Below, in pieces: positions 1 to 64,000 of a stretch of 64,000 bases of DNA (positions within the stretch are counted from its first letter, which is position 1; each line of letters begins with the position of its first letter). The position numbers and the translations under genes were made by a program. The stretch is from a virus. Taxonomy: Duplodnaviria > Heunggongvirae > Uroviricota > Caudoviricetes. Location of the stretch: positions 116,967 to 180,966 of the IMG/VR virus record IMGVR_UViG_3300014208_000025; one strand, given 5' to 3'. The notes below the pieces were generated by a model. The model was not told the DNA's origin. It saw only the letters and a list, made by a program, of their open reading frames with translations, and made no database searches.

Positions 1-5
1 CTTGA

Positions 6-3000
6 TTAGGCGTTAGGAAAACTTGCACCACTTGGAAGTATATTGAAATCTAACACAATAAATTCCGCCACACGCGTTGGCTTCAAGTAAATCTGGCCGT
101 ATAGAATGTTACGGTCAACGATGTCTGGTGTATTATTGCTTTCATCCATCTTCACGAAGAAGGCGTATAGACCGCTTCTTTGTTGAACAGATTCCAAATA
201 TGGATTGACGATGCTCAAGAACTTGTTACGTGTTGATGCCACGTTCTGTTCAAACACCAAGAACTTCGAAGTTGAAGCGAAGAACTTTTTGATGTTAATC
301 AACAGACGACGAACGTTTACACGGTCAAGGGCCGACGACTGATTTTGGAGGGTCTTCTGACCCCAAACCACAACTCCCGAACCCGGAAACGCTGCAATTG
401 GGTTGACCTTACCTTCATACAAAGTGTCACGTTCTGCATGAGTGGTTCTGTCCGTAACACCCGTTGCAGTTGAGATTCCACCACGATTCAAACCGGCTGG
501 AGCGAACCATTCGGCAGCAACACGGTCGTTGGCTGCGTAAACGGCTGGCATTACAACGGATGGTGGAACAGTGATAATCTTGTTGTTATTCGTATCCAGA
601 ATCTTAATCCAAGGATAGTAAGTCGCTGCGTAGTTGGTGTCGTATTCGGCAGCATAGGCTACTGTTTCGTCAATTTGACCCGCAGTTGGGTTTCCGTCGT
701 CGGAATACATATCCAATACGAAGAAGCAATCTCCACGACTTTCACACATGTCAACAACCAAGTTGGTGACATATGAATGATGTTGGTGAAGAATACCCGG
801 AACCACAATCAAGTTAATATCAAACTCGTCGGCGTTACCGAGAGCCGTGATGGCCTGATTGTAAGCGATTGAACCCGCCGAACTTACGTTCGTGCAGTCC
901 AAACCTTGAGTATTACCTGGTAAAATGTTACCGCCAACGTTGATTGGAATCGCTGGACTTTGACCATCGAAACCATTCTGGAAACCAAAGACAAACTTAC
1001 GCATCTTGATATAGGTTGGTTCATTCACCGCGTCATATACTACTGGAACTATATTGCTACCACTAAGATATGACCCAGTACCTACACTGTTAATACGGTA
1101 ATCGTCATCCAAAGCAAACACGATGTTACGGCCAATGCTTGGATATGCTCCAAATACTGGCAATGGTGAGAAGTATTCTTTGTTATCACTAGCCGCACCA
1201 ATTCCCGTAGCGGTCACTGGATATAGAGCAAGCAATTCAATATCAGCGCCCGTAGGAGCATCATCGAAAGAAATACCGGATGGATACTTACCCGGATTCA
1301 AGCCATAGACCGATGCCTTGGTGTATTTCATCGTTGGTGTCCATTGACCCGCCGCACTATTTATTGGGGTGGTATAGGCTTCAAATCCATATGGAATAGA
1401 GGTAACTGGGTAAGTTCCGTCATTCATTTCAATACGAATGTGTTTGCTGTTGTTGGTGAAGTCACCGAATTCAATCAATTTGCCGAGGTAGTTAAAATAT
1501 CCGTATTTGTCACCAATGCGTCGAGCAACGAAGTTCGAAGATTCAGGGTCAAGATTACAGTTTTGGAACGATTCCAAAATGACAGGACGCTTATCCGTGT
1601 CACTATATTTGCGAAGAGTCAAGGTGAATGAACCCCAATCTCCGCCGGCCACGGTTCCGGCCAACTTAACGTTGGAGATTTCAATCTTGTAATCGGTGTT
1701 GGTGTTAGTTCCGTCAGCCAAGGTGTGAACCCTAAACAGACGATAACGAGTCGCATCTGAACCACTCTGCCAAGGAGCAATCTTTTGGGATATCACCCAA
1801 GGGGTAAGAGCGTTGGTGATGGAGAATCCACTATCGCCATTGGTCAAATCACGAGAATAAGCATCCGTGAAGTTCAATGGCTCGCCGGCCCAATTTGAAC
1901 CGCTTGGTAGCGGAGCAGCACTTACTTGCCAATGGGTTTTATTGGCTACCACTTCTGCGATAGCATTTTCGAACTTCTTGTAAAGATACGCGGCTTCGAT
2001 CTTTTGGCCTGAGACTTGAATGGCTGGGTCGCCAGCTTGTGGTTCACTACCGAAAACATTTGTGATGTATTTGGTACTATCAGAATCCAACGAGAATTGA
2101 TAGACGCCATAAGAAGATGTGCTGTTCGTGTTCTTGAGAGTCAAGGCGTAATCCAAGGTAACATCGGATGAACCATTGATTAGGCTTGCGGTTGTGAAAG
2201 TAGAACCTTCAAACCCTGGAGCTACTAAATCACTGATTCCAGCATACTGAGTATCAGCCAAAACCGCCAACAAGCGGAAGTCGCCTGAACCAGAAGTCCA
2301 AACGTTCGTGCATGGGTCAAAGGATGGAGTTCCGTTTGCGATGAATGTTCCATTATATGTACCAAAGGAACCTGAAAGGATACCTTTGACTTGAATAGAT
2401 GGAGTTCCACAAGAACCCGTAGTTGCGTAAAACGCACCTGATATTAACGTCAGAGTTGTGTCACCGCCAATACCAACTGAAAAAGTTACCGCCAAGGTTG
2501 GATCAAACGAAGCACTGAATTGACCTGCGGCTACCGAGGATGATAGACTTGAACCCAAATAGTAACTTGGGGTAGCTGTATATGCACTTGCACTTATCAC
2601 TGTGCTGCCCGAATGAGTTTCGCTACGAATTTGGGTTGGAGTTGTGAGAGTTGCGTAGCCAAGTGAAATTGTGTCTCCGGAGTAAAGAACGCTACCACTT
2701 TGAGCCGTAATATCAAAGAGAGCATCAGCCGCTAAGGAATTGAACGTGGTAGTGAGTGACGCACTTGTGAACGTAAGATAACTTGAAGTAAACGAAGAAG
2801 TGCTTTCATTACCAATCGTAAAAGAACTTGAATAAGCAATGGTTTCGGTTACACCAACAGCATAACTATTGGAAATAGAGCCAGAGAAATATGCGTATGA
2901 ACTACCACTGTTCAAGGCACCCGCTGACAACGAACGAACCCAACTACCACTGGAAGCCCAAATGGCAATAGGGAATTTCTGTTGATAACCGGTCAATCCA

Positions 3001-3284
3001 CCCACACGACATACGGTTACTAGTCCACGTTCCTTCAAGTATTCCGCAGCCGTATAAGGGCCGTAAAACACTCCATCCGGCACACCGAATTGGTTTTGGA
3101 GTTCGTTAACATCGGTGAAAAGGGTTGGTTTGAATGCCGCACCTTTTGAGAACGGAGCGACAACGACACCGCCGATGTCGCTCACACCAGCAGCTACACC
3201 GCTCAGGTCGTTCTCTCGCGTAAAAACTCCTGGACTTACCACGCGATTATCTGGACTGAAACGTCCTCCTTCTTGAATAGGCAT
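6..3284 (-). CDS. contractile tail sheath protein (T4 gp18-like), 1092 aa with large inserted S/T-rich domain
   Basis: C-terminal region (VWGQKTL ... DRVNVRRLLI ... YGQIYLKPTRVAEFIVLDF) matches the conserved tail-sheath C-terminal domain. ATG at 3284. Stop at 6-8 lies inside the window. Confidence 0.7.
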   Translation of the reverse strand: MPIQEGGRFSPDNRVVSPGVFTRENDLSGVAAGVSDIGGVVVAPFSKGAAFKPTLFTDVNELQNQFGVPDGVFYGPYTAAEYLKERGLVTVCRVGGLTGYQQKFPIAIWASSGSWVRSLSAGALNSGSSYAYFSGSISNSYAVGVTETIAYSSSFTIGNESTSSFTSSYLTFTSASLTTTFNSLAADALFDITAQSGSVLYSGDTISLGYATLTTPTQIRSETHSGSTVISASAYTATPSYYLGSSLSSSVAAGQFSASFDPTLAVTFSVGIGGDTTLTLISGAFYATTGSCGTPSIQVKGILSGSFGTYNGTFIANGTPSFDPCTNVWTSGSGDFRLLAVLADTQYAGISDLVAPGFEGSTFTTASLINGSSDVTLDYALTLKNTNSTSSYGVYQFSLDSDSTKYITNVFGSEPQAGDPAIQVSGQKIEAAYLYKKFENAIAEVVANKTHWQVSAAPLPSGSNWAGEPLNFTDAYSRDLTNGDSGFSITNALTPWVISQKIAPWQSGSDATRYRLFRVHTLADGTNTNTDYKIEISNVKLAGTVAGGDWGSFTLTLRKYSDTDKRPVILESFQNCNLDPESSNFVARRIGDKYGYFNYLGKLIEFGDFTNNSKHIRIEMNDGTYPVTSIPYGFEAYTTPINSAAGQWTPTMKYTKASVYGLNPGKYPSGISFDDAPTGADIELLALYPVTATGIGAASDNKEYFSPLPVFGAYPSIGRNIVFALDDDYRINSVGTGSYLSGSNIVPVVYDAVNEPTYIKMRKFVFGFQNGFDGQSPAIPINVGGNILPGNTQGLDCTNVSSAGSIAYNQAITALGNADEFDINLIVVPGILHQHHSYVTNLVVDMCESRGDCFFVLDMYSDDGNPTAGQIDETVAYAAEYDTNYAATYYPWIKILDTNNNKIITVPPSVVMPAVYAANDRVAAEWFAPAGLNRGGISTATGVTDRTTHAERDTLYEGKVNPIAAFPGSGVVVWGQKTLQNQSSALDRVNVRRLLINIKKFFASTSKFLVFEQNVASTRNKFLSIVNPYLESVQQRSGLYAFFVKMDESNNTPDIVDRNILYGQIYLKPTRVAEFIVLDFNILPSGASFPNA

Positions 3285-3408
3285 TGTATTATTCCTTGTT
3301 TAATGTGACTATTGACCACATAATGTTGTTAAATTCTATGTTCATATTTACCCAAAACCCATCAAATGAACTCAAATATAAATATGATTAACTTTTTGGA
3401 AAGTCAAA

Positions 3409-4311
3409 TTATTTGGAAACAAGTTTCCACCCTTTATATTCTGGTATTTCATTTCTAACCATTCGCATGAAATTTTTGTATTCAATATGATTATTTAAAC
3501 AAAATTTATATGTTCCATTAACATTTTTTGTGACTCCGAACGGAGTTATAACCGAAACAGAAATGGCCCTTTTACTAATATGATTTTTATAATAATTTAA
3601 CAACGACATTTTTTGTTTTTTAATCCGTTCGGCAGTTAATGATTTTTGTGTATTTTGTAAATGTTTCTTCTTATATTCTTTATTTTCCCACCATTTATTT
3701 CCTGCCCGTATTTTTTCTTGAGCATTGCTAGGTTGACCATTAAACCAGAATTTCATTTTATTAACATGTTCTTTGCATTTCTCTTCCGTCCAATATACCT
3801 TCATTTTTTCTTTTTGTTTCTTTTTCTGTTCCTCGGACACTATATGTCCGCAACATCCATCTCCACCATATGTGCAGTTATACCCGTTATGTTTAGTGTT
3901 ATAATAAGCAATAAAACATTCTTCCAGATTTATCAGTTTGGATTTGTCGGCAACGAGAATTAGTTGGTGAACATTAAAATTTTGAATTCCATATTTGTTA
4001 ACAGCGTTAAACAATTTTTTAAGATTTTCATGCTTTCCGTTCTTGAATGCTCTCTTTTCTTCATAAACCCGCCGGTATAAATTATTTGCTCTACCCACAT
4101 ACATTTTATTGTTTATTTTGTTAATCCAAACATAAATTCCAGATGTTGTAGAGTTCCATTTTAACATCATTTTATTGTTTGACATTACCAACGGAAAAGA
4201 TGAAGGAGAAACGTTCAATCCATTCCAATTGTAATTTTTAAGATAATTTATCGATTCAAGTTTATTCATAATACCAGGACTAACTATTCGGTCATATGAA
4301 TAAATATCCAC
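3409..4311 (-). CDS. GIY-YIG homing endonuclease
   Basis: GIYVWINKINNKMYVGRANNLYRRV...E motif (GIY...YVG...R...E). Confidence 0.8.
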   Translation of the reverse strand: MDIYSYDRIVSPGIMNKLESINYLKNYNWNGLNVSPSSFPLVMSNNKMMLKWNSTTSGIYVWINKINNKMYVGRANNLYRRVYEEKRAFKNGKHENLKKLFNAVNKYGIQNFNVHQLILVADKSKLINLEECFIAYYNTKHNGYNCTYGGDGCCGHIVSEEQKKKQKEKMKVYWTEEKCKEHVNKMKFWFNGQPSNAQEKIRAGNKWWENKEYKKKHLQNTQKSLTAERIKKQKMSLLNYYKNHISKRAISVSVITPFGVTKNVNGTYKFCLNNHIEYKNFMRMVRNEIPEYKGWKLVSK

Positions 4312-4345
4312 GGACTTTTGAAAACATCATTCTTTTCAAGAAGTC

Positions 4346-4630
4346 TTAACCAACCTTCTTTTCAGGGATAAATTCTCCTTTAGATAAATCAAGATTTCCT
4401 TCCCCATACTTCTTCAAGATGGCTTCAATAATGTCATTCTCTTGTTTTTGAAGACTCCGCCATTCCTCTTGAAGCTGGCTTTCTCGGTCGGTAATGGCTT
4501 TGATGGCTGCATCCACGGCCAGTTTTTCAATGTAAAGACCGCCAAATTGGAAACGCACATCTTGAAACTTCGTTTGTACCGTGCGAACCGTGTTCAGTTC
4601 TTCTTCTGTAATTTTGATTTTTTCACTCAT
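4346..4630 (-). CDS. hypothetical protein, predicted coiled coil
   Basis: ORF with heptad-like charged/hydrophobic pattern. No recognisable motif. Confidence 0.3.
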   Translation of the reverse strand: MSEKIKITEEELNTVRTVQTKFQDVRFQFGGLYIEKLAVDAAIKAITDRESQLQEEWRSLQKQENDIIEAILKKYGEGNLDLSKGEFIPEKKVG

Positions 4631-4649
4631 ATGTTTGTTTGTAACCTAC

Positions 4650-4823
4650 TTAAAATATTGTTGACCGTCTGCGAGCCGTAACTATCGGTGGTGTTGGAGC
4701 TGCACTTTCATCCACATCAACGATTGGAACACCATTATCCCAAATAGAAAATTCGGAATTACCAATTGTTACAACTGGAACCATATTATCCCAAACTACC
4801 AATTCGTTAGTTTGCGTTGGCAT
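4650..4823 (-). CDS. small hypothetical protein (57 aa) with internal WDNxVPxV repeat
   Basis: Unlisted ORF found by hand translation. ATG 4 nt after the stop of the upstream gene. Repeat VVWDNMVPVVT / SIWDNGVPIVD. Confidence 0.25.
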   Translation of the reverse strand: MPTQTNELVVWDNMVPVVTIGNSEFSIWDNGVPIVDVDESAAPTPPIVTARRRSTIF

Positions 4824-4827
4824 ACTT

Positions 4828-5364
4828 TTAAGTTGTTACTATATGGTCAAATAACGCCGGACAATTTATTGTTTGACAATTATTCCACAATTCAACCCAT
4901 ATCATTCCGGAACCTGTTGGGGCCACCGTTACCGGCCCAACCGTTACCCAACCGCTGCCTGCAGGTGCCGAGCCAGAAACGTCATTGTTAATACCTATGA
5001 TTGAATTGGCTTTTACGACCACACTTGGTCTTTGGGTTGAATCTGTTTGCTTGGCCAACAATGATACCATATGTGATCCTGATGTTACACTCCAACGAAA
5101 TCTCCAAAATCCCGGTATATTTAATTGTAAACTTGGAACTGACGGACTTCCATCTGCTAAACTTTGTGTTACTCCTACTTGTAAATGTCTTCCAAATGTT
5201 CCATCTCCATAAATACTTGATGGTCCACCTAAACATATTCCCTGTGGAGCCGAACCAAAGGTTCTAGGCAAGCTTATATCGGATTTAATTCCAGAAAATG
5301 ATTGCATCATGCCCGACTTGTTTCCATTCGGCATTGACCCACTTAATGCAATATCACTATTCAT
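4828..5364 (-). CDS. hypothetical virion structural protein
   Basis: Sits in the tail/fibre gene block. G/S/T-rich. Confidence 0.3.
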   Translation of the reverse strand: MNSDIALSGSMPNGNKSGMMQSFSGIKSDISLPRTFGSAPQGICLGGPSSIYGDGTFGRHLQVGVTQSLADGSPSVPSLQLNIPGFWRFRWSVTSGSHMVSLLAKQTDSTQRPSVVVKANSIIGINNDVSGSAPAGSGWVTVGPVTVAPTGSGMIWVELWNNCQTINCPALFDHIVTT

Positions 5365-5366
5365 GA

Positions 5367-6368
5367 TTAGTTTGTTTCTACTGTTGCCGATGTTTCTAGT
5401 AAATATACCCCCGCGTTTCCACTTGTTTTTATTATTCTAAAAGTTTTTCCAGAAAAGTCACCAGACCCTACAAAGGTCTGCCCATCAGTAACGTTAGTTA
5501 TCGCATGTAAGAAATGATAGAAACCTCGCATCCTTCCTCTAATAGTGCTAGTAGTAGATTGAGTAACCCATACCGGACTTATGTAAAGTGCAGTATCAAC
5601 AGGATTTGGAAAAGTTGTAGTACCTAATAAAACGGTGGCGCTACCCTTTGATGAATCTCCATGTTTACCCATTGCAATACTTGTTCCAATACCAGTATAA
5701 GATCGTGGAGAAAAATGGCCTGTTGCCACCGCAGAAATAGTACTAAGAACATCGGTTTTATCAACTGTAACCGTCGCCGAATTTTCAGTAATTCTTCCTG
5801 TCAACAAACACCGATAAGAATCCGCACTACCACTTTTCAAAGCATAAAAATCTCCAAACGAAAAAGCTAATTGATTGGCCGCATTATCTCCAGTATAAAC
5901 AAACGCATAAAAACTGCTTGAATCAGCAAATATTGTCCACGGTCTTATTGTTCCATCGGTTGTGTTTGATACTCTAGCAATAAGATATCCGGATTGATTT
6001 GTGCCGCCGGGACTAACCGGCAGGGATAAAGCCTGAGAGGCTGATGGGAAACTATTGCTGCCCGTAGGAAAGCCGCCTAAAATACTTGTGACCGATTCAA
6101 AACCCGCAATCCGAGCTTCTTTAGTACCTCCCGTTCCAGACGCATTGTTTTGAATAAATAATGTCATCATTGACCCCGTTCCTTGAGTAATGCAACCACA
6201 ACTTCCGGTGTCGGGAAATGGTTTTGTCCAACCCGCCCCAGCGGTTGCCCCATAACCAGTAACCAAACATGCATTCAAAACATTCAACATTGAACCGGTT
6301 GCTGAACCTGACATTACAGGAGCGCCTGCATCTATTGATTGAAATAATCGGAGTTGGGAATTTGCCAT
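5367..6368 (-). CDS. hypothetical structural protein, tandem paralog A
   Basis: N-terminus (MANSQLRLFQSIDAGAP) and C-terminus (GKTFRIIK...VETN) are shared with the adjacent gene. Confidence 0.4.
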   Translation of the reverse strand: MANSQLRLFQSIDAGAPVMSGSATGSMLNVLNACLVTGYGATAGAGWTKPFPDTGSCGCITQGTGSMMTLFIQNNASGTGGTKEARIAGFESVTSILGGFPTGSNSFPSASQALSLPVSPGGTNQSGYLIARVSNTTDGTIRPWTIFADSSSFYAFVYTGDNAANQLAFSFGDFYALKSGSADSYRCLLTGRITENSATVTVDKTDVLSTISAVATGHFSPRSYTGIGTSIAMGKHGDSSKGSATVLLGTTTFPNPVDTALYISPVWVTQSTTSTIRGRMRGFYHFLHAITNVTDGQTFVGSGDFSGKTFRIIKTSGNAGVYLLETSATVETN

Positions 6369-6374
6369 AATATA

Positions 6375-7400
6375 TTAATTGGTTTCTACCGTATTACTTA
6401 TTTCTATTGCCCAATAACCGGCATTAGGTCCCGATTTAACAATCATAAAAGTTTTGCCAACAAAATCATTGGCTCCAGCAAAAGTTTGTCCATCTGAGAA
6501 ATTGGCAACAGGATGACAAACATGATAGATTCCTCTTAACCTACCTCGTATATGAGAAGCATATTCTGCTATTCTTATAGGAGACAAATAAAATGAATTG
6601 TCTGGACCATTAGGAGCTATGAGACTTCCGACGGAAGGTTGAGAAGTTGTCATCACCGAGGTTCCTCCCATAGAAGCGTCGCCTAATCTCACCAATTGAA
6701 CACTTGAGCCACCGCCGCCAAATCCACGAGTTAACCAACCATGTTGACAACTCGCAGCAGGTAAATTCGAAGCTAATGACCCCAATACATCCCAATCTGA
6801 TATGCCAGCCGCGGCGCTGTTTTCTGCGTTCCGGCCTGAAATATGGCATCGAAAAATATCCGAACTTCCTCTGAGAGAAAACACATTTCCGAAAGATGCA
6901 CCCACATACTCTCCAACACTATCTCCAGAAGATATGAATAAATACATTGTATAAGCATCCGCAAATATTTGCCAATATCTCTCAATATCGGTTGCAGTAG
7001 CACTTTTTCTTACTACTACATGACCCGTTGTTAAAAGTTGTGCAGGAGTTGGAAATTGTCCATTACCAGCACCAACCGAACCTGTCATATTTCCACCTGC
7101 AATAGAACCGGTAGCATTCGTTAAATTTTCCCAACCAACGAACCATGCTTCTTTCCCAACCGCCGCATTAATTGGTCCCATATCATTCAAAAATAAAGTC
7201 ATTTTTGAACCTGACGCAGGCATATATCCGGTTAAACTTCCTGTGGTAGTAAGTGCTCTTGACCATCCTGCTGAAGTTTTGGTTCCATAACCATTTATTA
7301 ACACTGCATCCAATACAGTTAATAAACTACCTGTTAGCCCGTTTAATTGGGGCGCTCCAAGGTCGTTACTCGTATAAATTGTGAATTGTGAATTTGCCAT
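6375..7400 (-). CDS. hypothetical structural protein, tandem paralog B
   Basis: MANSQFTIYTSNDLGAP ... GKTFMIVK...VETN. Paralog of 5367-6368. Confidence 0.4.
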   Translation of the reverse strand: MANSQFTIYTSNDLGAPQLNGLTGSLLTVLDAVLINGYGTKTSAGWSRALTTTGSLTGYMPASGSKMTLFLNDMGPINAAVGKEAWFVGWENLTNATGSIAGGNMTGSVGAGNGQFPTPAQLLTTGHVVVRKSATATDIERYWQIFADAYTMYLFISSGDSVGEYVGASFGNVFSLRGSSDIFRCHISGRNAENSAAAGISDWDVLGSLASNLPAASCQHGWLTRGFGGGGSSVQLVRLGDASMGGTSVMTTSQPSVGSLIAPNGPDNSFYLSPIRIAEYASHIRGRLRGIYHVCHPVANFSDGQTFAGANDFVGKTFMIVKSGPNAGYWAIEISNTVETN

Positions 7401-7433
7401 ATTTTATTCTTATCCTTGTTTATACATATTTGA

Positions 7434-10064
7434 TTATCGTGCTATTTCAGTTATTATAGTCCAGTTCGACGCATCCCCAACGGTTATTACATTGAAACGA
7501 ATTTTATCTCCTGAATTTATATTACCTATAGACCCCGTAAATGTTTCATAGGAACTTGATGGTAAAATGATATTCCCCAAACTAATTGCGGAAAATGCAG
7601 TTGAAACAACAGATTTCTCAATAATAACCGAGGATGAAATACTTCCCGACGTTTGAACTCTAAAATTCAAACGGCTGACCGACCAAGATAACGGAGTCGT
7701 TCCATTAACATCATAAGGAATAACAAGTTCTGCCGCGTCCGCTCCGGTTGCTGTCGGCGTATAGGCAGTACACAATACAAGTGACCTGCCAATAGGAACA
7801 TAGGATGCACTTAAAGATGCTGACGCCCATGACGATGAAACGGAAGTATCAGATGGTGTTGCCGGAGCCCACGAGGCTGATATGGCTTGACTTGAAGTAA
7901 TTTGATAAGTTCCGACGTTTAGAAAAGAAGCGGTATAAGATGAACTAGCCCAACTCGCCGAAACTGCCGTTAAGGATGTTATCGAATTATTGGACCAACT
8001 AGACGTTCCAAATAAAGATCCCGTAATACTTCCACTCACTATTAAGACATGTGAAATAGTTGTCGAGCCCGAAATATCCAATGCTACTTGAGGATTGAGT
8101 TTACGAATGCCAACATTTCCGACCGTCAATGAACCGCTCGTTCCGAAAATAAAATTTCCATCAGTATTGGTGTTTGGAGTGCCTTTACCGGCGACGAAAT
8201 ATACACTTGAACCGGACCCCGTTCCTTTAGTATTTGTAACATTCGCCCCCAAGAAAAAAACATTCCCTGAATTGCTGGCAGTGACCCCGCTATTTGTGTT
8301 TGAAATACCGGGGGTAAAAGTAATATCACCCGGTCGTCCACTAGTATTTGACACACCGGAACCATTAGCATTGCCACCAACACCACCCACGAAAATAATA
8401 TTCCCAGCGGTTCCTCCAACATTAGGAAGTGACCCGGATCCCAGATTGGGACCCCCCTGACCTGCGGAAAAATAAATATCGCCTCCTGTGCCAGCCGTAT
8501 GTCCTGATAGGTTTCCGGTTGTAGAACTAACCGCTACGGAACCACCTTGGCCGCCATAAAATCCCAGTGCCCCAGCAGTACCTCCCCGGGAACCACTCGC
8601 ATTAACATTCCCTCCGAATCCCGTTGATATTATTATGCCTCCGCTAGTTCCGTTTGAATTTTGACCGGAACTACTAACATTCAAGATACTGCCACCATTT
8701 CCGGTCAAAATATTTATTCCACCACCAGAACCACCGGTAGTTGTTATACCGCCAACACAATTTCCCGCACTGCCACCTGCTGCTGTAACTATCCGAATGG
8801 CGCCGCCGTCGCCGCCTGTGTTTCCAACTCCATGACCCCCGGTGCTCGCAGTAGAATAGGCGTTTCCCCCGAAGCCTGTAGTTAAATACAAAATTCCGCC
8901 CGCACCTGCCGTACCTGCAATGGAACCACTTGGAACATTACGGTCGGAGCCAGCTCCAGTTGTGAGAGTTATACCACCACCAACAAACCCGGCATCCCCC
9001 ACATTGGAGAAAGCAGTTGACGAGGATATTGTTAAATTATTGCCCGCTGAACCAGTTGTCATATTTTGAAGTCTAATAACCCGATCATTACCTATCGCCT
9101 CCGGAAAAATAATATTACCATTCAGGGTCACTCCATTACTAAGCGATTCAGTAGTGTTAATACTTACATTACTATAGGCCGAATAAATACTGCTACCCGA
9201 AGCATACCAAGGATACGATGATGTATCACTGTTACCGGCATAACTAGCACTGGTTACTGTTCCAATAATATTTGAAGCAGTAATATAAGAGGCACTTAAA
9301 GACATTGCAGACCAAGAAGCGGATACCGCTTGACTTGCGGTAATCTGATATGTATCAATCGGTAAAAATGATGCGGTGTAGGAGGAACTAGCCCAAGAGG
9401 AAGAAATGGAATCGAGGCTGGGTGCCCATGAAGCCGATACCGACCAACTTGAGGTAACGGGAACCAATGACGCCGTTTCAAGAGCCGAACCTCCGGGTGC
9501 CCAAGAAGCTGATATTGACCAACTAGCTGAATCCGCATGCGATGAACTGACTGTTTGACTTGAAGTAATCGGATAGGTGTTGATGGGAAGATACGAAGCC
9601 GTGTAAGATGCACTAGCCCATGAAGCAGATAGAGCTACTTTGGATTTTTCTGACCATGAAGCTGAAACCGCCTGACTGGCCGTAATCGGAACTAAAGAAG
9701 CCGTTGCTAACGTTGAAACGTCAGGAGCCCACGAAGCAGAAACGGCCCAACTTGCTGTTATAGGAACAAGTGACGCGGTTTCAAGAGCCGAACCACCGGG
9801 AGCCCAAGAAGCCGAAACGGCCCAGCTTGCGGTGATTGGAACTAAAGAGGCAGTTTCAAGACTTGACCCTCCCCCGCCTCCAGAACCAGATGGTGAAAAA
9901 AGGGTATAGAAAGAAGCCGAGTTAGCGACGGTGATGTTTCCAGTCGCATCAAGATAGGGGATTAAAAGCGTGCCTGATACATGGATTTCACCATAGGCCG
10001 AATTGAGACTGTCTCGCTGAACAAAGACAACATCTCTTTGACTGACTGGATTGGTTATAGCCAT
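7434..10064 (-). CDS. tail fibre protein with tandem SASWA-type repeats and Gly-rich beta-helix-like region
   Basis: Many repeats of ETASLVPITASWAVSASWAP. Long G/S/T stretches. Lies next to other tail genes. Confidence 0.55.
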   Translation of the reverse strand: MAITNPVSQRDVVFVQRDSLNSAYGEIHVSGTLLIPYLDATGNITVANSASFYTLFSPSGSGGGGGSSLETASLVPITASWAVSASWAPGGSALETASLVPITASWAVSASWAPDVSTLATASLVPITASQAVSASWSEKSKVALSASWASASYTASYLPINTYPITSSQTVSSSHADSASWSISASWAPGGSALETASLVPVTSSWSVSASWAPSLDSISSSWASSSYTASFLPIDTYQITASQAVSASWSAMSLSASYITASNIIGTVTSASYAGNSDTSSYPWYASGSSIYSAYSNVSINTTESLSNGVTLNGNIIFPEAIGNDRVIRLQNMTTGSAGNNLTISSSTAFSNVGDAGFVGGGITLTTGAGSDRNVPSGSIAGTAGAGGILYLTTGFGGNAYSTASTGGHGVGNTGGDGGAIRIVTAAGGSAGNCVGGITTTGGSGGGINILTGNGGSILNVSSSGQNSNGTSGGIIISTGFGGNVNASGSRGGTAGALGFYGGQGGSVAVSSTTGNLSGHTAGTGGDIYFSAGQGGPNLGSGSLPNVGGTAGNIIFVGGVGGNANGSGVSNTSGRPGDITFTPGISNTNSGVTASNSGNVFFLGANVTNTKGTGSGSSVYFVAGKGTPNTNTDGNFIFGTSGSLTVGNVGIRKLNPQVALDISGSTTISHVLIVSGSITGSLFGTSSWSNNSITSLTAVSASWASSSYTASFLNVGTYQITSSQAISASWAPATPSDTSVSSSWASASLSASYVPIGRSLVLCTAYTPTATGADAAELVIPYDVNGTTPLSWSVSRLNFRVQTSGSISSSVIIEKSVVSTAFSAISLGNIILPSSSYETFTGSIGNINSGDKIRFNVITVGDASNWTIITEIAR

Positions 10065-10131
10065 TTATACATCTTTCTTCCCAATAAATAGGAATGGGTG
10101 ATGTTATTTGATGAAGACAAACAAATAAGAT

Positions 10132-11418
10132 TTAAGCCAAAATCCAGTTCGTAATCAAACCATTGGAAATATAAACAGAATGCGTTACTGAAGCCGAAAC
10201 ATCTGTAAATGACCTCGTAGCGGTCAATCCGGTTGTATAGGATGTAGTGAGTGAATTGTTTGCCCAACTAGATGTTCCATACAATGACGTTGTTAATGGA
10301 CCGGTCATTGTATCTCCCGAAGATAATACATATGATGAAGCAAGAATCGGAATTTCCAATCTAGACAATGTGTTGTCTTCAACCAAAAAGTGAATATTAG
10401 GGGTTCCTGTTCCATTTATCATCTTAAATTTGACAACAAATCTATCACTCGGATTAATTGATAAACTAGATGTGAGAAGAAAAGTATCGTCATATACAGC
10501 ATTTACATCAGTCGCCAAACTTCTTGTTAATGCTTCCACAATTTCACTTTCAATACTTGCAGTATTACGAAGATATAATTCAGGGATAAAGGTATTCGCC
10601 GAACCCCCACCAACTCTGTATATGTGATAATGAAGCATGAAATTATATGGGGGAATACTTGTCTGATTTATTGGTGAGGAAATAAACCCATAGATATATT
10701 GGCTTGCGGAAACATTGTTCACCACAAAATCTGTAATCGAAGAACTAAGTGGGGCAGTTGCTAATTTAAGAAGTTGATTATATCCATTTACATCCGCTGA
10801 AGCCGACCTAAAATAATACGGAAATGCCATTGGATTAATCGCATCTACATAACCTTTTGTTGCAACATCCTGCAAATTGGTTGGATTTATTGTTTGAATA
10901 TTACTCGCCGAAACATATGAAGCGGTAATACTGTTTACTGAAATATTTTGTTGTTGTGGAGCGTATGAAGAACTTAACGATGCAGAAGCCCATGACGCCG
11001 AAATCTGTTCGGTCTGTGGATACAAATCTGAAACGTAAGACGCCGAAATACTTGAGGACGCCCAGCTGGACGAAATAGAAAATATAGCAGTAGATTGAGT
11101 TGTTTGGGTAATAATGGACATTGATGCGGTTAACGCATTTACAGACCATGACGCAGTTTCAACATATGAAGAACTCAAAGACTGAGAAGCCCATGAGGCC
11201 GATGATAATGACTCCGTGGTAATAGTTAACGATGCAGAAATGGTGTTTAAGGCCCATGATGCCGTAAAACTTGATGTGGAAAGAGAGGTTAGAATTGATG
11301 CAGAATTGAAAAATACCAAGGAATTTGGAGAAGACGACAACACTTTTTCTTCAAATGATGAACTGGAGGCGTTTCGTTGAATAATAAAAACGTCTTTTGG
11401 TTGATAGATTAGACTCAT
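10132..11418 (-). CDS. tail fibre-like protein with SASWA repeats
   Basis: Repeats SSSWASSSISASYV / SASWASASLSSSY related to those in 7434-10064. Confidence 0.5.
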   Translation of the reverse strand: MSLIYQPKDVFIIQRNASSSSFEEKVLSSSPNSLVFFNSASILTSLSTSSFTASWALNTISASLTITTESLSSASWASQSLSSSYVETASWSVNALTASMSIITQTTQSTAIFSISSSWASSSISASYVSDLYPQTEQISASWASASLSSSYAPQQQNISVNSITASYVSASNIQTINPTNLQDVATKGYVDAINPMAFPYYFRSASADVNGYNQLLKLATAPLSSSITDFVVNNVSASQYIYGFISSPINQTSIPPYNFMLHYHIYRVGGGSANTFIPELYLRNTASIESEIVEALTRSLATDVNAVYDDTFLLTSSLSINPSDRFVVKFKMINGTGTPNIHFLVEDNTLSRLEIPILASSYVLSSGDTMTGPLTTSLYGTSSWANNSLTTSYTTGLTATRSFTDVSASVTHSVYISNGLITNWILA

Positions 11419-11421
11419 ATT

Positions 11422-12621
11422 TTAGAAATTATTGAACAAACTCATGGGAATTCTATTCAATGCCCCTCCTAGATAAATATAATCGTTATCGTAAGATGAC
11501 CAACTTATTTGATTGGCTAATGGTTGAACGGCTAACACCAAGACTTTAGAAGCACGTTTCCACACCCCACCGACATAAATGTAATAGTAATCCACGTCAT
11601 ACGATATCCAACCTTCCTCTCCTGAATCGGAGGAATTCAGTGGGGCCGGCAAATGCCACTTGCTTAATGGCACCGTACCCGCAGGAATCAACTCTATGGT
11701 TGGTTGAAATACCACTGGAGGATTTGGAATCACCACATCTTTTTGAAGATTTGGATAATCTTGGCGTCTCCACTTCTCTTTGTTTGGGTCTAGGTCGTTG
11801 AACTTGAAGTCGGTAGATACCACTTCTTCACCCATGACTACTTTCTTTGGAGTAAACCATTTCTTTGTGGTCGGCTTACTACCATCCAAACCATAGTTTG
11901 TATCCGGTAAAAGATATCCATGAACCACCAAATCAAATTCCGTTTTCACCATGCGGTCTTGGTCAACTTGAAGTTCAATCGTGTGGGAAAAAGATTCAAT
12001 GTTGGTACGAAAACGGAAACCGCGAGCATCGCCCCAATAATCATCCGTTTCAAAGTTCATGCGTTCGACCAACGTATTCATCTGCTCCACATATTCCGTC
12101 CAGATGATGAAGTGATAAGTGAATACCATGTGGTCGGGTACCACAACATCATACACTTCATTGACTGGCACATTAAGACCCACTAAAACGTTGAACGGTG
12201 TGTAACGATTCTTTTCAGAAAACATTTTGATGACCGGATACTTCAAGTATCGGTTGAACATCATCATGGCTTGGTCTTTATCCGAATTCGTGCGTTGAAA
12301 GACGATGGCGGGGAGTTGGATTTTTCCGTTGTAATCGCGGAAATAGCCGTCCTTTTGAATGCTTTTCCATTTTTCGGGACTAGCGTAAAATGTTGGAACT
12401 TTGATGCGATTTCCTTCATCCACAACATTTAACTGAAATCGTTCCAACTGCTTCATGATAGCAGTGTCAACGTCAATAAGTTTTACTGTGAAATCTTTTT
12501 GGACATCAGTATCTCGTCGAGTATTTTCCGCACGATTAGCCACTACCTTCTTTTCGCTCAGAACGTTTGATTTCTGAACGACGTTCGGGACGGGGTTTAA
12601 GTTATTACCTTTCCAGGCCAT
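11422..12621 (-). CDS. hypothetical structural (baseplate/tail) protein
   Basis: Position in the tail module. No motif identified. Confidence 0.3.
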   Translation of the reverse strand: MAWKGNNLNPVPNVVQKSNVLSEKKVVANRAENTRRDTDVQKDFTVKLIDVDTAIMKQLERFQLNVVDEGNRIKVPTFYASPEKWKSIQKDGYFRDYNGKIQLPAIVFQRTNSDKDQAMMMFNRYLKYPVIKMFSEKNRYTPFNVLVGLNVPVNEVYDVVVPDHMVFTYHFIIWTEYVEQMNTLVERMNFETDDYWGDARGFRFRTNIESFSHTIELQVDQDRMVKTEFDLVVHGYLLPDTNYGLDGSKPTTKKWFTPKKVVMGEEVVSTDFKFNDLDPNKEKWRRQDYPNLQKDVVIPNPPVVFQPTIELIPAGTVPLSKWHLPAPLNSSDSGEEGWISYDVDYYYIYVGGVWKRASKVLVLAVQPLANQISWSSYDNDYIYLGGALNRIPMSLFNNF

Positions 12622-12625
12622 GTGA

Positions 12626-13099
12626 TTATCCTTGTCTTTCCACGAAACTCAATTTGGAGAGTCTTGAGTAATGTGTGTTCACAATAACGGAGTGTGATTT
12701 GTCTTCAATTCCGCCCAAGAATTGCATTTGAACGGTGTTGTCACATTCAAAATATTGTTCGTTAAAACGAATGATATCGCCGACTTCCGGATACAGATTC
12801 ACAAGTTTCAACATATTTTCACGAAACTTAAACACCACAGTTTGATTTCGGTCAGGACCAAATTGGTCATATGTTGTGTCAATGTCTGCTTTATCAATAA
12901 GGCAAGTTACTTCAACACCCGGATAGTAAAGTTTGCCAGATTCGGGAGACGACTCACCATAGACATTCGACTTCATTTCTGATGGCGCCATCTTGTAAAT
13001 CAATACAGATGTTTGAATGATGTCTCCCATCAATTCTCCGTTAAAACTGTTAACGAGTTTCATATCTCTGACCGAAAAATACCTGCCGAGCAATCCCAT
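12626..13099 (-). CDS. hypothetical protein
   Basis: Tightly packed ORF in the structural block. Confidence 0.3.
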   Translation of the reverse strand: MGLLGRYFSVRDMKLVNSFNGELMGDIIQTSVLIYKMAPSEMKSNVYGESSPESGKLYYPGVEVTCLIDKADIDTTYDQFGPDRNQTVVFKFRENMLKLVNLYPEVGDIIRFNEQYFECDNTVQMQFLGGIEDKSHSVIVNTHYSRLSKLSFVERQG

Positions 13100-13105
13100 A
13101 GGTTA

Positions 13106-13600
13106 TTACTTCTTTCCTTCGTTCAATCCCGACCAACCACGTCTTTTTATGTAATGTTGTAAAGCAATCCCAGCACTCTCAACGATTTGTTGCCATACGT
13201 GAATTGGGGGTGGTTCGTCGTCAGGCATATCAGCAATCATTTTCAGATAATCCAACACCGCATCTTTTTCCTCGCCGAATTTTGGCGATTGGTTCAACCC
13301 AACTTCGGCTACTGTTCCGTCATTCTTGACAAATTGTTCGTTCTCCGTGTCATCCCAATAACCAAACTTGTCAGCGATTTGAACGGCACATTGATAGGCC
13401 ACTTTTTGAGCCGTAGAAACATCCTTGATATAACCCAATCCAACCGATTCCACTTGATGATAGGAAATGGTCTTGGCTCCAGTTTCGTGGGCATTAGAAA
13501 ATACCTTTTTCATTCCTGAAACAACGAGTTCTTCTCCGTTAACGGATTCTTTAAGTAATCTAAACTGGTTGTTTTCTACATTTTCAAATAATTTTTTCAT
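13106..13600 (-). CDS. hypothetical protein
   Basis: ORF only. The sense-strand TATTTATA octamer lies 31-38 nt upstream of its ATG. Confidence 0.3.
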   Translation of the reverse strand: MKKLFENVENNQFRLLKESVNGEELVVSGMKKVFSNAHETGAKTISYHQVESVGLGYIKDVSTAQKVAYQCAVQIADKFGYWDDTENEQFVKNDGTVAEVGLNQSPKFGEEKDAVLDYLKMIADMPDDEPPPIHVWQQIVESAGIALQHYIKRRGWSGLNEGKK

Positions 13601-13621
13601 AAGTTGTTGATTATCAATAAT

Positions 13622-14833
13622 TTACCCGATATAAATAAAAAGAGGCACCCGTTTCAATGTATCTTGGAGATATTCAGCTTCTCTGCTACGATCTTCCATC
13701 TGCTGTTTTTTTCCGACTGCCTCTAGGGTTTCCCTTAACTGCGTGATTAAATCGGTTTTTTCCTGTTGTGCTTCATTTCTTAACTCCGCACCGTCTAAAG
13801 TTACTTCGCCTCCCGGAATTGGAATCGTTTGATACTTTTGACGAATCGCACCCAACAACTCTTTACAGAGCGAAAGAAAGTATTTACGAATCCATTGACG
13901 GCCAACCGCGTTGATGGTCGTGTAGGGAATGTTTTGGTAGGGGATGTTAGCATAATCAGATACATAACTGCCGGTATAATTGCTTCCGGATGGATTGGAA
14001 ACTACTGATGCACTATAACGGTCGTTAGTCAAGAAATAGTCAAAATACACGGGATAACCCCCCGAGGTTGGAATTGGAAATATTTTCAATTTGTTATTAG
14101 TCAACTCAAATGAATAAGCTGATTTACGAACCATATCGTTGAACTCAATGGCTTGACCACGGAGCAAATCTTCAAAGATTGGACACATCAAAAACTGAAC
14201 GGCCGGCGAATATGCTCCAAAACCCATTTCATTCATGACGTTGGAATAACTCATGCCTGTCATTGAAAATGGGTCATAAATACGGGCAAAGGCGGGGGTT
14301 CTTTCATGGAAAATCCTCATGACTTCCAGTTTATTGAAACTTTCGGAAACATCACCCCACAACGCTTGTAAATCGTAGGTCTGTTGACCCGCCTGCAATA
14401 TTACCTGCCCACGTTTCCACGTTACATTTCCACCAACACCTATTTCTGTGCCGTAACTCTTGGCAAGTTGAACGATGACATTCATTGGTGTTCCAACCAC
14501 GGCTTGACCCGACAAATTACCCAATTCTGATACTTTTTGACCCTGAAACACTTGAATGTAGTTTCGAATGTTCCATTGGTTGACTTGAGCACCATACTCG
14601 TTAACGGCTTCCTCAAAACAAGCGTAGAAGTTTCGGTCCACCAATTCAATATCTACTACTGGATATCCAAGTCTATATGCTGCCCACTTGGCCGAGGCTG
14701 GGGCTTCCAATTGAAAAACTGCGTCGGTGTCGTAAAACCCGAACGGGGTGCTGCCGGAAACGGCTGAACCGCTGCCGGGCCATCGAACGCGGTCTTGGTC
14801 GATTAGTGTAGTTGCGTTGGTTTGTTCGCTCAT
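13622..14833 (-). CDS. hypothetical structural protein
   Basis: ORF only. Confidence 0.3.
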   Translation of the reverse strand: MSEQTNATTLIDQDRVRWPGSGSAVSGSTPFGFYDTDAVFQLEAPASAKWAAYRLGYPVVDIELVDRNFYACFEEAVNEYGAQVNQWNIRNYIQVFQGQKVSELGNLSGQAVVGTPMNVIVQLAKSYGTEIGVGGNVTWKRGQVILQAGQQTYDLQALWGDVSESFNKLEVMRIFHERTPAFARIYDPFSMTGMSYSNVMNEMGFGAYSPAVQFLMCPIFEDLLRGQAIEFNDMVRKSAYSFELTNNKLKIFPIPTSGGYPVYFDYFLTNDRYSASVVSNPSGSNYTGSYVSDYANIPYQNIPYTTINAVGRQWIRKYFLSLCKELLGAIRQKYQTIPIPGGEVTLDGAELRNEAQQEKTDLITQLRETLEAVGKKQQMEDRSREAEYLQDTLKRVPLFIYIG

Positions 14834-14903
14834 AGGTCGTATCTCTTCAATAAATATAGAAACAACGGATGATTCTATCTCAAATCTCTCCTATTTATTA
14901 CAT

Positions 14904-15464
14904 ATGATTAGACTCATGGATATCATCAATGAAGATTTGGATATACCGACGCCGGCCCAACATCAACCAGCATCCAATACAATCATCAATTCCGATTTCC
15001 TAAAGTTCGTGATGAATGTGGAAAACGCTGAGTTAAAAGGTCGTGACCCCAAAACTAAAATTTGGCATCCACACTCGTCTCCAGAAGGAGGGTCTGAAAC
15101 GGTTGGATATGGACATAAGTTGAAAAACGGACCAAATGTTCAAAAACATACCAATCTTTCAGACAAAGACGTTGTAAAATTGTTAAGAGATGATTTAGTT
15201 GAAGCAAACAAAAAAGTTCATCAATATGTTGAAAAGGTTTACGGTATCAAAATTTTATTGAACCAAAAACAAGAAGAAATGTTAACCGAATTTGTTTTCA
15301 ATCTTGGTGGATTGGATAAATTTCCAAAATTCACAGAAGCCGTTTTGAAAAATGATATGCCTACAATGAGGAAGGAATACAAAAGATTTTATCGAGGTAA
15401 AGACCAAAAACCTATCGAATTAGAACGACGAAATAAGTTGTTCTATGACCGATTTTTGAAGTGA
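14904..15464 (+). CDS. lysozyme (GH24, T4 e / gp5-lysozyme-like)
   Basis: Glu...Asp...Thr catalytic triad followed by GYGH (NAELKGRDPKT...SETVGYGHKL), as in T4 lysozyme (TIGIGH). ATG at 14904 chosen because the longer listed ORF overlaps the convergent upstream gene. N-terminus MIRLMDIINE fits the leader consensus. Confidence 0.6.
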   Translation: MIRLMDIINEDLDIPTPAQHQPASNTIINSDFLKFVMNVENAELKGRDPKTKIWHPHSSPEGGSETVGYGHKLKNGPNVQKHTNLSDKDVVKLLRDDLVEANKKVHQYVEKVYGIKILLNQKQEEMLTEFVFNLGGLDKFPKFTEAVLKNDMPTMRKEYKRFYRGKDQKPIELERRNKLFYDRFLK

Positions 15465-15487
15465 CATTTTATAGGAAATGTGTTACA

Positions 15488-16930
15488 ATGATGTTTATGA
15501 CTGAAATCAAACAAAGAATCGTAGAAGGAATCAAAGAAAAATCTGCGGAAGACTTTATCCGTCAGACCATTAAAGGTACGGAATGGCAAGGTAAAGTTTT
15601 CGTTGCGGGTGGATATGTCCGAGATGAATTCCTTGGTAAAGACCCCAAAGACCTTGATTTGTTGGTAAACTCCCAAAACGGCGGCATCGAATTCGCCAAT
15701 TGGATTACCAAGAAAATTGGAAAATTCAAAGAAGGATCAAATCCCGTAACTTTTCCAAGGTTTGGCACTGCCAAGTTTAACCTTCTGGGAGTGATCCATA
15801 ATGGAATTGACCTTTCGGACATGGATATTGAGGCCGTAATGCCCCGCAAAGAACAATATACAGCAGGCTCCCGCAAGCCAGATGTATCCCAAGGGGAACT
15901 CAAAGATGACGTGGAACGTCGTGACTTCACTGTAAACAGCCTTTTGAAAGACCTTTCATCGGGTGAAATTCTTGATTTGACAGGCATGGGCAAGGATGAC
16001 ATCAAGGCCGGAATTGTCCGAACTCCGTTGAGTCCCGACAAGATTTTCACCGATGATCCACTCCGTCAGTTGCGAGCCGTTCGTTTCTCAGTCAAATACA
16101 ATTGGAAGTTGCCAATGTTCATGTTGAAGGGGTTGAAACGAAACGCTCCACAACTTAAGAATATTTCCAATGAACGTATCCGTGATGAGCTTGACAAAAT
16201 GTTGATGACGGGTTCCCCCGCCAAAGCTATCAAATTGATGAAAGTAGTCGGATTACTTCCATATGTTATTCCCGAACTCGTTCCAGCAATCAAGATGGTC
16301 CAGAATAAACATCATTCCGAAGATGTTTTTTCTCATACCTTAACAGTATTATCCAAAACTCAACCGGTTTTGATTCAAAGGTTGATGGGTTTGTTTCATG
16401 ATATCGGTAAGACGGTCACAAAATCAGTAACTCCAACAGGGGTACATTTTTATGACCACGAAGACGCGGGTTCAAAAATAGCCGAAAAAGTGATGACTCG
16501 CTTGAAATATCCAACGGAATTGATTGATGCGGTCAAATTGGGTGTGCGTAACCACATGCGTTTGAAATCCGCCAAGGATACCGGCGTGGAATTGTCCGAT
16601 AAGGCACTGCGTAAGTTTAAAATTGAAGTAGGCGACCAATTGGAAAACATTTTGAATGTTATCCATGCAGATAACTGTGCTCATTCAGATGCGTCTGCGA
16701 TGCCTAATCAGATTGCCAACATTCGTAAGCGTCTTGAAACACTGAATATGAATGTGGCCCACGGTAAACCAAAACTTCCCATTACCGGAAACGATTTACA
16801 GGCCATCGGTATCAAGCCCGGCCCAATCTATTCTGAAATTATGAAGTCTGTTACCGAATCGTGGTTTGAAAACCCGGCTATTTCTAAAGAACAGGCATTG
16901 AAAATTGCTAAACAAATTGCCAAAATATGA
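15488..16930 (+). CDS. cca: tRNA nucleotidyltransferase (CCA-adding enzyme), class II head domain plus HD domain
   Basis: GGYVRDEFLGKDPKDLDLLV head motif (G-G-x-V-R-D...D-x-D). HD-type region downstream (HDIGK...HMRLK). The listed ORF starts at a GTG at 15461. The ATG cluster at 15488-15497 is preferred. From 15497 the N-terminus is MTEIKQRIVE (leader-like). Confidence 0.8.
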   Translation: MMFMTEIKQRIVEGIKEKSAEDFIRQTIKGTEWQGKVFVAGGYVRDEFLGKDPKDLDLLVNSQNGGIEFANWITKKIGKFKEGSNPVTFPRFGTAKFNLLGVIHNGIDLSDMDIEAVMPRKEQYTAGSRKPDVSQGELKDDVERRDFTVNSLLKDLSSGEILDLTGMGKDDIKAGIVRTPLSPDKIFTDDPLRQLRAVRFSVKYNWKLPMFMLKGLKRNAPQLKNISNERIRDELDKMLMTGSPAKAIKLMKVVGLLPYVIPELVPAIKMVQNKHHSEDVFSHTLTVLSKTQPVLIQRLMGLFHDIGKTVTKSVTPTGVHFYDHEDAGSKIAEKVMTRLKYPTELIDAVKLGVRNHMRLKSAKDTGVELSDKALRKFKIEVGDQLENILNVIHADNCAHSDASAMPNQIANIRKRLETLNMNVAHGKPKLPITGNDLQAIGIKPGPIYSEIMKSVTESWFENPAISKEQALKIAKQIAKI

Positions 16931-18381
16931 TAAAACTAAAATCATTATTGGTAGAAAAAACTTTGTATCATGGAACGATATCCGATTTTGTTCCAAGTAT
17001 AAAGAAACATGGGCTTTTACCAACTGTCGGCGAATTTGTTAAACATGCGTATGCAGGTTCAGTTGATAATATCGATGCGGAAATTAATGAATACTTGAAG
17101 GATTTGGTGTTTGCGACGGACAAAAAACAATTGGATAAAGCCGTTACCGCAATCACGGCCCAAGTGGGAATCAAACTAAACAAAGATTTCCAAAATGTTA
17201 CGGATGAAGAATTCAAACAATACGGAGCGTTAGCAATCATAAAAGATGGTGATTCCGTAATGAGTCACTACTATCCGAAAGACGATGAAAATTATTATGG
17301 TCAACATCCTTTAACAGTTGAGCCGGGAGATTACTTTTCAGATGAGTATGTTAATGTCGATTACATTTTGACTAAGGACAAATTGATTTCTTTCTTAAGA
17401 CGACTTGGAAGCTGGCCTAGAAAATATGGACCGGATTATAATAAATTTCGTATCGAAGGAAAACTGGCTCCAGAGTCAATACAGGAAATCAAGAAGTATG
17501 ACATAAAGAAACATTACAACATTGATATGCGGCCAAACACCGTCGTTGTTGATTTGGTGAATTCAATTTTGAAGGACATCAAACCGTTGATTTATGAATT
17601 GGGGTTTCGTAATATTAAAATCAACTATGTTACCCACGATACCGAGGCCTTTGCCAGATACAACGGAATTATTGACTCCACCGGCGATCCCATTATTACC
17701 ATGTCCACAAAAATCGTGTATGGTTGGGTAAAGAAATATGGTCACAAGTTAGACCGTGAAATAGAACGAGTAATCGTTCATGAATTGAATCATGCCTATC
17801 TTGAATTGTGTGGATTGGATATCAATAGACAATACAAAGACAGGCAACGAATAGAGCCAATAGTAGAAGACGCTGCTCAAGAATTTGTTGAAGACCGCAA
17901 CGTGCAGAAAGTTAAAGAAACCTTGGATGAGTTCGTTGAAGATTACAGTTTCCATACTGGACACATTGCCGAAACAACGGAATGTCCACGTTGCAATGGT
18001 TGGAAAGTGATTTATGTTCGAGCGGGCATTCCAAATGTTGTTGCCAAATGTCCTGTCTGTGTTGATAAACCCAAGACCATTAAAGTGTATCGTGGGGTAT
18101 CAGAATACAACAAAAAGTATGGCAACTTCTGGACGACTGATAAGGAATGGGCACGCCAGTTTACCCAAGCAGGGTTAGACAAGGAAATCAAACAACGCAC
18201 GATTGATACTTCCGTTATTATGAAACGGGAGAATGTGCCGTTGCCACGAGCCTGTAGTGACAAGGGTTTTGACCAAGCTATAAAGGATGCTGAGTTTGGT
18301 AAATTTGATGCGTTTTGGGTTAATGAAGGTCAAGGCGAACCTCCATCTATTTATGTAATGAACCTTGCGGTGTTAAAATGA
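16927..18381 (+). CDS. multidomain protein: N-terminal PARP/Tpt1-like ADP-ribosyltransferase-fold motifs, HExxH motif, C-terminal CxxC...CxxC zinc ribbon
   Basis: TLYHGTISDFVPSIKKHGLLP closely resembles the KptA/Tpt1 segment FLYHGTASRFLDEILKQGLKP. DLVFATD follows about 37 aa later (compare PARP GIYFAD). Also VIVHELNHAYLEL (HExxH) and CPRCNGW...CPVCVD. Leader MIKLKSLLVE. ATGA overlap with the cca stop. Confidence 0.5.
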   Translation: MIKLKSLLVEKTLYHGTISDFVPSIKKHGLLPTVGEFVKHAYAGSVDNIDAEINEYLKDLVFATDKKQLDKAVTAITAQVGIKLNKDFQNVTDEEFKQYGALAIIKDGDSVMSHYYPKDDENYYGQHPLTVEPGDYFSDEYVNVDYILTKDKLISFLRRLGSWPRKYGPDYNKFRIEGKLAPESIQEIKKYDIKKHYNIDMRPNTVVVDLVNSILKDIKPLIYELGFRNIKINYVTHDTEAFARYNGIIDSTGDPIITMSTKIVYGWVKKYGHKLDREIERVIVHELNHAYLELCGLDINRQYKDRQRIEPIVEDAAQEFVEDRNVQKVKETLDEFVEDYSFHTGHIAETTECPRCNGWKVIYVRAGIPNVVAKCPVCVDKPKTIKVYRGVSEYNKKYGNFWTTDKEWARQFTQAGLDKEIKQRTIDTSVIMKRENVPLPRACSDKGFDQAIKDAEFGKFDAFWVNEGQGEPPSIYVMNLAVLK

Positions 18382-19715
18382 TTAGGTTGCTGAGAATATT
18401 GCTTGAAGGACGAGTTGAGGATTTCAAAAAGAAATACTCCGCGTTACCGCCTGATGTCCAAGCGGAAATCCTAAAAAACGACCCAAGTCCCAACAACAAA
18501 TATTTGGATTGGATGGGCAAGATTGCGTCAATCGAACCAAGTTTGAAGTTAGATACTTTGATTGGTGACGTTGAAGAGTTTGACAAATATCAAGTCATGT
18601 TAGGTGACATCAATCGCTTCAAATCACACAACGATTTGAAACAAGCGTTAATGTCTCGCACCAAAAGCAAGAAACAAACTACCAAGGAAGGTGCTCAAGT
18701 TATCATTGATAATCCCGATTTTTTGGTGGTCGTTCCCAAAACCCAAGACAGTTGTGCTTACTACGGCAACAACACAAAATGGTGCATTGTCAATCAGGAA
18801 TCCTACTGGAACAGTTACTTCTACGAAAACACCATCATCATTCTTTTGGATAGACGCACACATGAAAAGTATGCTATTGTTGGCCGGGCTGACGGCGTTT
18901 TCGTCGTCTATGACCGAAATGACAGTAGAATTGATTACAATTTCTTCATTCGGGATGAAGACGAAGAAGGTGCGTGGCCGGAATACGTTCAAGAAGCAAT
19001 TGAAGAAGCTATGTCAAATGATGACATTGAAGGCCGTAAAGATGAATACATAGGTAAAATGGTGGATACGTTCATTGAAGATAAGGGAGCGGACAAATTG
19101 TGGGAAAACTATTTAGACCGAGTTCATCGGGAATACAAATTGGATGGTGAACCATCAATGGAAGTTTTCAAAAACATCATAAACTCACACGGAATAACCG
19201 ATGAAAAACTTTCCGAATTGTCTGTATCATTATTGTATTACAGCTTACAACAAAACGGAGTCTCTGAGGATGATTTGGGTGAAGTAAATGCCACATCAGA
19301 CATAGACCGTGCGTTAAGAGATATGGGAAAACTGGAAAAAGATGTCGATGGTGGTACGCCTCTTGAATATGCGGTGGGTGATTATGTTCGGTCATTTCGT
19401 GGAGTCGCGGGGCCTCTAGCGGTGATTGAGGATGCGGTTAGTGAACCTATTTTTGACGAGATTTACTATAAGGGAACGATTGATGAAGATTTGTTTGATG
19501 CCATCACCAAATATAACGCAAGATTGAATTCCCCACAACAAATGAGTTTGAAAGGTATGGATAAAGGAAAAGAAACGGTTCATATTAACAACATACAAGA
19601 TGTCATCTATGTTTTCAAGAATACCGGATACGAAGACTGGGCCAATTATTTGTCATCCGTGACCGGTTTAAAAGAAGTGATGAAAACTTATCAACCAAAG
19701 GCTAGACTGTTATGA
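18378..19715 (+). CDS. hypothetical protein with leader-like N-terminus
   Basis: MIRLLRILLE N-terminus. ATGA overlap with the upstream stop. No motif identified in the body. Confidence 0.4.
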   Translation: MIRLLRILLEGRVEDFKKKYSALPPDVQAEILKNDPSPNNKYLDWMGKIASIEPSLKLDTLIGDVEEFDKYQVMLGDINRFKSHNDLKQALMSRTKSKKQTTKEGAQVIIDNPDFLVVVPKTQDSCAYYGNNTKWCIVNQESYWNSYFYENTIIILLDRRTHEKYAIVGRADGVFVVYDRNDSRIDYNFFIRDEDEEGAWPEYVQEAIEEAMSNDDIEGRKDEYIGKMVDTFIEDKGADKLWENYLDRVHREYKLDGEPSMEVFKNIINSHGITDEKLSELSVSLLYYSLQQNGVSEDDLGEVNATSDIDRALRDMGKLEKDVDGGTPLEYAVGDYVRSFRGVAGPLAVIEDAVSEPIFDEIYYKGTIDEDLFDAITKYNARLNSPQQMSLKGMDKGKETVHINNIQDVIYVFKNTGYEDWANYLSSVTGLKEVMKTYQPKARLL

Positions 19716-19816
19716 TTCGTTTAACTCCCATGTTGACCGAAGCCAAGGTCAAGAATCTCTATTGGAATGTGATTCCTCGTCAGATTTGGATAAAGAAACC
19801 TTTAATGAACAGATAA
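19712..19816 (+). CDS. leader-only mini-ORF (34 aa)
   Basis: MIRLTPMLTEAKV... starts in an ATGA overlap with the stop of 18378-19715. Found by hand translation. May be a remnant or a small peptide. Confidence 0.25.
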   Translation: MIRLTPMLTEAKVKNLYWNVIPRQIWIKKPLMNR

Positions 19817-19838
19817 AAAAGTATATTTATGTACCAAT

Positions 19839-20375
19839 ATGATAAATTTAAGTAAAATTCTAAGAGAGGACAGGTCTGAAACTACAGATCGGGGATGTTT
19901 GATGGCAATGGTTCTTGAACCCCAACGTACTGCTATTTTGAACTTTGGTAACAAACTAATTCGTGAAGAGGACTTGTATATCGTAGATGATGAATTCGGT
20001 CGTGAAAAAGAAACCCACGTCACCATTCTCTATGGTTTTGTACCTGATTTGTCTAAAAGCCAAGTCGTTCAAATCATCCGAGACGTGAAACCATTTACCA
20101 TCACTTTAACCGGCGTGGACACATTCAAAAACGAGAAAGAGGGGTTTGATGTAGTGAAGTTTTCCATTGAAAGTCCGATTCTAAGACAACTTAACGCAGA
20201 CGCTCAAAAGTTTCCCAATCAAAATGACTTTCCGAATTATTCGCCTCATATGACGATTGCGTATGTCAAACCAAATACATTCAAAGAAACTCGTAAAGGT
20301 CTAAAAATTGAAATTCCAATTAGTCAAATTTGTTACTCGTCTTCCCAACATCAAAAAATGTATGTCAATCTATGA
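19839..20375 (+). CDS. 2H phosphoesterase (LigT / cyclic phosphodiesterase / Acb1-like fold)
   Basis: Two H-x-T-x motifs with typical spacing: ETHVTILYGF and SPHMTIAYVK. Leader-like MINLSKILRE. Confidence 0.6.
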   Translation: MINLSKILREDRSETTDRGCLMAMVLEPQRTAILNFGNKLIREEDLYIVDDEFGREKETHVTILYGFVPDLSKSQVVQIIRDVKPFTITLTGVDTFKNEKEGFDVVKFSIESPILRQLNADAQKFPNQNDFPNYSPHMTIAYVKPNTFKETRKGLKIEIPISQICYSSSQHQKMYVNL

Positions 20376-20962
20376 TTAAGCTCAAAGAAGTATTAGAAGA
20401 TTTAGGAAATACATTTCAGATGTATCATGGAGGAAAACGTTGGTCACGCCTTCCTACAGAATTGTTAGGAAATTCTCAAGGTCGTTATGAGGCCGGTGTA
20501 GGAATATATTTCACCAATGACTACAATACTGCCCGTCGTTACGCTAAAGGGTCTAGGGTTGTTCATCGTGTTGAAATTGACAAAAACTTCAAAGAAATTG
20601 AAAATGTTAAACTTCCATTAATAGAAGTCGTTGATTTTGTAAAGAATCTTAACGGTCTAAAACGAAGATCGGAAATTATTGATTCATTAAAAAATAATGC
20701 ATCTCGCATGAATACAGATTTTGTATCAGCAAATATTCTTAATAATTTAATTGTGAACTATGAAGCTGGGGCAGGCAAGGTAGGCATTAAAATATCAAAC
20801 TATCTCGTAAGTAAAGGTGTAGATGCCAAATTTGAATCCCAAAGCGGAGACGAGTTTTGGTTAATTGTGTTTAACCCAAACATCATAAAAAAAGTAGATG
20901 TTGTTAACCCTGCTACAGTAAACAGTGATTTCGCATTTACCCTTCCCAATCCATTCCTATGA
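20372..20962 (+). CDS. PARP-like (H-Y-E class) ADP-ribosyltransferase-fold protein
   Basis: QMYHGGKRW followed 28 aa later by GIYFTNDY (compare PARP HGS ... GIYFAD). Leader MIKLKEVLED. ATGA overlap with the stop of the 2H gene. Confidence 0.5.
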   Translation: MIKLKEVLEDLGNTFQMYHGGKRWSRLPTELLGNSQGRYEAGVGIYFTNDYNTARRYAKGSRVVHRVEIDKNFKEIENVKLPLIEVVDFVKNLNGLKRRSEIIDSLKNNASRMNTDFVSANILNNLIVNYEAGAGKVGIKISNYLVSKGVDAKFESQSGDEFWLIVFNPNIIKKVDVVNPATVNSDFAFTLPNPFL

Positions 20963-21036
20963 TTAAACTCAAGAGTCTCATATCAGAATATGTTTATGAT
21001 AACGTGGATTTTGTTATCATAAGATCATATTTATAG
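20959..21036 (+). CDS. leader-only mini-ORF (25 aa)
   Basis: MIKLKSLISEYVYDNVDFVIIRSYL* starts in an ATGA overlap with the stop of 20372-20962. Stop TAG at 21034-21036. Confidence 0.25.
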   Translation: MIKLKSLISEYVYDNVDFVIIRSYL

Positions 21037-21043
21037 ACACAAC

Positions 21044-22006
21044 ATGAAACTCAAGACCATTCTTTTACTCGGTGAATCTTCCGGCTTCGGCATCGCCGGC
21101 GGTCCTTTGGGTGGTTCATTGACTTCTCATGATACTAAACTACGAGCCTATCCTAATAGTATGGATGACGTTGAAGGTTGGAATGGAATTGTTGAGGGTG
21201 ATGGTTGGTTTGTACATAGGGAATCAAATAATTGGGATACTAAACTTTCCGGAGCAAGCGTGTATATCACCGAGGGAGAACCACACAAGTATTGGATGCG
21301 TATCAAAACCCACGGCTTACGCAAGCCAAACGACACGAATGAATCCTACCGCCAACGTATCAATAAACACTCAGACAAGGTTGCCCGAGCATGGATGACT
21401 GCTGCGAAGAAACTCCACAACAATCCCGAAATCAACGAAGTCGGTAACGAGATTCAGATGACGTGGAAAGAAGCTTTCAAGTTAGCATTGGAGAGTGCCA
21501 AGGTCAAACCCTTCATCGCTGAATATGGAGAACGTCAGATAAATCCGACAAAACGTGCCTTAGACCGTGTAAGTCCGCCTATATCAGACCCTATTAATTT
21601 TACCCCAAGATTGGAAGAACAAGCGAATCCTCAAATTGGTTGGTCTGCCGTCGTGTTGGATGAACAATCCAAGAATCGTTTATTGACTGAATTCGGCTCC
21701 AAAATACCTGATGGGTTCGAAAAGATTGCTCATCACATGACGATTACAATGGGCGGATTACCACCCGAGAAGAAGGGTGACGTTGGTAAAACGGTGACTC
21801 TATTGGCCACTCACATAGGAATTTCTGAAAAGGCCATTGCGGTTAAAGTTTCAGGCTATTTCACAACCAATAAAAATCCACACGTTACTTTAGCCATTGA
21901 TAGAAATGGTGGGGCCAATCCAGTTGATTCCAATAAAATCACTAATTGGGAAACGTTGCCGCAACCAATTTCTCTATCGGGGAAAGTAACTGAGTATTCT
22001 CGTTAA
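21044..22006 (+). CDS. two-domain protein with C-terminal 2H phosphoesterase domain
   Basis: AHHMTITMGG and NPHVTLAID (two H-x-T-x motifs) in the C-terminal ~120 aa. Leader-like MKLKTILLLGE. Confidence 0.5.
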   Translation: MKLKTILLLGESSGFGIAGGPLGGSLTSHDTKLRAYPNSMDDVEGWNGIVEGDGWFVHRESNNWDTKLSGASVYITEGEPHKYWMRIKTHGLRKPNDTNESYRQRINKHSDKVARAWMTAAKKLHNNPEINEVGNEIQMTWKEAFKLALESAKVKPFIAEYGERQINPTKRALDRVSPPISDPINFTPRLEEQANPQIGWSAVVLDEQSKNRLLTEFGSKIPDGFEKIAHHMTITMGGLPPEKKGDVGKTVTLLATHIGISEKAIAVKVSGYFTTNKNPHVTLAIDRNGGANPVDSNKITNWETLPQPISLSGKVTEYSR

Positions 22007-22584
22007 AAGTTGAATTCCCCAATTAAAATTGCCTGCCAAAATACCAATCCTCCAAATCCTTGATTACCATTAGAATTGATAACAAAACTTCCTGTATTAA
22101 GAGTTTGGGCTAACCACGTTCTCGAAGCTTGACCCGTTACCGTAACACTGTAATTAGAGGTAGGAAATGCAGTAGAAAAATTGACGGTGTATTTCTTTGG
22201 AATCCCAACAAATACTGAACCACTAACCACACCGGATTTAACTTTCAATCCATTTATGTAAGATGCAGTTGAAGAATTTATTGTTGAATCCGCTGTGTTC
22301 GAATGGGATGCCGATATAGAATTTAGAGAAGTATTCGAAAAGGATGAAGACTCTGAAAATTCCGTGTAGGAAGAAGAAATAGATGATTGAGCTAAATTAA
22401 CATAAGATGACGATTCCGAATTAATCGAATAAGATGATGTTCCTTGTAAATCGCCTACAAACGAACCACTAACTTGTGTAGATAATGAGAAATCAATATT
22501 ACTACCCGAAGCAGCAGTTAAGGATGATGTAATGGTTACATCAATGAAACTTGCTGAATTGACAAAAAAGATTAGGTCATCCAT
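22003..22584 (-). CDS. hypothetical S/T-rich protein, paralog pair member
   Basis: C-terminal VTVTGQASRTWLAQ...FVINSNGNQGFGGLVFWQAI is related to the C-terminus of 22636-23013. Confidence 0.35.
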   Translation of the reverse strand: MDDLIFFVNSASFIDVTITSSLTAASGSNIDFSLSTQVSGSFVGDLQGTSSYSINSESSSYVNLAQSSISSSYTEFSESSSFSNTSLNSISASHSNTADSTINSSTASYINGLKVKSGVVSGSVFVGIPKKYTVNFSTAFPTSNYSVTVTGQASRTWLAQTLNTGSFVINSNGNQGFGGLVFWQAILIGEFNF

Positions 22585-22635
22585 ATTCTATCCTCCTATT
22601 TCATATCATAAATAGTGTGGATAATTTAGAAAATA

Positions 22636-23013
22636 TTACAATTTATCAGTTCTCCAATACACATATCCCTCAAATGAAACATTACTGTTTGATGATACTC
22701 CAAAGCTTGAAGTGGATTTGTTAAATACTGACCATAACCTAATATCTTCTCCTGTTATTGTAATTGTATAAGACGTGTCGGAATAAGGAGAGAGAAGATT
22801 TACCATATATGTCTTTGGTTCTCCAGAAAACCATGAACCGGAAATTCCTCCATATTGAAATCCGATTTGTTCATATACAAAATCGGATATCTGTTGAATT
22901 GTTGATTTGAAACTAGAATAGTTTCCGTTACCTAAATTTTTACAGATTTCTACGAAATCATTTGTGTTTAGACTTCCTGATAAAGAAGTTAATTCTGATA
23001 ATTTTACGAACAT
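22636..23013 (-). CDS. hypothetical protein, paralog pair member
   Basis: ITITGEDIRLWSV...FGVSSNSNVSFEGYVYW shared with 22003-22584. Confidence 0.35.
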   Translation of the reverse strand: MFVKLSELTSLSGSLNTNDFVEICKNLGNGNYSSFKSTIQQISDFVYEQIGFQYGGISGSWFSGEPKTYMVNLLSPYSDTSYTITITGEDIRLWSVFNKSTSSFGVSSNSNVSFEGYVYWRTDKL

Positions 23014-23035
23014 AAATACCTTGAGAGATAAATAT

Positions 23036-23200
23036 TTATTCGAGTATTATCATGTATCCGTTTTCTGTGATACGAATAGCATTTTCCGGTCCATCCGTTA
23101 CTCGATAAAACAATTCTATGATTGGTTCGAACGAATCCAAAACAGGTATGTTAACGATATATGTTTTACCATTTACTTTTTTTAGTATTCTTTGAATCAT
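23036..23200 (-). CDS. small hypothetical protein (54 aa)
   Basis: Unlisted ORF (MIQRILKKVNGKTYIVNIPV...) in an otherwise empty 244-bp gap. Confidence 0.2.
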   Translation of the reverse strand: MIQRILKKVNGKTYIVNIPVLDSFEPIIELFYRVTDGPENAIRITENGYMIILE

Positions 23201-23256
23201 AACGATTATACATAGATAACATCAACCATTAAAATTTAGAAAGTAGTAAATCGTTC

Positions 23257-24090
23257 TTAATCATAATACTCCATAGTGAAGTTTCTGTTGTTTCTAGCCA
23301 CATCTGACATAGCCTCAAACAGATTGCTCTTTTGTGTAGCTTGGATTTTCGTTCTAAGATAACCGGCAAGAGCGGTTAGATGCTTACAAAGACCCGCATC
23401 ATAGTTGTAAGCAGGCTTTGGGCGACGGTTGATACACTTATTAAGACTCTTGGGACCAACTTGACTAGCATCCTGAGCAGTGTCATTCCAAGCCCAACGA
23501 TACATGAAGTCAGGACAACCACAATCCACTTTACATGGCAAGTCGGCTACATTTTCGGTGTTGGATTTCTTGATTTCTTTAAAGAATTGAATTGACCCCT
23601 GAAATGGTTTATCCGTCACCGATGGATTGGATTTGTATCTGAAATTCCACGATTCTTTTCCATCTTCAAGAGACACAGGAATGGAACGAGGTTTGACATC
23701 ATTAGCTCTGGCTTTCCTACCTTTATCGGTAAGTTTCAAAAGGTCATTGTAAGACATTTCTTCGGTTAGTGTATCCTCCATCAAATCAACGCTGCGGTCA
23801 GTATTGTCATCTCTCAATTCATCTGCCTGCATTTCGATAGTAAGGTCTTTGATTCGTTTCATTAACCAAGGTCGGATTTCAACTTCTTCATTGTCAAATC
23901 GCATTACCCCATCATGATTGTAATTGAAAGTGAGTCTTACCCAACCGCGTTTGAATAATTCTCCTACGGGAGAATGGTCAAACCATAACTCTTTAGATAC
24001 TCCCATGTTAGCCAAAATATCTGTAGCAGCAGCCCAATGACCGTATTTGGAATTATTGTAAATTTCATAGAGTTTACCTTTGTCATCCAT
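23257..24090 (-). CDS. hypothetical protein (Cys-containing, CKVDCGCPDF)
   Basis: ORF. The reading frame stays open about 57 codons upstream of the ATG with no start codon. Confidence 0.35.
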   Translation of the reverse strand: MDDKGKLYEIYNNSKYGHWAAATDILANMGVSKELWFDHSPVGELFKRGWVRLTFNYNHDGVMRFDNEEVEIRPWLMKRIKDLTIEMQADELRDDNTDRSVDLMEDTLTEEMSYNDLLKLTDKGRKARANDVKPRSIPVSLEDGKESWNFRYKSNPSVTDKPFQGSIQFFKEIKKSNTENVADLPCKVDCGCPDFMYRWAWNDTAQDASQVGPKSLNKCINRRPKPAYNYDAGLCKHLTALAGYLRTKIQATQKSNLFEAMSDVARNNRNFTMEYYD

Positions 24091-24269
24091 CCACCATGCT
24101 TTCCATACTTCAGAAGTTTCGTTTAGTGGTTGTTTTTTACATACACGTTGATATTCTTGCGGAGTATATTCTTTTTTGACTTGGGGATGAAACTCAACCT
24201 CGTCTGGATTGAATCCCCATTCCTTCCACTGTTTTCGTGTAGGGTCAAATTTTCTACCATTTGGAAACT

Positions 24270-24566
24270 CTATCCATGTATGAGCAAAAATATTTCCGTA
24301 AATCCAATTGACTTGTAAAATTCGATCAAATCTTTCTTTTCTAATTTTTTGCCGGGCATATTAGCTAGTGGTTGAGCATGTAACCAACAATGTTTAGGTA
24401 AAAATCGAGCTAATTTTTTGGCAAACCCTTTACCTCTATATTTTGGATAGACTACAAAAGATTCCACTTTAGGGATTCCCCCAAAAAGATTAGACGGGGC
24501 AACATCAAAATAACCGTAAAATTTTTTAATTTCGGATTCTAAGATAAGATGCTTTAATTTAATCAT
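24270..24566 (-). CDS. mini GNAT-like protein (acetyltransferase motifs A and B only) with MIKLK leader
   Basis: VVYPKYRGKGFAKKLARFL (GNAT motif A Q/RxxGxG/A) and IEFYKSIGF (motif B). Leader MIKLKHLILE. ATGA overlap with the upstream gene. Confidence 0.35.
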   Translation of the reverse strand: MIKLKHLILESEIKKFYGYFDVAPSNLFGGIPKVESFVVYPKYRGKGFAKKLARFLPKHCWLHAQPLANMPGKKLEKKDLIEFYKSIGFTEIFLLIHG

Positions 24567-24856
24567 ACTTTTCCAAGACGTTTTTTAACATCTGACAATT
24601 TGTATCGTCCTCTAGGAAATTTAAACAATTCTTCTGACGTGGGCATCTCATACCCCATTTTATTCATATGTTCTGGATTACTAGAAAAATGATTTTGTCC
24701 ACTAGAAATGTCATCTATTTGAACGTAATTAAACTGTGGAAACGATTCGTCTTTTTGTATTGTGACCATTAATACATCATCATTCAAATATGGTAAACGT
24801 CGTTTAACTTCGGAGTCTTTTATTGTTCCTTCAATGAGATGTTTAAGCTTAATCAT
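24563..24856 (-). CDS. hypothetical protein with MIKLK leader (possible N-terminal half of a split GNAT)
   Basis: MIKLKHLIEG leader. Directly precedes and overlaps the mini-GNAT ORF. Confidence 0.3.
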   Translation of the reverse strand: MIKLKHLIEGTIKDSEVKRRLPYLNDDVLMVTIQKDESFPQFNYVQIDDISSGQNHFSSNPEHMNKMGYEMPTSEELFKFPRGRYKLSDVKKRLGKV

Positions 24857-24875
24857 ACGGATATAAATATGGAAT

Positions 24876-25640
24876 TTATATCCTATTCGTTAACTTTCTT
24901 CTTTCATTGAGAATGGTGGCTTTAGATGTTCCGTATTTTTCTTGTAATTGAGAAATTGTGAATTGTTCTGATAAAATGTCTTTATGAAGTTCCGGTTTCA
25001 AATTTTTCAAATGTGCCTTTCTTTCGGAAATTCGTTTTTTGACTTCCTCTGACATAGGACCTCGTTTTGTTCCTTTCATCTTGTTATCATAAGAGTAATT
25101 CATTTTTCTATTTCTCAATATCATGTTTCGATTTTCAAATTTTTCCGTTCCTTTTCTTTTTCCGTTTCGTTGTATAAACCAATCCAATGTATAACGGCCA
25201 ATAGATTTTTGTTTTTGAAGTTGAATGGATGATTCACTATGTTTTTTTCCAAACATGGGGTTATTTTCCCCAGCACTAATCCCACTCATTTTTTCTATAA
25301 AAGCATCTCTATTTGGATTGTGGGTAATGTTATCGCCTCCACATGCTTTAGGACAAATATTGTAACCAATACCCTGAATGTATGGTTTGAATGTGTCTAA
25401 ATAGTATTGTTCTCTTTCAAGAAGAAGTTCTTTTTTTGACTCGGTTTCTTCTATAATTGACATTGAAAACTTATCGCCGCCATAGAAATTCCAAGAATTC
25501 TGTAATTTAGGATTACAGTGTTGATTTCTAATAAGATTTCCTTTGTGTTCTATTTCCCATCGTTTATCTATATCTTCCGAACTTCCAATATAGAATTTTC
25601 CGGTGACTTCGTTTGTGATTTTGTATATTCCACTTTTCAT
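24876..25640 (-). CDS. GIY-YIG homing endonuclease with NUMOD3-like repeats
   Basis: GIYKITNEVTGKFYIGSS...R...E...N. GENNPMFGKKHSE. Confidence 0.8.
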   Translation of the reverse strand: MKSGIYKITNEVTGKFYIGSSEDIDKRWEIEHKGNLIRNQHCNPKLQNSWNFYGGDKFSMSIIEETESKKELLLEREQYYLDTFKPYIQGIGYNICPKACGGDNITHNPNRDAFIEKMSGISAGENNPMFGKKHSESSIQLQKQKSIGRYTLDWFIQRNGKRKGTEKFENRNMILRNRKMNYSYDNKMKGTKRGPMSEEVKKRISERKAHLKNLKPELHKDILSEQFTISQLQEKYGTSKATILNERRKLTNRI

Positions 25641-25711
25641 ATATCCATAAATATCAGGAGTTATACGAAAAGATTATTATATTTCCAAAAAACAAATATG
25701 TAAATAAACGC

Positions 25712-25741
25712 ATAAAAAAGAGCCTCATTTCTGAGGCTCTT
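25712..25741 (-). terminator. rho-independent terminator downstream of the major capsid gene
   Basis: Perfect 9-bp stem (agagcctca / tgaggctct) with 4-nt loop. On the minus strand it is followed by a 7-nt U-run. Confidence 0.6.
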
Positions 25742-25769
25742 TCTGAGTGTAAGTTAGTCTTACAAAGGA

Positions 25770-27551
25770 TTATACAGTGTCCAAGTCTGCGACGAGGATT
25801 TTCCCGTAAAACTCGGGCCGCACGATCTTCTTCGCGTAACGGGTCATTACACCGCGTCTTGGGGTGAAATTCACTGGATCATACACCAAAGGTGTTTGAA
25901 CGAGTGGGATGTATGGAGCATAGACAGCTCCCGTTTCGAGGAAGTTATTTCCACGGAAGCCCAACAGAATGACGTTATCCGTCATATATGGGTTCTTATA
26001 GACTTGGAAGCGACTTGCGAAGCTACCAACACGGCTTACGCCCATGGCATACTTGGCTTGATCGCCATCTGTGTTCACAACGAATCCCGGAATGGATTCT
26101 AAAATCGTTGATACGTCTGGGGAGACGACCATGAAGTTAGCACCACCACGGAGGGTCAATTGGTGAATCTTGTTGGATACCTTTTGAATCTTGTTACCAA
26201 GAGTCTGATACCATGTTGCCTTGGTGTAATAGCCACCTGTTCCAGCAACCGTTTGGGTCACGACGTTGTAACCACCTGAGCCGTTAGGCACGATTTCGGT
26301 GTTGAGCTTGGCGCTCCAACGTTCCGTTGTTAATGCTGGGGCATTGGTAATCAACATGTCGAGAATTTCGAGGTCAATTTCCATTGAAACATATTCAGAC
26401 AACAGGGCCGTCAATTCGGCTTCTGCATCAATACTATGATAAGCATTCAAGTCTTGAGCGAGTTCTGGAGTCCAGACTGCCTTCAACTTACGAGTCTTAG
26501 CGACGATTGGTTCGCTTTTGAGTTCCAAGTTTACTTCTGGAATACCAATATCTTTGTTAAGACCGGTATCAGGAGCGTTGGTTGACTTACCTGTTGGATT
26601 GAAGAACGAGACACCACTGTTTCCAGTGTTATCTTCGAAGTCACCACGGTTACTATCCGTTGGTTGAACGGAGTAGATAACAGAACCAGTCAAGGAGCCG
26701 GTTGGTTGAACTGGAGCGGAACCAGAAGCTACGAAAGTTACTTCGCCGGCCGTGGTCAATTTGGTGAATGCTGGGTAATATTCACACACACCACCAACAT
26801 TCAATTCACCTGCTGCGCCGCCTGGTGTTACCGGCATAAATGAACGAACTGCGTTCGCGTCAAATACGTTACCATTAACCAACGACATGGCTCGGAAATT
26901 GTTTGTGGTAATGGCAAACAATTGACCGGCGGCCCATGATGCTGAAATGGAATTCAACAATTTGTCAGCGGAACCAGAACGTGCAGCCTGCACATAATAG
27001 TTGGTCAACCAATTAATGTCTTCCTGAGTAGCGGCTACGCTAGTAAAGGAACACGTTACGATTTTGTCGTTGGCAGTATAGCCATACTTACCAACGCCAT
27101 ACAGACCACCGATTGGCTTATCTGTTGAACCTGATTTGACGCCTGTTCCACCGAATAGTGATGAATAGTTACCGGTTGCATCAGCTGGACGACCACCTTG
27201 GGCTGAACCATACTTGAAATCCAAGTAAAATACGAGGCCCGATGGTAGATTCATTGGCTGGACGGAGACGAACTCCTTGGCAGCAAATTCTGCGAATACA
27301 CGCCGAACGAGTGGGAGAGCTACGCCTGCCCATTGTTCGGAGTTTGCGGAAGTACCAGTAGCAGTAGCTTCTTCAATTAGCTGTTTAGCTTGATTTTCGA
27401 GCAACACTGACATGTTGGACTTCTCGATATCACTTTTGATACCTTCGAGCAAGCCGGTCTTATCCCACTTGGTCACTAGACCACGGGTTTCCGTCATCAA
27501 GCGAGCTTGAGGATTCATTGTGTTTGTTAACAACGATTTAATGTTTTCCAT
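25770..27551 (-). CDS. major capsid protein (T4 gp23-like)
   Basis: QPMNLPSGLVFYLDFKY (T4 QPMNSPTGQVF). RKLKAVWTPELAQDLNAYHSIDAEAEL (T4 RQLKAAYSIELAQDLRAVHGMDADAEL). C-terminal YAPYIPL...TRY. N-terminal propeptide-like segment with LLEG / VLLEN. Confidence 0.9.
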   Translation of the reverse strand: MENIKSLLTNTMNPQARLMTETRGLVTKWDKTGLLEGIKSDIEKSNMSVLLENQAKQLIEEATATGTSANSEQWAGVALPLVRRVFAEFAAKEFVSVQPMNLPSGLVFYLDFKYGSAQGGRPADATGNYSSLFGGTGVKSGSTDKPIGGLYGVGKYGYTANDKIVTCSFTSVAATQEDINWLTNYYVQAARSGSADKLLNSISASWAAGQLFAITTNNFRAMSLVNGNVFDANAVRSFMPVTPGGAAGELNVGGVCEYYPAFTKLTTAGEVTFVASGSAPVQPTGSLTGSVIYSVQPTDSNRGDFEDNTGNSGVSFFNPTGKSTNAPDTGLNKDIGIPEVNLELKSEPIVAKTRKLKAVWTPELAQDLNAYHSIDAEAELTALLSEYVSMEIDLEILDMLITNAPALTTERWSAKLNTEIVPNGSGGYNVVTQTVAGTGGYYTKATWYQTLGNKIQKVSNKIHQLTLRGGANFMVVSPDVSTILESIPGFVVNTDGDQAKYAMGVSRVGSFASRFQVYKNPYMTDNVILLGFRGNNFLETGAVYAPYIPLVQTPLVYDPVNFTPRRGVMTRYAKKIVRPEFYGKILVADLDTV

Positions 27552-27588
27552 ATAGTTATTTGAGTTTTTTGTTTGTTTCCCGCATTAC

Positions 27589-29052
27589 TTACTTCTTCGG
27601 TGCGTTTGGGATTCCAGCGAGTTTCTTGAATCTATCCGCCATCGCGTTACTCTCAGTAATAATCTGAGCAGGTTTCGTAGATGCTACTGTCTTAGATGCG
27701 AGTCCTTCGGTAATCTGAGTAACACTTCTCTTAATCAATGGCTTGGTAGCCACTGGCTTTGAGTTGATACTCTTACCAAAATTTAGCGACTCCGCCAACA
27801 AGGCGTAGGCCAATTTCACTTCACGAACGCTCTTGGTCAGGTCAAATGATTCAACGATTTTCATTCTGTATGAATCGTCAAGAACCCCTGCGAACTCCTT
27901 AAACAACTTGTTCGTGTAAAGCAGTTTGGCGTTGAGCAGATTAACCTCATTAATTTGTCCACGGAGGAAACGGATAGCGTCGTAAGATTCCTTGAGGGCA
28001 GTCTTATACTTGGCTACTTCTGAAAGGCCGCCGACAGAGCCGGCGCCAATGTTTCCTTTACCGGAAATATTGTGATTCTTACCCGTAAGTTGTTTCTTAC
28101 TGGCATCTTGTGGTGCGGCTGGATAACCCTTGACTCCGCCTGATTTGTCCTGGCCGTCAACGTTCTTTGGAACGCCGTTTTCAACAGCTTCATCGACTTT
28201 TTCTTCCTTGTCGTCGTCATCCTTCTCACCTTTTTCGCCCTTCTTTGCGAGCCACGGCGGTAGTTTTCCTTCCTTGACGGATTCTTCTTCCTCTTCAGCC
28301 TCTTCATTTAATGAAGCAAGCAATTCTTCGAGGTTGATTTCTTCATCGCCTTCGGTTGGGGGAACTTCACCAACTGGCTCGGTTCCGTCCAATGCTGGGT
28401 CAAGTGGGGCTGGTGCGGCACTCGGAACTGTTCCGGCTGCACATGCTGGGTCACAAACTGGTGCTGGAGCCGGTGCGGCTCCCATTTCATCACCATCAGG
28501 CTCACCGACCGGTGCGGCAGGTGGTAATTGAGCGGCTGGATCGCCTTCAACAGGAGGCAATTCTGCAGCAGGTTGAGGTTCACCCTCTTCTTCGCCCGAT
28601 ACTTCTTGTTCCAGTTCCTTGATGATTTCATCCAAATCTTCAGATGTTAAACCGGCTTCGGCAACAACTTCTTCTTGTTCCTCAGTTTCGGTTACTATAC
28701 TCTGTTTTGCAGCTGGGGCTTTTGAGCCGGCAGCTCCTTCCGAACCTCCGACTGCAATGGTTTTAAAATCTTTCTTTGCAGATGAACCTTTATGTGGTTC
28801 CCCTTTGGAAACGGCTTTTGTCGTTGGTCCTTTGGCTTCTCCACCCTTACCGGATACTTGGTTAGGAGCTTCTACTTCGGATACCATTTCTTCTTGTTCT
28901 TCTTCAGAATCCTCTTTCAACTTCTCGGCAAACATTGCTTCAAAACGAGGAGCGAAGGCTTCTTCAAGCGATGCTTTGGCATTGGCGAGAGCAGTAGCTC
29001 TTACTGCCTTTGCGTCGGCGATGGCTTCTTTTAGCAATTCACTGTTAATCAT
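27589..29052 (-). CDS. prohead scaffold/core protein (gp22-like, acidic, low complexity)
   Basis: Immediately upstream of the gp23-like gene. Highly acidic, A/E/P/G-rich, predicted helical N- and C-termini. Confidence 0.5.
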   Translation of the reverse strand: MINSELLKEAIADAKAVRATALANAKASLEEAFAPRFEAMFAEKLKEDSEEEQEEMVSEVEAPNQVSGKGGEAKGPTTKAVSKGEPHKGSSAKKDFKTIAVGGSEGAAGSKAPAAKQSIVTETEEQEEVVAEAGLTSEDLDEIIKELEQEVSGEEEGEPQPAAELPPVEGDPAAQLPPAAPVGEPDGDEMGAAPAPAPVCDPACAAGTVPSAAPAPLDPALDGTEPVGEVPPTEGDEEINLEELLASLNEEAEEEEESVKEGKLPPWLAKKGEKGEKDDDDKEEKVDEAVENGVPKNVDGQDKSGGVKGYPAAPQDASKKQLTGKNHNISGKGNIGAGSVGGLSEVAKYKTALKESYDAIRFLRGQINEVNLLNAKLLYTNKLFKEFAGVLDDSYRMKIVESFDLTKSVREVKLAYALLAESLNFGKSINSKPVATKPLIKRSVTQITEGLASKTVASTKPAQIITESNAMADRFKKLAGIPNAPKK

Positions 29053-29240
29053 AATATTTTTGTTTCTTTTGTTCTGAACTTATTAGAAGTTCAATGGAAG
29101 TTTGGTTGACCGTGATGGTCACTTTGGCGGCAAAAGATTGCTGCATTTCTACAGATAAATAGAAAAACATTTACCAAAATACGAAAAATCTTTCTGTATG
29201 AAGGAAAACGTTGTGATATTTATGTATGAGATAATATCAT

Positions 29241-29951
29241 ATGCCCGCAAAATCTAAAAAGCAACAACGGTTTTTTGGACTCGTAAGAGCCATTCAAAAA
29301 GGTGATAAATCCGCTAGCACTGCTTCACCCGCAGCTCGTAAAGTAGCGGGTTCTATTAGTGCTAAGGATGCTGGCGACTTCGCCAAATCCGTGGCGGAAC
29401 TCAAAATCAAGAAGGCCGTATTGGAAATCTTGAAAGACGCTCGTGAACCCATGTATCTTGAGGAACAAGAAACCAATCCGGTTGCCAAGACATTCACCAT
29501 CAAGGATGATTTTGAACGTTACGCAAAACGTTATGTAGGGCAACCATTCTCTCCCAAAGAACTCGAAGCCCTTGATACTTTTCAAGAAACCAAACCAACC
29601 AAAATTGACCGCATTGAAATTCGATATGAAACTACCGACGAGTTTCAAAACACAACTTCCACAATTCTGAAAAAAATGAAGGATAGTGGTCAGTTCTGTT
29701 TTACCGCTTTCACCAAACACACTAAAATTGAGTCCGAAGAAGAACCTGAGACGAGTGATGAACCAACCGGCGAACCGGTAATGGGTGGCAACGAACCGGC
29801 TCCGGGAAGCCTTTCGATGAAGGAACAACAAGATCCGGCTCCAATGGATGAACCAAAGGATGATATCATTGTAACCAAATCAACATTGTTTAATGATGAC
29901 ATAAAGGGTGCTGCGGTTCTTGCGGAATTTTTAAAAAAACTCGACCTATGA
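29241..29951 (+). CDS. hypothetical protein, basic N-terminus, acidic C-terminus
   Basis: ORF. Divergent from the scaffold gene. Confidence 0.4.
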   Translation: MPAKSKKQQRFFGLVRAIQKGDKSASTASPAARKVAGSISAKDAGDFAKSVAELKIKKAVLEILKDAREPMYLEEQETNPVAKTFTIKDDFERYAKRYVGQPFSPKELEALDTFQETKPTKIDRIEIRYETTDEFQNTTSTILKKMKDSGQFCFTAFTKHTKIESEEEPETSDEPTGEPVMGGNEPAPGSLSMKEQQDPAPMDEPKDDIIVTKSTLFNDDIKGAAVLAEFLKKLDL

Positions 29952-30250
29952 TAAAATTGAAGGAAATACTTCATCGCCTCCACGCTGAGAACGAACAAGG
30001 TCTAACTGAAGTTGATAGTTGGAAAATCACGGATGCCGACTATTTGACAGACATGGGGTTTACCATTGATGGTATGTATCATTTCGGGTTGAAGAAACCT
30101 GAGATAAAGATTGCTCACAAAAAGGGTCAGGGCTTCATCGTTGAAGACATGACCAAAAACAGAAAACAAGTTTTTCCCAAGTTTACCGAACTGATGGAAT
30201 ACTTTTCAAAGTATCAACAACGTTGGGAACGGGAACCATATTCAGAATGA
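29948..30250 (+). CDS. hypothetical protein with MIKLK leader
   Basis: MIKLKEILHR. ATGA overlap with the upstream stop. Confidence 0.35.
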   Translation: MIKLKEILHRLHAENEQGLTEVDSWKITDADYLTDMGFTIDGMYHFGLKKPEIKIAHKKGQGFIVEDMTKNRKQVFPKFTELMEYFSKYQQRWEREPYSE

Positions 30251-30867
30251 TTAAAGAATACAAAAGAAATTGTCCTACATGTGATAGAGTTTTGTATTAC
30301 ACACGAAATTTTAGCATGGTTGACGCCAACAGAAAAAATAGTAAATGTTCTTTTTGTCGCAATAGTGGCGAAAATAATCCGATGTTTGGAAAGCCCGGTA
30401 CTAAAGGAATGTCTGGCAAAAAACAATCATTGGAATTTCGTAAAAACTTATCTGAAAGATTGATTGGTAAACCCATATTAGAAGAAACGAAGAAAAAGAT
30501 ATCGTTTTCTGTAAAATTAGCAATGAAACGGCCTGATGTTAAACAGAAAATCTATGATTCCTTGTCAAAAACAAAATATCTAAAAGTCAGAACTGACAAA
30601 GGCCAATTGGAATTGTTAAAACGTTGGAATGCCTTGGGGTTTAATTTTGAACCTAATTATCAATTACACACCAACGATTTTTTATATTATGTTGATGGTT
30701 ATGACAAAGAAAAAAATGTTGTGCTAGAATACGACGGTAAATATCATAGATATCCATATCAGCAAAAAAAGGATTTGGTTCGGCAACAACAAATTATTTC
30801 CTTTCTTAATCCCAAAAAGTTTTGGCGATACAATTCCGAAACTAAACAATTCGCCGATGTTTTGTAA
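30223..30867 (+). CDS. homing-endonuclease-like protein: N-terminal zinc ribbon plus NUMOD3 repeat, C-terminal putative PD-DxK-like nuclease domain
   Basis: CPTCDRV...CSFC. GENNPMFGKPGTKGMSGK. C-terminus YVDGYD...VVLEYDGKYH. Paralog of 51801-52487. Confidence 0.45.
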   Translation: MGTGTIFRMIKEYKRNCPTCDRVLYYTRNFSMVDANRKNSKCSFCRNSGENNPMFGKPGTKGMSGKKQSLEFRKNLSERLIGKPILEETKKKISFSVKLAMKRPDVKQKIYDSLSKTKYLKVRTDKGQLELLKRWNALGFNFEPNYQLHTNDFLYYVDGYDKEKNVVLEYDGKYHRYPYQQKKDLVRQQQIISFLNPKKFWRYNSETKQFADVL

Positions 30868-31429
30868 CATTCACTCCTATTTATTAGAGAAAGATAACTA
30901 TATGACACGTCAGAACCTTCAAGTCCACGAATTTAGTCTCAAGAGGATTTTAGAAAACCTCGATAACATTCCATCCAACGGCAAGTTCGGGGATGAACCA
31001 AAAAAGTTATCCCCACAAGACAAGAAGAAACTCATGGATGCGGTTTCCAAATTCAATGAATATGGAAAAGTTCTGCGTTGTGAAACTGCTCTTATGGAAA
31101 CCGCCAAGACACTAGATGAAATAGCTAATTTGGCTGAAATCTATGCCATGACCGAATCCTCCGACTTTTTTCAAGGTCGTGTTGTGGAACGTGATTTCAA
31201 ACAAGTCAAAGGTATCACTAAGGATTTTAAGAAACTCGCTCAAGAATGTCATGGCAAGATTCAACAGTTAAATGCTCTCTACGAAGACTTGGGACATCTA
31301 TTTGGTCGGTATTATGAAATCAAGACCTTGGATGAAATGATTGCGGATCAAAACCAAGAAGTTTCTGTACCGGCTCCACAATCAGGTCAAATCGTATCAG
31401 AAGTTGCTGAAGAAGAGGAAGAAGAATAA
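30857..31429 (+). CDS. hypothetical protein, poly-Glu C-terminus
   Basis: ORF. A strong terminator follows. Confidence 0.35.
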   Translation: MFCNIHSYLLEKDNYMTRQNLQVHEFSLKRILENLDNIPSNGKFGDEPKKLSPQDKKKLMDAVSKFNEYGKVLRCETALMETAKTLDEIANLAEIYAMTESSDFFQGRVVERDFKQVKGITKDFKKLAQECHGKIQQLNALYEDLGHLFGRYYEIKTLDEMIADQNQEVSVPAPQSGQIVSEVAEEEEEE

Positions 31430-31445
31430 TTTGCAGTTCGGAATG

Positions 31446-31481
31446 GGGAAGGTGGCCAAGAAATTGGCCGCCTTCTTTTAT
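31446..31481 (+). terminator. rho-independent terminator (GNRA tetraloop hairpin plus U-run)
   Basis: aaggtggccaa-GAAA-ttggccgcctt then cttttat. 11-bp stem with one G-U pair. Confidence 0.6.
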
Positions 31482-31487
31482 GTCCAC

Positions 31488-31530
31488 GCATAAAGGGCAC
31501 CGACTTTCGCCGATGCCCTTTGGCGGCCTT
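31488..31530 (-). terminator. putative terminator for the convergent SPFH operon
   Basis: 10-bp stem with one mismatch (aagggcaccg / cgatgccctt). On the minus strand it is followed by only a short ttta run. Confidence 0.35.
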
Positions 31531-31540
31531 CCAAACGTGC

Positions 31541-32443
31541 TTACTTGTTCGTGATACTTCCAACATTGATGAACGGAATAGCTCCAGAAGTTACTTGGGG
31601 CAGAATACCATTCCACTTATCCAAAGCAATGCTTTGTAACACCAAGGGATTCTTGACTAATGATTCGGCAATGACCGTGTTAGCGTCAGCTTGAGCTTTT
31701 GCCTTCAACATGATTGACTGAGCTTCACCTTCAGCATTGGCAATCTTGACTCGCTTTTCACCTTCGGCTTTGGCGGCTGCTTGGTCGGCTTCAGCCTTGG
31801 TTTGTTGAACCTTCAACTCGGATGCAGATGTTTGTTGTTTCTGAGCAATGATGGAGTTAATCGCGGCTTCAATCTTTTCATCAACATGCAGTTTGTTGGC
31901 AAAAGTAATGTAGTCAACTTCCCACCAGGTTCCAGTGCGAGCCTTTACTTCGGTCTTGACTTCATCAAGAAATGCACCACGTTTTTCACCGATGATTTCC
32001 ATTGGGTCATACTTTGATGCAATTCTACCGAGGGCATCCCGAACTTCATTACGAAGATAACCATGAATGATGTGGAATGGGTCGGTGCGAAACTTTACAA
32101 ACGTATGTGGAATCTGTTCGTTTACAAAGCGACCTGACATGGAAACGTCAGCTTTGATGGCCGCACCACCTTTACAGTTGAAGGAAATGGCTTCATCGGT
32201 TGGGCTACCTTCCGTGACGGCTTCACACCAAATGACGTTCTGTTGGAATGTGGGATATTCATAGACCCGAGTAGTCAATGGGAAATAGAAGACCCAACCC
32301 GTCTGTTGGGGGTAGTTTTCTACTCCTTTTTCAGACCCCGATTGATTGACTTTGATGCCAACATAGCCGGGTTCAATCCGTGTGCATCCTGTAATGGCGA
32401 GAACCGTTACACAGGCAAATAATGTTGTAATTAGCTTTTTCAT
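31541..32443 (-). CDS. SPFH/band-7 (stomatin/prohibitin/HflKC-like) lipoprotein
   Basis: Signal peptide with lipobox LAITGC. SPFH core plus Ala/Gln/Lys-rich coiled coil (ASELKVQQTKAEADQAAAKAEGEKRVKIANAEGEAQ). Confidence 0.7.
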   Translation of the reverse strand: MKKLITTLFACVTVLAITGCTRIEPGYVGIKVNQSGSEKGVENYPQQTGWVFYFPLTTRVYEYPTFQQNVIWCEAVTEGSPTDEAISFNCKGGAAIKADVSMSGRFVNEQIPHTFVKFRTDPFHIIHGYLRNEVRDALGRIASKYDPMEIIGEKRGAFLDEVKTEVKARTGTWWEVDYITFANKLHVDEKIEAAINSIIAQKQQTSASELKVQQTKAEADQAAAKAEGEKRVKIANAEGEAQSIMLKAKAQADANTVIAESLVKNPLVLQSIALDKWNGILPQVTSGAIPFINVGSITNK

Positions 32444-32458
32444 ACGTGTTTGTTTTGT

Positions 32459-32710
32459 TTATTTTGATGTTGCGATACAGACTCCTCCAAGGTAGCCTAA
32501 AATTAAGAATGTGAGCCAGCCACCGAAAGCGGCCAAAACCCAACACGCCACCACTTTCAATACTGCGACGAAGGAAACGGCAACTGTTCCTTTAATCAAC
32601 AGAATAATGGTGTAAATGCTGTAGGCAAACATGCCAAGGCCCACACCAAGACCGCTAACTACGGCGAAAATCATTAGGAGGGCACCAAAAATTACAAGGA
32701 ATTTGTTCAT
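32459..32710 (-). CDS. small membrane protein (2 predicted TM helices)
   Basis: Highly hydrophobic 83-aa ORF directly upstream of the SPFH gene. Confidence 0.4.
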   Translation of the reverse strand: MNKFLVIFGALLMIFAVVSGLGVGLGMFAYSIYTIILLIKGTVAVSFVAVLKVVACWVLAAFGGWLTFLILGYLGGVCIATSK

Positions 32711-32716
32711 GGAGAA

Positions 32717-32947
32717 TTAGGAGTTGAATTTTTTGATATAGTAAATGATTTCACGAACGACGACGGTGATGAGTCCGCCAACAATTAGTGCAGACAAAAC
32801 AAGGCCGAGTGCGAATGTCAAGGTGTTAGCGGTTGTCATTAAAGCGGCAGACCAACTCCCCAACAAAATAGTCACCAAAACGACCAATATGTAATAGACA
32901 AGTTTCCGGGTGACTATCCAACCCAACGATTTCCAATTTGTGTTCAT
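32717..32947 (-). CDS. small membrane protein (2 predicted TM helices)
   Basis: Hydrophobic 76-aa ORF. First gene of the putative three-gene membrane operon. Confidence 0.4.
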   Translation of the reverse strand: MNTNWKSLGWIVTRKLVYYILVVLVTILLGSWSAALMTTANTLTFALGLVLSALIVGGLITVVVREIIYYIKKFNS

Positions 32948-33039
32948 GATTTATGTGGCAATGTAACGTAGATATAATATCAGACTACCGAACAAATGTC
33001 AACTACAATCAGATGACTTTTTTTTATATCTCATTTGAT

Positions 33040-34212
33040 TTATTGTATCCCTCCATATGCAGCAGTATCAATAAATGTTGAGTCATCATTCTTAGTATGA
33101 TACCCCTCAAATAGTTCATGATAAAGGTTATTAACCTTTCCAAAATCAACTGACTTCCGTAAAGTTGTTGATTTATACGCATTATCCAATTGAATTTGCA
33201 TGTCCTTGGCAAAATCCATAACCGTTTCATAAGACCAAGCTCCATTCTTTACGGCCAAAATTTCTTCTCGATCAGTACGCTTCACGATAACCTTACCCTG
33301 CGTCAAAATTTCATAACCCATTCGCATGAGCCGAACAAGATGGGAAGCGTGCTTCGTGTCATAGCCGGATTTGACTTCAAGTTCTCGACGTGCTGGATTT
33401 CTTTCCGCCTTCCAACGTATCCATGACTTGTAGTTACTCATGGCCTTGTCATACGCTCGTTCCTTGTTGATTAGTTCGATGACTTCATCTTTTAAGGATA
33501 GGTCTTTTCGAATCTTTTCAATCACGCCAGCGGCATACGCATCCGGCCAATTATCCCAAGAAACCTTCTTGCTAGAAAGTTCTGCGATAAGTGTCCAAAT
33601 CGTTTCCTTCAAGTCGGCCCGATTTTGTTCATCCATCGGATACTGATTGAGATTCCACTGTTCCACCTTGGACTTGATGTAACCGAACACTTCCGTTGTG
33701 CCCTTCGTGAGTTCCGGTGGAAGACCAAACTGTTCCCGTGTCGGCGGCGACAATTCGCCCATGACAATCCACTTGCGATGACGTTCAATCTTTGCTAATT
33801 GTGCCCATGCGTACCCTCCGAACGTGAACTTAGCCTTTGAAGAAAGAAATAAATCTCTGTTTTCAAGTAGTTTATTCATTGTTGGTGTCATCATCAAAAA
33901 ATCTGTAGGGTCAACCCATAAAAGTTCCATGATATTTGGATTCACATTAGCCGCAAGAATCATGAATTTTCTAAGAGAATACACCGTAGATTCCACTTTT
34001 GGATTCTTTGGATTTTTAAGATGGTCAAATCTCTTATGGAGTTCAACATCATTTTCAGATTGTTCAAAACGATGAAACAAGTCATATTCTACTGTTGATG
34101 GGGGGGCAACAATTCCCTTTAAGTCAAGGTCGGATAATTCGTTGGCAAGGCCGTAGCATTGACTACCATGTTTCGTCATGAAAATTAGATTGTCGTAAAA
34201 CCACTTGTTCAT
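33040..34212 (-). CDS. Pol-beta-superfamily nucleotidyltransferase (RlaP/pfam10127-like)
   Basis: HGSQCYGLANELSDLDLKG = G-S-x(9)-S-D-x-D nucleotidyltransferase signature near the N-terminus. About 390 aa. Confidence 0.55.
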   Translation of the reverse strand: MNKWFYDNLIFMTKHGSQCYGLANELSDLDLKGIVAPPSTVEYDLFHRFEQSENDVELHKRFDHLKNPKNPKVESTVYSLRKFMILAANVNPNIMELLWVDPTDFLMMTPTMNKLLENRDLFLSSKAKFTFGGYAWAQLAKIERHRKWIVMGELSPPTREQFGLPPELTKGTTEVFGYIKSKVEQWNLNQYPMDEQNRADLKETIWTLIAELSSKKVSWDNWPDAYAAGVIEKIRKDLSLKDEVIELINKERAYDKAMSNYKSWIRWKAERNPARRELEVKSGYDTKHASHLVRLMRMGYEILTQGKVIVKRTDREEILAVKNGAWSYETVMDFAKDMQIQLDNAYKSTTLRKSVDFGKVNNLYHELFEGYHTKNDDSTFIDTAAYGGIQ

Positions 34213-34387
34213 AATGTTGTTTCTAAATTGTTTAATCCCAATCTTTGTATTATGTTTCTCGACCTTTTCATGCGACGTAAACGATGACGTTTAGACAATT
34301 GTATATGATTTGGAAATCTATAAAGAAACCCTTTAGGATGATGAAAATAGACACTTGTTAAATTACAGAGGTCAAACCTTTTCACGA

Positions 34388-34609
34388 CTAATTGTGTGTA
34401 ATATCAATCAGTTGAATTTTTATTTGTTCGGGGTGTCTAAATGTAAAATATTGTTTGTCAAAACGATCAATTCTCTCAATTCCACGAGTGGAAACATGGA
34501 TGGCTTCATCTACGGCGGACGCTATTTCCGTTTTTTGTTTGTGTGAAAAAATATATCCACCTGGCATTTCCAATTCAAATTCGGCAGTCAAGGTAAAATG
34601 ATGTTTCAT
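34388..34609 (-). CDS. small hypothetical protein
   Basis: ORF only. Confidence 0.25.
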   Translation of the reverse strand: MKHHFTLTAEFELEMPGGYIFSHKQKTEIASAVDEAIHVSTRGIERIDRFDKQYFTFRHPEQIKIQLIDITHN

Positions 34610-34613
34610 TATA

Positions 34614-35180
34614 TTATGTGTGTGTTATTGGCTCAAATGGTTTCTCACAAAGCAAGTCAACAAATCGCATGATTTCTTTGTAAGTTTTGGAATCGACATC
34701 GAACGACCACCGTTTCGTAGCAACGGAATCAATCCAGTCACGCAACGAAGTTCCAAATTCTTCTGACCGGGCTTTCCAGTCCGCACACATTTCGGCAACA
34801 TATACAGATGGCATTTTGTCAATGCTTCCCCAATATTCTACATGGTGTGGGTTGGTTTGACAATGATTGGAAATAGCAAACTTCATTTTGAGTTTCTTAT
34901 CTGCAACTTCATCCGACGATTTTCCGGGCACAATACTTTCCCATTCAATACCGCGAAATTTACTAGCATCATGTACAAATCCATTGGCAATCAAACGTTT
35001 TCCTAAATCCGTTTCACCTTGATTGATAAGTTTCTCCCCTAAAATCAAACAATTATCCTCCACGTTACGAATGTGACGTGTAAGCGCCCGAATCTTACTC
35101 ATGGTAAGGTCGGCTTCTTTCTTTATTCTATCAGACTTTTTCATAAAACTAAAATCCCATGCCCATACTACCGCCATCAA
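34614..35180 (-). CDS. putative HD-domain phosphohydrolase
   Basis: H...HD...H...D-like spacing (RHIRNV, FVHDASKF, NHCQTNPHH, CADW). Weak. Confidence 0.3.
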   Translation of the reverse strand: MMAVVWAWDFSFMKKSDRIKKEADLTMSKIRALTRHIRNVEDNCLILGEKLINQGETDLGKRLIANGFVHDASKFRGIEWESIVPGKSSDEVADKKLKMKFAISNHCQTNPHHVEYWGSIDKMPSVYVAEMCADWKARSEEFGTSLRDWIDSVATKRWSFDVDSKTYKEIMRFVDLLCEKPFEPITHT

Positions 35181-35677
35181 TAGCCCCCTCCACCGTCGTC
35201 ATAATCTCGGTATGTAGATTCTGAAAACTCTTTTTTGATGGCTTTCAACTCGTCACGAATTTCCATCCAAAGAACCCCAAGGCGATTCTTTCCCGAACCG
35301 TCGCCACCGTCGGCCCAATAACTGTCATTAACCGTATGTTCAACAATGGTGGCATCCTCCGTTGACAGAAGGAGTTTTTCAATCTGTGGATATTGGGCAA
35401 TCTTGGCCATCAACGCCTTTTTCATAACACCTTCCTTGACTTCTTCCCAATCCTTCCTCAAGGGCAAGTCTCTACGACGGCCCATCTCCGCACAAGACCA
35501 CGGGCCTTTACATAATCTTACAGCTTCTTCATGTTCTGTACCCGCGAATTTTTGAGATTGAAAATAATGTTCAGTCGTCTTCCATTCCTTACCATCCAAG
35601 ACGATTGGATGTTTTGAAAAGTTGGAGAAATCCCCATAGGGGTCAGCAATCTTGTAGAAGTTAATCACGGAGTTCAT
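35177..35677 (-). CDS. YbiA/NADAR-domain (DUF1768) protein
   Basis: Near-colinear with E. coli YbiA: INFYK..YGDFSNFS...W.TTEHYFQSQKF...PLRKDWE.VKE.VM.KAL.AK...VEHT.NDSYWADGGDGSGKNRLG.LWMEIR. Confidence 0.85.
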   Translation of the reverse strand: MNSVINFYKIADPYGDFSNFSKHPIVLDGKEWKTTEHYFQSQKFAGTEHEEAVRLCKGPWSCAEMGRRRDLPLRKDWEEVKEGVMKKALMAKIAQYPQIEKLLLSTEDATIVEHTVNDSYWADGGDGSGKNRLGVLWMEIRDELKAIKKEFSESTYRDYDDGGGGY

Positions 35678-35773
35678 ATTTTCTATTCAGTTTTCTTGAC
35701 CAAGCAGAAGTTTCCAAATACCGATACAATTGTATCAATCGTTGGAAACTCGCTGTTGAGTTTGAGTATTCCA

Positions 35774-36289
35774 TTAATCGACATCTTGTTTTGGAACTGG
35801 GCTACCGGCAAACTTTCCATCGGTTACAACCACACGAGTAAGGTCTTTGGTCTTGATTTTGACTTTCTTGGCTTTGGCGAACTTGGGTTTAAGGGATTCA
35901 AATAACTCGACAACGTTGCTGATGATACCCTTGCTCTTCTTTCGTTTTCCAGAAGTGTTTTGAGTCTTGGCCGCGTCAACCAACTTGGAAAGAACTAACC
36001 CGGCATCCGCACCCTCTTCTTGTTGAACTACCCAAGCGCCGATTTCTTTATCTTTTAGAAACCCCTCTTTATCATTTAAAATGACTACATATTCCATTTT
36101 TACTTTTGGTAAATCGTTCCCACCAATATCAATAGGAAGACCACCTGAATCAATTCCTTCTTCTTTAGAATTTTCAACGGCCACTTCTTCAGCAATTTCT
36201 TCAAGTGCTCGTATGATTTCATTTACTTTAATTGGGTCTATCTTTTTTTCCAACAGCACCGACTCTACTTCGTCTATATTTATTTTCAT
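35774..36289 (-). CDS. hypothetical acidic protein
   Basis: ORF. TATAAATA on its sense strand about 41 nt upstream of the ATG. Confidence 0.35.
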   Translation of the reverse strand: MKINIDEVESVLLEKKIDPIKVNEIIRALEEIAEEVAVENSKEEGIDSGGLPIDIGGNDLPKVKMEYVVILNDKEGFLKDKEIGAWVVQQEEGADAGLVLSKLVDAAKTQNTSGKRKKSKGIISNVVELFESLKPKFAKAKKVKIKTKDLTRVVVTDGKFAGSPVPKQDVD

Positions 36290-36330
36290 ATGTTGTTACC
36301 TTTTTGTTACCGTTTGATTAATTTCAACTC

Positions 36331-36338
36331 TATTTATA
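36331..36338 (-). promoter_or_regulatory. T4 late-promoter-like octamer TATAAATA (minus-strand sense)
   Basis: Plus-strand tatttata reads TATAAATA on the minus strand. 41 nt upstream of the ATG at 36289. Also 5 nt upstream of the plus-strand GIY-YIG gene. Confidence 0.4.
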
Positions 36339-36342
36339 CCAT

Positions 36343-37176
36343 ATGGAAACTGAAATGTCAACAATGAAAGATATTATATGGGAAGAAAACGACTCTATCA
36401 TACCACCGAAGAAATCCGTCAACGAAATAACGAAAAACGAATGCGTTACTACAACCACCACAAACGACTTGAACGGAAGCGGTCACTCAACCGATATTAC
36501 AAGAACAAAGATATCAGGAATCTACAAGATTGTCAATAAAATAAACGGAAAGTATTATGTTGGTAGTTCTAACATTATCAGTGGTAGATGGAATGGGCAT
36601 AGACATTTGTTAAATAAAAATATTCATAAAAACCCACACTTACAACTTTCTTGGAATAAATACGGAGAGAGAAATTTTGACTTCATTATTGTTGAAGAAA
36701 TTCCAAGAGAGAATCTTATTGAAGTTGAACAAAAATATCTTGATGTTGCTAAAACCGAACAACATAAATGTTACAACAAATCTTTTTTAGCAGATAGAAT
36801 TGAAATGACTTCACAAGTTATTGATAAAATTAGAGAATCAAATAGAAAACGAGTATGGTCAAAAGAATCATTACTTAAACTAAGTCAAATCCATAGAGGA
36901 CAAAAACACACAGAAGAAACAAAAAAGTTATTAAGTAAATTACTCAAAGGAAGAAAACTATCAGAAAAAACTAAAATAAAAATAGGCAAATCAAGAATTA
37001 ACTTAAAAATCTTTAAAAGGTATAATGTAAAAAATATAGAAAGCGAAGAAATTTTTAATGGAAACTATTATGATTTAGTAAAAAAATTAAATATGAGTAA
37101 GAGAAGTGTTAGCAATCTTATCAATGGTCATATAAATTTGTGTAAAAATTGGAAAATTATTTCATTACAAAACTAA
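36343..37176 (+). CDS. GIY-YIG homing endonuclease with NUMOD3
   Basis: ISGIYKIVNKINGKYYVGSS...R...E. GQKHTEETKK repeats. Confidence 0.8.
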   Translation: METEMSTMKDIIWEENDSIIPPKKSVNEITKNECVTTTTTNDLNGSGHSTDITRTKISGIYKIVNKINGKYYVGSSNIISGRWNGHRHLLNKNIHKNPHLQLSWNKYGERNFDFIIVEEIPRENLIEVEQKYLDVAKTEQHKCYNKSFLADRIEMTSQVIDKIRESNRKRVWSKESLLKLSQIHRGQKHTEETKKLLSKLLKGRKLSEKTKIKIGKSRINLKIFKRYNVKNIESEEIFNGNYYDLVKKLNMSKRSVSNLINGHINLCKNWKIISLQN

Positions 37177-38156
37177 TTTTCGGGAAAAACTCGTTGCCAC
37201 TGAACGTGTTGGAATGCACCCAAATCTTCACCGCCCGCGTAAGAAATGCTGGATTGAAGAGATTCCTTTATCTCCGTCAACCGTTCATCGTAGGTGAATC
37301 CTTCTTTTAGTTCCAAGGTTTTTCCTTCAATATGTTTGCGTAATCCCTTGGCTTCGTAAGAAGTTGACCCACGGTAAAGTTTCTTGCCATCAATGATTTT
37401 GGCTGGTGAATCAATACATGAAGCAAACCAACGACCCGACATAACCATCGTAGCTCCAAATGTCAATGCTTTGGCTATATCACCGTAATGCTTGGCTCCT
37501 CCATCCGCAATAATGGGAACGGGATAACCGATTTCAACAAGGCGAGTTTCAACCTCCAATACTGATTGTAACGTAGGCAAATGAAATCCTGTCATGAAAC
37601 GAGTGGTGCAGATTGAACCACCACCAATACCCACTTTGATAGCATCCACACCCAAACGTGCGAGATATTCGGCTCCTTCTCCTGTGGCTACGTTACCAAC
37701 AATGAGTTTGGTAGTTGGCCAACGGTGACGGACATATTTGACGGCTTCTTTAACATCTTCGTGATGACCATGAGCCACGTCAATAGTGATAAAATCAATA
37801 CGATGGCCCGACACCAAAGAATCATGAATGTCGGTTGAATATGTCTTGGTTCCAATACTTACACTAATCAAACGCCACTTTTCTTCGTTGGCAATCTTGA
37901 TAAAGGATGATGTTTTAAGTTGTGGATGAAACTCATTTTCCTGACCGAATCGATGGTAGATGTAGAAGTGGCCGCTTTCCATCAACCGTTTCGCATTCCA
38001 CGCATCAATGGTATCTTCCATATTTGCAGGAACAACGGGTAGGTTGAATGTTCGACCACAAAAGACAAGAGAGGTATCGGCTTTCGCTCGACTTTCCAAT
38101 TTAGAAAATTTGGGCCGAAGAGTCACCGTATCATAAGATAATAGAAAATCCTTCAT
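37173..38156 (-). CDS. guaC: GMP reductase (IMPDH/GMPR family, no CBS domains)
   Basis: [19 protein letters not shown] catalytic-Cys loop (IMPDH/GMPR signature GIGPGSICTTR). 327 aa TIM barrel. Confidence 0.8.
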
Positions 38157-38210
38157 AGTTTGAATGGTATCTTACCATAACTGAGAAGGAAGTAAAGTTA
38201 TTATAGAATG

Positions 38211-38579
38211 TTACGGAGTTTTGAAAAACGCCCGCGATTGGAAAATTTTTTTGGAAACCGGACCAATCTCTTTATCCACTTTTTCACGATGTTCGATTTG
38301 ACCTTGAATAAAATCCTCCAACTCTTTTCCGGTATATGGAATTTCATCTTCAAGTTTGGATTGAACCGAAGGTGTTAACACAGCTTGTTTCATCTGTAAA
38401 GAATGATAAGCCTTTTTAACTGCACCACGACCGCTGGGAGTAAGTGTGGCCCATAGAAGAATCCCAGCAGCTACAAGATTTTTCATCGTTCGAAAATCTT
38501 CCGTTAAAATTGTTAGATTACTTTTGTATAAAGATTCGGCCATTGATTCCCGAATTAGTTGTTGAAGCCTAATCTGCAT
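38211..38579 (-). CDS. hypothetical protein
   Basis: ORF only. Confidence 0.3.
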   Translation of the reverse strand: MQIRLQQLIRESMAESLYKSNLTILTEDFRTMKNLVAAGILLWATLTPSGRGAVKKAYHSLQMKQAVLTPSVQSKLEDEIPYTGKELEDFIQGQIEHREKVDKEIGPVSKKIFQSRAFFKTP

Positions 38580-38587
38580 AAATCAGA

Positions 38588-39397
38588 TTAAGAACCTTTG
38601 ACCATAATAGGCGAGACGTAGGCAGTAATATCATATCGGTCGAGGGGTTGTTCTACTGACCCAGCTCCGTGTGCGGTGATTTGACCGGTCAGCACAGCCG
38701 GTTTACCGTTTTTGTTGGTGAACGGAATAGAAATTTGCCATTCCTTGAATTTAGGCATCCCATTCGAACTATCCGACTGTCCTCCATATTTGGTACTTGT
38801 AATGGAAACCTCCAATCCCAATCCCTGCAACTTATTGAAAATCTTGTGTATTGCTTCCCAACTATTATCAGAAAACAATCCTTTTGAAAGTGACGACAAA
38901 ACTTTGTTGACTCGTCCAGCTGCAACCACATTGGATTGTCCGTTAATCAAATGTTGGTCGCCAACGTCAGTTTCTCTTATCGTTGATTCTCGTTCAAGAG
39001 TTACAATTTCATATCCCTGTCGAAGATATTTGGAAACGTTTTCAGGCTTTAGTTGAATTCTACCTCCGGTATCTTTGTTGTCAATCCAGTAAACATCTTG
39101 TCCACTTTGGCGGTCTTTGAAAATAATATCATCATTTTCAGATTCATCTATACCACTAAATTCTTTTACCCCCATTGAATCATAATATGCTTGTGGGTCA
39201 AACTTTCCATTCTTACATCCGGGAACATCACACGAAACTGTGTGAGTGTCATCTACGCCACTGTTGCTTCTTCCACCCAAGTCCTTTAGTTTTGTCGTGT
39301 AATGTCCCTGACCCTTACATTTTTGACAATCACCTTTAGTTGTTAAGGCTTCACGCAAAATGGCTTTAACCAAAATTTTGAGTTGGGTTTCTTTCAT
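38588..39397 (-). CDS. hypothetical protein with leader-like N-terminus and Cys cluster (candidate capsid internal protein)
   Basis: MKETQLKILVKAILRE. CQKCKGQGH. Immediately downstream of the prohead protease gene. Confidence 0.35.
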   Translation of the reverse strand: MKETQLKILVKAILREALTTKGDCQKCKGQGHYTTKLKDLGGRSNSGVDDTHTVSCDVPGCKNGKFDPQAYYDSMGVKEFSGIDESENDDIIFKDRQSGQDVYWIDNKDTGGRIQLKPENVSKYLRQGYEIVTLERESTIRETDVGDQHLINGQSNVVAAGRVNKVLSSLSKGLFSDNSWEAIHKIFNKLQGLGLEVSITSTKYGGQSDSSNGMPKFKEWQISIPFTNKNGKPAVLTGQITAHGAGSVEQPLDRYDITAYVSPIMVKGS

Positions 39398-39402
39398 GGT
39401 TA

Positions 39403-40020
39403 TTACTTCCCAATTTCAGTAAGAATGTCACGAACAATGGATTCGGCATGCTCCCACTTATTCGTAACCGGGTTCTTTATCATACCTTCATTGATGTTGC
39501 CACTTGGAAACATGAAAGCTCCACGAGTAGATGGATTAGAAACGAAGTCGAAAGCAATCAATTCAAAGTCATCTTGAACAATGTCGGCTTGCTCACGCAT
39601 ATCCTTTTGTACCGTGCCCATACCACGACTGGAAATACCAAGCCGGATATTGGCTCGGAACAATTCTTTGAGAATGTTACCGTTAGGAGTAGGCAACACT
39701 TCAATCGAACCAATCAAGTTATCACCTTCCCAATGGACTTCAAGAACGTTATGTGAAACGTTTTGAAGATTGACCACCGAAGATTCTGGGTGGTCAAGTT
39801 CGCCTAATGCACGTCGTTCTTTTACAAAGTTTTCAGTATATTTTGAGGCTTCACGTAGCAAAACGTTTTTAGTATAAACCCGTCCGTTTTGGTTCTTAAC
39901 ACCGGAACGTTGAAGAATACCCTTTACTACCAATCGGCGATTTGGGTCGTCATTAGTATTTTCAAAGAGATTATCTTTTACATAATCAAACGCAATACAA
40001 TCTACCAACAATTGTTTCAT
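39403..40020 (-). CDS. prohead core protease (T4 gp21 / peptidase S77-like)
   Basis: GELDHPESS and LGISSRGMG (candidate catalytic His/Ser, as remembered for gp21). Size 205 aa. Position between internal-protein-like genes and downstream of the portal. Confidence 0.55.
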   Translation of the reverse strand: MKQLLVDCIAFDYVKDNLFENTNDDPNRRLVVKGILQRSGVKNQNGRVYTKNVLLREASKYTENFVKERRALGELDHPESSVVNLQNVSHNVLEVHWEGDNLIGSIEVLPTPNGNILKELFRANIRLGISSRGMGTVQKDMREQADIVQDDFELIAFDFVSNPSTRGAFMFPSGNINEGMIKNPVTNKWEHAESIVRDILTEIGK

Positions 40021-41129
40021 ATATCCAATCCTCCATTCAATTCAAAATTGAATATGTAAGTCCTACCCGCTGGTTGAATATTAACATATCCATGACTAAA
40101 TGGTTCACCGGGGCCACCTGAACGTCGTTCTTCGGTTTTAACAAATAGTTCAAATTCTTTCGGATCAAAATCCTTTCCCAAAATATCAATCGGAATTCGT
40201 AATCGATATTGATTGCTATACATACCATCGTGGTCATGACCCGATGAACGTGCCCGTGTAACAAACGGTCTTACATCAAAACGATTGTTATTTGTAAATT
40301 CAGAAAACAGGCGACCAAGAGCTTGTTGAGCATCATCTTTACTCAACAAAATTTTGCCCACGTTTTCATCACCCTCTCCAGCCGTTTCTTCGGCAACGGG
40401 TGCGGGAGCTACCACCTTCTTCTTTTTCTTCAATGGTAAAGGTGGTTGTTCTGGTTTAGCTGGTTGAGTTGGAGCTGTTGGCTGGCCTTGTGGAGCTTGT
40501 GGTTCAGGCTTGACCGTGGGTTCAGGAGCCGGTGCTTCTGGTGCTGCTGGTTCTTCAGCAGGGGCTTCCGGTTTTGGAGTTGGGGCTGGTGGTTCCGGTG
40601 CTTTCGGCGGTTCATTTGGAGCCTCTTGACCCGCCTCAGGTTCTTCCGCACCCGGTTCAACGGCTTGACCGCCAGTTTCAATCTTGATATTGATACCCGG
40701 CGTTAGGAAAAACTTCTTGTCATTTTCATCACTAACAATGACTACCCAATCCTTATACCAAAATTCAACACTAACCTTCTTAACGTTATCAATGGTATAA
40801 TCCGTCTTTGGTTGTCCATAACCGCGTGATGCGTTAGCCACAACTTTCTTACCCAACATCATCTTGTTCATTTTGTCCAACAACTTTTTCTTCGCTGCAG
40901 ATTCAGCCTTGTTCTTCGTATCTTCAAAGGCACGAAAATCCCGTGTGAAATCGTATTCGGATGGGTCTTCGGGAGTAGGTGCGGTATCTGGTCTTGCCGC
41001 CGAAATTGGCTCTTGAGGAGTTGGCGACGATGTGGGGGCGCCTTGAGCAGGCACAGGAGCCGAAACAGGTGTTCCCGGAGGCTGCGGAGCTTGTTCAGTT
41101 ACGTTTAATAGTTCTTTCAGTTTTATCAT
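40017..41129 (-). CDS. MIKLK-leader protein with long Pro/Ala/Glu-rich linker (candidate prohead core/internal protein)
   Basis: MIKLKELLNVTE. PEPPAPTPKPEAPAEEPAAPEAPAPEP low-complexity region. Confidence 0.4.
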   Translation of the reverse strand: MIKLKELLNVTEQAPQPPGTPVSAPVPAQGAPTSSPTPQEPISAARPDTAPTPEDPSEYDFTRDFRAFEDTKNKAESAAKKKLLDKMNKMMLGKKVVANASRGYGQPKTDYTIDNVKKVSVEFWYKDWVVIVSDENDKKFFLTPGINIKIETGGQAVEPGAEEPEAGQEAPNEPPKAPEPPAPTPKPEAPAEEPAAPEAPAPEPTVKPEPQAPQGQPTAPTQPAKPEQPPLPLKKKKKVVAPAPVAEETAGEGDENVGKILLSKDDAQQALGRLFSEFTNNNRFDVRPFVTRARSSGHDHDGMYSNQYRLRIPIDILGKDFDPKEFELFVKTEERRSGGPGEPFSHGYVNIQPAGRTYIFNFELNGGLDI

Positions 41130-41193
41130 ATCGTTTACATTTTTGAAATTGTATTATTACAAACATTACAATTTTTACTTAAAGCTGAATTTT

Positions 41194-42123
41194 TCATACT
41201 CTCGGAGAATCTCCAACAACTTTGTATCCCATTTTCTTAGTAATATCTGTTGCTCTTTTGCTGCCGTTTTTATTCTTGGTAAAAGCAAATGGCGTCGAGT
41301 AACCAGCAACTCCACCTGTGGATGACATTTCATCCAATTCAGATTTCGATTGCAAACGTGCAGGAACTATTTGAAAATTCCTAACAAACCAACCTCTTCC
41401 ATCTTTATCTCCAATCCACCCTCTTTTTCCATCCCACTGACTAAGTGTAAAAATTTCCTTATTATTACCTGCATATTGCGGTGTTAATTTGACTTTATCT
41501 CCATTTTTAAAATTGAAAGATTCTTCGTCATTTTCGTCATTTTCCTTAATATTTCCTTTCAATTTCTGAATAGCTTGGTCAGAATAACCCTTGCTCTTCA
41601 AAAATGAACGGGCTTCTTCCTTGTTCATTCCACCCATGACATTCGCTCCGGCATCAGCCATCTTGAGGGTTTGTAGAGCGATTCTCAATTGGTGTTTTTC
41701 TGGAACACTCAAATTCCTGACGCCTTCCAAATTGACGGCTTTCATGTTATTGGTGATACCATCTTTGAAATCGGAAGAATCCTCTTTCTTGATGGGATTC
41801 TTGGAAATCTTTGGAATCAATGCTTTGACCACGGCCAAATCCTTGGCATACTTTGGATTACGAGCAAGCAACTTCTCACCTTTATTCAAACATTGTAGCA
41901 CAAAATCACGACCGAAAAATCCTACCGTCTTGTCATCGGGCATCGGGTGGCCACCCTTGGAAAATGTGTTGATTGCCATTCGCATCATCTTCAACTCATC
42001 AGGAGAATACTTGATGCCTAAATCATCCAAATACACTGTGCCCGGAACTTTTTCTTCCGCAATACTCGATTGCCATTCCTTGATGACATTTTTGACCAAG
42101 GTTTTAAGTTGTGACAGTTTCAT
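41194..42123 (-). CDS. leader-bearing hypothetical protein (candidate internal protein)
   Basis: MKLSQLKTLVKNVIKE N-terminus. Confidence 0.35.
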   Translation of the reverse strand: MKLSQLKTLVKNVIKEWQSSIAEEKVPGTVYLDDLGIKYSPDELKMMRMAINTFSKGGHPMPDDKTVGFFGRDFVLQCLNKGEKLLARNPKYAKDLAVVKALIPKISKNPIKKEDSSDFKDGITNNMKAVNLEGVRNLSVPEKHQLRIALQTLKMADAGANVMGGMNKEEARSFLKSKGYSDQAIQKLKGNIKENDENDEESFNFKNGDKVKLTPQYAGNNKEIFTLSQWDGKRGWIGDKDGRGWFVRNFQIVPARLQSKSELDEMSSTGGVAGYSTPFAFTKNKNGSKRATDITKKMGYKVVGDSPRV

Positions 42124-43000
42124 TCGGTGTTCCTTCGATTTGAGCTTTGATTTCTTTCAACAATTCGTATGAAAGCAAAACAACCATAACCTGAGAATCC
42201 TTGACCAACTTGGCTGGTTTCACCTTATCCAACTGTTTCACAACCTCGTTAATCTTGATTTTGACTACGTTGTTGTCAGTAACCTTTTTAGATATTTCGG
42301 CCAGTTGACCTTTGATGTCATCAATACGGGCTCCCAAATATGATCCGAGAGAATTCGTGTTGGAAATGTTGTTGATGTATTCTCGCAAGACCAACTTCTG
42401 ATTTTCATCCAAAGTTTTGTATTTCTTGTTCATTCCATCAATCAACATCTTGTATGACAGAAGACGAATATCCTCATTCTGCTTGGAATAGAACGACATC
42501 AAATCTTCCGGTCCTGCTGCCTTCGGTTTGTCAACGATGTGTTCGACGATACACGTCTTCGCTTGGTAAATTTCCTTAACGTCAAATTTCAAATCCTTGG
42601 AAGAAGCATCCTCGAAGAGTTTGAATATAGAGGCGAGCGTTCGGTAGTTCTTGATACTGGCTTTAAGAAAATCATCAATCGGATACAACTCTTTGATTTC
42701 TTTGATTAAATTGTATTTTTCCCCGGCGAGTTTACTGTTACTAAGCTTCTTGCGTTGTTCGACAATGACAGTAAGAAATCTTTCTGCGTGGACGTTCTCT
42801 CTGACTTTTTCGTTTAGAAGAAAGTTGTAAAGACGCCATTCCTTGCCCAATTCGGTATGTTCCTTAAAATACCTAAACAACAAATTTTTGGCTTCTGAAT
42901 CATCTTTCCCAGCAATAATGTCTGCTGTTATCTGACGAGTCAGTAGCTCAAACAAGATGCCGGTATTTCTAAACTTTGAGTGGCGTAGTGTCCTTAGCAT
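42104..43000 (-). CDS. hypothetical helical protein (possible head morphogenesis protein)
   Basis: Immediately downstream of the portal, the position occupied by prohead core genes in T4. Confidence 0.3.
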   Translation of the reverse strand: MLRTLRHSKFRNTGILFELLTRQITADIIAGKDDSEAKNLLFRYFKEHTELGKEWRLYNFLLNEKVRENVHAERFLTVIVEQRKKLSNSKLAGEKYNLIKEIKELYPIDDFLKASIKNYRTLASIFKLFEDASSKDLKFDVKEIYQAKTCIVEHIVDKPKAAGPEDLMSFYSKQNEDIRLLSYKMLIDGMNKKYKTLDENQKLVLREYINNISNTNSLGSYLGARIDDIKGQLAEISKKVTDNNVVKIKINEVVKQLDKVKPAKLVKDSQVMVVLLSYELLKEIKAQIEGTPNETVTT

Positions 43001-43063
43001 ATATTAAACTCTTCTTACTTAGATATAAATAGGGTTTCGTGTATGGAAAATGTATTATTTCAG

Positions 43064-46000
43064 TTATTCCCCAAGGATGTTGGTTTCGTCTAACATTGAC
43101 TTGCGACCCGTTGATTCAGCCTCTTTAATCAACTCTTTTTTTTCCTTTTTTGTCTTATCCAAGAAACCTTGCAGATTTTTGAGTAAACCACCGCCTCTTT
43201 TTGACTCCAAATGTAACGGGGAGTCGTTTTTCCATGTGTGAGTCAACTCACGGCCGGACCTTGTCTTGGCCTTATTTTCCAAGTCTCCCCGAGGGTCTTC
43301 CCCAAATGGATAGTCGGTAGCCTTTTTGTTACCTTTTTGTGATGGTCTTACATAACCGTCAGCATGTTCACCATGTTTTTCGGTTACATTCGTCTTTTCT
43401 TCCAATGGAGGAAGACCTTCTGGACCACCAGATTCACCTCCCGGCAAGCCTAAATCACCTTCCGGACTTCCGCCGCCACCTAAATCTGTCGGACCACCTC
43501 TGGCTCCGCCCGGATTACCGTCACCAGCATTCGGATTGATTTTCTTAAATGGTTTCGCAGGGTCGTTGCCCTCTTCTTCAATAGACTTAAACCTCCAACC
43601 CTGTTTGGAATCTTCCACCATCTGGTCAAGCAACGCTTCGGAATCATCTTCCGATAGATTGAATACGTTCTTGTAAATCCAATCCTTGGAAAAAATCTTG
43701 CTTTCCATCATGTTCTTGGCCAACTCGGTCTTGTTGCTCCAAACTTCAATCTTTTCCTTTTCAAAGATGGTAGATGGGTTAGTAAGCTCAAGTTTGAAAT
43801 TAACCAAACTCTCGTCACGATAACCTTGCGAATACAAATGGACGATAGCAATCTTTTCAAGTTCTGAAACGAGGACTTTTTGAATTCGTCCGATAGTCTT
43901 GGCAAAACGCACGTCTTCGGAGGCCAAAGTGGCTTTACCGGAAAGTTCTTCTTCATAACCCAAAAACGCCTTTGGAATCTTCAAAGCGGCCATTAGCTTG
44001 TTACGCAGATATTCGATATCGTCAATACCTGTGAATTCCATACCACTCAAAGTATCAATGGAAGTTCCACTGTCACTACCACGAACTGGTAAATAGAAAT
44101 CTTCAACCATGTTTTGCAGGTTGAAACGAAGGTTATAATCGCCCGTGTTCGGGTCAATATACGGTACTTTTTTCATTTTGGAGATTGCCTTCTCCATAAA
44201 TGTGTCAACATCTTGTGGTGGAATGTTACCGACATCCAGCTTGAAAATACGCTTCTCAGGAGCACGCATGATACGATGGATTAACATAGCGTCTTCCATC
44301 AATGATAATTGCTTCCAAACTCGACGAGCACCTTCCATCATAGATTTACCATATGGTAGGAAGTTGGAATCGGAAAGCAGTCTAAAGTGAGCACACTCAA
44401 AAGATTCGAGAGTTTCTACCTGTGATGTATCGGTAGGACGGATTTGGAACTTAACATAGTTCTTGTTAAGCGGATCGGTGTTTTCAAGACGTTCAACATT
44501 GTAAGCGGAAATGGGTTCGATTTGATAGACGCCGTATTCAGGGGAGATATACAATCGCATGTAGAAGTCACCATACTTACAGACGTTGCGAGTCCACGAC
44601 CAAAGGTTGTGTTCAATATTCAACACATCATAAAACAAGTTGGTTAGAATGCCTTTGATATTGTCATCTTCGGCATGGACGACAAGGATTTTACCCAACT
44701 CATTTGCGGACAAACATTCGTCGGCGTAAATATCAAGAGCGGATGCTAGGATCGGGTCCATATCCATCGTATTCGAAATTATACAACTATCAGTCGCAAA
44801 GTTGGCAAACTGTTCAACGGTAACATCATACACATCAATAGGGCCAATGGATTCAATTGATTTAATTTTATGATTCAACGTAGAAACGACATCATTTTTA
44901 AATGTATTCCAATCACAATTAGAGTATTTAAATCTATTTTGTATGGTTGTATAATCGCAACCAACATCTTTTATTAACCCCCACAAAGTTAGATTTCCAT
45001 TTTGCTTGTAATACTCAGTTGCTTTAACTTTTAGAACTTCTATGGTTAAATCATTACGGTATTTTGGATTTTTGTTTCCAGTTTGATCCCTATTAACAAA
45101 TACTTCTTTAAGTGTTTCAGAACGTTTTTTATTAGATTCGTCGGAATGAGTCTTACCGAAAAATGGATTGTTTTCTCCTTTCCTCTCACCATTCCACTTA
45201 TGACATTTTCTATTTTTATAACCATCTGAATTAAACATTTTTTCCAATGTTTTTTGTTTGTTTTCAGGACGCCACATTTCATGGGCAATTTTCCTATGAT
45301 AATCTAAATGATCCGATTTGGTCATGATTTGAAGATTATCCGGTAAATTATATGTTTTATTAAAATTTTTGTGATGGACACATTCATTAGTCAAAATAGG
45401 TTTGTAAAATTGTTCCGCCACAATTTTGTGTTCGGCTTGCCATCCTTTTGAAAAGTTATAAATACAATTATATCCATGATAATTTTTCTGGTAAAACGGC
45501 ATTACTGAATCTCCAACTTTCAAATCTACAATCTTTTTGTATTCACCGTTCCTCATTAAAAATGGATGTTTTATGCTTCCAATAACATATTGACCATTAT
45601 CAAAGGTTACTTTATATCCCATTCTCGTTCCACCCCCCTTTTTACGAGGATGAAATGCTTTTCCTAACTTGATTGATTTTGATACATGGTCATAAGAAAA
45701 CACATAGAATCTTTCTTGAGGCTTATCTTTGTACTTTTCTGCCAGTTCTTTAATAGTGGGCCTTGATCCATCTGGTAATGGAATGATAGTATCTGGTCCT
45801 ACACAATCGTAGTCCCGGAACAAATCAATTCTGGCAGCTTGGTAGGCGAGCGAAAAATCTCTTGTGTAGGCGTTGTAAGAAGTGGAACGAACCCGGTTGA
45901 AACGGTCACGGAGACTGTTTCGGTCGGTAGCATACATCAAGTCGCTTGTGTCCTTGACTTTGAGTTTTTTACCACCGACATTTCTTACTACTACACCGGA

Positions 46001-46099
46001 AGCAAAAAGTTTCTTTAAGCGAGCGAATAGTGAACGTTGTTTAACGTCAATTTCGTCGTGATTTCCGGTTGTTTCTGGTCTAAGTACTTGGTTTGCCAT
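43064..46099 (-). CDS. portal protein (T4 gp20-like) interrupted by an intein
   Basis: HRIMRAPEKRIFKLDVGNIPPQDVD (T4 [20 protein letters not shown]). Gly-rich C-terminus. Intein blocks as given in the intein feature. Confidence 0.75.
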   Translation of the reverse strand: MANQVLRPETTGNHDEIDVKQRSLFARLKKLFASGVVVRNVGGKKLKVKDTSDLMYATDRNSLRDRFNRVRSTSYNAYTRDFSLAYQAARIDLFRDYDCVGPDTIIPLPDGSRPTIKELAEKYKDKPQERFYVFSYDHVSKSIKLGKAFHPRKKGGGTRMGYKVTFDNGQYVIGSIKHPFLMRNGEYKKIVDLKVGDSVMPFYQKNYHGYNCIYNFSKGWQAEHKIVAEQFYKPILTNECVHHKNFNKTYNLPDNLQIMTKSDHLDYHRKIAHEMWRPENKQKTLEKMFNSDGYKNRKCHKWNGERKGENNPFFGKTHSDESNKKRSETLKEVFVNRDQTGNKNPKYRNDLTIEVLKVKATEYYKQNGNLTLWGLIKDVGCDYTTIQNRFKYSNCDWNTFKNDVVSTLNHKIKSIESIGPIDVYDVTVEQFANFATDSCIISNTMDMDPILASALDIYADECLSANELGKILVVHAEDDNIKGILTNLFYDVLNIEHNLWSWTRNVCKYGDFYMRLYISPEYGVYQIEPISAYNVERLENTDPLNKNYVKFQIRPTDTSQVETLESFECAHFRLLSDSNFLPYGKSMMEGARRVWKQLSLMEDAMLIHRIMRAPEKRIFKLDVGNIPPQDVDTFMEKAISKMKKVPYIDPNTGDYNLRFNLQNMVEDFYLPVRGSDSGTSIDTLSGMEFTGIDDIEYLRNKLMAALKIPKAFLGYEEELSGKATLASEDVRFAKTIGRIQKVLVSELEKIAIVHLYSQGYRDESLVNFKLELTNPSTIFEKEKIEVWSNKTELAKNMMESKIFSKDWIYKNVFNLSEDDSEALLDQMVEDSKQGWRFKSIEEEGNDPAKPFKKINPNAGDGNPGGARGGPTDLGGGGSPEGDLGLPGGESGGPEGLPPLEEKTNVTEKHGEHADGYVRPSQKGNKKATDYPFGEDPRGDLENKAKTRSGRELTHTWKNDSPLHLESKRGGGLLKNLQGFLDKTKKEKKELIKEAESTGRKSMLDETNILGE
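44771..45805 (-). mobile_element. intein (345 aa) with HNH endonuclease domain and NUMOD3, inserted in the portal gene
   Basis: N-terminal splice block C-VGPDTII. Block B VTFDNGQYVIGSIKH (T...H). HNH-like CVHHKNFNKTYNLPDNLQIMTKSDHLDYH. GENNPFFGKTHSDE. C-terminal block VYDVTVEQFANFATDSCIISN followed by Thr at +1. Penultimate His is absent. Confidence 0.65.
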
Positions 46100-46261
46100 G
46101 TGGTTTCCTTTTGTTATCGGCTGTGTGTATGTGTTTTATCGGTTAATAGCCTACAAGACTATTAACCAACTATAAATATGATGTGTTTTGTTAAGAAACA
46201 ACTTTCCATCCTTTATGATAAGAGTATTTTCCACAACAATCTGATTAACTAAGATAAATCT

Positions 46262-47914
46262 TCAACGAAGTAGCCAAGTCAGGTCCTCCGTATCTCCCGG
46301 CTTTCCACCTGTCTTCATCCTCCATTGAGCTTGTCCTGTAGTCATGGATTTAGAAGTATAAATGGGAGTGTTATCATTTTGAGACTCCACATGAATCTTA
46401 CTCAACATGCTTTGAGTCAACAAAATTCCTTCTTGACGAAGCCTTAAAGCGGTGTCTCGTATCCATAAACCAAACCCCAAAGCCATTACCAAGTCATCGT
46501 TATAATTCTCTGCCGCCTGAGGTTTTCCGTTATCCCAAATGAAAGTTTTCAATTCGTTGATGAGCCGAATAGAACGGATGTCAATTGACCGGTCGAGGAA
46601 ATAACGGTGAATTTTTGATACAATTAAAGGTCGGGTCGCACTTGACGTTTCACAGCCGGGCAGACACTTTTGTTCGGCTCGGTTGTGTTTGTTGGTCATT
46701 TGTCGTTGCACATCTACAATTTTCAAATCGTTGGAACTGTAAAAGGTGTTTTTGTAACCACGGTCAATAACTTTCTGTAATACCGAATAGCCCAAGCCAC
46801 CCGTTCTTTCAATCACGAGTAACGCATCATTGTATTCAGTAGCCAAAGCGACCAACAAATCTCCGTATTCTGCCGGTGTCAAAAAATCCTGAAATTCAGC
46901 TACTTGAGTTAGACTATCCATTTCCAAGACATGAGCCGCAGAATAATCTTTACCATCGCCACGGGCCGTATCTGCACAGACAATGTAATCCACACCGGCT
47001 TTAGGTGGGTCAAATATCCAAAGAGCTTGTCCACGTCTGATTTCAACGGGGTCACGCACTTTGGTTTCTTCATACTCCTTCAAAATCATCAGGTCAATAA
47101 CGTTGGCACCCGAGGATAGGAAGTCGCAATCACATTCCTGGCTGGCTCCACGGGCACCCAAATTTTTTGTTTGTTCATCACGCCAGCGTTGGTCACGTTC
47201 AGGATGAAGAACCCAAGGCAATTTCAATGTATGGAAGTCGTTTTTCTTCTTCTCAGCTTCTACCCACATTCTATGAAACCAGTTACCGACACCGTTTGGA
47301 GTAGAAAGGATGATGGCCCGGCCGCCCGTTGACAAGGTGTTGTAAGCCGATGTCCAGATGTCTTCGGCTGAATCAATGAAAGCGGCTTCATCAAGCACCA
47401 ACAGACTTAATGCCTTTGAACGACCAGCATCCGTTGATGATGAAGTAGCAAGAATTGAAGAACCGTTTTTCAACCGCAAAGACAAACGGTTATCTTCAGT
47501 CGCAATGACCTTCAACCACGATGGAAGATGATCGTTGGCAAATCTAACTTTGGTAATAATTTCTTTACTGACTTCCTGTTTGATGGAAATGATGAGAATG
47601 CTCTTGTCACTGTGGAAAATCATCATCCATAAAGCATACGCTGATACCAAGGTGGTGATGCCCAACTGACGGGACTTCAATATCAATAAATAACGATAGT
47701 CATGAAATTTGTCCAGCGTGTTTTCTTGGAAAGGAAACAAGTCAAAGGGAATTGTGCCTTTATGGGGATGTTGAATCTTGACATACTTTCGCATGAAGTA
47801 GATAGGGTCGGCCATACACTTCTTCGTTTCGTCACGGATAACATCTCTTAGGTTTGGTTGCGGCATAGATTTAGTATTTTCCCACACCCATTCGGTCATA
47901 CCATTCCGAACCAA
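46262..47914 (-). CDS. terminase large subunit (T4 gp17-like)
   Basis: Walker A-like KSRQLGITTLV (T4 SRQLGKT). Walker B LLVLDEAAFI. C-terminal nuclease-like region. Confidence 0.85.
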   Translation of the reverse strand: MVRNGMTEWVWENTKSMPQPNLRDVIRDETKKCMADPIYFMRKYVKIQHPHKGTIPFDLFPFQENTLDKFHDYRYLLILKSRQLGITTLVSAYALWMMIFHSDKSILIISIKQEVSKEIITKVRFANDHLPSWLKVIATEDNRLSLRLKNGSSILATSSSTDAGRSKALSLLVLDEAAFIDSAEDIWTSAYNTLSTGGRAIILSTPNGVGNWFHRMWVEAEKKKNDFHTLKLPWVLHPERDQRWRDEQTKNLGARGASQECDCDFLSSGANVIDLMILKEYEETKVRDPVEIRRGQALWIFDPPKAGVDYIVCADTARGDGKDYSAAHVLEMDSLTQVAEFQDFLTPAEYGDLLVALATEYNDALLVIERTGGLGYSVLQKVIDRGYKNTFYSSNDLKIVDVQRQMTNKHNRAEQKCLPGCETSSATRPLIVSKIHRYFLDRSIDIRSIRLINELKTFIWDNGKPQAAENYNDDLVMALGFGLWIRDTALRLRQEGILLTQSMLSKIHVESQNDNTPIYTSKSMTTGQAQWRMKTGGKPGDTEDLTWLLR

Positions 47915-48851
47915 GTGACCACAAACCTCTCGCTACTGTTGATGGTTTGAATTTTCGCCAACGATTTTGGTGTTGGCTATGGATATAAATCGAACGGATA
48001 TGTCCGGGTAGAATTCTTCCACGATAACCAAATTTTCCAGCTTCTTTTGACAGACCCATCGGCTTCATTGGAGACGCACCAACCTTTTTTGGAGGATTGG
48101 GATTGTCATAAAATCGTGGTTGTGTAGAATGAGCATCCGCGTCATAATCAGGAATGACCTTGGCCGAGTCGGGTATTTTAAATTCTATGACAACGGGATA
48201 TGCTTCCGGTTTCTTCTTGTAACCATCATAAGTTGATTTGGTAAAATCAACGGTAGAATGTAACGCATAAAATTCGGCATCATCAAAAGTAGCGGCAAAG
48301 AAAGAATCGATTTCATGATAAATTTCCCGATGGGTAAAATTGCCCTCCGTTTCGCCCGCCGAAATACCTCTTTTTAGAATGTCTTTTAGGTTGACAGTAT
48401 TTGTCCCATGAAACCCAATTTTTGGTACATCACCAATGTTTTTTCTAGCCCCATAAGTTATGTCATCGTCACCGGCGTCGGGGGATGCTCTCGTGATTTT
48501 TTTTATGCCTAGTTGACGGATGATTTTGGATAACATGACCGAGGAAACCGGATTACTTTTATCTCCGCCTTGAACATACAACGATTTATCAACTGGGTCA
48601 TACTGACCGGCCATTACATCGGGCGGCATATCAGCTGCGTAGGAAATCAACTCATAAACATCTTCCGCATTGAAACCATAATTCGTATCAAACGCTGGAT
48701 GGTCTTCGAGCCAATGGACTACAGTAGATATGTCACTGTTATCATCCAAGACAAATAGCTTATCCCGCCAAGCAATAAAAAACTTGGCGGCTTTACCCTT
48801 GGACAAGTCGGTGACTCGTAGTTCTTTAAGCAGTGGCTTTAGGTGTATCAT
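47871..48851 (-). CDS. ADP-ribosyltransferase-fold (Tpt1/PARP-like) protein with leader, overlapping the terL start
   Basis: IGFHGTNTVNLKDILKRGI (compare KptA LYHGTASRFLDEILKQGL). SFFAATFDD follows 34 aa later (PARP GIYFAD). Leader MIHLKPLLKE. Confidence 0.45.
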   Translation of the reverse strand: MIHLKPLLKELRVTDLSKGKAAKFFIAWRDKLFVLDDNSDISTVVHWLEDHPAFDTNYGFNAEDVYELISYAADMPPDVMAGQYDPVDKSLYVQGGDKSNPVSSVMLSKIIRQLGIKKITRASPDAGDDDITYGARKNIGDVPKIGFHGTNTVNLKDILKRGISAGETEGNFTHREIYHEIDSFFAATFDDAEFYALHSTVDFTKSTYDGYKKKPEAYPVVIEFKIPDSAKVIPDYDADAHSTQPRFYDNPNPPKKVGASPMKPMGLSKEAGKFGYRGRILPGHIRSIYIHSQHQNRWRKFKPSTVARGLWSLGSEWYDRMGVGKY

Positions 48852-49449
48852 CGGATTCCATTACAGAAATAGCATGTGTTATGTCTGCGATTTCCTTGTC
48901 GGCTTTTACCAAATCTGATTCCGCTTCTTTCAACAACGGTTCAATTTCTGATCCGCCAGACCAAGTAACGATTTGACCATTGGAACATACCATTTCAAGT
49001 TTTGAATCGTCTTTTCTGAGATACGCAATCGACTCAATGACATTTTTTCTGAATTCCTTTAGTAAGGATAGTTTGTTATGAAAAAGTTTCTTTTTTTCAT
49101 AGTCATCGTATTTTCCGGTAACTTTCAAGGTCATTTCTTCAATTTCAAGACATGAAAAACATTTTCGCGTTCTAAGGAATACCTTTTTATCAGTTTTGTC
49201 ACCGAACAAATCAATATTCATTCCACAGACTTTACATCTTGATTTCACCAATTCACGGATAACATCCATTTGTTTGTTGACGGATTCTATTCCTGACTTG
49301 GTTTTCTTCCAAGTTTTTCCTTTACCATCCGTCCACTCGTCGCCTACCTTGCGAGATTTATATGTCGGAGTGTATCCGCTCTGATAGAACGGATTTTCGC
49401 CCGCGACCACCGCCTTGATTTCATCCATTTTCCAACGTCGTTTAGCCAT
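48826..49449 (-). CDS. hypothetical protein with CxxC...CxxC zinc ribbon
   Basis: CKVCGMN...CFSCLE. Lies in the region where a small terminase subunit might be expected, but no recognisable similarity. Confidence 0.3.
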   Translation of the reverse strand: MAKRRWKMDEIKAVVAGENPFYQSGYTPTYKSRKVGDEWTDGKGKTWKKTKSGIESVNKQMDVIRELVKSRCKVCGMNIDLFGDKTDKKVFLRTRKCFSCLEIEEMTLKVTGKYDDYEKKKLFHNKLSLLKEFRKNVIESIAYLRKDDSKLEMVCSNGQIVTWSGGSEIEPLLKEAESDLVKADKEIADITHAISVMESDDTPKATA

Positions 49450-49504
49450 AACTTATCCTTTTACTGTAAATAGTTTACCAAAAGTTCTTATGGTATTTAT
49501 ACTT

Positions 49505-51799
49505 TTACGAATATGACCCACTCCCGAGTTCAGTTACCTTAGTTATTCCGCTGTAATAGACCTTTCTACCAGCCAACGGATATTCAACGGCAATTGCGTG
49601 TCTGGAAGCTGACAAAGTAGTATCCGTCCGAGTCGAAGTATCCAATGTAAGGGTGATTGATTTATCATCGTGGGTTACATCAACGATTGGAGCGTAAGCT
49701 AACTCTCCACTATGTCCAACGTCACCACGAACGGCTACCAATCGGCTAGGAGGAACTATCAATCTAGGCTGCATGTTTGAAATGTAAACACTACCAGATG
49801 CAAGGTTAATGATTCCTGTTTGAACGTTTATGCTCTGAGATACGATTAAACTTCCCGAAACATAAAAATCATTAGTTCCTGGAACAAATCCGCCGCCGGA
49901 GCCGGGAATGTAGGGAATAAGTGAACTTCCGGAAGGGTCAAAACTTTCCAAAATTTTGAGGTCGGAATAAACTAAGTTGTGGTCAATGTCAAATAATTCT
50001 GATTTAATTTCAAAACTCTCGTTTGCCACCGAAATAGACCACGGAATTCGAGTTGTGAAAACATCGGGAGAAAATCCCGAGTCACCATACACACGAAAAG
50101 AAATGTTTTTAAGATACGTTTGACAACGATACGGAACTATTACAAAAGTCCCATACAAGTCATTGGTTGGTGTAAAGAAGAAAATCTGGTCATCTACAAC
50201 CATGTTAGTCCCATACTGATTAGCTGAAATAGTACCAAGCCGGATTCCATGTTTGTCGGTAAATGCCAATTCTTTGCGAGCATCTGAATTAGAACTGGTA
50301 AAATAGAATTCAATTCCAGCGTTAGTCGTCAGATTATCCTTCAAAATTTCTGCATTAACTTGAATAATATACTGAACATTTGCTTTCAATGCTATGAAAT
50401 TTGAATCGTATGATGATCCGGATGTAGCCAAAAATTCTCTTTCATCATATGGGATGTATTGTGCGTTTCGGTTGATAGGAACAGAATCATTTTTTACCAT
50501 GATGTATGATTCTCCATCCAATTGATTGTAAATTGAAGATGTGATGAGAGCCGAATTGATATATTTGTCTGGAGTATGAGCTAAACTCAGGCTAACCGAG
50601 CTAGTAAACCAATACTTGTGAATGTGAGAATCATTATAAAAGAACCCCAATTTTTCGTAGTATTTGTTCTGTGTAAGGTTATCAAGGAGAACCTCATTAA
50701 CAAATAACGGTTCATCGGCTACGATTTGAAAATCGGCGTTTTGAACCAAACTTTTTCGATAAATTTTGTGGCGGGCAAGGAAACCGGAAAAGGTGCGAAT
50801 GTTTCTATACACTACTTCTGCGTATGACTGTCTGACGATGACCGATTGACTACCAACCGTAGTGGTCAAATAGCTTGCCGTTGCAGTACTGTAATTTACA
50901 AACGGATAGGTAAATTCAAATGACGCACTAACAACGTTGGTGATGACGGTGTTGTTTTTTGAATCGGTGTAATAATATGGGTCAGAAACTTGAATGGTTT
51001 TGTTGTTGTAAATGTTGGAAATGATGAAGGATGACGATTGATTGGTGGGTTGAATCTCGTTGGTGGAAAATGGTTGTTGAATTTTTTGGATGACCAAATC
51101 CAGCGTTGAACCTACCATCTGAGAATTACATGAATTTACTGCGTCAGTCGTAGCTGTAATCGTTGGGGTATCAATTATTAGACGATAATCCACATCCACA
51201 TTTCTCAAATTTATACCCGGAAGATTTGTGTCTTTAGGCGGAGTAACAGCTAACCCATGCAAACTGCCAACAAAATGGCTTGAAGTAACTTGAGAAACGC
51301 CAACATTCAAAATAGGTATCAAAATGGATTTGGCTTCAAGTTGAGGTTTCAAATAGAATCTCACCTTTGACACGTTGTTGAGAGTCTTGTCAATGGTAAT
51401 GTTTCGGACCCATTTAACCGACCGCCCATCCGCCAACGTTCCATACATTAACAACTTCCCAATACCATCCGCCGAATCATTGAATATGTGAATGGCTAAA
51501 ATGAACGATGTGGATTCCTTGTAAGCGTAAACCTGAGCCGCAACGTCACTGGTGCGAGCCATTTCAATGTAAAGATTCTGACCTGCTGAATCAAGACATT
51601 CTATTAATATTTCGGAATTAGGGGCAAGGAAAGTAGAACCGTTGATCGCGACGGAGTTTTTACCAGCGGTGAATTTTGGGTTGAATTCGGATACAACGAA
51701 GTATTTGGACAGGTAATCAGTATCTATTACGTCCGCTCCTTTGGTAAGCAGACCATGCGAGACACCTTTTTTGCCGAAACTATTTAACAGGTTTAACAT
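49505..51799 (-). CDS. large hypothetical structural (baseplate/tail) protein
   Basis: 764-aa S/T/N-rich ORF. Confidence 0.35.
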   Translation of the reverse strand: MLNLLNSFGKKGVSHGLLTKGADVIDTDYLSKYFVVSEFNPKFTAGKNSVAINGSTFLAPNSEILIECLDSAGQNLYIEMARTSDVAAQVYAYKESTSFILAIHIFNDSADGIGKLLMYGTLADGRSVKWVRNITIDKTLNNVSKVRFYLKPQLEAKSILIPILNVGVSQVTSSHFVGSLHGLAVTPPKDTNLPGINLRNVDVDYRLIIDTPTITATTDAVNSCNSQMVGSTLDLVIQKIQQPFSTNEIQPTNQSSSFIISNIYNNKTIQVSDPYYYTDSKNNTVITNVVSASFEFTYPFVNYSTATASYLTTTVGSQSVIVRQSYAEVVYRNIRTFSGFLARHKIYRKSLVQNADFQIVADEPLFVNEVLLDNLTQNKYYEKLGFFYNDSHIHKYWFTSSVSLSLAHTPDKYINSALITSSIYNQLDGESYIMVKNDSVPINRNAQYIPYDEREFLATSGSSYDSNFIALKANVQYIIQVNAEILKDNLTTNAGIEFYFTSSNSDARKELAFTDKHGIRLGTISANQYGTNMVVDDQIFFFTPTNDLYGTFVIVPYRCQTYLKNISFRVYGDSGFSPDVFTTRIPWSISVANESFEIKSELFDIDHNLVYSDLKILESFDPSGSSLIPYIPGSGGGFVPGTNDFYVSGSLIVSQSINVQTGIINLASGSVYISNMQPRLIVPPSRLVAVRGDVGHSGELAYAPIVDVTHDDKSITLTLDTSTRTDTTLSASRHAIAVEYPLAGRKVYYSGITKVTELGSGSYS

Positions 51800-51800
51800 T

Positions 51801-52487
51801 TTATTCTAATACATTTTTGTATTTTTTATTTATGGAATCATATCTCCAAAACTTACTAGGATTCAGAATATCAATAATTTTATTTTGCCTAATCAAATCT
51901 TTTTTCTTAAAATGTGGTGTATTGTGATACTTTGAATCGTATTCCAAAACAACATTATGAATTGAATCGTAACCATCAATATAGTACAAATAATCATCTC
52001 CGTAAATTTGATAGTTGGGTTCAAAACTAAATCCCAGACGATTCCATTTTTCCAGAAGTTCTAATTGACCTTTATCACACCGTCTTCCTATAAATTTTGT
52101 CAAAATTAAAGAATTTATCCAATTCTTTCTGTGTATTGGATTTTTCCAAGCGTTTTTAAGACCATTAGACCTTTTTCGTTTCACATCCTCCGATTGCGGC
52201 ACCGATAACTTTTTCTTTGTTTCTTCTGTGTGTTTTTGTCCTATTTTGGAATTTTTAATTTTTTCTTTTGTTTCTTCGGAATGTTTTATTCCTAATCTAA
52301 CACTACTACCCATCTTAAAACAACCAGAATTGGTTTTTGAGGAACACCGTTTACAACTCTTATTGTTTTTAGTTGAAGTTCTCAACGAATCGACATTAGA
52401 ATAAAATGTTACGTTTCCACAAATAGGGCAATTTTTTTTGTGTTGAATATCTATTATCATGCTGTATAAATAGAACTTTCCCATCAA
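51801..52487 (-). CDS. homing-endonuclease-like protein, paralog of 30223-30867
   Basis: CPICGNV...CKRC zinc ribbon. KHSEETKEKIKNSKIGQKHTEETKKKL repeats. C-terminus DKGQLELLEKWNRLGFSFEPNYQ...YIDGYD...VVLEYDSKYH...FWRYD is colinear with the other copy. Confidence 0.45.
   Translation of the reverse strand: MMGKFYLYSMIIDIQHKKNCPICGNVTFYSNVDSLRTSTKNNKSCKRCSSKTNSGCFKMGSSVRLGIKHSEETKEKIKNSKIGQKHTEETKKKLSVPQSEDVKRKRSNGLKNAWKNPIHRKNWINSLILTKFIGRRCDKGQLELLEKWNRLGFSFEPNYQIYGDDYLYYIDGYDSIHNVVLEYDSKYHNTPHFKKKDLIRQNKIIDILNPSKFWRYDSINKKYKNVLE
52466..52473 (+). promoter_or_regulatory. T4 late-promoter-like octamer TATAAATA
   Basis: tgctgTATAAATAgaac, 32 nt upstream of the ATG at 52506. Confidence 0.4.
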
Positions 52488-52505
52488 ATTTGGATAGTTA
52501 TATTC

Positions 52506-53009
52506 ATGATTAAGTTGAAAACTATAGTAAAGGAAATCGCAGAATCTGGATATGCGGATGATTTTTCTAAATCGAATAATGCCTTAAATGCAGAATCTTC
52601 TGGATTATATCCCGCCACTATTTTAGGCAAAAAATTACATGTAAATCCCAAATCAATCGTAGCATTGATGCAACCGTCCGAATGGCATCATACATCTAAA
52701 ATGTATAACGTCACCAATTACTATTCTGAGGAACAAGCGTTAGAAATTATTGACGATTTGAAAAAATGGAAAGAACCTCTCCAAGATGTTTCGGTTTTTG
52801 AGGATGTTTCAGGAAGTTATTTAGTTTGGACTGGAACTAGAAATCATCCTCATGCAACAGAAATTGAATTTAAGAATGCCAAAGCATACAAAAAAGGAAC
52901 TTGGTATATTTTGGAATTACCTGATGGAACTAGAATAAAGAAGGGTGAAAATACAAGAGGATTTCATTTATATGATAAAAACAAAAAATCTTTAACGTTC
53001 AATCGTTAA
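52506..53009 (+). CDS. hypothetical protein with MIKLK leader
   Basis: MIKLKTIVKEIAE. Confidence 0.35.
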   Translation: MIKLKTIVKEIAESGYADDFSKSNNALNAESSGLYPATILGKKLHVNPKSIVALMQPSEWHHTSKMYNVTNYYSEEQALEIIDDLKKWKEPLQDVSVFEDVSGSYLVWTGTRNHPHATEIEFKNAKAYKKGTWYILELPDGTRIKKGENTRGFHLYDKNKKSLTFNR

Positions 53010-53031
53010 AACAAATTGACCTCCAAAAACT

Positions 53032-56000
53032 TCAAATATAATTTACTTTGGAAAACCCATCTTCTTTTATTACTTCAAGTTGATTATCTACACAATCCCG
53101 AAGTGCTTCCAAATGTGAAATTATTAAAACAAAATCAAATTGGGATTTTAGATAAGTAAATAAAATACTCATAGAAGATAAATTCTCAGCATCAAGTACC
53201 GAAAAACCTTCGTCGATTACGAGGAAATTCGGGCGTGGTAAATTGGAAATGTTGATTAGAGCCACACGAATTGCCAGTGACAACGTGAACTTCTCCATAC
53301 CACTCGTTAGACTCATAAGCCACTTCTTGTCATCGTAAACGATGTAGGGAATGATGTTTTTGCCATCCGTTTCGAACTTCGCACTGAACTCGGAAATCTG
53401 TGAAAGAATGGTATTCACTTCCCGCTCGATTTCTGGAACGGTCATGGTGATGACATTGAACGGGATGCCGTCACGACACACGGCTTGGGTGTAAGTTTCG
53501 TAAACCTTATATTCCGCCTCAGTCTTTTTGGCTTCTTCCATCTTCTTGTTGATGGTATCAATCTGTGATTTGAAGGTAGCGATTTTTCCGTTCAAATCCA
53601 TTAACGTCTTGTTTTTGACTTTGAGTAGTGTTTCCACATTGCTCAACTCCAGTTTGATGGCTTGAATGCGTTTGTTGACTTCTTCGTTAGCAATCCACGA
53701 ATCCTTATTCTTGTTATAGGTTGCAATGTCATTTTCAATCTTTATCAACCCCTCTTCATTGGATTTCAACGTCACCTTCAAACGATTGATTTTATCGTTT
53801 AGACGAATGACCGCATCCTTTACCTTGTTTCGTTTTGATAGCAATTGGGTGTAATTGTCATAGGATTTGACGGCCCACTCGTTAGCTGAAATCTTAACGT
53901 TGATTTCGGTAAGTTGACGAATCAAGTCTTCGGCAATGACTTTATCCGCTTTCAATTCCGACTCAGCTTTGTCAGCATTCGTGATGATGTTACCTGCATT
54001 GGAAACACAGAATGTGCAGTTGGGGTCATATTTGTGACCCTTTTTACGAGCCACAACCCCGTTACGATGGATGATTTCGTTCTTCTTCTGATGGATTTTC
54101 GACTGAATTTCCACCCGAGTAGTCAATAGAGCTTGATGTCCTTTGTAAGAAGATGATATGTCTTTTTCTTCCATCTCCTTGATTTCCGTTTCAATGGGCG
54201 TCAGTTGAGATTGTGTTGCGACCAACTCAGTCTCCACAGTAGTAACATCCGTCTGACCCGATTTAATGACCGTTTCAAACTTGATTTTGTTGGCTTGAGA
54301 GACTTCCAACGGAGGAATGTTCCCATCAATTTTAATCAACAGTTTCGTTTCTTTAACTATCTTCTGCTGAACGGTAGTCTGTTGGGTGGTCAATTCTTGA
54401 ACTTTGACGGATTCATCGGTGAACGCATTGTTGGCTTGAGCAACAGCATTGTTTAGGTCAACGAGTAACTTGGTATAGTCATCATTACGATAGGTCTTCA
54501 ATAACGTCGCCAATTCCTTGAAACGTTCATTGGCTTCATTGTAGAGTCGGTCGAATATGGATAGACCCATGAACTGAGCCAAAAGGTCTTTGCGGTCGGT
54601 GTTACCCATATCAATGACAGACCCATTGTTTTTACCGCCCTGAACGCTAAGCGACGTAAGAATGAAGTCTTCGTAGGTGCCAAGATAGTCTCGAATGACT
54701 TCGTTGGTATCTCTACGGTCTTCACCATGTAAATCCACTTCAACATCGTTTTCCAACTTCCAAAACCGAACGTTGACTTTGACGGCCCCTTTGCGGTCAG
54801 CCTTGCCGTTACGTTCGATGAAGTATTTTTTTCCGTCAATTTCGAACTCCAATTTGCATCGGAAGCTAGTTTTTTGGACGTTAAGGATGTTCGCCGCTTT
54901 GAACTCACGTTCACACTTGTCAAAGAGACAGAATGTAAGAGCCGATAGAATGGTGGATTTGCCGGAAGCGTTCGCTGCAAACAAACCGACAACATCCTTC
55001 ATCTTGGTAAAGTCAATGACATTACCTTCACCGTAACTAAACATGTTGTCCCACTCAAAACGGATGGGAATCCAACGAATGTTGCGAGCAAAATCATCCT
55101 TCTTGATTGCTCCGTTGGTCTTATCATTTACCGCAATCACTTGATCAATAAAGGCTTGGTCGGTGATGTTCAAACGATTTTTCAAGTAGTCGGTAATGAG
55201 TTGAACCTGATAGTCTCGGTTGGAAATGTTACCCAAAACGATGCCGTTGGGAGCAATAGACTTGACTTTAGAGGCATCACTCTCAAGTTTACTGAATGAA
55301 GTTTCAATGACTTCGGTTAACCCACGCAGTTCGGTCAACGCCGTTTTTACTTCGGTAGCGACCGTTTCAAAAAGTTGAAACTGGATACGAGCCTTCTTTG
55401 GAACGGTGGCCAAATCGGTCAAAACCTGACCTTTATCCATAACCACAGTGAAAAATCCGTAGTTGTTTGGTATTTCAATGTGTTCGTATGATTTATTATC
55501 CAAATTCCATAACGTATAACCATGACCATTTAAGGATTCCCCATGATTTTGTTGTATTAAACTTCCGCAAAATCTCACAACAGGTTTGTTGTTTTGATAA
55601 TCATATTCTTGTAACGTTTGATTTTTATGTATGTCTCCTAAAAGAGCAATATGATGATTATTAAACAGTGAAGTTGTAACTGATTTGTTAATAATACGAA
55701 ACCCAATATCGGTTATTGCGTTATCAACAGGTCCGTGAAATAAACATATAAAATGTTGATATTTATTACGATATATTTGAGGAATGTCTTCACCCTTGAT
55801 ATATTTCTCGGGCGAGTCGAAGATGCTGTAGTTGTTAATACAGACGTTTCCGAACCCATATAATCCAGATTCTTTCAAGTAATAGAGATTGGAATGATTG
55901 ATAGCGTTGACGATTGGAGTCAAGCTATCCAACCGATTTCGATTGGTGAGATTGGTATCGTGGTTTCCCGGAATCAAAATTGTTGGCCTCAACTCAGCCA

Positions 56001-56238
56001 AGTTGAATAACAAATCTTTTACTAATTGAACACACTCGGGTGAAAGGTCCGTTTTGTTGTGTACTACGTCTCCGAGAATACAAATCAATGTTGCCGGTGG
56101 AGAATTTTTGACCTCTTCAAATAACCGATTAAATATTTCTCGATATTCTTCATGCCGTTTAGTTAATCGGATATGGCAATCTCCAAAATGGAGTATATGT
56201 GTAAAACGTGATGTTTCGGAGATTAGAGTTGTTATCAT
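53032..56238 (-). CDS. fused Mre11/SbcD nuclease plus Rad50/SbcC ATPase (T4 gp47 and gp46 equivalents in one polypeptide)
   Basis: N-terminal calcineurin-like phosphoesterase motifs GDCH, GDVVH, GNHD, HGP, GDIH. Walker A FAANASGKSTILSALTF. Long coiled coil with zinc-hook-like CTFC. Signature SGMEKFTLSLA. Walker B/D-loop FLVIDEGFSVLD and ISH. One uninterrupted 1068-aa ORF. Confidence 0.75.
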   Translation of the reverse strand: MITTLISETSRFTHILHFGDCHIRLTKRHEEYREIFNRLFEEVKNSPPATLICILGDVVHNKTDLSPECVQLVKDLLFNLAELRPTILIPGNHDTNLTNRNRLDSLTPIVNAINHSNLYYLKESGLYGFGNVCINNYSIFDSPEKYIKGEDIPQIYRNKYQHFICLFHGPVDNAITDIGFRIINKSVTTSLFNNHHIALLGDIHKNQTLQEYDYQNNKPVVRFCGSLIQQNHGESLNGHGYTLWNLDNKSYEHIEIPNNYGFFTVVMDKGQVLTDLATVPKKARIQFQLFETVATEVKTALTELRGLTEVIETSFSKLESDASKVKSIAPNGIVLGNISNRDYQVQLITDYLKNRLNITDQAFIDQVIAVNDKTNGAIKKDDFARNIRWIPIRFEWDNMFSYGEGNVIDFTKMKDVVGLFAANASGKSTILSALTFCLFDKCEREFKAANILNVQKTSFRCKLEFEIDGKKYFIERNGKADRKGAVKVNVRFWKLENDVEVDLHGEDRRDTNEVIRDYLGTYEDFILTSLSVQGGKNNGSVIDMGNTDRKDLLAQFMGLSIFDRLYNEANERFKELATLLKTYRNDDYTKLLVDLNNAVAQANNAFTDESVKVQELTTQQTTVQQKIVKETKLLIKIDGNIPPLEVSQANKIKFETVIKSGQTDVTTVETELVATQSQLTPIETEIKEMEEKDISSSYKGHQALLTTRVEIQSKIHQKKNEIIHRNGVVARKKGHKYDPNCTFCVSNAGNIITNADKAESELKADKVIAEDLIRQLTEINVKISANEWAVKSYDNYTQLLSKRNKVKDAVIRLNDKINRLKVTLKSNEEGLIKIENDIATYNKNKDSWIANEEVNKRIQAIKLELSNVETLLKVKNKTLMDLNGKIATFKSQIDTINKKMEEAKKTEAEYKVYETYTQAVCRDGIPFNVITMTVPEIEREVNTILSQISEFSAKFETDGKNIIPYIVYDDKKWLMSLTSGMEKFTLSLAIRVALINISNLPRPNFLVIDEGFSVLDAENLSSMSILFTYLKSQFDFVLIISHLEALRDCVDNQLEVIKEDGFSKVNYI

Positions 56239-56462
56239 ATTTCGTAAGTAAAGAATTCCATGTTACCGAGTTTCCAACTAATTTCAAATGGAACTTGCCA
56301 TCGCCATGCTCCTTGAATCCGATTCTTCATGTGGTTAATTTGAATTTCCATACGTCGTTGTTCAACCTCGTTGGGGTCAATCAAATCAGTAAACCATCCA
56401 TATCTTGGATACTCCCAATTTCCAAGATTCAAAAACGCTAAATAATAAATTCTCTGTCTCAT
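56235..56462 (-). CDS. small hypothetical protein
   Basis: ORF between the primase and Mre11-Rad50 genes. Confidence 0.25.
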   Translation of the reverse strand: MRQRIYYLAFLNLGNWEYPRYGWFTDLIDPNEVEQRRMEIQINHMKNRIQGAWRWQVPFEISWKLGNMEFFTYEI

Positions 56463-57409
56463 AAATTCATCTTCATTTTGATGATGTCAGAAAAGTCAAA
56501 TGGTTTTGACCGTTCGATGATTTCGTTTACTTTTTGAAATCCAAGTTGTGACGGGTCTTTTTCTTTCAACGTGATAAGATGAACGTCAACGTCATAGCCT
56601 TTGAGTTTTTCAATTTCGTCAAAAATTCTGACGGCACTTTTCAAGGCATCATTATCCAAAACAATGTTGACACGCCACACACCATATTTTACGATGGATT
56701 CTCGTAAGCGGTTTGAAATAGTCGTTCCAAACAATGGAATGGCATTACGCCTAACTGATATTCCGTCAAAACTTCCTTCGACCAAAGTAATCGGCTCATT
56801 CCAATTGATGAACAATTCAAACCCCACAATGTCTTTTGACCACGATGGAAGCTTATATTTCATCGGATTGTCGTAATACGCCCGGGCCGCGAAGAAATTA
56901 AGGTTTCCTTCATTGTCATAGGATGGAATGAGGATACGCTTTCTGTATTCGCCTTGTTCACAATAACCAATATTGTAACGGAGGATGTCACATCTTGTCA
57001 CCCCACGACTTCTTAGGTATGACACCGCATTACCGTATTCCATAGATTTAGACGGATTGCGGAGGGAAATGAACTCGTCGGGCAAGGCCAGTATTTGATG
57101 TTTTTCTTCATTCAATATCCTTGGATGGAATTGATATTCACCGACAATTTTGTAAAGTTCGGCAAAATGAATGGAGTTTACCCTTAATTTTTTGAAAAGG
57201 GAACGGATGGATTTTCCAGAAGTATGACAAATCCAACAATTCCATTGTTGAACTTTATTTCCGGACAAACAAATTTCAAGTTTAGGAATTCGTTTACTTT
57301 CATTACAAAAGGGACAGTGATACATTGCTTCAGTACCACCTAAACGTAAACGGGCAGATTGTCCTAAAACTTTATCAATTAGAGAAATTAACTGAATCTG
57401 TTGTAACAT
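56459..57409 (-). CDS. DNA primase (T4 gp61-like, zinc finger plus TOPRIM)
   Basis: CPFCNESKR...CWICHTSG zinc-binding. VEGSFDGISV and VLDNDA TOPRIM motifs (T4 LEGPIDSLF, VLDNEP). Confidence 0.75.
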   Translation of the reverse strand: MLQQIQLISLIDKVLGQSARLRLGGTEAMYHCPFCNESKRIPKLEICLSGNKVQQWNCWICHTSGKSIRSLFKKLRVNSIHFAELYKIVGEYQFHPRILNEEKHQILALPDEFISLRNPSKSMEYGNAVSYLRSRGVTRCDILRYNIGYCEQGEYRKRILIPSYDNEGNLNFFAARAYYDNPMKYKLPSWSKDIVGFELFINWNEPITLVEGSFDGISVRRNAIPLFGTTISNRLRESIVKYGVWRVNIVLDNDALKSAVRIFDEIEKLKGYDVDVHLITLKEKDPSQLGFQKVNEIIERSKPFDFSDIIKMKMNL

Positions 57410-57450
57410 CGCTGGGGATTATACAGGAAACCAACAAAAAGTCAATCCTT

Positions 57451-58482
57451 TTACACGACAGAAATCAAAATACCATTAACGAAGGACATCGTGGTAAAAC
57501 TTTCGCTCACGAAATAAATCTGTTGTGTCAGACCACCAAAAACGTTGCTAGCAGAAACAAAACTAGATGATATTGAATTGTTACTCCAACTAGAGGTTCC
57601 CAACAACAAAGAAGCAGTTATCGTTGAAGCAGATATATTACCACTCACCAATAAACTTGAAGTATTGACTACAAGAATATTAGATGGGACTCCAACTACT
57701 CCATTTCCAATAATAAATAAATTGTTTTCGTTTGAAGATGAAATGTTATACTTACCACTTACATGTTGATAGTCTGCGTTTGCAATAGTACCAAGACCTT
57801 CCGCGTGAGAATAATTTGAGGATGCGGTGGTATTATAACCTTCCGTATGAGAACCCGCACCGGATGCGATTGTATTAAAACCTTCTGCGTGAGAAGAAAT
57901 ACCAGATGCAATAGTGCTATTACCTTCCGCGTGAGAAGAACCAAACCCAGATGCAACGGTGCTAATACCTTCCGCGTGAGAATAATTTGCGGATGCAATA
58001 GTGCCATTACCTTCCGTATGAGAAGCAAGGCCAGAAGCAATAGTGCTAATACCTTCCGCGTGAGAATAATTTGCGGATGCAGTGTTACTATAACCTTCTG
58101 CATGAGAAGCAAATCCCCCTGCTTTTGTAATTTCTCCTTCTGCATGAGAACTAATTGATGTTATATTATTTAATCCATTGTTTAAGGTAGTTATAATTGC
58201 AGTTGAACCACTGATAGTTGTTATTTCCAAATAACTTATGGATGATGAAATAAATAAAGCATTTGACGCCGTTATGAATGATGAAGATATAACCGACGAT
58301 GAAATATATGGTTCGGTTGCATGCGATTCCGTTACATAGGATGCGGTGAATGATGTAACTGTAAGAGATTCTATCAAACTTCCTGTTCCATCAAATAACT
58401 GTCCACCATCTGTAGTGACAAGCATGTGTCTTGTATCAATCGGATGCTTACCTGATAAATCCTGTGTTGCTGAATATGGCAT
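57451..58482 (-). CDS. fibrous protein with tandem SHAEG-x-x-TIASG repeats
   Basis: At least 8 tandem ~18-aa repeats (SHAEGISTIASGLASHTEGNGTIASANY...). The underlying DNA is an imperfect tandem repeat. Confidence 0.45.
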   Translation of the reverse strand: MPYSATQDLSGKHPIDTRHMLVTTDGGQLFDGTGSLIESLTVTSFTASYVTESHATEPYISSSVISSSFITASNALFISSSISYLEITTISGSTAIITTLNNGLNNITSISSHAEGEITKAGGFASHAEGYSNTASANYSHAEGISTIASGLASHTEGNGTIASANYSHAEGISTVASGFGSSHAEGNSTIASGISSHAEGFNTIASGAGSHTEGYNTTASSNYSHAEGLGTIANADYQHVSGKYNISSSNENNLFIIGNGVVGVPSNILVVNTSSLLVSGNISASTITASLLLGTSSWSNNSISSSFVSASNVFGGLTQQIYFVSESFTTMSFVNGILISVV

Positions 58483-58515
58483 GTCTATAAATATAGTGAG
58501 CCAACGGAAATCTCA

Positions 58516-58746
58516 TCAACAATCTAGGTCCAATTGTGATATCATTGGAGTTCTACCATAAATCTGTCTATAACGAGGGGAGTTATGAACGCATCCGTCA
58601 CACAAAATGAACTCTCCGGGATTGAAGAATTTTTCCCAACCCTTCCTTTCGTAAAAACCGGAAGTCAATCTACCATATTCGGTATTCTCCGATCTACCGA
58701 CAATGATTGTTTTACAACGGTCACAAATTAACGTGAGTTCAGTCAT
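58516..58746 (-). CDS. small zinc-ribbon protein
   Basis: CDRC...CDGC. Confidence 0.3.
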   Translation of the reverse strand: MTELTLICDRCKTIIVGRSENTEYGRLTSGFYERKGWEKFFNPGEFILCDGCVHNSPRYRQIYGRTPMISQLDLDC

Positions 58747-59245
58747 ACAAAGACATGATTATAGAATCTCTTATATCTTCTATTCTTTTATCTATATTTC
58801 CTTTTTTATTTAAAACATCAAATCGAGATAAATTTGGTATTATTTTGGGAAGTTCTTGTTTTACTAATTCTTTACCCGATAATCCTTTTATTCTTGCCAT
58901 GCCTAAAACTTTTTTTCGAGCAGTATTAACATTAATCAAATTAATAGGAATCTTTAATTCTTCTGATAGAATATATTCTAAAACAGCATTAAAACGAGAC
59001 AGTTTTATGATTACTTGTTGACTTGAAAACCCTCCAGAAAAACCAGACAGAGCAGCTTCAAGATTTATATGATTAACACTTGAAAAAAGTGGATGTTTAG
59101 AAAAGAAATTAGATATAAACTTTCCCTTTTCCTTGTTCGTTTCAAACTTGGAAATGTCTATAAAACCAGCGTCTTTAATAATAAACACCGACTGTGAAAA
59201 AGCCCATCCACATGTTTGTGTAGAAGCGTCCAAACCTAAAATCAT
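58739..59245 (-). CDS. RuvC-like Holliday junction resolvase
   Basis: MILGLDASTQTCGWAF N-terminus (RuvC ILGIDPG..TGWA pattern with catalytic Asp). 168 aa. Confidence 0.55.
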   Translation of the reverse strand: MILGLDASTQTCGWAFSQSVFIIKDAGFIDISKFETNKEKGKFISNFFSKHPLFSSVNHINLEAALSGFSGGFSSQQVIIKLSRFNAVLEYILSEELKIPINLINVNTARKKVLGMARIKGLSGKELVKQELPKIIPNLSRFDVLNKKGNIDKRIEDIRDSIIMSLYD

Positions 59246-59263
59246 AACGTATTTTGAATATTG

Positions 59264-59491
59264 TTAACCGGCTCCACTATATCGGTGTGGGTCTAAACCC
59301 ATCACCAAACTAGAATTTTTTCTTGGGAATCCGGTGTTTATACCACCCTTGGTAAAACCAACTCCAAACTCGTCACTAAAAAAGTTGGTAAATTCAAGTT
59401 GTTTGGCGTCGTATGCCCCACCAACATGTTGAGTAGCATAACGTTCTTCAAGTCCTTTAGAAAAGGATTCTCGTTGAATGGGGGTAGGCAT
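59264..59491 (-). CDS. small hypothetical protein, tandem paralog
   Basis: MPTPIQRESFSKGLEERYATQHVGGAYDAK...GFTKGGINT is related to the adjacent ORF. Confidence 0.35.
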   Translation of the reverse strand: MPTPIQRESFSKGLEERYATQHVGGAYDAKQLEFTNFFSDEFGVGFTKGGINTGFPRKNSSLVMGLDPHRYSGAG

Positions 59492-59493
59492 AA

Positions 59494-59733
59494 TTACCTA
59501 CGACCGCCGGGAGCATAACGTCGGGCGTCAAACCCCTTCACGTAATAGGAATCCTTCTTTGGAAGGTTGGTATTGGCTCCACCTTTGGTAAATCCATCTG
59601 CGAATTCGTTGCTGAAATCGTCTGACGTTGCTGTTCCAGCAGTTTTCGCATCGTAGGCACCGCCTGCTCGTTGACTTGCGTATCGTTCTTCAATCCCTTT
59701 TGTTAAGGAATCTCGTTGAATTTGTGTTGGCAT
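59494..59733 (-). CDS. small hypothetical protein, tandem paralog
   Basis: MPTQIQRDSLTKGIEERYASQRAGGAYDAK...GFTKGGANT. Confidence 0.35.
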   Translation of the reverse strand: MPTQIQRDSLTKGIEERYASQRAGGAYDAKTAGTATSDDFSNEFADGFTKGGANTNLPKKDSYYVKGFDARRYAPGGRR

Positions 59734-59773
59734 AATTGTTTAGTTCTCCAACTATAAATATAGTAAAATTTGA

Positions 59774-60436
59774 TTAAAGAGACAAATAACTATCACAGAC
59801 CGAACTCGTAACGACCGAATCAAATTCGTTAGTGAAATATCCAATTTCCTGTTGTTTGGAAAAGAGATTTTGTCGTGCCGTCAAGTTTCCATAGCCGTCG
59901 TCTTCAATGGTGTAATCATTATCCAAGGAAGTATCACGAATAACCACGGTTTCTGGAATGATTTTATCTCCAAAAACATGACGGGGAATGTCAAACATTC
60001 TCAGCTTTGTTGCTAGGCGTCTTTTTGTTTTGGAGTTTTCAAAATCCATATTTTCCATGCCGAACAATTTGGTTGGGTCACGATAATTGTTATAAAACGA
60101 AGTTCTAACTTGAGAGTAAACACTTCTCTGATATGTTCCATCTATGTTTACGGGGTCAACATCAGAATAAAATGGGCCGATTAAAGATTCTCCCTCTCGA
60201 TAACCAGCTTGGTCAGCTGGCTGCTGTTCAAGAGCGATTTCACAATGACTACTGGTATAAGGTGTTATATTACCATCACCCCAGTCAATGTATTCAAGAT
60301 CAATCAGTTCACCATCATCCGATCCCGTTGAATCAAATAACAACAAATCAGCATTCTCAGTGTTGTTTAACGCCCAGTCTTTAACCGCTTGAAATGGCGT
60401 TAGACGAACTTGATATCGTTTTAGCTCTTTGAACAT
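59774..60436 (-). CDS. hypothetical protein
   Basis: ORF only. Confidence 0.3.
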   Translation of the reverse strand: MFKELKRYQVRLTPFQAVKDWALNNTENADLLLFDSTGSDDGELIDLEYIDWGDGNITPYTSSHCEIALEQQPADQAGYREGESLIGPFYSDVDPVNIDGTYQRSVYSQVRTSFYNNYRDPTKLFGMENMDFENSKTKRRLATKLRMFDIPRHVFGDKIIPETVVIRDTSLDNDYTIEDDGYGNLTARQNLFSKQQEIGYFTNEFDSVVTSSVCDSYLSL

Positions 60437-60441
60437 ACATG

Positions 60442-63096
60442 TTAGAAATCCATTTTCACCACAATGTTAATTGGAAAATCCGGAGTAATCTTAATAGGAC
60501 TTCCAAGTTTTGCTACGGCTACAAGTTCGGTTCCATTGTATAATCCAACAGTGGTTACATACGGAGCAAGAAAGGAACCCGTTGGATCGGCTTTTGACTG
60601 AACCGAGTAGTTTAAAAAATTGGTATTGATTTGTGGGGCTTGACCACGTATCGTTCTAGCATTCAAAAAATCAATGATGTCACTTAAATACTTCTTCTGA
60701 GAATTTGGAGTCACGTAGGTTTCGTAATTCTGTTGAGTCAACCGATAGATGAAATACTTCCACAAGATGTTCATGTCATTGTTATCAATCTTATTATCTT
60801 CATTGAAATCCAGTTCTACAACCAAAGTGTTGTTGATGTCTGAAAAACTCTTGGAAAATAACGTAGCGGTGTCGGTCCATGATGAAGAATACATGTTGTA
60901 AACGGTAACTTCTTCATCGGTATTGGTGCCAATAATAGAACTGCTCCAATCAGTAATTGGATAGCCTGACGCTTCTGTGCTCTTATATTTCATGTAACGT
61001 AACAACACATCAACATCTTGGAAGTCAAATTGACCGTTGTTGTTAAGGTCATAAAACGATTGTGAAATCGTGACCGCAGTTGGATTGGTACTAACATTGA
61101 ACTCGCCCGGGTCAATTGGACATACGATTTGTTTTTCAAAAATTACCTGTTTAGATTTGAAATTCATGTCGTATTCATATTCATCACCGGTCGCATCATT
61201 TTGGAGAATGCCTTCAAATGCGGAACCTGAAGTCATGATAACCATTTTACCATTACGATAGAAAACATTTCCAACATAGAACTCTTCACGAAAATTCTTC
61301 AAGTTGTAAATGTAAGCTTTACCCGTCAAATCCCCAAGATCATACACACTACCCGTAAAACTGGCGGTATTTGGTGCCAAATCCATAATTCGATTGGAAC
61401 CAGAAATTAACATTGGAGCACCAATCGTGATGAAATTTTCACAAATATCCGTAGCATAACCATAAGCCCGATGTGGATGTAACAAACGTTTCTTGGTTTG
61501 ATATACGTTAGTTATTTCCCAATCTTGACCTGTAGTATCAGGCATTGAGCCTGTCGTCTTATGGAAAAGAACAAACTGACCGTTAATAGCTTCATCGGGG
61601 TCGCCGCAGTAATGTTGTTGATACAATGTACCACGAAGGTAACATATTGATGGTGTCATGTAAAACTTTGGACAACCGGCTACCGCATAATCGCCACAGA
61701 TACTAACCGACCAACCCAAGGTATTATCTTTGAGGATTTTTTCGTTTCCATAGGATTTACGAGCCAAATAATAGCCACGTCCGGCATCAGAACATCGTTC
61801 AAAGAAATAAATGGCGCCTTGATGATACAAAGATGACCCCGTATATTCATAGATGAACCTATCGGTTGGAGCTCCAACTACAATGGTATTGGCAAAAATG
61901 GCAACATCGTGTCCGAAACTGTCGGCGGTATTAATGGAACCAGAAAAATATGGATAAGTTGGGAAAAACGTTAGTGGTTGGATTGAATTGTTATCAGGCG
62001 TCAACACGAAACTTGATGTCCAAAGACCTCCCACCAATTCATAAACATAGGCCCGTGATTGACTGACTTTGGAACTTCCAATCACAAGGCTACCCGTAAA
62101 CGAGCCAGTAGCTTTATTCAAATCTACTGACCAACCAAAGCCATCACCTACTAAAATGTCTCCCGGAGGGGAAATGGTTTGATACAATGACCAACTAGAT
62201 TCGTTGTTTCCAACTTGTTGATACATGAATACCGCACCTTTACTTCCCGATTCATAAATGGAACTGATTGCCAACCAACCATCATTTTTTGATACATCCC
62301 AACCAAACGAATTAGAAACTGAAGTATTTGGGTTATCTAATGTAACAAGAAACGGGTCATCAGATACCACCCCACTTACTCGGAAAACTAAATAACTTGA
62401 ACCGGTCGAATAGTTGGTACCCAAAATTACTTGACCTCCGCCGTTTGATGTTATCGCTAAACTGGTTTTTTGATATGAACTTCCGGATTCCGACGTTTCC
62501 AAAACGACATAACCAAAACTTTGGGATGGTGGAACAGTAGCTACAACCGATAATAATGATGAACTAATTCCATATCCTGTAATTTGTGGTTGTTGCCGAA
62601 CCGCATAGACATCAACATCCAAACGAGTTAAATCAAAAAGATCAACACTTCCAGTTCCTACCGCAACAAAGGATGCGGTATCAATGTTGATGCTACTGGA
62701 AAAATATGGGTTTCCAACCACAAGAATTGTGTTGTGAATATCCAAAGAACGACCATAACCATCTTCGGATGCGGTGTAGTATTGTCCAACATCCAATATC
62801 AAATCCAAATCTGAGGTAACAGGAACCGAACCAGTATATTCGGTGTGGAGAATCAAACTAGCAGTGTCGGTGGTTAAGAAAATGTCTTCTCCTGATGAAA
62901 GAGGACGATACAAAATCCTTTTCAAATCATGCGTATCAGTATTGATGTTGTAACGATATACTTCTACTGAACCAGTTCGTTTAATACTAGCACTAGCCGA
63001 ATTATAACGCAACAAAGCGGGATTGCCGATTGAGGCCCAATTCCCCTCACAGGCTACAGCGTAACCAAAATTTTCATTGTGTATGTTGGCAATCAT
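60442..63096 (-). CDS. large structural protein with FG-GAP-like beta-propeller repeats and two dockerin/EF-hand-like Ca-binding repeats
   Basis: FGWSVDL, LGWSVSICGDYAVAGCP, FGHDVAIFANTIVVGAP, FGWDVSKNDGWLAISS. C-terminal DLNNNGQFDFQDVDVLLRYM and DFNEDNKIDNNDMNILWKYF. Confidence 0.4.
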   Translation of the reverse strand: MIANIHNENFGYAVACEGNWASIGNPALLRYNSASASIKRTGSVEVYRYNINTDTHDLKRILYRPLSSGEDIFLTTDTASLILHTEYTGSVPVTSDLDLILDVGQYYTASEDGYGRSLDIHNTILVVGNPYFSSSINIDTASFVAVGTGSVDLFDLTRLDVDVYAVRQQPQITGYGISSSLLSVVATVPPSQSFGYVVLETSESGSSYQKTSLAITSNGGGQVILGTNYSTGSSYLVFRVSGVVSDDPFLVTLDNPNTSVSNSFGWDVSKNDGWLAISSIYESGSKGAVFMYQQVGNNESSWSLYQTISPPGDILVGDGFGWSVDLNKATGSFTGSLVIGSSKVSQSRAYVYELVGGLWTSSFVLTPDNNSIQPLTFFPTYPYFSGSINTADSFGHDVAIFANTIVVGAPTDRFIYEYTGSSLYHQGAIYFFERCSDAGRGYYLARKSYGNEKILKDNTLGWSVSICGDYAVAGCPKFYMTPSICYLRGTLYQQHYCGDPDEAINGQFVLFHKTTGSMPDTTGQDWEITNVYQTKKRLLHPHRAYGYATDICENFITIGAPMLISGSNRIMDLAPNTASFTGSVYDLGDLTGKAYIYNLKNFREEFYVGNVFYRNGKMVIMTSGSAFEGILQNDATGDEYEYDMNFKSKQVIFEKQIVCPIDPGEFNVSTNPTAVTISQSFYDLNNNGQFDFQDVDVLLRYMKYKSTEASGYPITDWSSSIIGTNTDEEVTVYNMYSSSWTDTATLFSKSFSDINNTLVVELDFNEDNKIDNNDMNILWKYFIYRLTQQNYETYVTPNSQKKYLSDIIDFLNARTIRGQAPQINTNFLNYSVQSKADPTGSFLAPYVTTVGLYNGTELVAVAKLGSPIKITPDFPINIVVKMDF

Positions 63097-63102
63097 AAAT
63101 TG

Positions 63103-64000
63103 TTAACCGCCAGCTAAGGTTCTATCCCAAGAATAGACAAACGACATAGATACTACCTGGGTATTGAATTTTGATTGACTGTTATGAAACAACACGGTTA
63201 TAGCTTGAGCGGTTGATGACCACGGGTCCTCATCGGCCGATTGCATTCCAAGTCCCAAACACCAAATACCACTTGATGTGGTCGTATTCCCAACGTTTAA
63301 TCCAAAACTATTTCCTTTGTAATATCGATAACTACCAGTAACATAATTAGGAGAATAATGCATTGTTGTAGAATTACCAACGACGATTCCGGTTCCACGA
63401 TTTACAGCTTGTCCAAACGGAGCTAACGAGGTTGATATCGAACTAACAAAAATTCCCCGGTTTGTAGCAGATGCGTTTGGATTGATTGGGCTACCTACTG
63501 GACCTGGTTCCAACAAGGCAGTATAAGTTGAAGAAACTCCAGATGCGGCCGAAATGGTAGATGCCAAAAAGTTTTGAATGGATTCTGACGCATGAGTATT
63601 TGAATTAACATCAAAAGGCCAACCAGAAATAGATGCGGTTATTACACGTTGGCTAGTAGGAGTAAATTCCACTGCCAAATCATAAATTAATCGTAACTGA
63701 AAAGAAGAAGAAACAGCTATCGGAATTGGTAAAAGAACACGACTGAAAATTGCAGTGTTTGAAGTTATGGATGGTGCCGTTCCAATCTCAGTATAAAGTT
63801 TATCGGTAGTTTCTGCTGTAAAATCATAAGTTCTACGATAAGTTCTTACATTACCAAAACCTGTAGAACCTGTCGTATCAGTAGAACCACAATTTCCTAC
63901 TCCGGTCAAATATGTAGTGCTTCGTTTTACTTCTTTTTGTAATCCCGATTGAGACGTTTTCCAAATAGTAAACGTTTGATTAGACCCAGATGAAATGGCA
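63103..64000 (-). CDS. hypothetical structural protein, probably 5'-truncated by the window edge
   Basis: The listed start at 63909 is a TTG. The frame stays open to position 64000, so the true start may lie outside the window. Confidence 0.35.
   Translation of the reverse strand, partial: AISSGSNQTFTIWKTSQSGLQKEVKRSTTYLTGVGNCGSTDTTGSTGFGNVRTYRRTYDFTAETTDKLYTEIGTAPSITSNTAIFSRVLLPIPIAVSSSFQLRLIYDLAVEFTPTSQRVITASISGWPFDVNSNTHASESIQNFLASTISAASGVSSTYTALLEPGPVGSPINPNASATNRGIFVSSISTSLAPFGQAVNRGTGIVVGNSTTMHYSPNYVTGSYRYYKGNSFGLNVGNTTTSSGIWCLGLGMQSADEDPWSSTAQAITVLFHNSQSKFNTQVVSMSFVYSWDRTLAGG

Follow-up and report, generated by a model that had tools for sequence, protein, structure and literature searches.

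A shared N-terminal decapeptide in a large T4-like phage lineage is a candidate capsid-targeting propeptide

The closest described system is that of phage T4, in which a capsid-targeting sequence (CTS) is found on the internal proteins IPI-III and in the propeptides of Alt and gp24. Proteins that are otherwise unrelated share this segment of about 10 residues at their very N-terminus; it ends in L/I-x-E, the cleavage motif of the T4 prohead protease gp21 (PMC9026906), which removes it. A tag with the same length, position and ending, and with the consensus MIKLKxLLxE, was found in the window, which here denotes the whole 64,000-nucleotide stretch of viral DNA that was analyzed (IMGVR_UViG_3300014208_000025:116967-180966; positions are counted from its first letter). 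The phage of the window resembles T4 in encoding an S77 protease and a gp23-like capsid protein, and has a gene for a scaffold-like protein; ADP-ribosyltransferase (ART) domains among the carriers recall Alt, and in both phages the cargo varies between relatives. The differences are as follows: (i) the consensus is close to the gp24 propeptide MAKINELLRE and unlike the IP-type MKTYQEFIAE; (ii) there are 12-13 carriers per 64 kb, compared to roughly ten processed head proteins in the whole of T4; (iii) the putative cargo consists mostly of enzymes and multidomain proteins; (iv) the tag is kept throughout a broad, uncultured lineage, some members of which have genomes of over 350 kb; (v) the function of the tag here is predicted from sequence.

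Large genomes and many head-internal proteins are likewise found in phiKZ, 201phi2-1 and SPN3US, whose gp21-related protease cuts after a short x-E motif (PMC5694885). There, the cleavage motif reads A/S/G-x-E, and most propeptides measure 80-130 residues and share no common decapeptide, whereas the window has a short, uniform, T4-like tag together with a gp23-type capsid protein. An earlier, sequence-only reading of this DNA had proposed a cargo set larger than that of T4, which is a fair comparison; however, about 50 head proteins are already known in giants of the SPN3US type (PMC5694885). Polyvalent proteins, predicted to be injected with the DNA, combine ART, GNAT and metallopeptidase-like domains (Iyer et al. 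2017, PMC5512222), and one protein family of the window, represented by the gene at 16927, is similarly shuffled: this protein and its homologs contain at least two disparate domains and belong to phages with portal and terminase genes. Polyvalent proteins are usually linked to a MuF/portal-type module, and no common N-terminal decapeptide has been described for them, whereas here most cargo proteins have one or two domains, and every protein has a tag of its own; apart from the protein at 16927, the cargos of the window are mostly single-domain proteins. Encapsulin cargo-loading peptides are also short and transferable, and bring diverse enzymes into an HK97-fold shell, but they usually sit at the C-terminus, contact the shell itself and stay on the cargo, and no scaffold, protease or DNA is involved.

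The motif M-I-[KRHN]-L starts 12 of the 74 greedily called genes of the 64-kb window. It is present at 2 of the 2361 other ATGs of both strands, one of which belongs to the 25-aa mini-ORF at 20959, and at none of the 332 internal methionines. A position matrix (PSSM), trained solely on the leaders of other phages, yielded scores of 5.8 to 23.3 for the 12 window leader proteins, while the next N-terminus of the window scored -6.8 and the top score among internal-Met peptides (n = 338) was 4.3. The enrichment of the leader at gene starts is real and far above chance. All 17 N-termini listed in the sequence-only reading lie where it placed them, although four (15497, 21044, 39397 and 42123) are not canonical. 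The leaders end in [LI]-x-E. Among 163 relaxed leaders, 143 combine L/I/M/V at position 8 with E at position 10, and most of the others have [LI]-x-E one residue earlier or inside 14 aa. Applied to known phages, the PSSM matched the gp24 propeptide as the sole one of 72 T4 genes (score 6.6) and none of 52 cyanophage genes. Similarity to the IP-type CTS MKTYQEFIAE was not found, T4 IPII scoring -11.1; this dissimilarity counts against a capsid-targeting role.

The region 14904-22006, to which the leader had been assigned, does contain leader genes, in a cargo operon on the plus strand, although leader-bearing genes reach far beyond it. The first gene of the operon (14904..15464) encodes a lysozyme with the leader MIRLMDIINE (PSSM 12.8), a Pro/Ala/Gln linker and a GH24 domain (Pfam Phage_lysozyme, 2e-11); close homologs have a MIKL[IA]DI[IV]KE leader (and linker), and distant ones begin at the domain itself. 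A CCA-adding/poly(A) polymerase-type nucleotidyltransferase with an HD domain (15497..16930; Pfam PolyA_pol 2.8e-19, PolyA_pol_RNAbd and HD) had been named as a carrier, but its N-terminus, MTEIKQRIVE, is weakly leader-like (PSSM -11.8) and makes it a weak candidate; in relatives (L058; P0097), the CCA enzyme is fused behind a canonical leader. The gene at 16927..18381 encodes a protein with the leader MIKLKSLLVE (PSSM 23.3) and three modules, namely an ART-fold "YHGT" domain, an HExxH motif with a Zn ribbon, and a C-terminal domain. For its AlphaFold2 model (pLDDT 77.6), the top Foldseek matches are all ART folds (DarT, KptA/Tpt1, PARP10/15), each of them weak (E>=0.017). In homologs, the three modules are separate or reordered and the foremost module usually has the leader, a few homologs start directly with the YHGT domain and have no leader, and fusions within the family involve lysozyme, GNAT, Tpt1, CCA and NUDIX domains. 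A second ART-fold protein (20372..20962; leader MIKLKEVLE) belongs to the ART-PolyVal family, with a Pfam match of 1.2e-05 that is below the cut-off. Its model is of high confidence (pLDDT 91.6), with a mean of 48 for residues 1-10 and a domain that starts at about residue 14, and its Foldseek matches are 6kyf (an "anti-CRISPR protein" entry), diphtheria toxin, Tpt1 and tankyrase. In 64 homologs of this family, the domain begins with TFQMYHGG and the leader is present or absent. The earlier proposal of 2H phosphoesterases holds for one clear case, an Acb1-like protein at 19839..20375 (leader MINLSKILRE, PSSM 5.8; Pfam 2_5_RNA_ligase2 2.8e-12 and Acb1 2e-08, each passing its cut-off), and no second clear one was found.

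The other products of the operon include a 445-aa protein (18378..19715; leader MIRLLRILLE, PSSM 6.1) that falls in PHROG 17056 and 28193, both of unknown function, and shows a weak PcfJ-like hint (E = 0.014). A 34-aa mini-ORF (19712..19816) consists of the leader MIRLTPMLTE (PSSM 8.6) and a short tail for which no homology was found outside the leader; it is possibly a remnant. The 25-aa mini-ORF mentioned above (20959..21036) has the canonical leader MIKLKSLISE. The operon also encodes a 320-aa protein (21044..22006; PHROG 36523, function unknown), whose variant leader, MKLKTILLLGE, is one residue shorter than the canonical form; the same variant is common within the ART family, and the homolog in L119 begins with MMIKLKPLLNE.

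Elsewhere in the window, leaders are found on both strands. Two minus-strand genes encode a 97-aa protein (24563..24856; MIKLKHLIE, PSSM 15.4) and a small GNAT acetyltransferase (24270..24566; MIKLKHLILE, PSSM 23.2; Pfam Acetyltransf_7 1.2e-07). A 100-aa protein on the plus strand (29948..30250) starts with MIKLKEILHR (PSSM 15.1) and lacks Glu at both positions 9 and 10, the nearest L/I-x-E-like site downstream being HAE at 12-14; its gene is directly 5' of a homing-endonuclease-like ORF and of p190. This tagged protein, like a leaderless ART inside a leader-gene operon of the close relative L254, counts against a cleaved targeting sequence. The 370-aa protein p370 (40017..41129, minus strand) has the leader MIKLKELLNVTE (PSSM 17.6) and a long Pro-rich linker; its gene is directly upstream of the protease gene, and therefore it is a candidate prohead core protein. 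A 326-aa protein (47871..48851, minus strand; MIHLKPLLKE, PSSM 13.4; PHROG 11974) is encoded next to the large terminase gene, and its homolog in L099 begins with MIKLKPLIQE. A 167-aa protein (52506..53009, plus strand) has the leader MIKLKTIVKE (PSSM 18.5).

The head genes of the window, all on the minus strand, provide the machinery that a CTS would use, and the earlier identification of a gp21-like protease and a gp23-like capsid protein is borne out by Pfam. The prohead serine protease of the T4 gp21 family (39403..40020; Peptidase_S77, 1.5e-25) is 32% identical to T4 gp21 over 146 aa and keeps the catalytic His and Ser motifs (GELDHP and SSRG). In the major capsid protein (25770..27551; Gp23, 7e-72), AKQLIEE|A aligns with the maturation cleavage site of T4 gp23, and the capsid proteins of the lineage have AKQL[IL]xE|[AS] aligned with FLTE65|A (Glu65|Ala66) of T4 gp23 and with MAKINELLRE|S of gp24. 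This motif conservation suggests that the protease specificity is conserved between this capsid site and T4. Directly upstream of the capsid gene, an acidic, low-complexity protein rich in Ala, Pro and Glu (27589..29052; N-terminus MINSELLKEAIADAKAV), which lies beside the capsid gene in relatives too, is a probable scaffold protein, as judged by position and composition. Comparison with T4 gp22 gave no significant BLASTP match, and there was no HMM hit; the lack of detectable gp22 homology counts against the capsid-targeting reading. The gp20-like portal gene (43064..46099; Portal_T4, 5e-67; PHROG 213) is split by an intein with an HNH endonuclease (Intein_splicing, 1.3e-11, aa 106-441). An N-terminus of a second type, longer and of the form MK.SQLK.LVK..IKE, is found in a protein encoded between the portal and protease genes (41194..42123; MKLSQLKTLVKNVIKE) and in the product of the gene directly downstream of the protease gene (38588..39397; MKETQLKILVKAILRE), and recurs in the head modules of relatives.

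In IMG/VR, a degenerate DNA pattern for the leader had at least 158 matches in at least 120 loci, at least 148 of which were start-like, and at least 27 loci carried 2-5 leader copies. In bacterial and archaeal genomes, the same pattern had 120 matches, of which 19 were start-like and none formed clusters. About 30 of the IMG/VR loci listed encode this protease at 50-63% identity and have the portal, terminase, scaffold and capsid genes that go with it; in relatives, the leader genes cluster between the protease and scaffold genes. Judged by this pattern, the tag is specific to this phage lineage, being at chance level in bacterial genomes, and is found on hundreds of proteins of related uncultured phages. 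The Pfam families of 146 leader-bearing proteins include Zeta toxin/AAA_33, ART, RNase T, cell-wall hydrolase, HD, Mom, CCA and NUDIX, among others, and NT5C is also among the tagged families. Of these, NUDIX, NT5C, Mom and CCA resemble ordinary cytoplasmic enzymes and not classic ejected proteins, which counts against an injected cargo. A literature search for virion proteomics or N-terminal sequencing of this phage and of the isolated relatives Mel-JY01 and immuto found none.

Taken together, the enrichment at gene starts, the peptide-level conservation, the cleavage motif, the head machinery, the detachable tag, the lineage specificity and the gene context support in silico the capsid-targeting reading first proposed for this DNA. 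We consider it likely that a deep-branching T4-like lineage uses M-I-K-L-K-x-[LI]-[LI]-x-E as a capsid-targeting propeptide, which the gp21-like protease would remove. The tag is always at the extreme N-terminus, whatever domain comes next, and in the AlphaFold2 models of the proteins at 20372 and 16927 residues 1-10 form a low-confidence short helix outside the fold; as far as sequences and models indicate, it is a detachable, signal-like add-on. As a hint of co-expression, a promoter-like TATTTAT occurs 0-45 nt upstream of 17 starts, compared to about 1 expected; among them are starts of structural genes and of the cargo genes 14904, 18378, 19839, 21044 and 24856, a sequence correlation. Late in infection, tagged proteins would be made alongside head proteins, the tag would bind the scaffolding core of the prohead, the S77 protease would cut after the Glu of [LI]-x-E and free the mature protein inside the head, and the cargo would leave the head with the DNA and enter the next host. 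Core binding, cleavage, presence in the virion and ejection are all proposed by analogy with T4. The cargo encoded in the window would comprise a lysozyme, two ART-fold proteins, an Acb1-like 2H phosphoesterase, a GNAT, an HExxH multidomain protein and several proteins without an assigned function. Proteins of these kinds are known or predicted to be injected in other systems: ARTs recall T4 Alt, and ART, GNAT and metallopeptidase domains are typical of polyvalent proteins (PMC5512222). A point against this reading is that about a dozen different cargos are encoded in 64 kb of a genome of about 352 kb, so that either the head would be very crowded or the copy numbers would be very low. More tentatively, the phages of a large, mostly uncultured T4-like lineage, some of them over 350 kb, may use a portable address tag to stock their capsids with dozens of different enzymes that are delivered along with the DNA. 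This set, equally tentative, may include ADP-ribosyltransferases, an anti-CBASS-like phosphoesterase, RNA-repair-type enzymes, kinases, nucleases and wall hydrolases. In that case, the effectors that hundreds of environmental phages inject could be predicted from the tag alone, and no known CTS-driven cargo set would be larger or richer in enzymes.

The same address and cleavage could serve proteins that are not effectors at all, i.e., assembly or core components that are degraded or expelled at maturation like T4 gp22, gp67 and gp68. The position of leader genes between protease and scaffold genes in many relatives, the small size of some products that have no enzyme domain, and the tagged p190 family, a conserved head-module protein, are consistent with this explanation, as is the cleavage of T4 core proteins by gp21 (PMC9026906). 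We regard it as unlikely: lysozyme, ART, 2H phosphoesterase, GNAT and Zeta toxin-like kinases have no plausible role in assembly, p370 has no L/I-x-E site other than that of its leader, which sets it apart from a scaffold cut into fragments, and the cargo turns over fast between phages, as do the internal proteins of T-even phages.

Conversely, the tag could be a targeting or regulatory peptide with no connection to the capsid, such as a degradation tag that shortens the life of effectors, a membrane or phage-compartment signal, or a handle for a phage chaperone. Its character as a short basic, hydrophobic helix and its presence on cytoplasmic-type enzymes agree with such a function, and its capsid association is deduced indirectly. 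This explanation is nevertheless quite unlikely, because it accounts neither for the invariant [LI]-x-E ending, nor for the resemblance to the propeptide of T4 gp24 and to the cleavage site of the capsid protein itself, nor for the clustering beside the protease gene and the restriction to the lineage with this protease; moreover, there is no sign of another compartment system in the window.

Selection could also act on the mRNA, the leader being a translation-initiation region or the site of a translational regulator at the start codon, favored in a host that does not use Shine-Dalgarno sites. No Shine-Dalgarno sequences were found upstream, and the first codons are AU-rich. In addition, the gap between TATTTAT and the ATG is very short: 5 nt at 14904, 8 nt at 19839, 9 nt at 21044 and 6 nt at 24856. 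In 128 leaders from related contigs, A-ending codons are somewhat more common at positions 4 and 5, and synonymous codon choice at positions 2, 3 and 10 (Ile, Lys and Glu) is close to background. However, the wobble is free, all six Leu codons are represented at Leu4 of the window leaders, the hydrophobic positions 7 and 8 and the Glu at position 10 are conserved as well, and the motif is missing from bacterial genomes and from the majority of this phage's genes; an mRNA-level feature is therefore very unlikely. The leader is conserved as a peptide and not as a DNA repeat, in agreement with the sequence-only reading, and the carriers are not paralogs. That the common N-termini are relics of duplication or recombination among paralogs is hardly credible, even with three Mel-JY01 paralogs that share MIKLKSLLxEIISDRVWH and two remnant-like mini-ORFs, since the leader-bearing proteins of the window, described earlier as unrelated, yielded no BLASTP pair at E<1e-3, the folds of the carriers differ, and the mean column identity of 146 carriers outside the tag is 5%.

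The M-I-[KRHN]-L start is found in 12 of the 74 window genes called with a simple greedy ORF caller, compared to two of the 2361 other ATGs on either strand, one of which belongs to mini-ORF 20959 (25 aa) of the list; it is absent from all 332 internal methionines in the window. A position matrix built on the leaders of other phages gave these 12 window proteins scores from 5.8 to 23.3, compared to -6.8 for the next best window N-terminus and 4.3 for the top one of 338 internal-methionine peptides; thus, a motif derived from phage N-termini, as envisaged in the sequence-only reading, separates the carriers from the rest. All 17 N-termini listed in that reading were found at their positions. 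Its count of about 17 proteins sharing one leader holds for the 12 genes and the 20959 mini-ORF, and four of the listed items are non-canonical: the CCA enzyme, if started at 15497, scores -11.8; 21044 is a variant shorter by one residue; and 39397 and 42123 have a different, longer N-terminus (MK.SQLK.LVK..IKE). The mini-ORFs 19712-19816 (+) and 20959-21036 (+) consist of a canonical leader and a tail of 15-24 residues, and each is directly followed by another leader gene; the replacement of cargo genes, i.e., genes for leader-bearing proteins proposed to enter the phage head, could have left them behind as remnants. Homology beyond the leader was sought for both mini-ORFs and none was found, and no known cargo gene was identified as their source. 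Gene starts can be corrected with the leader as well: in the public JGI annotation, the leader-bearing GH24 lysozyme (14904-15464, +; P0001, 182 aa) begins at Met5, which cuts the tag off, and the tag may be hidden likewise in other records whose starts were called automatically.

The nearest isolates by capsid and protease (about 50% identity) are Microcystis phage Mel-JY01, with five such N-termini (among them those of 60276, 62056, 96164 and 26740), and Flavobacterium phage immuto, with one clear one (24569); further matches are two uncultured huge phages and, more distantly, Rhodothermus phage RM378. The leader was back-translated to a degenerate DNA pattern, which was scanned against IMG/VR viral contigs and 185,579 bacterial and archaeal genomes. 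The viral contigs yielded at least 158 matches in at least 120 loci; among the matches listed, 148 of 158 are at real ORF starts, and 27 of the 120 loci listed have 2-5 leader copies. In the bacterial and archaeal genomes there were 120 matches in 120 loci, 19 of them at real ORF starts and no locus with multiple (2-5) copies. The pattern is at chance level in cellular genomes, which rules out a host-type signal. Although the leader was the only criterion by which viral loci were selected, the S77 protease (50-63% identity) is encoded in about thirty of those listed, and many also have the terminase, portal, scaffold and capsid genes that go with it; the leader genes there typically lie between protease and scaffold. 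The leader is therefore a hallmark of a phage lineage and not of a single phage. No description of the MIKLKxLLxE tag was found in the searchable literature, and none of virion proteomics for Mel-JY01 or immuto. A second, helical N-terminus of about 16 aa, MK(I/L)S(Q/K)xLKExV(K/R)xxIKEE, occurs in the window at 41194-42123 (-) and 38588-39397 (-) and marks protease-adjacent proteins in the head modules of many relatives (loci L044, L109, L023, L015 and L103); possibly, proteins associate with the core through this sequence as well, as a second class. A close relative (L254, 15153-20069) has at least four tandem paralogs starting MKLSTLLEQQGILVPRRSPEERRK, a further recurrent N-terminus; these adjoin its leader-gene operon and capsid gene.

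As the sequence-only reading stated, the window codes for a T4 gp21-family prohead protease (39403-40020, -; Peptidase_S77, 1.5e-25), with 32% identity to T4 gp21 and the GELDHP and SSRG motifs kept, and for a gp23-like major capsid protein (25770-27551, -; 7e-72). T4 gp21 is known to cleave after L/I-x-E; the ten-residue capsid targeting sequence (CTS) of IPIII is sufficient for packaging, its residues 4 and 7 being important for targeting, and 8 and 10 for processing (PMC9026906). Of 163 leaders, 143 have a hydrophobic position 8 and Glu at position 10, and most of the others have the motif one residue earlier; one tagged window ORF lacks the Glu. In T4, replacement of this Glu by Asp prevents processing and leaves targeting intact. 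In the lineage's capsid proteins, AKQL[IL]xE|[AS] is conserved exactly at the T4 gp23 cut site (FLTE65|A), and the gp24 propeptide MAKINELLRE|S aligns there. When the leader matrix was applied to 72 T4 genes from three regions and to a 40-kb cyanophage head region, gp24 was the sole T4 match (score 6.6), and the cyanophage region gave none. The tag is therefore similar both to the site at which the capsid protein itself is matured and to a propeptide known to be cleaved by gp21, whereas it is unlike the T4 IP-type CTS MKTYQEFIAE (-11.1). We consider it likely that the leader is a T4-style capsid-targeting propeptide, which the S77 protease would remove from capsid-targeted proteins. The CTS principle is already known, and the tag would be a variant thereof, expanded here, in contrast to T4, to at least a dozen cargos within 64 kb. 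Ejection of the cargo into the next host, which would follow, is less certain than the propeptide reading; giant phages are already known for rich ejection proteomes (PMC5694885). The leader proteins might instead serve in core assembly and not be ejected, which we regard as unlikely given the nature of the cargo.

Some of the domains of these proteins are characteristic of polyvalent proteins (ART, GNAT, metallopeptidase), for which injection with the phage DNA was predicted, and the classic case of a packaged ART is T4 Alt (PMC5512222). Besides the lysozyme, the window cargo includes an Acb1-like 2H phosphoesterase, a small GNAT and an ART-PolyVal protein, whose top Foldseek matches, all weak (E >= 1.8e-3), include 6kyf (an ‘anti-CRISPR protein’ entry), diphtheria toxin, Tpt1/KptA and tankyrase. 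The multidomain 16927 protein, also part of the cargo, has a VHELNHAY zincin-like motif, and its first domain gave weak but consistent matches to DarT, KptA and PARP folds; phmmer against PDB returned nothing useful for 16927, 18378 and 20372, and Pfam on split fragments returned sub-threshold hints only (Tpt1, BSP, PcfJ, tRNA-ligase CPD). Among 146 tagged proteins of relatives, Pfam identified Zeta-toxin/AAA_33 kinases, ARTs, RNase T and wall hydrolases, as well as HD, Mom, CCA-adding enzyme, NUDIX, NT5C and SprT. An ART-fold domain of about 160 aa (‘EKTLYHGT...VEPGDYY’; 16927-18381, +; P0080-P0111), polyvalent-protein-like and covered by no Pfam model, is shuffled among lysozyme, GNAT, ART-PolyVal, Tpt1, CCA-adding enzyme and NUDIX fusions.

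Across these families the leader behaves like a targeting signal. Close lysozyme homologs start with MIKL[IA]DI[IV]KE followed by a Pro/Ala/Gln linker, and more distant ones start directly at the catalytic domain. In the ART family (64 homologs), the conserved domain begins at TFQMYHGG; most members have the leader and a linker of 3-10 residues, and some have no leader. These do not come from tag-less phages, as both contigs examined also have tagged genes. The 16927 protein (484 aa) consists of three modules, found elsewhere singly, reordered, or fused to lysozyme, GNAT, ART, Tpt1, CCA-adding or NUDIX domains, and its homologs have the leader once per polypeptide, usually on whichever module comes first; a few begin directly at the YHGT domain. 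In the AlphaFold2 models of 20372 (pLDDT 91.6) and of the first 16927 module (pLDDT 77.6), residues 1-10 form a low-confidence short helix outside the fold. Several points speak against capsid targeting: a number of tagged families look like normal enzymes of the cytoplasm, no homology to gp22 was detected for the scaffold, one tagged ORF is without Glu, and in one close relative an ART encoded within a tagged operon has no tag of its own. A signal for non-capsid targeting or for turnover is nonetheless quite improbable, as it would leave the resemblance to the protease site unexplained.

Conservation of the leader is at the level of peptide and not DNA, as had been proposed. All six Leu codons are used for Leu4 among the window leaders, and in 128 leaders from related contigs the synonymous codons at positions 2, 3 and 10 follow the background; this rules out a DNA repeat. 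Positions 4 and 5 show a somewhat stronger lean to A-ending codons, and an mRNA-level element is, on the whole, very improbable. Paralogy is practically eliminated by all-versus-all BLASTP, with no pair of window carriers matching at E<1e-3, which bears out the claim that they are mutually unrelated.

If the leader is a capsid address, the ten-residue motif would predict from sequence alone the proteins that a whole uncultured phage lineage brings into the cell at entry, the moment when host defences act; the practical value would be high because of this potential use. It would flag hundreds of candidate first-strike effectors and counter-defence enzymes (ARTs, Acb1-like phosphoesterase, kinases, nucleases), provide a second tag, validated by nature, with which phage heads could be loaded with foreign proteins, and imply that the T4 CTS principle is ancient and enormously scalable.

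Among head and neighbouring genes, the window further encodes a large terminase (46262-47899, -), a head-tail adaptor (13622-14833, -), an acidic, scaffold-like protein whose gene immediately precedes that of the capsid protein (27589-29052, -; BLASTP to T4 gp22 not significant) and a gp20-like portal (43064-46099, -) interrupted by an intein (Pfam Intein_splicing, aa 106-441) with HNH and NUMOD3 endonuclease motifs and junctions DYD|C...IISN|T; portals of relatives, of about 600 aa, align to aa 23-106 and 443-1011. Window-identical proteins lie on a 351,839-bp JGI contig, so this is a giant phage; megablast of 24 kb of the window against phage genomes gave no match, and there are no tRNA genes in the window. 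Genes without the leader include those for a NADAR domain protein (35177-35677, -), a RlaP-family protein (33040-34212, -), a GMP reductase inserted among head genes (37173-38156, -) and fused SbcC- and SbcD-like parts in one 1068-aa ORF (53032-56238, -). GIY-YIG/NUMOD3 homing-endonuclease-like genes are scattered at 24876-25640 (-), 36343-37176 (+) and 3409-4269 (-); taken with the portal intein, these indicate that the phage is heavily burdened with selfish elements. A NUMOD3 homing-endonuclease-like ORF (30247-30867; paralog at 51801-52484) lies, within 29948-31429 (+), between the 100-aa leader ORF at 29948 and p190 (30857-31429). The p190 protein is conserved in head modules and in most relatives begins with the leader, which it lacks in the window; it may be that the original p190 start was split by the endonuclease gene or displaced by it.

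Shine-Dalgarno sequences are absent from the window. TATTTAT, a strand-specific motif, occurs within 0-45 nt upstream of 17 gene starts, at spacings of 4-30 nt, with about one expected, and 17 of its 42 window occurrences are so placed (e.g., 14889-14895, 19824-19830 and 21028-21034). The genes that it precedes include tail, adaptor and head genes and the cargo genes 14904, 18378, 19839, 21044 and 24856, a correlation at the sequence level that suggests co-expression of structural and cargo genes. The spacing from TATTTAT to the start is very short, which suggests that the mRNAs are almost leaderless and that the motif is a promoter specific to the lineage, possibly a late one.

Follow-up and report, generated by a model that had tools for sequence, protein, structure and literature searches.

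Predicted head-packaged effector enzymes in a hypervariable, N-terminally tagged gene cassette of a far-T4 phage

A block of plus-strand genes at 14904-22006 of the 64,000-nucleotide stretch analysed here (the window) probably forms a hypervariable cassette of effector enzymes that, by analogy with T4, would be packaged in the head, processed by a protease and injected. The phage is an uncultured ~350-kb far-T4 relative whose capsid protein shares about 28-30% identity with its T-even counterparts. The cassette products share an N-terminal tag resembling the T4 capsid-targeting signal (CTS), so that they would probably be packed into the head and enter the host with the DNA. The observations cover gene structure, domain folds, a tag peptide that is conserved and keeps its register, head genes of the T4 type, shuffled modules and a tag present across the clade; we infer targeting, cleavage, packaging, ejection and all enzymatic substrates, packaging and cleavage entirely by analogy.

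Gene layout of the cassette

Eight plus-strand ORFs occupy 15461-22006, joined by ATGA overlaps or gaps of less than 25 nt, as the preliminary description had claimed. ATGA stop/start overlaps lie at 16927, 18378, 19712, 20372 and 20959, and two intergenic gaps measure 22 nt (between 19816 and 19839) and 7 nt (between 21036 and 21044). Translational coupling this tight is usual in phage operons and unremarkable alone. The extent of the operon was drawn differently before: the eight include two mini-ORFs (34 and 25 aa), and the block starts one gene earlier, with a tagged GH24 lysozyme (14904-15464) that had been left out. The ATG at 15488 (gene call) is a more likely start of the CCA gene than the GTG at 15461, which puts a 23-nt gap after the lysozyme in place of a GTGA overlap. 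A TATTTAT promoter-like motif is found upstream of the first cassette gene, ORF5, ORF7, the gp13 neck gene and other genes. The block contains the following features.

14904..15464, plus: GH24 lysozyme, 186 aa, tag MIRLMDIINE (Pfam Phage_lysozyme, 3.8e-11; start from gene call)
15488..16930, plus: class II CCA-type tRNA nucleotidyltransferase with HD domain, 480 aa (Pfam, PHROG)
16927..18381, plus: ORF3, 484 aa, tag MIKLKSLLVE; ART lobe, zincin and third module
16957-17451, plus: ORF3 module A, ART lobe, residues 11-175
17488-17973, plus: ORF3 module B, zincin metallopeptidase, residues 188-349, HELNH at 285
18073-18378, plus: ORF3 module C, YRG...E module, residues 383-484, after a CxxC...CxxC linker
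18378..19715, plus: ORF4, 445 aa, tag MIRLLRILLE; weak matches (PcfJ 0.038, phrog_17056 1.3e-9, phrog_28193 5e-9)
19712..19816, plus: 34-aa ORF, tag MIRLTPMLTE; remnant of a deleted cassette gene
19839..20375, plus: ORF5, 178 aa, tag MINLSKILRE; 2H phosphoesterase, LigT/Acb1 type (PF13563, PF23474)
20372..20962, plus: ORF6, 196 aa, tag MIKLKEVLE; likely ART-PolyVal-like H-Y-E ADP-ribosyltransferase (PF18760, 1.2e-5)
20959..21036, plus: 25-aa ORF, tag MIKLKSLISE; probably a remnant
21044..22006, plus: ORF7, 320 aa, tag MKLKTILLLGE, then a disordered Gly/Ser linker (AF2, Foldseek)
21176-21553, plus: ORF7 conserved N-domain, residues 45-170, standing alone in many relatives
21632-22003, plus: ORF7 C-terminal 2H domain, CNPase/Trl1-CPD type, residues 197-320

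A shared N-terminal tag in register with the T4 signal

The preliminary description had overlooked a tag common to the cassette genes, and the phage also encodes a T4-type prohead protease. Together, these two features make a virion-delivered set of proteins, rather than a cytoplasmic operon, the probable reading. The tag is an amphipathic peptide of ~10 residues with the consensus M-I-K/R-L-K-x-(L/I)-(L/I)-x-E. It is present on all nine ORFs of the block, in a weaker version on the CCA enzyme, and on at least six further ORFs, so that the 64 kb hold at least 15 tag-bearing ORFs. When the strict pattern was searched over 930 in-frame Met positions, 12 of the 14 matches were real gene starts. 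All six Leu codons are used at Leu4, and the DNA upstream of tagged genes is not conserved; conservation is at the level of the peptide, not of the DNA.

Counted over 47 distinct tags, Leu stands at position 4 in 43, one of L/I/V at position 7 in all 47, L/I at position 8 in 41 and Glu at position 10 in 33, and [LIVMF]-x-E closes at position 9 or 10 in 42. The T4 CTS is MKTYQEFIAE (PMC8442874); its residues 4 and 7 serve targeting, 8 and 10 serve processing, and gp21 cuts after L/I-X-E (PMC9026906). Judged from the aligned peptides, the tag is in register with the T4 CTS and ends in a putative T4 prohead-protease site, L/I-x-E.

In the window together with 80 related loci, tagged proteins fall into at least 59 mutually unrelated clusters. 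Their Pfam content covers 2H, GNAT, ART-PolyVal, lysozyme, NUDIX and R2K ATP-grasp, and most are without a family. In sets of homologues the tag heads whichever module stands first. The highly expressed major capsid and tail genes are untagged. Against the packaging reading, (L/I)-x-E is a short motif and a common one, occurring roughly once per 100 aa in proteins of the window.

Head genes and tagged ORFs elsewhere in the window

The window contains a T4-type set of genes for gp20 portal, gp21 protease, gp23, gp13 and terminase. The protease and the tagged ORFs outside the block are listed below.

39403..40020, minus: T4 gp21-type prohead core serine protease (PF03420 Peptidase_S77, 1.5e-25; phrog_207 head maturation protease, 3.2e-50)
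40017..41129, minus: tagged protein (MIKLKELLNVTE), 370 aa, immediately upstream of the protease gene, where T4 carries prohead-core genes 67/68
24270..24856, minus: two small tagged ORFs beside the gene for the major capsid protein, one of 97 aa (MIKLKHLIE), the other a mini-GNAT of 98 aa (MIKLKHLILE)
47871..48851, minus: 326-aa tagged protein (MIHLKPLLKE) adjoining the large terminase gene (phrog_11974, 2.6e-17)
52506..53009, plus: 167-aa tagged protein (MIKLKTIVKE)
29948..30250, plus: 100-aa ORF starting MIKLKEILHR, a tag without Glu at 9-10, with a homologue in a related locus (L002)

The 370-aa protein, for which family searches gave no match, sits between Portal_T4 (43064-46099) and the protease. 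The mini-GNAT has PF13508 on record and matches phrog_1249 acetyltransferase (8.5e-4). A RlaP 'RNA repair pathway' nucleotidyltransferase and a NADAR protein are encoded at 33040-35677.

ORF3 joins an ART lobe to a zincin

ORF3 had been described as KptA/Tpt1-like. However, it has no match to PF01885 at E <= 1 in a Pfam profile search, and the ~90-residue RNA-binding lobe of Tpt1 has no counterpart in ORF3. LYHGT occupies residues 13-17 of ORF3, right behind the tag, whereas Tpt1 chains carry it at roughly residue 90-117; an invariant Glu of ORF3 lies within a VEPGDYY motif. In a relative listed with PF01885 (P0017), the match spans just the 30-residue HGT stretch and is below threshold. The likeness to the Tpt1 NAD lobe stands in part: this lobe is the nearest solved fold to module A, and a marginal profile match to the HGT region of Tpt1 chains (E ~0.006) is the sole sequence-level signal, while the KptA string quoted earlier was not a computed match. 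Given the missing RNA lobe and PF01885 match, the invariant Glu and the zincin fusion, the identification of ORF3 as Tpt1 was rejected.

Relatives have module A joined to lysozyme, GNAT, ART-PolyVal, NUDIX or the CCA enzyme, and in several fusions K-x-(L/I)-x-E is kept immediately ahead of the internal module. Within ORF3 the linker between modules A and B (...ESIQE/IKKYDIKKHY) aligns with the end of a stand-alone tag (MIKLKSLVE/IKKYDINKHY). Tag residues 2-8 are helical in the predicted ORF3 model, and the peptide is predicted to be amphipathic.

Lysozyme, CCA, 2H and ART-like products

The class II CCA enzyme reported before is borne out by matches to PF01743 (2.7e-19), PF12627 (1.4e-15), the HD domain PF01966 (3.3e-7), PF13735 (4.7e-6) and phrog_2244 (2e-56), with the motifs GGYVRD at 41, DLD at 55 and RRDF at 144. 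Its N-terminal extension of ~37 aa bears the tag-like peptide M-T-E-I-K-Q-R-I-V-E/G, a weak tag with Arg at position 7, and this N-terminus is kept in relatives (MNDIKQKLVEG, MIDIKQRIVEG). Tag, module A and CCA enzyme are fused in a 761-aa protein (P0019). Lysozyme is likewise found joined to module A (P0009) and, in a tagged protein of L002, to GNAT.

Both 2H enzymes of the preliminary description were recovered. ORF5, with HVT at 60 and HMT at 137, matches PF13563 (2.8e-12, 47.4 bits), PF23474 Acb1 (2e-8), PF02834 (1.6e-5) and phrog_755 (3.9e-14), and its PF13563 and PF23474 matches exceed the curated cut-offs (34.5 bits versus 27 for PF23474). An anti-CBASS Acb1 had been offered as an alternative; it is backed by the PF23474 match and by the top PDB match by sequence, Acb1 9q2g (E 0.049), but ORF5 fits the LigT-like PF13563 better, bears the tag and is fused to ORF7-type proteins in relatives (P0072, P0100). 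The AF2 model of ORF7 (pLDDT 83.4) places its C-terminal domain next to the CNPase catalytic domain (Foldseek E 1e-4, prob 1.0), with 2H motifs in HHMT at 231 (HMT) and HVT at 280. ORF7 homologues carry PF08302 and fusions to AAA_33 polynucleotide-kinase-like domains; a 2H enzyme of the CNPase/Trl1-CPD branch with such fusions in relatives is a genuine RNA-end-healing signature.

The PARP-like HGG...GIYFT protein noted earlier is ORF6. Its PF18760 score (26.6 bits) is under the cut-off of 31.2, but the H-Y-E residues are conserved across 36 relatives, with H19, G20, G42, G44, Y46 and E161 invariant or nearly so, and from this conservation ORF6 is likely an ART. Some of its 491 relatives are domains within proteins of 1754-4167 aa. 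An ORF6 counterpart is absent from L002, L003 and L005; ORF6 is a variable slot in the cassette. None of the 96 homologues of ORF4 has a Pfam domain on record. The first 29 residues of the 34-aa ORF correspond to the start of a 287-aa tagged gene, intact in L003 (59% identity, E 7e-6), and this ORF is what remains of its 5' end. A homologue search in relatives was negative for the 25-aa ORF.

The cassette in relatives

In relatives the cassette lies at the same site, divergent from gp13 and with the CCA gene first. Its gene content varies and remnants occur, a plasticity that resembles the T4 IP locus. A further point against packaging is that L005 has cassette genes without the tag, which code for a GH9 protein of 744 aa and for another product of 404 aa. 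Flavobacterium phage immuto and Microcystis phage Mel-JY01, the two cultured phages whose capsid proteins come closest (about 50% identity), have the protease, but MIKLK tags are nearly absent from the 50 kb covered; the tag is thus specific to this clade.

Alternative explanations

A cytoplasmic tRNA-repair operon made after infection, in which the shared N-terminus has no targeting role, was the original proposal and appears unlikely. A 2H CPDase would open 2',3'-cyclic phosphate, a Tpt1-like enzyme would remove the 2'-phosphate with NAD+, the second 2H enzyme would hydrolyse Appr>p and the CCA enzyme would rebuild 3' ends; KptA-2H-ligase repair logic has been described in jumbo phages (PMC9503650). 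The CNPase/Trl1-CPD type of ORF7 and the kinase-like fusions of its relatives, the Tpt1-like lobe of module A, the CCA/HD enzyme for tRNA 3' ends at the operon head and the RlaP and NADAR genes favour such an operon and recall Tpt1/KptA plus 2H CPDase repair (the yeast/plant Trl1 healing arm) and T4 Pnkp-Rnl1. However, ORF3 has neither PF01885 nor the RNA lobe, no ligase or kinase is encoded within the cassette, and the partners of module A (zincin here; lysozyme, GNAT and NUDIX in relatives) are not repair partners. Repair also leaves unexplained one protease-site decapeptide at the head of a lysozyme, of an H-Y-E ART, of proteins without assigned function and of over 50 unrelated families, and the position of the cassette amid head and neck genes. 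The specific Tpt1 and CPDase pathway is thus not sustained, whereas the broader idea of a counter-defence toolkit acting on NAD and RNA ends, with its CCA-type, two 2H and two ART-like folds, fits.

It is quite improbable that the tag is an expression or recombination device. As an A/T-rich unstructured 5' coding ramp it would raise initiation rates in a host that makes little use of Shine-Dalgarno sequences, in line with tight ATGA coupling of tagged genes without obvious Shine-Dalgarno sequences and with the codons ATG ATT AAA; as a conserved joint it would permit gene swaps, in line with gene replacement and tag-only 5' remnants at tag boundaries. Yet conservation is at the amino-acid level, with six Leu codons at position 4, G/C-containing codons tolerated and Glu fixed at 10, and such synonymous variation leaves little DNA identity to sustain recombination. 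The major capsid and tail genes are untagged despite high expression, and tag-like K-x-(L/I)-x-E recurs at internal domain junctions, where initiation is irrelevant. Delivery elsewhere, to membrane/envelope, tail/baseplate or a shared oligomeric complex, is very improbable: although the helical, amphipathic prediction and a lysozyme cargo that acts outside the cytoplasm would suit it, the tag is too charged and short for a signal peptide or membrane anchor, Glu directly follows it, register and terminal motif specifically fit the T4 CTS and the gp21 site, and the portal-protease cluster itself contains a tagged protein.

Discussion

Under head packaging and injection, every product would open with an amphipathic propeptide of ~10 residues which, as for the T4 CTS, would dock it to the scaffolding core during prohead assembly. 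A gp21-type prohead protease would cleave behind the Glu of the terminal (L/I)-x-E, and the released enzyme would remain in the head and be ejected with the DNA into the host. ORF3 would be cut also at linker E187, perhaps at E349, yielding ART lobe, zincin protease and third module. On arrival, the lysozyme may aid cell wall crossing, the ART-like proteins may use NAD+ to modify host targets, and the two 2H and CCA/HD enzymes may either repair tRNA 3' ends and RNA ends bearing a 2',3'-cyclic phosphate or break down cyclic-nucleotide alarm molecules.

Tagged enzymes run to 484 aa in this cassette and to 700 aa in relatives, unlike the small, basic internal proteins of T4. Even so, T4 Alt (682 aa), an ART packaged in the head, and CTS-beta-galactosidase fusions get packaged. 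Like T4 IPI, IPII, IPIII and Alt, the cassette has an N-terminal propeptide of ~10 residues common to unrelated proteins, with hydrophobic residues at 4, 7 and 8, Glu at 10 and an L/I-x-E end, in a phage with a gp21-type protease, gp20 portal, gp23 and gp13, at a locus hypervariable among relatives and with an ADP-ribosyltransferase as one cargo class. It differs from T4 in the tag sequence (MIKLKxLLxE), in at least 15 tagged ORFs within 64 kb, in a large enzyme set (CCA, 2H, zincin, GNAT, NUDIX, lysozyme) where T4 has a handful of small basic proteins, and in forming a single coupled operon beside the neck gene, with its packaging a prediction.

Ejection proteins of phiKZ and SPN3US and the Dar proteins of P1 likewise place many different proteins in a large head, with an anti-defence role of the cargo, but belong to other phage lineages and have no common decapeptide tag. 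The phiKZ cleavage motif is S/A/G-x-E, unlike the (L/I)-x-E found here. P1 Dar incorporation is hierarchical and is not known to involve a short tag. In giant phages a gp21-related protease cuts the propeptides of ejection proteins after Glu (PMC9026906). From gene context, Iyer, Burroughs, Anantharaman and Aravind predicted packaged effectors of the ART, 2H, NUDIX and GNAT types (PMC5512222, PMC9503650), and their polyvalent proteins and predicted head-packaged NAD/ADP-ribose effectors share the repertoire of ART-PolyVal, zincin MPTase, GNAT, 2H, NUDIX and peptidoglycan hydrolase. There, too, genes lie by head morphogenesis genes and domains fuse and split freely, ORF6-family domains occurring in the 1754-4167 aa proteins. 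Those domains form a giant polypeptide or a MuF/portal fusion, whereas here they are mostly separate genes, each with a short tag, and the delivery signal would be a CTS-like decapeptide with a protease site. By analogy with both systems, we favour the view that the cassette is a variation on the T4 IP/Alt and polyvalent-protein theme.

Gene organisation of the cassette

The preliminary description had placed eight plus-strand ORFs at 15461-22006 and had reported that every junction is an ATGA overlap or a short gap. Both points were confirmed: neighbouring ORFs overlap by ATGA at five junctions and are separated by 22 nt and 7 nt at the other two. Such translational coupling is commonplace in phages. 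The true first gene of the block lies one gene before this interval and encodes a GH24 lysozyme. In the gene call of an identical public contig, the CCA gene starts at ATG 15488 and not at GTG 15461. A close relative has an intact 287-aa gene, of which the 34-aa ORF is the 5' stump. The 25-aa ORF, for which a search of the relatives found no homologue, is probably likewise a remnant.

Genes of the cassette (ORF or gene calls) and the N-terminal decapeptide (tag) of each product
14904-15464, plus strand: GH24 lysozyme; tag MIRLMDIINE
15461/15488-16930, plus strand: CCA enzyme (ORF2); weaker tag MTEIKQRIVE
16927-18381, plus strand: ORF3; tag MIKLKSLLVE
18378-19715, plus strand: ORF4; tag MIRLLRILLE
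19712-19816, plus strand: 34-aa ORF; tag MIRLTPMLTE
19839-20375, plus strand: ORF5; tag MINLSKILRE
20372-20962, plus strand: ORF6; tag MIKLKEVLE
20959-21036, plus strand: 25-aa ORF; tag MIKLKSLISE
21044-22006, plus strand: ORF7; tag MKLKTILLLGE

A common N-terminal tag

All nine cassette ORFs start with a related decapeptide of the consensus M-I-K/R-L-K-x-(L/I)-(L/I)-x-E; the version of the CCA enzyme is weaker, with Arg at position 7. At least six further ORFs of the window are tagged, with starts at 24856 (minus), 24566 (minus), 29948 (plus), 41129 (minus), 48851 (minus) and 52506 (plus). The tag pattern matches 14 of the 930 in-frame Met positions in the window, and 12 of these 14 are gene starts. 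Among 47 distinct tags taken from homologues, Leu is found at position 4 in 43, Leu, Ile or Val at position 7 in all 47, and Leu or Ile at position 8 in 41. Glu10 is present in 33 of the 47 tags, and 42 contain a [LIVMF]-x-E ending at position 9 or 10. A DNA repeat, a promoter or a ribosome binding site is excluded as the origin of the tag, as all six Leu codons are used at Leu4 and the upstream DNA is unrelated. Length and charge exclude a signal peptide. A literature search for MIKLK in combination with "phage" found no relevant description of the tag.

Head genes and a candidate promoter element

The window belongs to a contig of 351.7 kb, ENA ERZ27249449 k141_510518, of a phage with a T4-type head module, which includes the following genes.

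Head genes in the window
13622-14833: gp13 neck protein
25770-27551: Gp23 capsid protein
39403-40020: gp21-type prohead protease (Peptidase_S77 PF03420, 1.5e-25; phrog_207, 3e-50)
43064-46099, minus strand: gp20 portal protein with intein, 1011 aa (Portal_T4, 5e-67)
in the window: large terminase, T4-type

Directly upstream of the protease, where the prohead-core genes 67/68 stand in T4, a strongly tagged 370-aa protein is encoded. Similar N-termini ending in (L/I)-x-E are found on several further proteins of this cluster. Family-less proteins of the head cluster, encoded at 38211-39397, 41194-43000 and 27589-29052 (all minus), carry the tag-like peptides MKETQLKILVKAILRE, MQIRLQQLIRE, MKLSQLKTLVKNVIKE and MINSELLKE. 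(L/I)-x-E sites are dense in the proteins encoded at 27589-29052 and 42104-43000, with up to 4 per 100 aa; such a density would be expected of scaffold or core proteins that are cut many times by the protease.

Several genes of other kinds were noticed in the window. The intein of the portal gene bears HNH_3 and NUMOD3 homing-endonuclease domains (PF14890, 1.3e-11), and free-standing genes resembling GIY-YIG/NUMOD3 homing endonucleases stand among the head genes at 24876-25640 (minus), 36343-37176 (plus), 30223-30867 (plus) and 51801-52487 (minus). A gene of the IMPDH/GMP-reductase family (37173-38156, minus; 7.7e-56) and a gene for an SPFH/Band_7 protein with the lipoprotein-like N-terminus MKKLITTLFACVTVLAITGC (31541-32443, minus) also lie inside the head-gene region. 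Two adjacent paralogous ORFs at 5367-7400 (minus; 333 and 341 aa), both starting with MANSQ, are probably duplicated tail-fibre-like genes.

The heptamer TATTTAT was counted on the coding strand in the 45 nt that precede the gene starts of the window. It occurs 16 times ahead of 15 genes, at distances of 5-37 nt from the start, where 0.9 occurrences are expected; no similar excess is seen for the reverse orientation, ATAAATA. Examples are found at 14892 (plus), 14856 (minus), 19824 (plus), 21028 (plus), 24869 (minus), 25653 (minus), 43031 (minus) and 58493 (minus). Within the cassette, TATTTAT stands before the lysozyme gene, ORF5 and ORF7, and inside the 3' end of ORF3 ahead of ORF4. Outside the cassette it stands before the gene of the gp13 neck protein and before others. 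TATTTAT is a candidate promoter element of the phage. Its distribution fits joint expression of the cassette and virion genes, while late timing is not proven by it. Read on the opposite strand, the T4 late promoter TATAAATA gives TATTTATA. Scans of the cassette for sigma-70 promoters and intrinsic terminators gave no excess over the shuffled expectation.

Predicted activities of the cassette proteins

ORF2 had been described as a class II CCA-adding enzyme. It was confirmed as a CCA-type nucleotidyltransferase of class II that also has an HD domain, with the qualification that the family models do not separate CCA-adding from A-adding, CC-adding or poly(A) polymerase activity. The protein scores over the cut-offs for PF01743, PF12627 and PF13735, which cover the Pol-beta head and the RNA-binding body, and it contains the motifs GGYVRD at 41, DLD at 55 and RRDF at 144. 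Profile matches were obtained to PF01743 (2.7e-19), PF12627 (1.4e-15), HD (3.3e-7) and phrog_2244 (2e-56). When the cassette was compared with GenBank phage DNA, the CCA gene gave the single match (66% to a 735-kb uncultured phage). ARAGORN detected no tRNA gene in the 64-kb window, despite the CCA-adding enzyme of the phage. If the enzyme is delivered in the virion, this would be the first such case of a CCA-adding enzyme that we know of.

The two proposed 2H phosphoesterases, ORF5 and the C-terminal domain of ORF7, could both be verified, as each has two H-x-T/S motifs on a 2H fold. In ORF5 these are HVT at 60 and HMT at 137. The LigT-like profile PF13563 (47.4 bits) and the Acb1 profile PF23474 (34.5 bits, cut-off 27) are both passed, and the match to Acb1 in the PDB is weak (E 0.049). 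By these profiles ORF5 may be LigT-like or Acb1; the two are indistinguishable here, with PF13563 scoring higher. ORF7 is predicted to consist of a disordered start, a well-predicted N-domain (residues 45-170), to which a search assigned no function, and the 2H domain with HMT at 231 and HVT at 280. With the ORF7 model, Foldseek finds the catalytic domain of CNPase (E 1e-4, probability 1.0), and its best 49 matches belong to the CNPase/RICH family. PF08302, the CPD domain of tRNA ligase, is on record in five ORF7 homologues. In 10 homologues, which are other phage proteins, the C-domain is fused to an AAA_33 kinase-like domain; ORF7 itself has no kinase domain. By fold, profile and P-loop association, the C-domain of ORF7 is a member of the CNPase/Trl1-CPD branch of the 2H proteins. 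Kinase-CPD proteins of the AAA_33 plus 2H type on other contigs (P0102, P0104, P0107-P0112) have a related start, e.g. MKDKIKQILRE/G and MKNTKQKIKEILRE/G (the slash follows the Glu), so that related tags may exist in further phage groups.

ORF6 is likely an H-Y-E ADP-ribosyltransferase (ART), judged by its motifs. The triad is present as His (HGG), Tyr (GxGIYxT) and Glu (ExW). In a family alignment of 36 sequences H19, G20, G42 and G44 are invariant, while Y46, T48 and E161 are each kept in 90% or more. The match to the ART-PolyVal profile PF18760 covers model positions 4-135 of 140 (E 1.2e-5) and, at 26.6 bits, lies below the cut-off of 31.2; nine of the 36 ORF6 relatives match this profile at E <= 1e-3. 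The family comprises 491 relatives, some of them embedded within proteins of 1754-4167 aa. A profile search of ORF6 against PDB sequences gave no match, and neither hhalign nor BLASTP detected homology to the ART lobe of ORF3 or to the bona fide ART-PolyVal domain of P0016, a protein of a relative. For ORF4, 96 homologues were found, and the searches yielded no annotation.

ORF3 is tripartite and does not encode a Tpt1

The N-terminus of ORF3 had been read as the NAD-binding lobe of the RNA 2'-phosphotransferase KptA/Tpt1. ORF3 consists of three modules, and the first of them, module A, is indeed an NAD-binding ART lobe with an HGT motif as in the C-terminal lobe of Tpt1/KptA. The resemblance is therefore real, but the lobe that defines Tpt1 is absent. 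The LYHGT of ORF3 occupies residues 13-17, directly after the 10-aa tag, whereas the aligned HGT motif of Tpt1 chains begins at about residue 89-117, after an N-terminal lobe of about 90 residues. It is this RNA-binding lobe that carries most of the Arg-His-Arg-Arg catalytic tetrad of Tpt1. Module A has an invariant Glu within VEPGDYY. ORF3 has no match to PF01885 at E <= 1, and together with the missing RNA lobe this rules it out as a Tpt1; the other cassette proteins gave no match in the PF01885 search either. A true Tpt1 in relatives was also rejected: the PF01885 match of P0017 (24.8 bits, cut-off 26) is confined to a 30-residue HGT stretch and overlaps a PARP match. Taken together, the likeness to Tpt1 is restricted to the ART lobe.

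Module B (residues 188-349) is a zincin metallopeptidase of the YbeY/Wss1/SprT/ArdC kind, with the HExxH motif (HELNH at 285) on a zincin-like fold. For module C (residues 383-484), the C-terminal YRG...E module, no family was detectable, and a peptide-pattern search of IMG/VR found no ORF3 relatives. The linker between modules A and B (ESIQE/IKKYDIKKHY) aligns to the tag end of stand-alone B-C proteins (MIKLKSLVE/IKKYDINKHY). The (L/I)-x-E sites of ORF3, at 10, 187 and 349, all lie within low-confidence linkers of the structure model. From the linker alignment and the position of the three sites we infer that ORF3 may be cut into three pieces by the protease.

Modularity and spread of the tag

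In three related contigs the cassette is found in the same place, divergent from gp13 and with the CCA gene first. Its content varies: there are additional tagged genes, a GNAT and a GH9 protein, and the ORF6 slot is occupied by another gene. Nearly all members are tagged. In one of these loci (L005) an untagged 744-aa glycoside hydrolase with CelD_N and GH9 domains is encoded within the cassette at 12603-14837 (plus); odd for head cargo, it may be a tail-associated depolymerase.

Module A is fused in relatives to a GH24 lysozyme, to GNATs, to bona fide ART-PolyVal domains, to NUDIX or to a CCA enzyme. ORF5-type 2H domains are fused with ORF7-type proteins, and the two domains of ORF7 are separate genes in another giant relative. 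In any fusion the first module carries the tag, whichever module stands there, and in several fusions K-x-(L/I)-x-E is kept just ahead of an internal module A.

IMG/VR contains at least 594 stretches with a related capsid protein. In the best 80 of these loci (62-83% identity, 1.08 Mb), 111 tag matches were found over 59 loci, 56 of them with the exact MIKLK. The window and these 80 loci together yield 59 non-redundant clusters of tagged proteins, which are mutually unrelated. Pfam domains among them are 2H, GNAT, ART-PolyVal, lysozyme, NUDIX and R2K ATP-grasp, and most are without a family. The capsid protein shows about 50% identity to Flavobacterium phage immuto and Microcystis phage Mel-JY01, and about 28-30% to T-even phages. 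In the two cultured phages, immuto and Mel-JY01, the 50 kb surveyed about the head genes contain no tags or almost none.

Comparison with T4 and proposed function

The first ten residues of T4 IPIII, MKTYQEFIAE, suffice for loading proteins into the prohead core; in this capsid targeting sequence (CTS), residues 4 and 7 serve targeting and residues 8 and 10 processing, and the CTS is the sole common feature of the very diverse internal proteins (PMC9026906, PMC8442874, PMC3012670). The T4 protease gp21 cleaves after L/I-X-E, and its distant relatives of phiKZ and SPN3US likewise cleave after Glu (PMC9026906). The tag resembles the CTS in having hydrophobic residues at positions 4, 7 and 8 and Glu10 in the same register, and the same protease family is encoded. 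Because the phiKZ and SPN3US relatives also cleave after Glu, a specificity of this protease for Glu at P1 is a reasonable inference. Features of T4-type CTS cargo are found here: a short shared propeptide, an L/I-x-E end, and a gp21-type protease together with the head module.

By analogy with T4, the simplest interpretation is that the cassette probably encodes head-packaged, protease-processed proteins that would be injected with the DNA, and we propose it as the functional counterpart of the IP/Alt locus of T4. Against packaging count the shortness of the cleavage motif, the weak tag of the CCA enzyme, the untagged cassette genes in some relatives and the lack of the tag in cultured phages with capsid proteins of about 50% identity. 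In the proposed mechanism, a large uncultured clade of far-T4 giant phages would use its own targeting decapeptide, MIKLKxLLxE, which would be removed by the gp21-type protease. The head cargo would be changeable and would include the CCA-adding/HD enzyme, CNPase-type and LigT/Acb1-type 2H enzymes, ARTs, a zincin protease, GNATs and NUDIX. The cassette carries the domain repertoire of the "polyvalent proteins" (PMC5512222, PMC9503650). We suggest only tentatively that the clade loads its heads by this decapeptide with an enzyme kit, which might be injected as a pre-made counter-defence and RNA-end repair set for the first minute of infection.

Healing of RNA ends or breakdown of signalling nucleotides could be the task of the 2H and CCA/HD enzymes. 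The RNA-repair function that the preliminary description had proposed for the operon can survive for some of the cargo, but not as a Tpt1 pathway and not for the whole cassette. An untagged cluster at 33040-35677 (minus) encodes an RlaP "RNA repair pathway" nucleotidyltransferase (PF10127, 2.6e-11), DUF5662 (3.7e-23) and NADAR (8e-33), so the phage may have separate cytoplasmic genes for RNA repair or ADP-ribose processing.

The CTS and gp21 principle is known already, as is the idea that ART/2H effectors are packaged. What is new is that separate enzyme genes of giant far-T4 phages, in a large and changeable set that includes a CCA-adding enzyme, share a distinct tag that is clade-wide. If the proposal is true, the T4 CTS principle would extend from a few small internal proteins to large enzymatic cargo, and "polyvalent protein" domains would be deliverable either from separate genes, each with its tag, or within polyproteins that the protease cuts. 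Repair of tRNA ends and hydrolysis of cyclic nucleotides or 2',3'-cyclic phosphates could then start at DNA entry. The tag might also be a tool for loading foreign proteins into such capsids. As a capsid targeting signal it would give a simple sequence rule that lists the injected proteins in a clade of giant environmental phages, and the tag alone would allow all the injected effectors to be read from the sequences of hundreds of phage genomes. Since most tagged proteins have no known family, they would then be a rich and already sorted supply of candidates for anti-defence effectors.

Follow-up and report, generated by a model that had tools for sequence, protein, structure and literature searches.

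ADP-ribosyltransferase-fold proteins sharing an N-terminal leader in a phage with T4-type head genes: candidate packaged and injected effectors

We analyzed a 64-kb window, part of a 352-kb contig from a very large phage, in which 59 ORFs were considered. The three ORFs that a sequence-only reading had singled out for their HGx-type motifs are present and encode protein A (16927..18381, plus strand, 484 aa), protein B (20372..20962, plus strand, 196 aa), and protein C (47871..48851, minus strand, 326 aa). A and B lie in a plus-strand cargo island whose first gene encodes a GH24 lysozyme beginning MIRLMDIINE (14904..15464). This is followed by a CCA-adding tRNA nucleotidyltransferase (15461..16930, syntenic in L003), whose stop overlaps the start of A; a 445-aa, weakly PcfJ-like protein beginning MIRLLRILLE (18378..19715); a 2H phosphoesterase of LigT/Acb1 type beginning MINLSKILRE (19839..20375; Pfam 2_5_RNA_ligase2, 2.8e-12; Acb1, 2e-8); and, beyond B, a protein with the variant start MKLKTILLLGE (21044..22006; phrog_36523), which carries two H-x-T motifs near its C-terminus and is 2H-like. 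T4-type head genes in the window encode a Gp23-type major capsid protein (25770..27551, minus strand; Pfam PF07068, E 7e-72), indicating a head of the T4 type, together with a prohead protease of the T4 gp21 type (Peptidase_S77; 39403..40020, minus strand; Pfam E 1.5e-25; phrog_207 at 3.2e-50) and a T4-type TerL, whose gene lies directly downstream of C. A promoter-like motif is common to structural and cargo genes; it also precedes homing-endonuclease genes and thus does not establish late co-expression.

Protein A is a small polyvalent protein, as delineated from its ORF, modular BLAST coverage, and alignments. A leader, MIKLKSLLVE (aa 1–10; 16927..16956), ends in L-V-E, and its residues 1–7 are disordered in the structure model. 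The ART-fold module 1 (aa 11–170; 16957..17436) has the motifs MIKLKSLLVEKTLYHGT ... DLVFATDK, with TLYHGT contributing H15, LVFATDK contributing F62, and VEPGDY contributing E132. An internal linker, IEGKLAPESIQE (aa 176–187; 17452..17487), aligns in P0004, P0006, and P0007 with the N-terminal MIKLK..[LIV]xE leaders of stand-alone homologues of modules 2–3, which makes it a leader remnant and a candidate internal protease site (I-Q-E). Module 2 (aa 188–345; 17488..17961) is zincin-like, with weak matches to BSP peptidase (E 0.0014) and YbeY; its HELNH motif (aa 285–289; 17779–17793) and a downstream Glu are both invariant among homologues. A zinc ribbon, CPRC(353)-x18-CPVC(375) (aa 353–378; 17983..18060), is kept in eight homologues, so the HExxH motif and zinc ribbon described in the sequence-only reading both hold up. 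Module 3 (aa 385–484; 18079..18381) is an independently mobile domain of ~100 residues with the motifs YRG.S..N ... KEWARQFTQSG.D.EI ... W..EG...P.SIY; it matched phrog_4776 only, and PDB and Pfam searches with it gave no match. Across 25–64 diverse module 1 sequences with 39–88% identity to A, a set of 12 residues including H15, K66, and E132 is invariant, D65, D135, and Y136 are near-invariant, and F62 is kept in 90% or more. E132 sits in a lower-confidence loop of the model (pLDDT about 57–83).

Protein B opens with the leader MIKLKEVLE, and the ART-PolyVal-like domain that makes up the rest of it has the motifs MIKLKEVLEDLGNTFQMYHGG ... GIYFTND. Its match to the Pfam ART-PolyVal profile (PF18760; Tox-ART-HYD2 clade; Iyer et al. 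2017, PMC5512222) has an E-value of 1.2e-5 and a score of 26.6 bits, below the gathering threshold of 31.2 bits, and 57 of 62 B relatives match the same profile (best E 2.2e-8). B aligns with bona fide ART-PolyVal domains and shares with them the strand 1 His, the Tyr in GIYFT, and an invariant G-x-D, and delivery with the DNA is predicted for both; B differs in being a stand-alone protein with an insertion of ~35 residues. Within its family, Y46, D151, and E161 are invariant and H19 is kept at 90% or more, and the alignment predicts D151 as the third-motif residue, with E161 as the alternative.

Protein C begins MIHLKPLLKEL (leader MIHLKPLLKE) and combines an N-terminal alpha/beta domain with a C-terminal ART-fold domain (~aa 140–305; 47937–48434) that carries GFHGT ... 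SFFAATFDD and GYRGRI. H148, F184/F185, and E223 are invariant in its family; the structure model is modest (mean pLDDT 65.7, 7 sequences). True distant homologues occur in KVP40-like Vibrio phages (Schizotequatrovirus; VH7D AGB06963.1; 24–28% identity, E about 3e-9), where they are unannotated hypothetical proteins. These retain FYHGT, VFITT, VIIEIRIPD, and GYKGRI but differ from C in their N-terminus (MEELQLVTE) and in their non-structural gene neighbourhood.

The three domains have the ADP-ribosyltransferase fold and belong to three different families: A is an unclassified H-F-E domain, B an ART-PolyVal-like H-Y-D domain, and C a second unclassified H-F-E domain. Sequence comparison among the A, B, and C domains detected no relationship, and neither A module 1 nor C matched the ART-PolyVal profile or, at threshold, any other curated ART profile. 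Tpt1/KptA is the top structural match for the models of A module 1 and of C, BFVD matches include ART-rich paralogues of phage G, a phage KptA, and DarT and PARP-domain proteins, and the HG[ST] strand gives weak yet consistent sequence matches to PTS_2-RNA and PARP. The order of motifs, from YHGT to [VF][FY][AS]TD to an acidic residue before strand 5, is that of the diphtheria-toxin/PARP H-Y-E transferases and DarT, and convergence of H, F, and E in space is assumed from secondary-structure order. There is, however, no significant sequence similarity to those enzymes, Phe replaces Tyr, the domains here are smaller, regulatory and receptor domains are absent, and no partner resembling DarG was seen. 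The fold proposed in the sequence-only reading is thus borne out, structure prediction included, and the third-motif residue it sought by alignment falls at E132 (A), E223 (C), and D151 (B). Its motif definitions needed revision: the H-Y-E assignment becomes H-Y-D for B and gives way to Phe at the second position in A and C, the proposed gap of 28–37 residues fits C (33) but neither A (43) nor B (23), [YF]-F-[AT] does not fit A, which reads V-F-A-T-D, and the full pattern as written fits only C. A loosened pattern, HG[TGS]-x20-45-[YFV][FY][ATS]x[TD], finds exactly A, B, and C among the 59 ORFs, compared with 0.046 matches in shuffled proteins.

Module 1 is widely distributed, occurring in 556 protein clusters, either alone (many members are stand-alone proteins of 170–250 aa) or within proteins of up to 5251 aa. 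Its fusion partners are GNAT, ART-PolyVal, PBECR5, NUDIX, CCA-adding enzyme, HicA, lysozyme, and SET domains; bona fide ART-PolyVal domains are joined to it in P0016, P0031, and P0245, lysozyme in P0009, and a C-like domain in P0182. These fusions correspond to the polyvalent-protein domain network described in PMC5512222.

The leader common to A, B, and C has the consensus M-I-K-L-K-x-L-L-x-E, ~10 residues ending in [LIV]-x-E, and is more widespread than the MIKLK-type leader that the sequence-only reading correctly saw on all three. An M-I-[KRHN]-L start occurs in 11 of 59 ORFs compared with 0.16 expected, and the MKLK start at 21044 adds a twelfth; besides A, B, and C, at least nine other unrelated enzymes or small proteins in the window carry the leader. 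In addition to the island genes, these are a 98-aa GNAT acetyltransferase (MIKLKHLILE; 24270..24566, minus strand) and proteins of 97 aa (MIKLKHLIE; 24563..24856, minus strand), 100 aa (MIKLKEIL; 29948..30250, plus strand), 167 aa (MIKLKTIVKE; 52506..53009, plus strand), and 370 aa (MIKLKELLNVTE; 40017..41129, minus strand), the last in the head module. In a related phage, the same leader precedes other cargos (GNAT, ParB-like, and 2H proteins). In T4, the capsid-targeting sequence (CTS) comprises the first 10 residues; targeting depends on residues 4 and 7 and processing on residues 8 and 10, cleavage by gp21 occurs at L/I-X-E, and both Alt and the internal proteins enter the capsid and are later ejected (PMC9026906, PMC3012670). 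The resemblance of the leader to this tag suggests that A, B, and C are probably packed in the virion and injected.

We therefore put the probability that A, B, and C are capsid-packaged, injected, NAD+-using effectors, as the sequence-only reading proposed, at roughly 60%; packaging, cleavage, NAD+ use, and target are what we infer in the following scheme. The leader, like the T4 CTS, would carry each protein into the prohead core, where a gp21-type protease, for which the product of 39403..40020 is the candidate, would cleave after [LIV]-x-E and, in A, probably also at the leader remnant between modules. The mature enzymes would leave the capsid together with the DNA. Early in infection, the ART domains would hold NAD+ via the strand 1 His and the strand 2 aromatic residue, and the strand-5 Glu or Asp would assist ADP-ribose transfer to a host target, which we estimate to be a host protein for B and a protein or RNA end for A and C.

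It is possible, if doubtful, that the leader is instead a translation-initiation or expression feature, or a membrane or phage-compartment signal, and that the ARTs are made de novo and act inside the infected cell, like T4 ModA and ModB. The leader codons are A/T-rich with no obvious preceding Shine-Dalgarno sequence, and Glu 10 is missing from four to five copies. However, Glu occupies position 10 in 7 of 11 copies (background frequency 6%), and the copies use different synonymous codons for the same amino acids, indicating conservation at the protein level. The hydrophobic residues at 4, 7, and 8 and the Glu at 10 match the positions to which functions have been mapped in the T4 CTS (PMC9026906), internal leader copies in fusion proteins retain L-x-E-K immediately ahead of the domain, the gp21-type protease gene is immediately preceded by the 370-aa leader gene, and C adjoins the terminase gene.

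An RNA-repair role, in which A module 1 and perhaps C would be KptA/Tpt1-like (PF01885), removing 2'-phosphates or processing RNA ends via NAD+ and, with the adjacent CCA-adding enzyme and two 2H phosphoesterases, restoring tRNAs damaged by host nucleases, is unlikely. Tpt1/KptA is both the best structural neighbour of the two models and the only recurring sequence match, with a shared hhYHGT strand and a next helix ending G-[IL]. A is translationally coupled to the CCA-adding enzyme, P0019 joins that enzyme to module 1 in one protein, 2H phosphoesterases flank B, a related phage shows synteny of the CCA-adding enzyme and 2H genes, and KptA+2H(+Nudix) repair modules have been described in jumbo phages (PMC9503650). 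The Tpt1 match, however, spans only 25–55 residues near the HGT strand, within the NAD+ lobe, and its 13–19 bits are far under the cut-offs of 26 (Pfam) and 231–239 (NCBIfam). Module 1 begins immediately after the leader and so lacks the N-terminal RNA lobe of Tpt1, with the Arg-His of the catalytic R-H-R-R tetrad, and its invariant strand-5-region Glu, absent from Tpt1, typifies H-Y-E transferases rather than the H-H-h clade (PMC7955679). No RNA ligase was seen within the window, and the lysozyme, GNAT, and SET partners and ParB-type neighbours favour an effector arsenal over a single pathway.

Least probable, and by our reckoning improbable, is that the domains, module 1 especially, are degenerate and lack transferase activity, module 1 being a structural adaptor or packaging 'carrier', an NAD+ glycohydrolase, or an ADP-ribose-binding decoy: this would account for its attachment as a hub to many unrelated enzymes and fits the Tyr-to-Phe change and sub-threshold ART scores of A and C, but its invariant residues form an active-site-typical pattern, its stand-alone members have nothing to carry, and the separate 10-residue leader, which distant members such as P0028 lack while retaining the domain, accounts better for packaging.

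For the injected-effector reading, the earlier analogy to T4 Alt is strengthened, short of proof, by the leader length, its [LIV]-x-E end, and the T4-type head genes. Both systems place a short N-terminal tag with [LI]-x-E at about residue 10 on unrelated proteins and include an ART among the cargo (PMC9026906, PMC3012670). They differ in tag sequence, in the much larger cargo here (12 or more genes in 64 kb, among them those for lysozyme, 2H, GNAT, and PcfJ-like proteins), and in ART class, R-S-E in Alt and H-[YF]-[ED] here; packaging is experimentally demonstrated in T4, whereas here it is predicted. As the window spans only 64 kb of the 352-kb contig, the absence of Alt-type ARTs cannot be inferred from it. 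Earlier work on phage polyvalent proteins had already predicted H-Y-[ED] ARTs packaged in the head (PMC5512222, PMC9503650), which means that the idea itself is not new; A, B, and C would add a further case to a strategy for which T4 Alt and "polyvalent" phage proteins are the known examples.

Three ORFs in the window encode proteins with ADP-ribosyltransferase (ART) motifs: protein A (16927-18381, + strand, 484 aa; MIKLKSLLVEKTLYHGT ... DLVFATDK), protein B (20372-20962, + strand, 196 aa; MIKLKEVLEDLGNTFQMYHGG ... GIYFTND), and protein C (47871-48851, − strand, 326 aa; MIHLKPLLKEL ... GFHGT ... SFFAATFDD). The residues quoted for each in an earlier, sequence-only reading of this DNA were present. 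That reading placed the second motif 28-37 residues after HGx; the measured spacings were 43 (A), 23 (B), and 33 (C), within the range for C only, and the proposed [YF]-F-[AT] pattern likewise held as written for C only, with V-F-A at this place in A. A loosened pattern selected exactly A, B, and C among the 59 ORFs, compared to 0.046 expected from shuffled proteins, and the motifs rise above chance because they are conserved within each protein family. H15 and E132 were invariant and F62 was at least 90% conserved in the family of the A module; Y46, D151, and E161 were invariant and H19 was at least 90% conserved among 62 sequences of the B family; and H148, F184/F185, and E223 were invariant in the C family. 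Alignment thus placed the third-motif residue at E132 in A, D151 in B (E161 as an alternative), and E223 in C, giving triads of H15/F62/E132, H19/Y46/D151, and H148/F184-185/E223 that describe order along the sequence rather than juxtaposition in three dimensions.

ARTs of the R-S-E class carry Arg on strand 1, S-T-S on strand 2, and E-x-E on strand 5, and members of the H-Y-[EDQ] clade carry His on strand 1, Tyr on strand 2, and an acidic residue or Gln on strand 5. [quoted passage not shown] Its assignment to an H-Y-E class was right in the order of a conserved His, an aromatic, and an acidic residue, and too narrow in the residues themselves, as A and C have Phe rather than Tyr and B has D151. 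Neither ADPrib_exo_Tox nor ART of Pfam matched A, B, or C.

At the fold level, the proteins belong to the split β-sheet ART superfamily. Protein B matched Pfam ART-PolyVal (PF18760) with E 1.2e-5 over HMM positions 4-135 of 140, at 26.6 bits compared to a gathering threshold of 31.2; this family was matched by 57 of 62 B relatives (best E 2.2e-8), and the ART-clan family DUF3990 was also matched by 16. Iyer et al. defined ART-PolyVal as H-Y-D (PMC5512222). When B was aligned with bona fide ART-PolyVal proteins, MYHGG took the place of VYHGT, GIYFTND that of GFFFTDS, and EFWLIVFNP formed the last strand, with the invariant G149-V-D151 falling on G-[YH]-D-G of P0016 and P0031. D151 is therefore likely to be the counterpart of the ART-PolyVal Asp, E161 being the alternative, and the predicted H-Y-D configuration is found in B only.

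The ART-PolyVal profile did not match A or C, and an NCBIfam search with A, B, and C gave nothing useful. For module 1, the N-terminal ART-fold part of A (aa 11-170), PTS_2-RNA was matched by 9 of 25 family members (best E 0.0033), the NCBIfam RNA 2'-phosphotransferase appeared at E 0.02, and Tpt1 chains were found among PDB sequences at E 0.006-0.02. Influenza haemagglutinin chains ranked above Tpt1 in the PDB search (E ~6e-4, profile of A aa 8-95), with matches at the HA1/HA2 junction and fusion-peptide region. We rejected kinship with haemagglutinin, as GL.P.VG.FV resembles the fusion peptide by chance, and preferred the Tpt1 matches because only Tpt1 agrees with the fold. A common origin of the three domains was also rejected, as comparisons of the three family alignments by hhalign were not significant (probabilities of 0.2%, 0.5%, and 10.7%). 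With no detectable mutual relation, the domains represent three different ART families in one phage; for two of these (module 1 of A, and C), neither Pfam nor NCBIfam offers a model.

In protein A, the ART-fold module is followed by an HExxH module, then by a zinc ribbon, and at the C-terminus by a domain that is mobile. The HExxH motif and zinc ribbon noted previously were confirmed as HELNH (aa 285-289) and CPRC/CPVC (aa 353/375), and both are kept in homologues. Module 2 (aa 188-345), with its invariant HExxH and a downstream Glu, matched BSP peptidase and YbeY weakly and is most simply a zincin-like metallopeptidase; metallopeptidases are the commonest hub of polyvalent proteins. Module 3 (aa 385-484; window 18079-18381, + strand) is a domain of ~100 aa that is mobile on its own and has 22 invariant residues (Y.G.S..N ... 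E.AR.FTQ.G.D.EI ... W..EG...P.SI); the domain also occurs in P0023, P0030, and P0032. It had no match in Pfam or PDB. We considered whether its YRG ... TT ... EG residues mark a minimal R-S-E ART and provisionally rejected this candidate, as the Arg-to-TT spacing is just 15 residues in a domain of ~100 aa and nothing in PDB, Pfam, or hhalign comparisons favored it.

A profile search with module 1 returned 556 cluster representatives (50% identity) at E ≤1e-3 and 203 at E ≤1e-30. The shortest carriers are stand-alone proteins of 150-250 aa and the longest are giants of 4678 and 5251 aa; fusion partners include GNAT, bona fide ART-PolyVal, PBECR5 nuclease, CCA-adding enzyme, NUDIX, HicA, PcfJ, lysozyme, SET, and GIY-YIG. 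Polyvalent proteins draw on this same domain network, in which ART is a hub, and Iyer et al. predicted that they are packaged in virions and injected (PMC5512222, PMC9503650); A likewise joins several unrelated enzymatic domains of that network in one polypeptide. Module 1 is joined to a C-type domain in P0182 (E 1.6e-34) and to a more distant C-like domain in P0017; an apparent link between module 1 and C in a local jackhmmer search from C was a domain-hopping artefact through these fusions. Distant homologues of C (24-28% identity, E ~3e-9), annotated as hypothetical and keeping FYHGT, VFITT, VIIEIRIPD, and GYKGRI, were present in 50 KVP40-like Vibrio phage records. By tblastn, neither module 1 nor B had a match in 50,697 phage records, and a DNA search of the region against the same records also gave no match.

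The genes for these proteins lie on a 351,839-bp contig from public metagenomic data (GC 40% in the window), together with those for a Gp23-type major capsid protein (PF07068, E 7e-72), a gp21-type prohead protease (Peptidase_S77, E 1.5e-25), a T4-type large terminase, and a portal protein (43064-46099, − strand, 1011 aa). By these T4-type head genes, the source is a huge, uncultured phage whose head is assembled in a T4-like manner. In the portal protein, an HNH-endonuclease-like part (aa ~194-434) that could be a fused homing endonuclease or intein-like insertion precedes the portal domain (aa 443-846). Two GIY-YIG homing-endonuclease-like genes, one with NUMOD3, and another NUMOD3 protein are dispersed among the structural genes (24876-25640, − strand; 36343-37176, + strand; 30223-30867, + strand). 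An SPFH/Band 7 protein whose N-terminus resembles that of a lipoprotein (31541-32443, − strand; MKKLITTLFACVTVLAITGC) is followed by a small hydrophobic ORF (32459-32710).

Eleven of the 59 ORFs begin with M-I-[KRHN]-L, compared to 0.16 expected, and one further ORF starts with MKLK. The consensus of this leader is M-I-K-L-K-x-L-L-x-E, and it is conserved at the protein level, as codons vary between copies. Glu occupies position 10 in 7 of 11 leaders (background frequency 6%), and the last residue of the terminal [LIV]-x-E falls on position 10 in 7 leaders and within positions 9-12 in most of the rest. In a model of A, residues 1-7 were disordered and strand 1 started at residue 13. As previously claimed, A, B, and C are all carriers; the others are a GH24 lysozyme (14904), a PcfJ-like protein, a GNAT, a 2H/Acb1-like phosphoesterase (19839-20375, + strand; match to the anti-CBASS protein Acb1 at E 2e-8), a second 2H-like protein (21044-22006, + strand), and four unknowns, one encoded immediately upstream of the prohead protease gene. 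Judged by its Acb1 match, the first 2H protein is possibly an injected enzyme degrading cyclic-nucleotide signals. An equivalent island follows a gp13-like gene in a related contig (L003), where the leader is borne by a set of cargos that differs in part (a GNAT, a ParB-like protein, 2H, and unknowns); this island also encodes a 744-aa CelD_N and glycoside hydrolase family 9 (cellulase-type) protein (11603-13837, + strand), an unusual phage cargo, roughly at the place of the GH24 lysozyme in the window. A stand-alone module 3 (P0032) likewise has the MIKLK leader, and a distant module 1 protein of another lineage has none. Three stand-alone proteins with modules 2-3 (P0004, P0006, and P0007) start with MIKLK..[LIV]xE exactly at the linker GKLAPESIQE of A, and internal module 1 copies in fusion proteins keep L-x-E-K ahead of TLYHGT.

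The first 10 residues of T4 IPIII form its capsid-targeting sequence, with residues 4 and 7 serving targeting and residues 8 and 10 processing; gp21 cleaves after L/I-X-E, and Alt, which loses an N-terminal propeptide, is ejected into the host with the internal proteins (PMC9026906, PMC3012670). At these same positions, the leader described here has conserved hydrophobic residues (4, 7, and 8) and Glu (10). It is a short N-terminal peptide common to unrelated proteins, it ends in a gp21 motif near residue 10, and the window also has a gene for a gp21-type protease. Because of these positions and this protease, we infer by analogy with T4 that the leader would act as a capsid-targeting and cleavage tag. 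We favor, with a probability of about 0.6, the reading that A, B, and C are tag-packaged, protease-trimmed, and injected effectors predicted to use NAD+. A second N-terminal motif class, MK..[LQ]LK.LVK.V[IL].E with [IL]-x-E near residue 16, occurs on unknowns flanking the prohead protease gene (41194-42123, 38588-39397, and 38211-38579, all − strand) and on the related contig (5184-5990 and 4195-4707, − strand); such proteins may belong to the prohead core or scaffold and carry protease sites of their own.

It is somewhat unlikely that the leader is something other than a packaging tag, and this question is separate from that of the ART domains, so our confidence in it overlaps with that in other readings. 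The T4 late promoter TATAAATA occurs in 12 copies in the window compared to 3.5 expected, and in gene orientation its reverse complement, TATTTAT[AGT], lies 11-37 nt upstream of ~16 gene starts (for example at 14892, 19824, 21028, 24862, 43024, and 58486). This motif may be a lineage-specific promoter; it precedes structural, leader-bearing cargo, and homing-endonuclease genes alike and is thus not clean evidence of late expression. Leader genes had no obvious upstream Shine-Dalgarno sequence.

An unlikely alternative is that these proteins are Tpt1/KptA-like RNA-repair enzymes rather than injected host modifiers. Tpt1 has an N-terminal RNA-binding lobe with an Arg-His-Arg-Arg tetrad. This lobe was not found, A lacking its Arg-His, and there is an invariant Glu. 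Neither A nor C is Tpt1, as only about 25-55 residues match, at scores far below threshold: 13.1 bits compared to 26 for Pfam PF01885, and 13-14.5 bits compared to 231-239 for NCBIfam NF002013/NF002014, over ~25 residues around HGT only. Within the favored reading of injected effectors, an RNA-end acceptor for A and C stays plausible because the NAD+ lobe is Tpt1-like, a CCA-adding enzyme is translationally coupled, and 2H enzymes adjoin; CCA-adding enzyme and module 1 are also fused in P0019. For ART-PolyVal relatives, modification of host proteins has been proposed (PMC5512222). That the ART-like domains are inactive adaptors, or else NADases, is very unlikely given their invariant polar residues and many stand-alone members.

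The reading of A, B, and C as injected effectors can be extended, in a combination that we regard as distinctly doubtful. The 10-residue leader MIKLKxLLxE would then be a sequence-readable capsid-targeting and cleavage tag for the whole injected arsenal of this uncultured 352-kb phage. At least 12 genes in the 64-kb window would belong to this arsenal, covering the lysozyme, the GNAT, the PcfJ-like protein, both 2H phosphoesterases, and the three ART families. A and other fused cargos would be made as polyproteins that the prohead protease cuts at internal leader remnants, and ADP-ribosylation by module 1 of A and by C would be directed at RNA ends or tRNA, not at proteins. If so, module 1 and C would be the first injected RNA-directed ARTs.

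Head-packaged ARTs (T4 Alt) and H-Y-[ED] ARTs in phage polyvalent proteins have been described, and ARTs are abundant in jumbo phages, more than 40% of which encode one, with at least 10 in phage G (PMC9503650). As head-packaged H-Y-[ED] ARTs in phage effectors are already in the literature, the present case is an extension and not a new principle. New here are a distinct leader that connects 12 or more diverse proteins with a T4-type head and two ART families not covered by curated models. One of these families is widespread, with 556 clusters at 50% identity that include proteins of >4,000 aa, and the other occurs in cultured KVP40-like Vibrio phages, where it is directly testable. The substrates, whether host protein, tRNA/RNA ends, or NAD+ itself, bear on how large phages disarm their hosts in the first minutes of infection. 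If our reading holds, the leader with [LIV]-x-E provides a simple rule for listing the injected effectors of a phage without proteomics, and the T4 strategy of tagging, packaging, cleaving, and injecting reaches huge uncultured phages.
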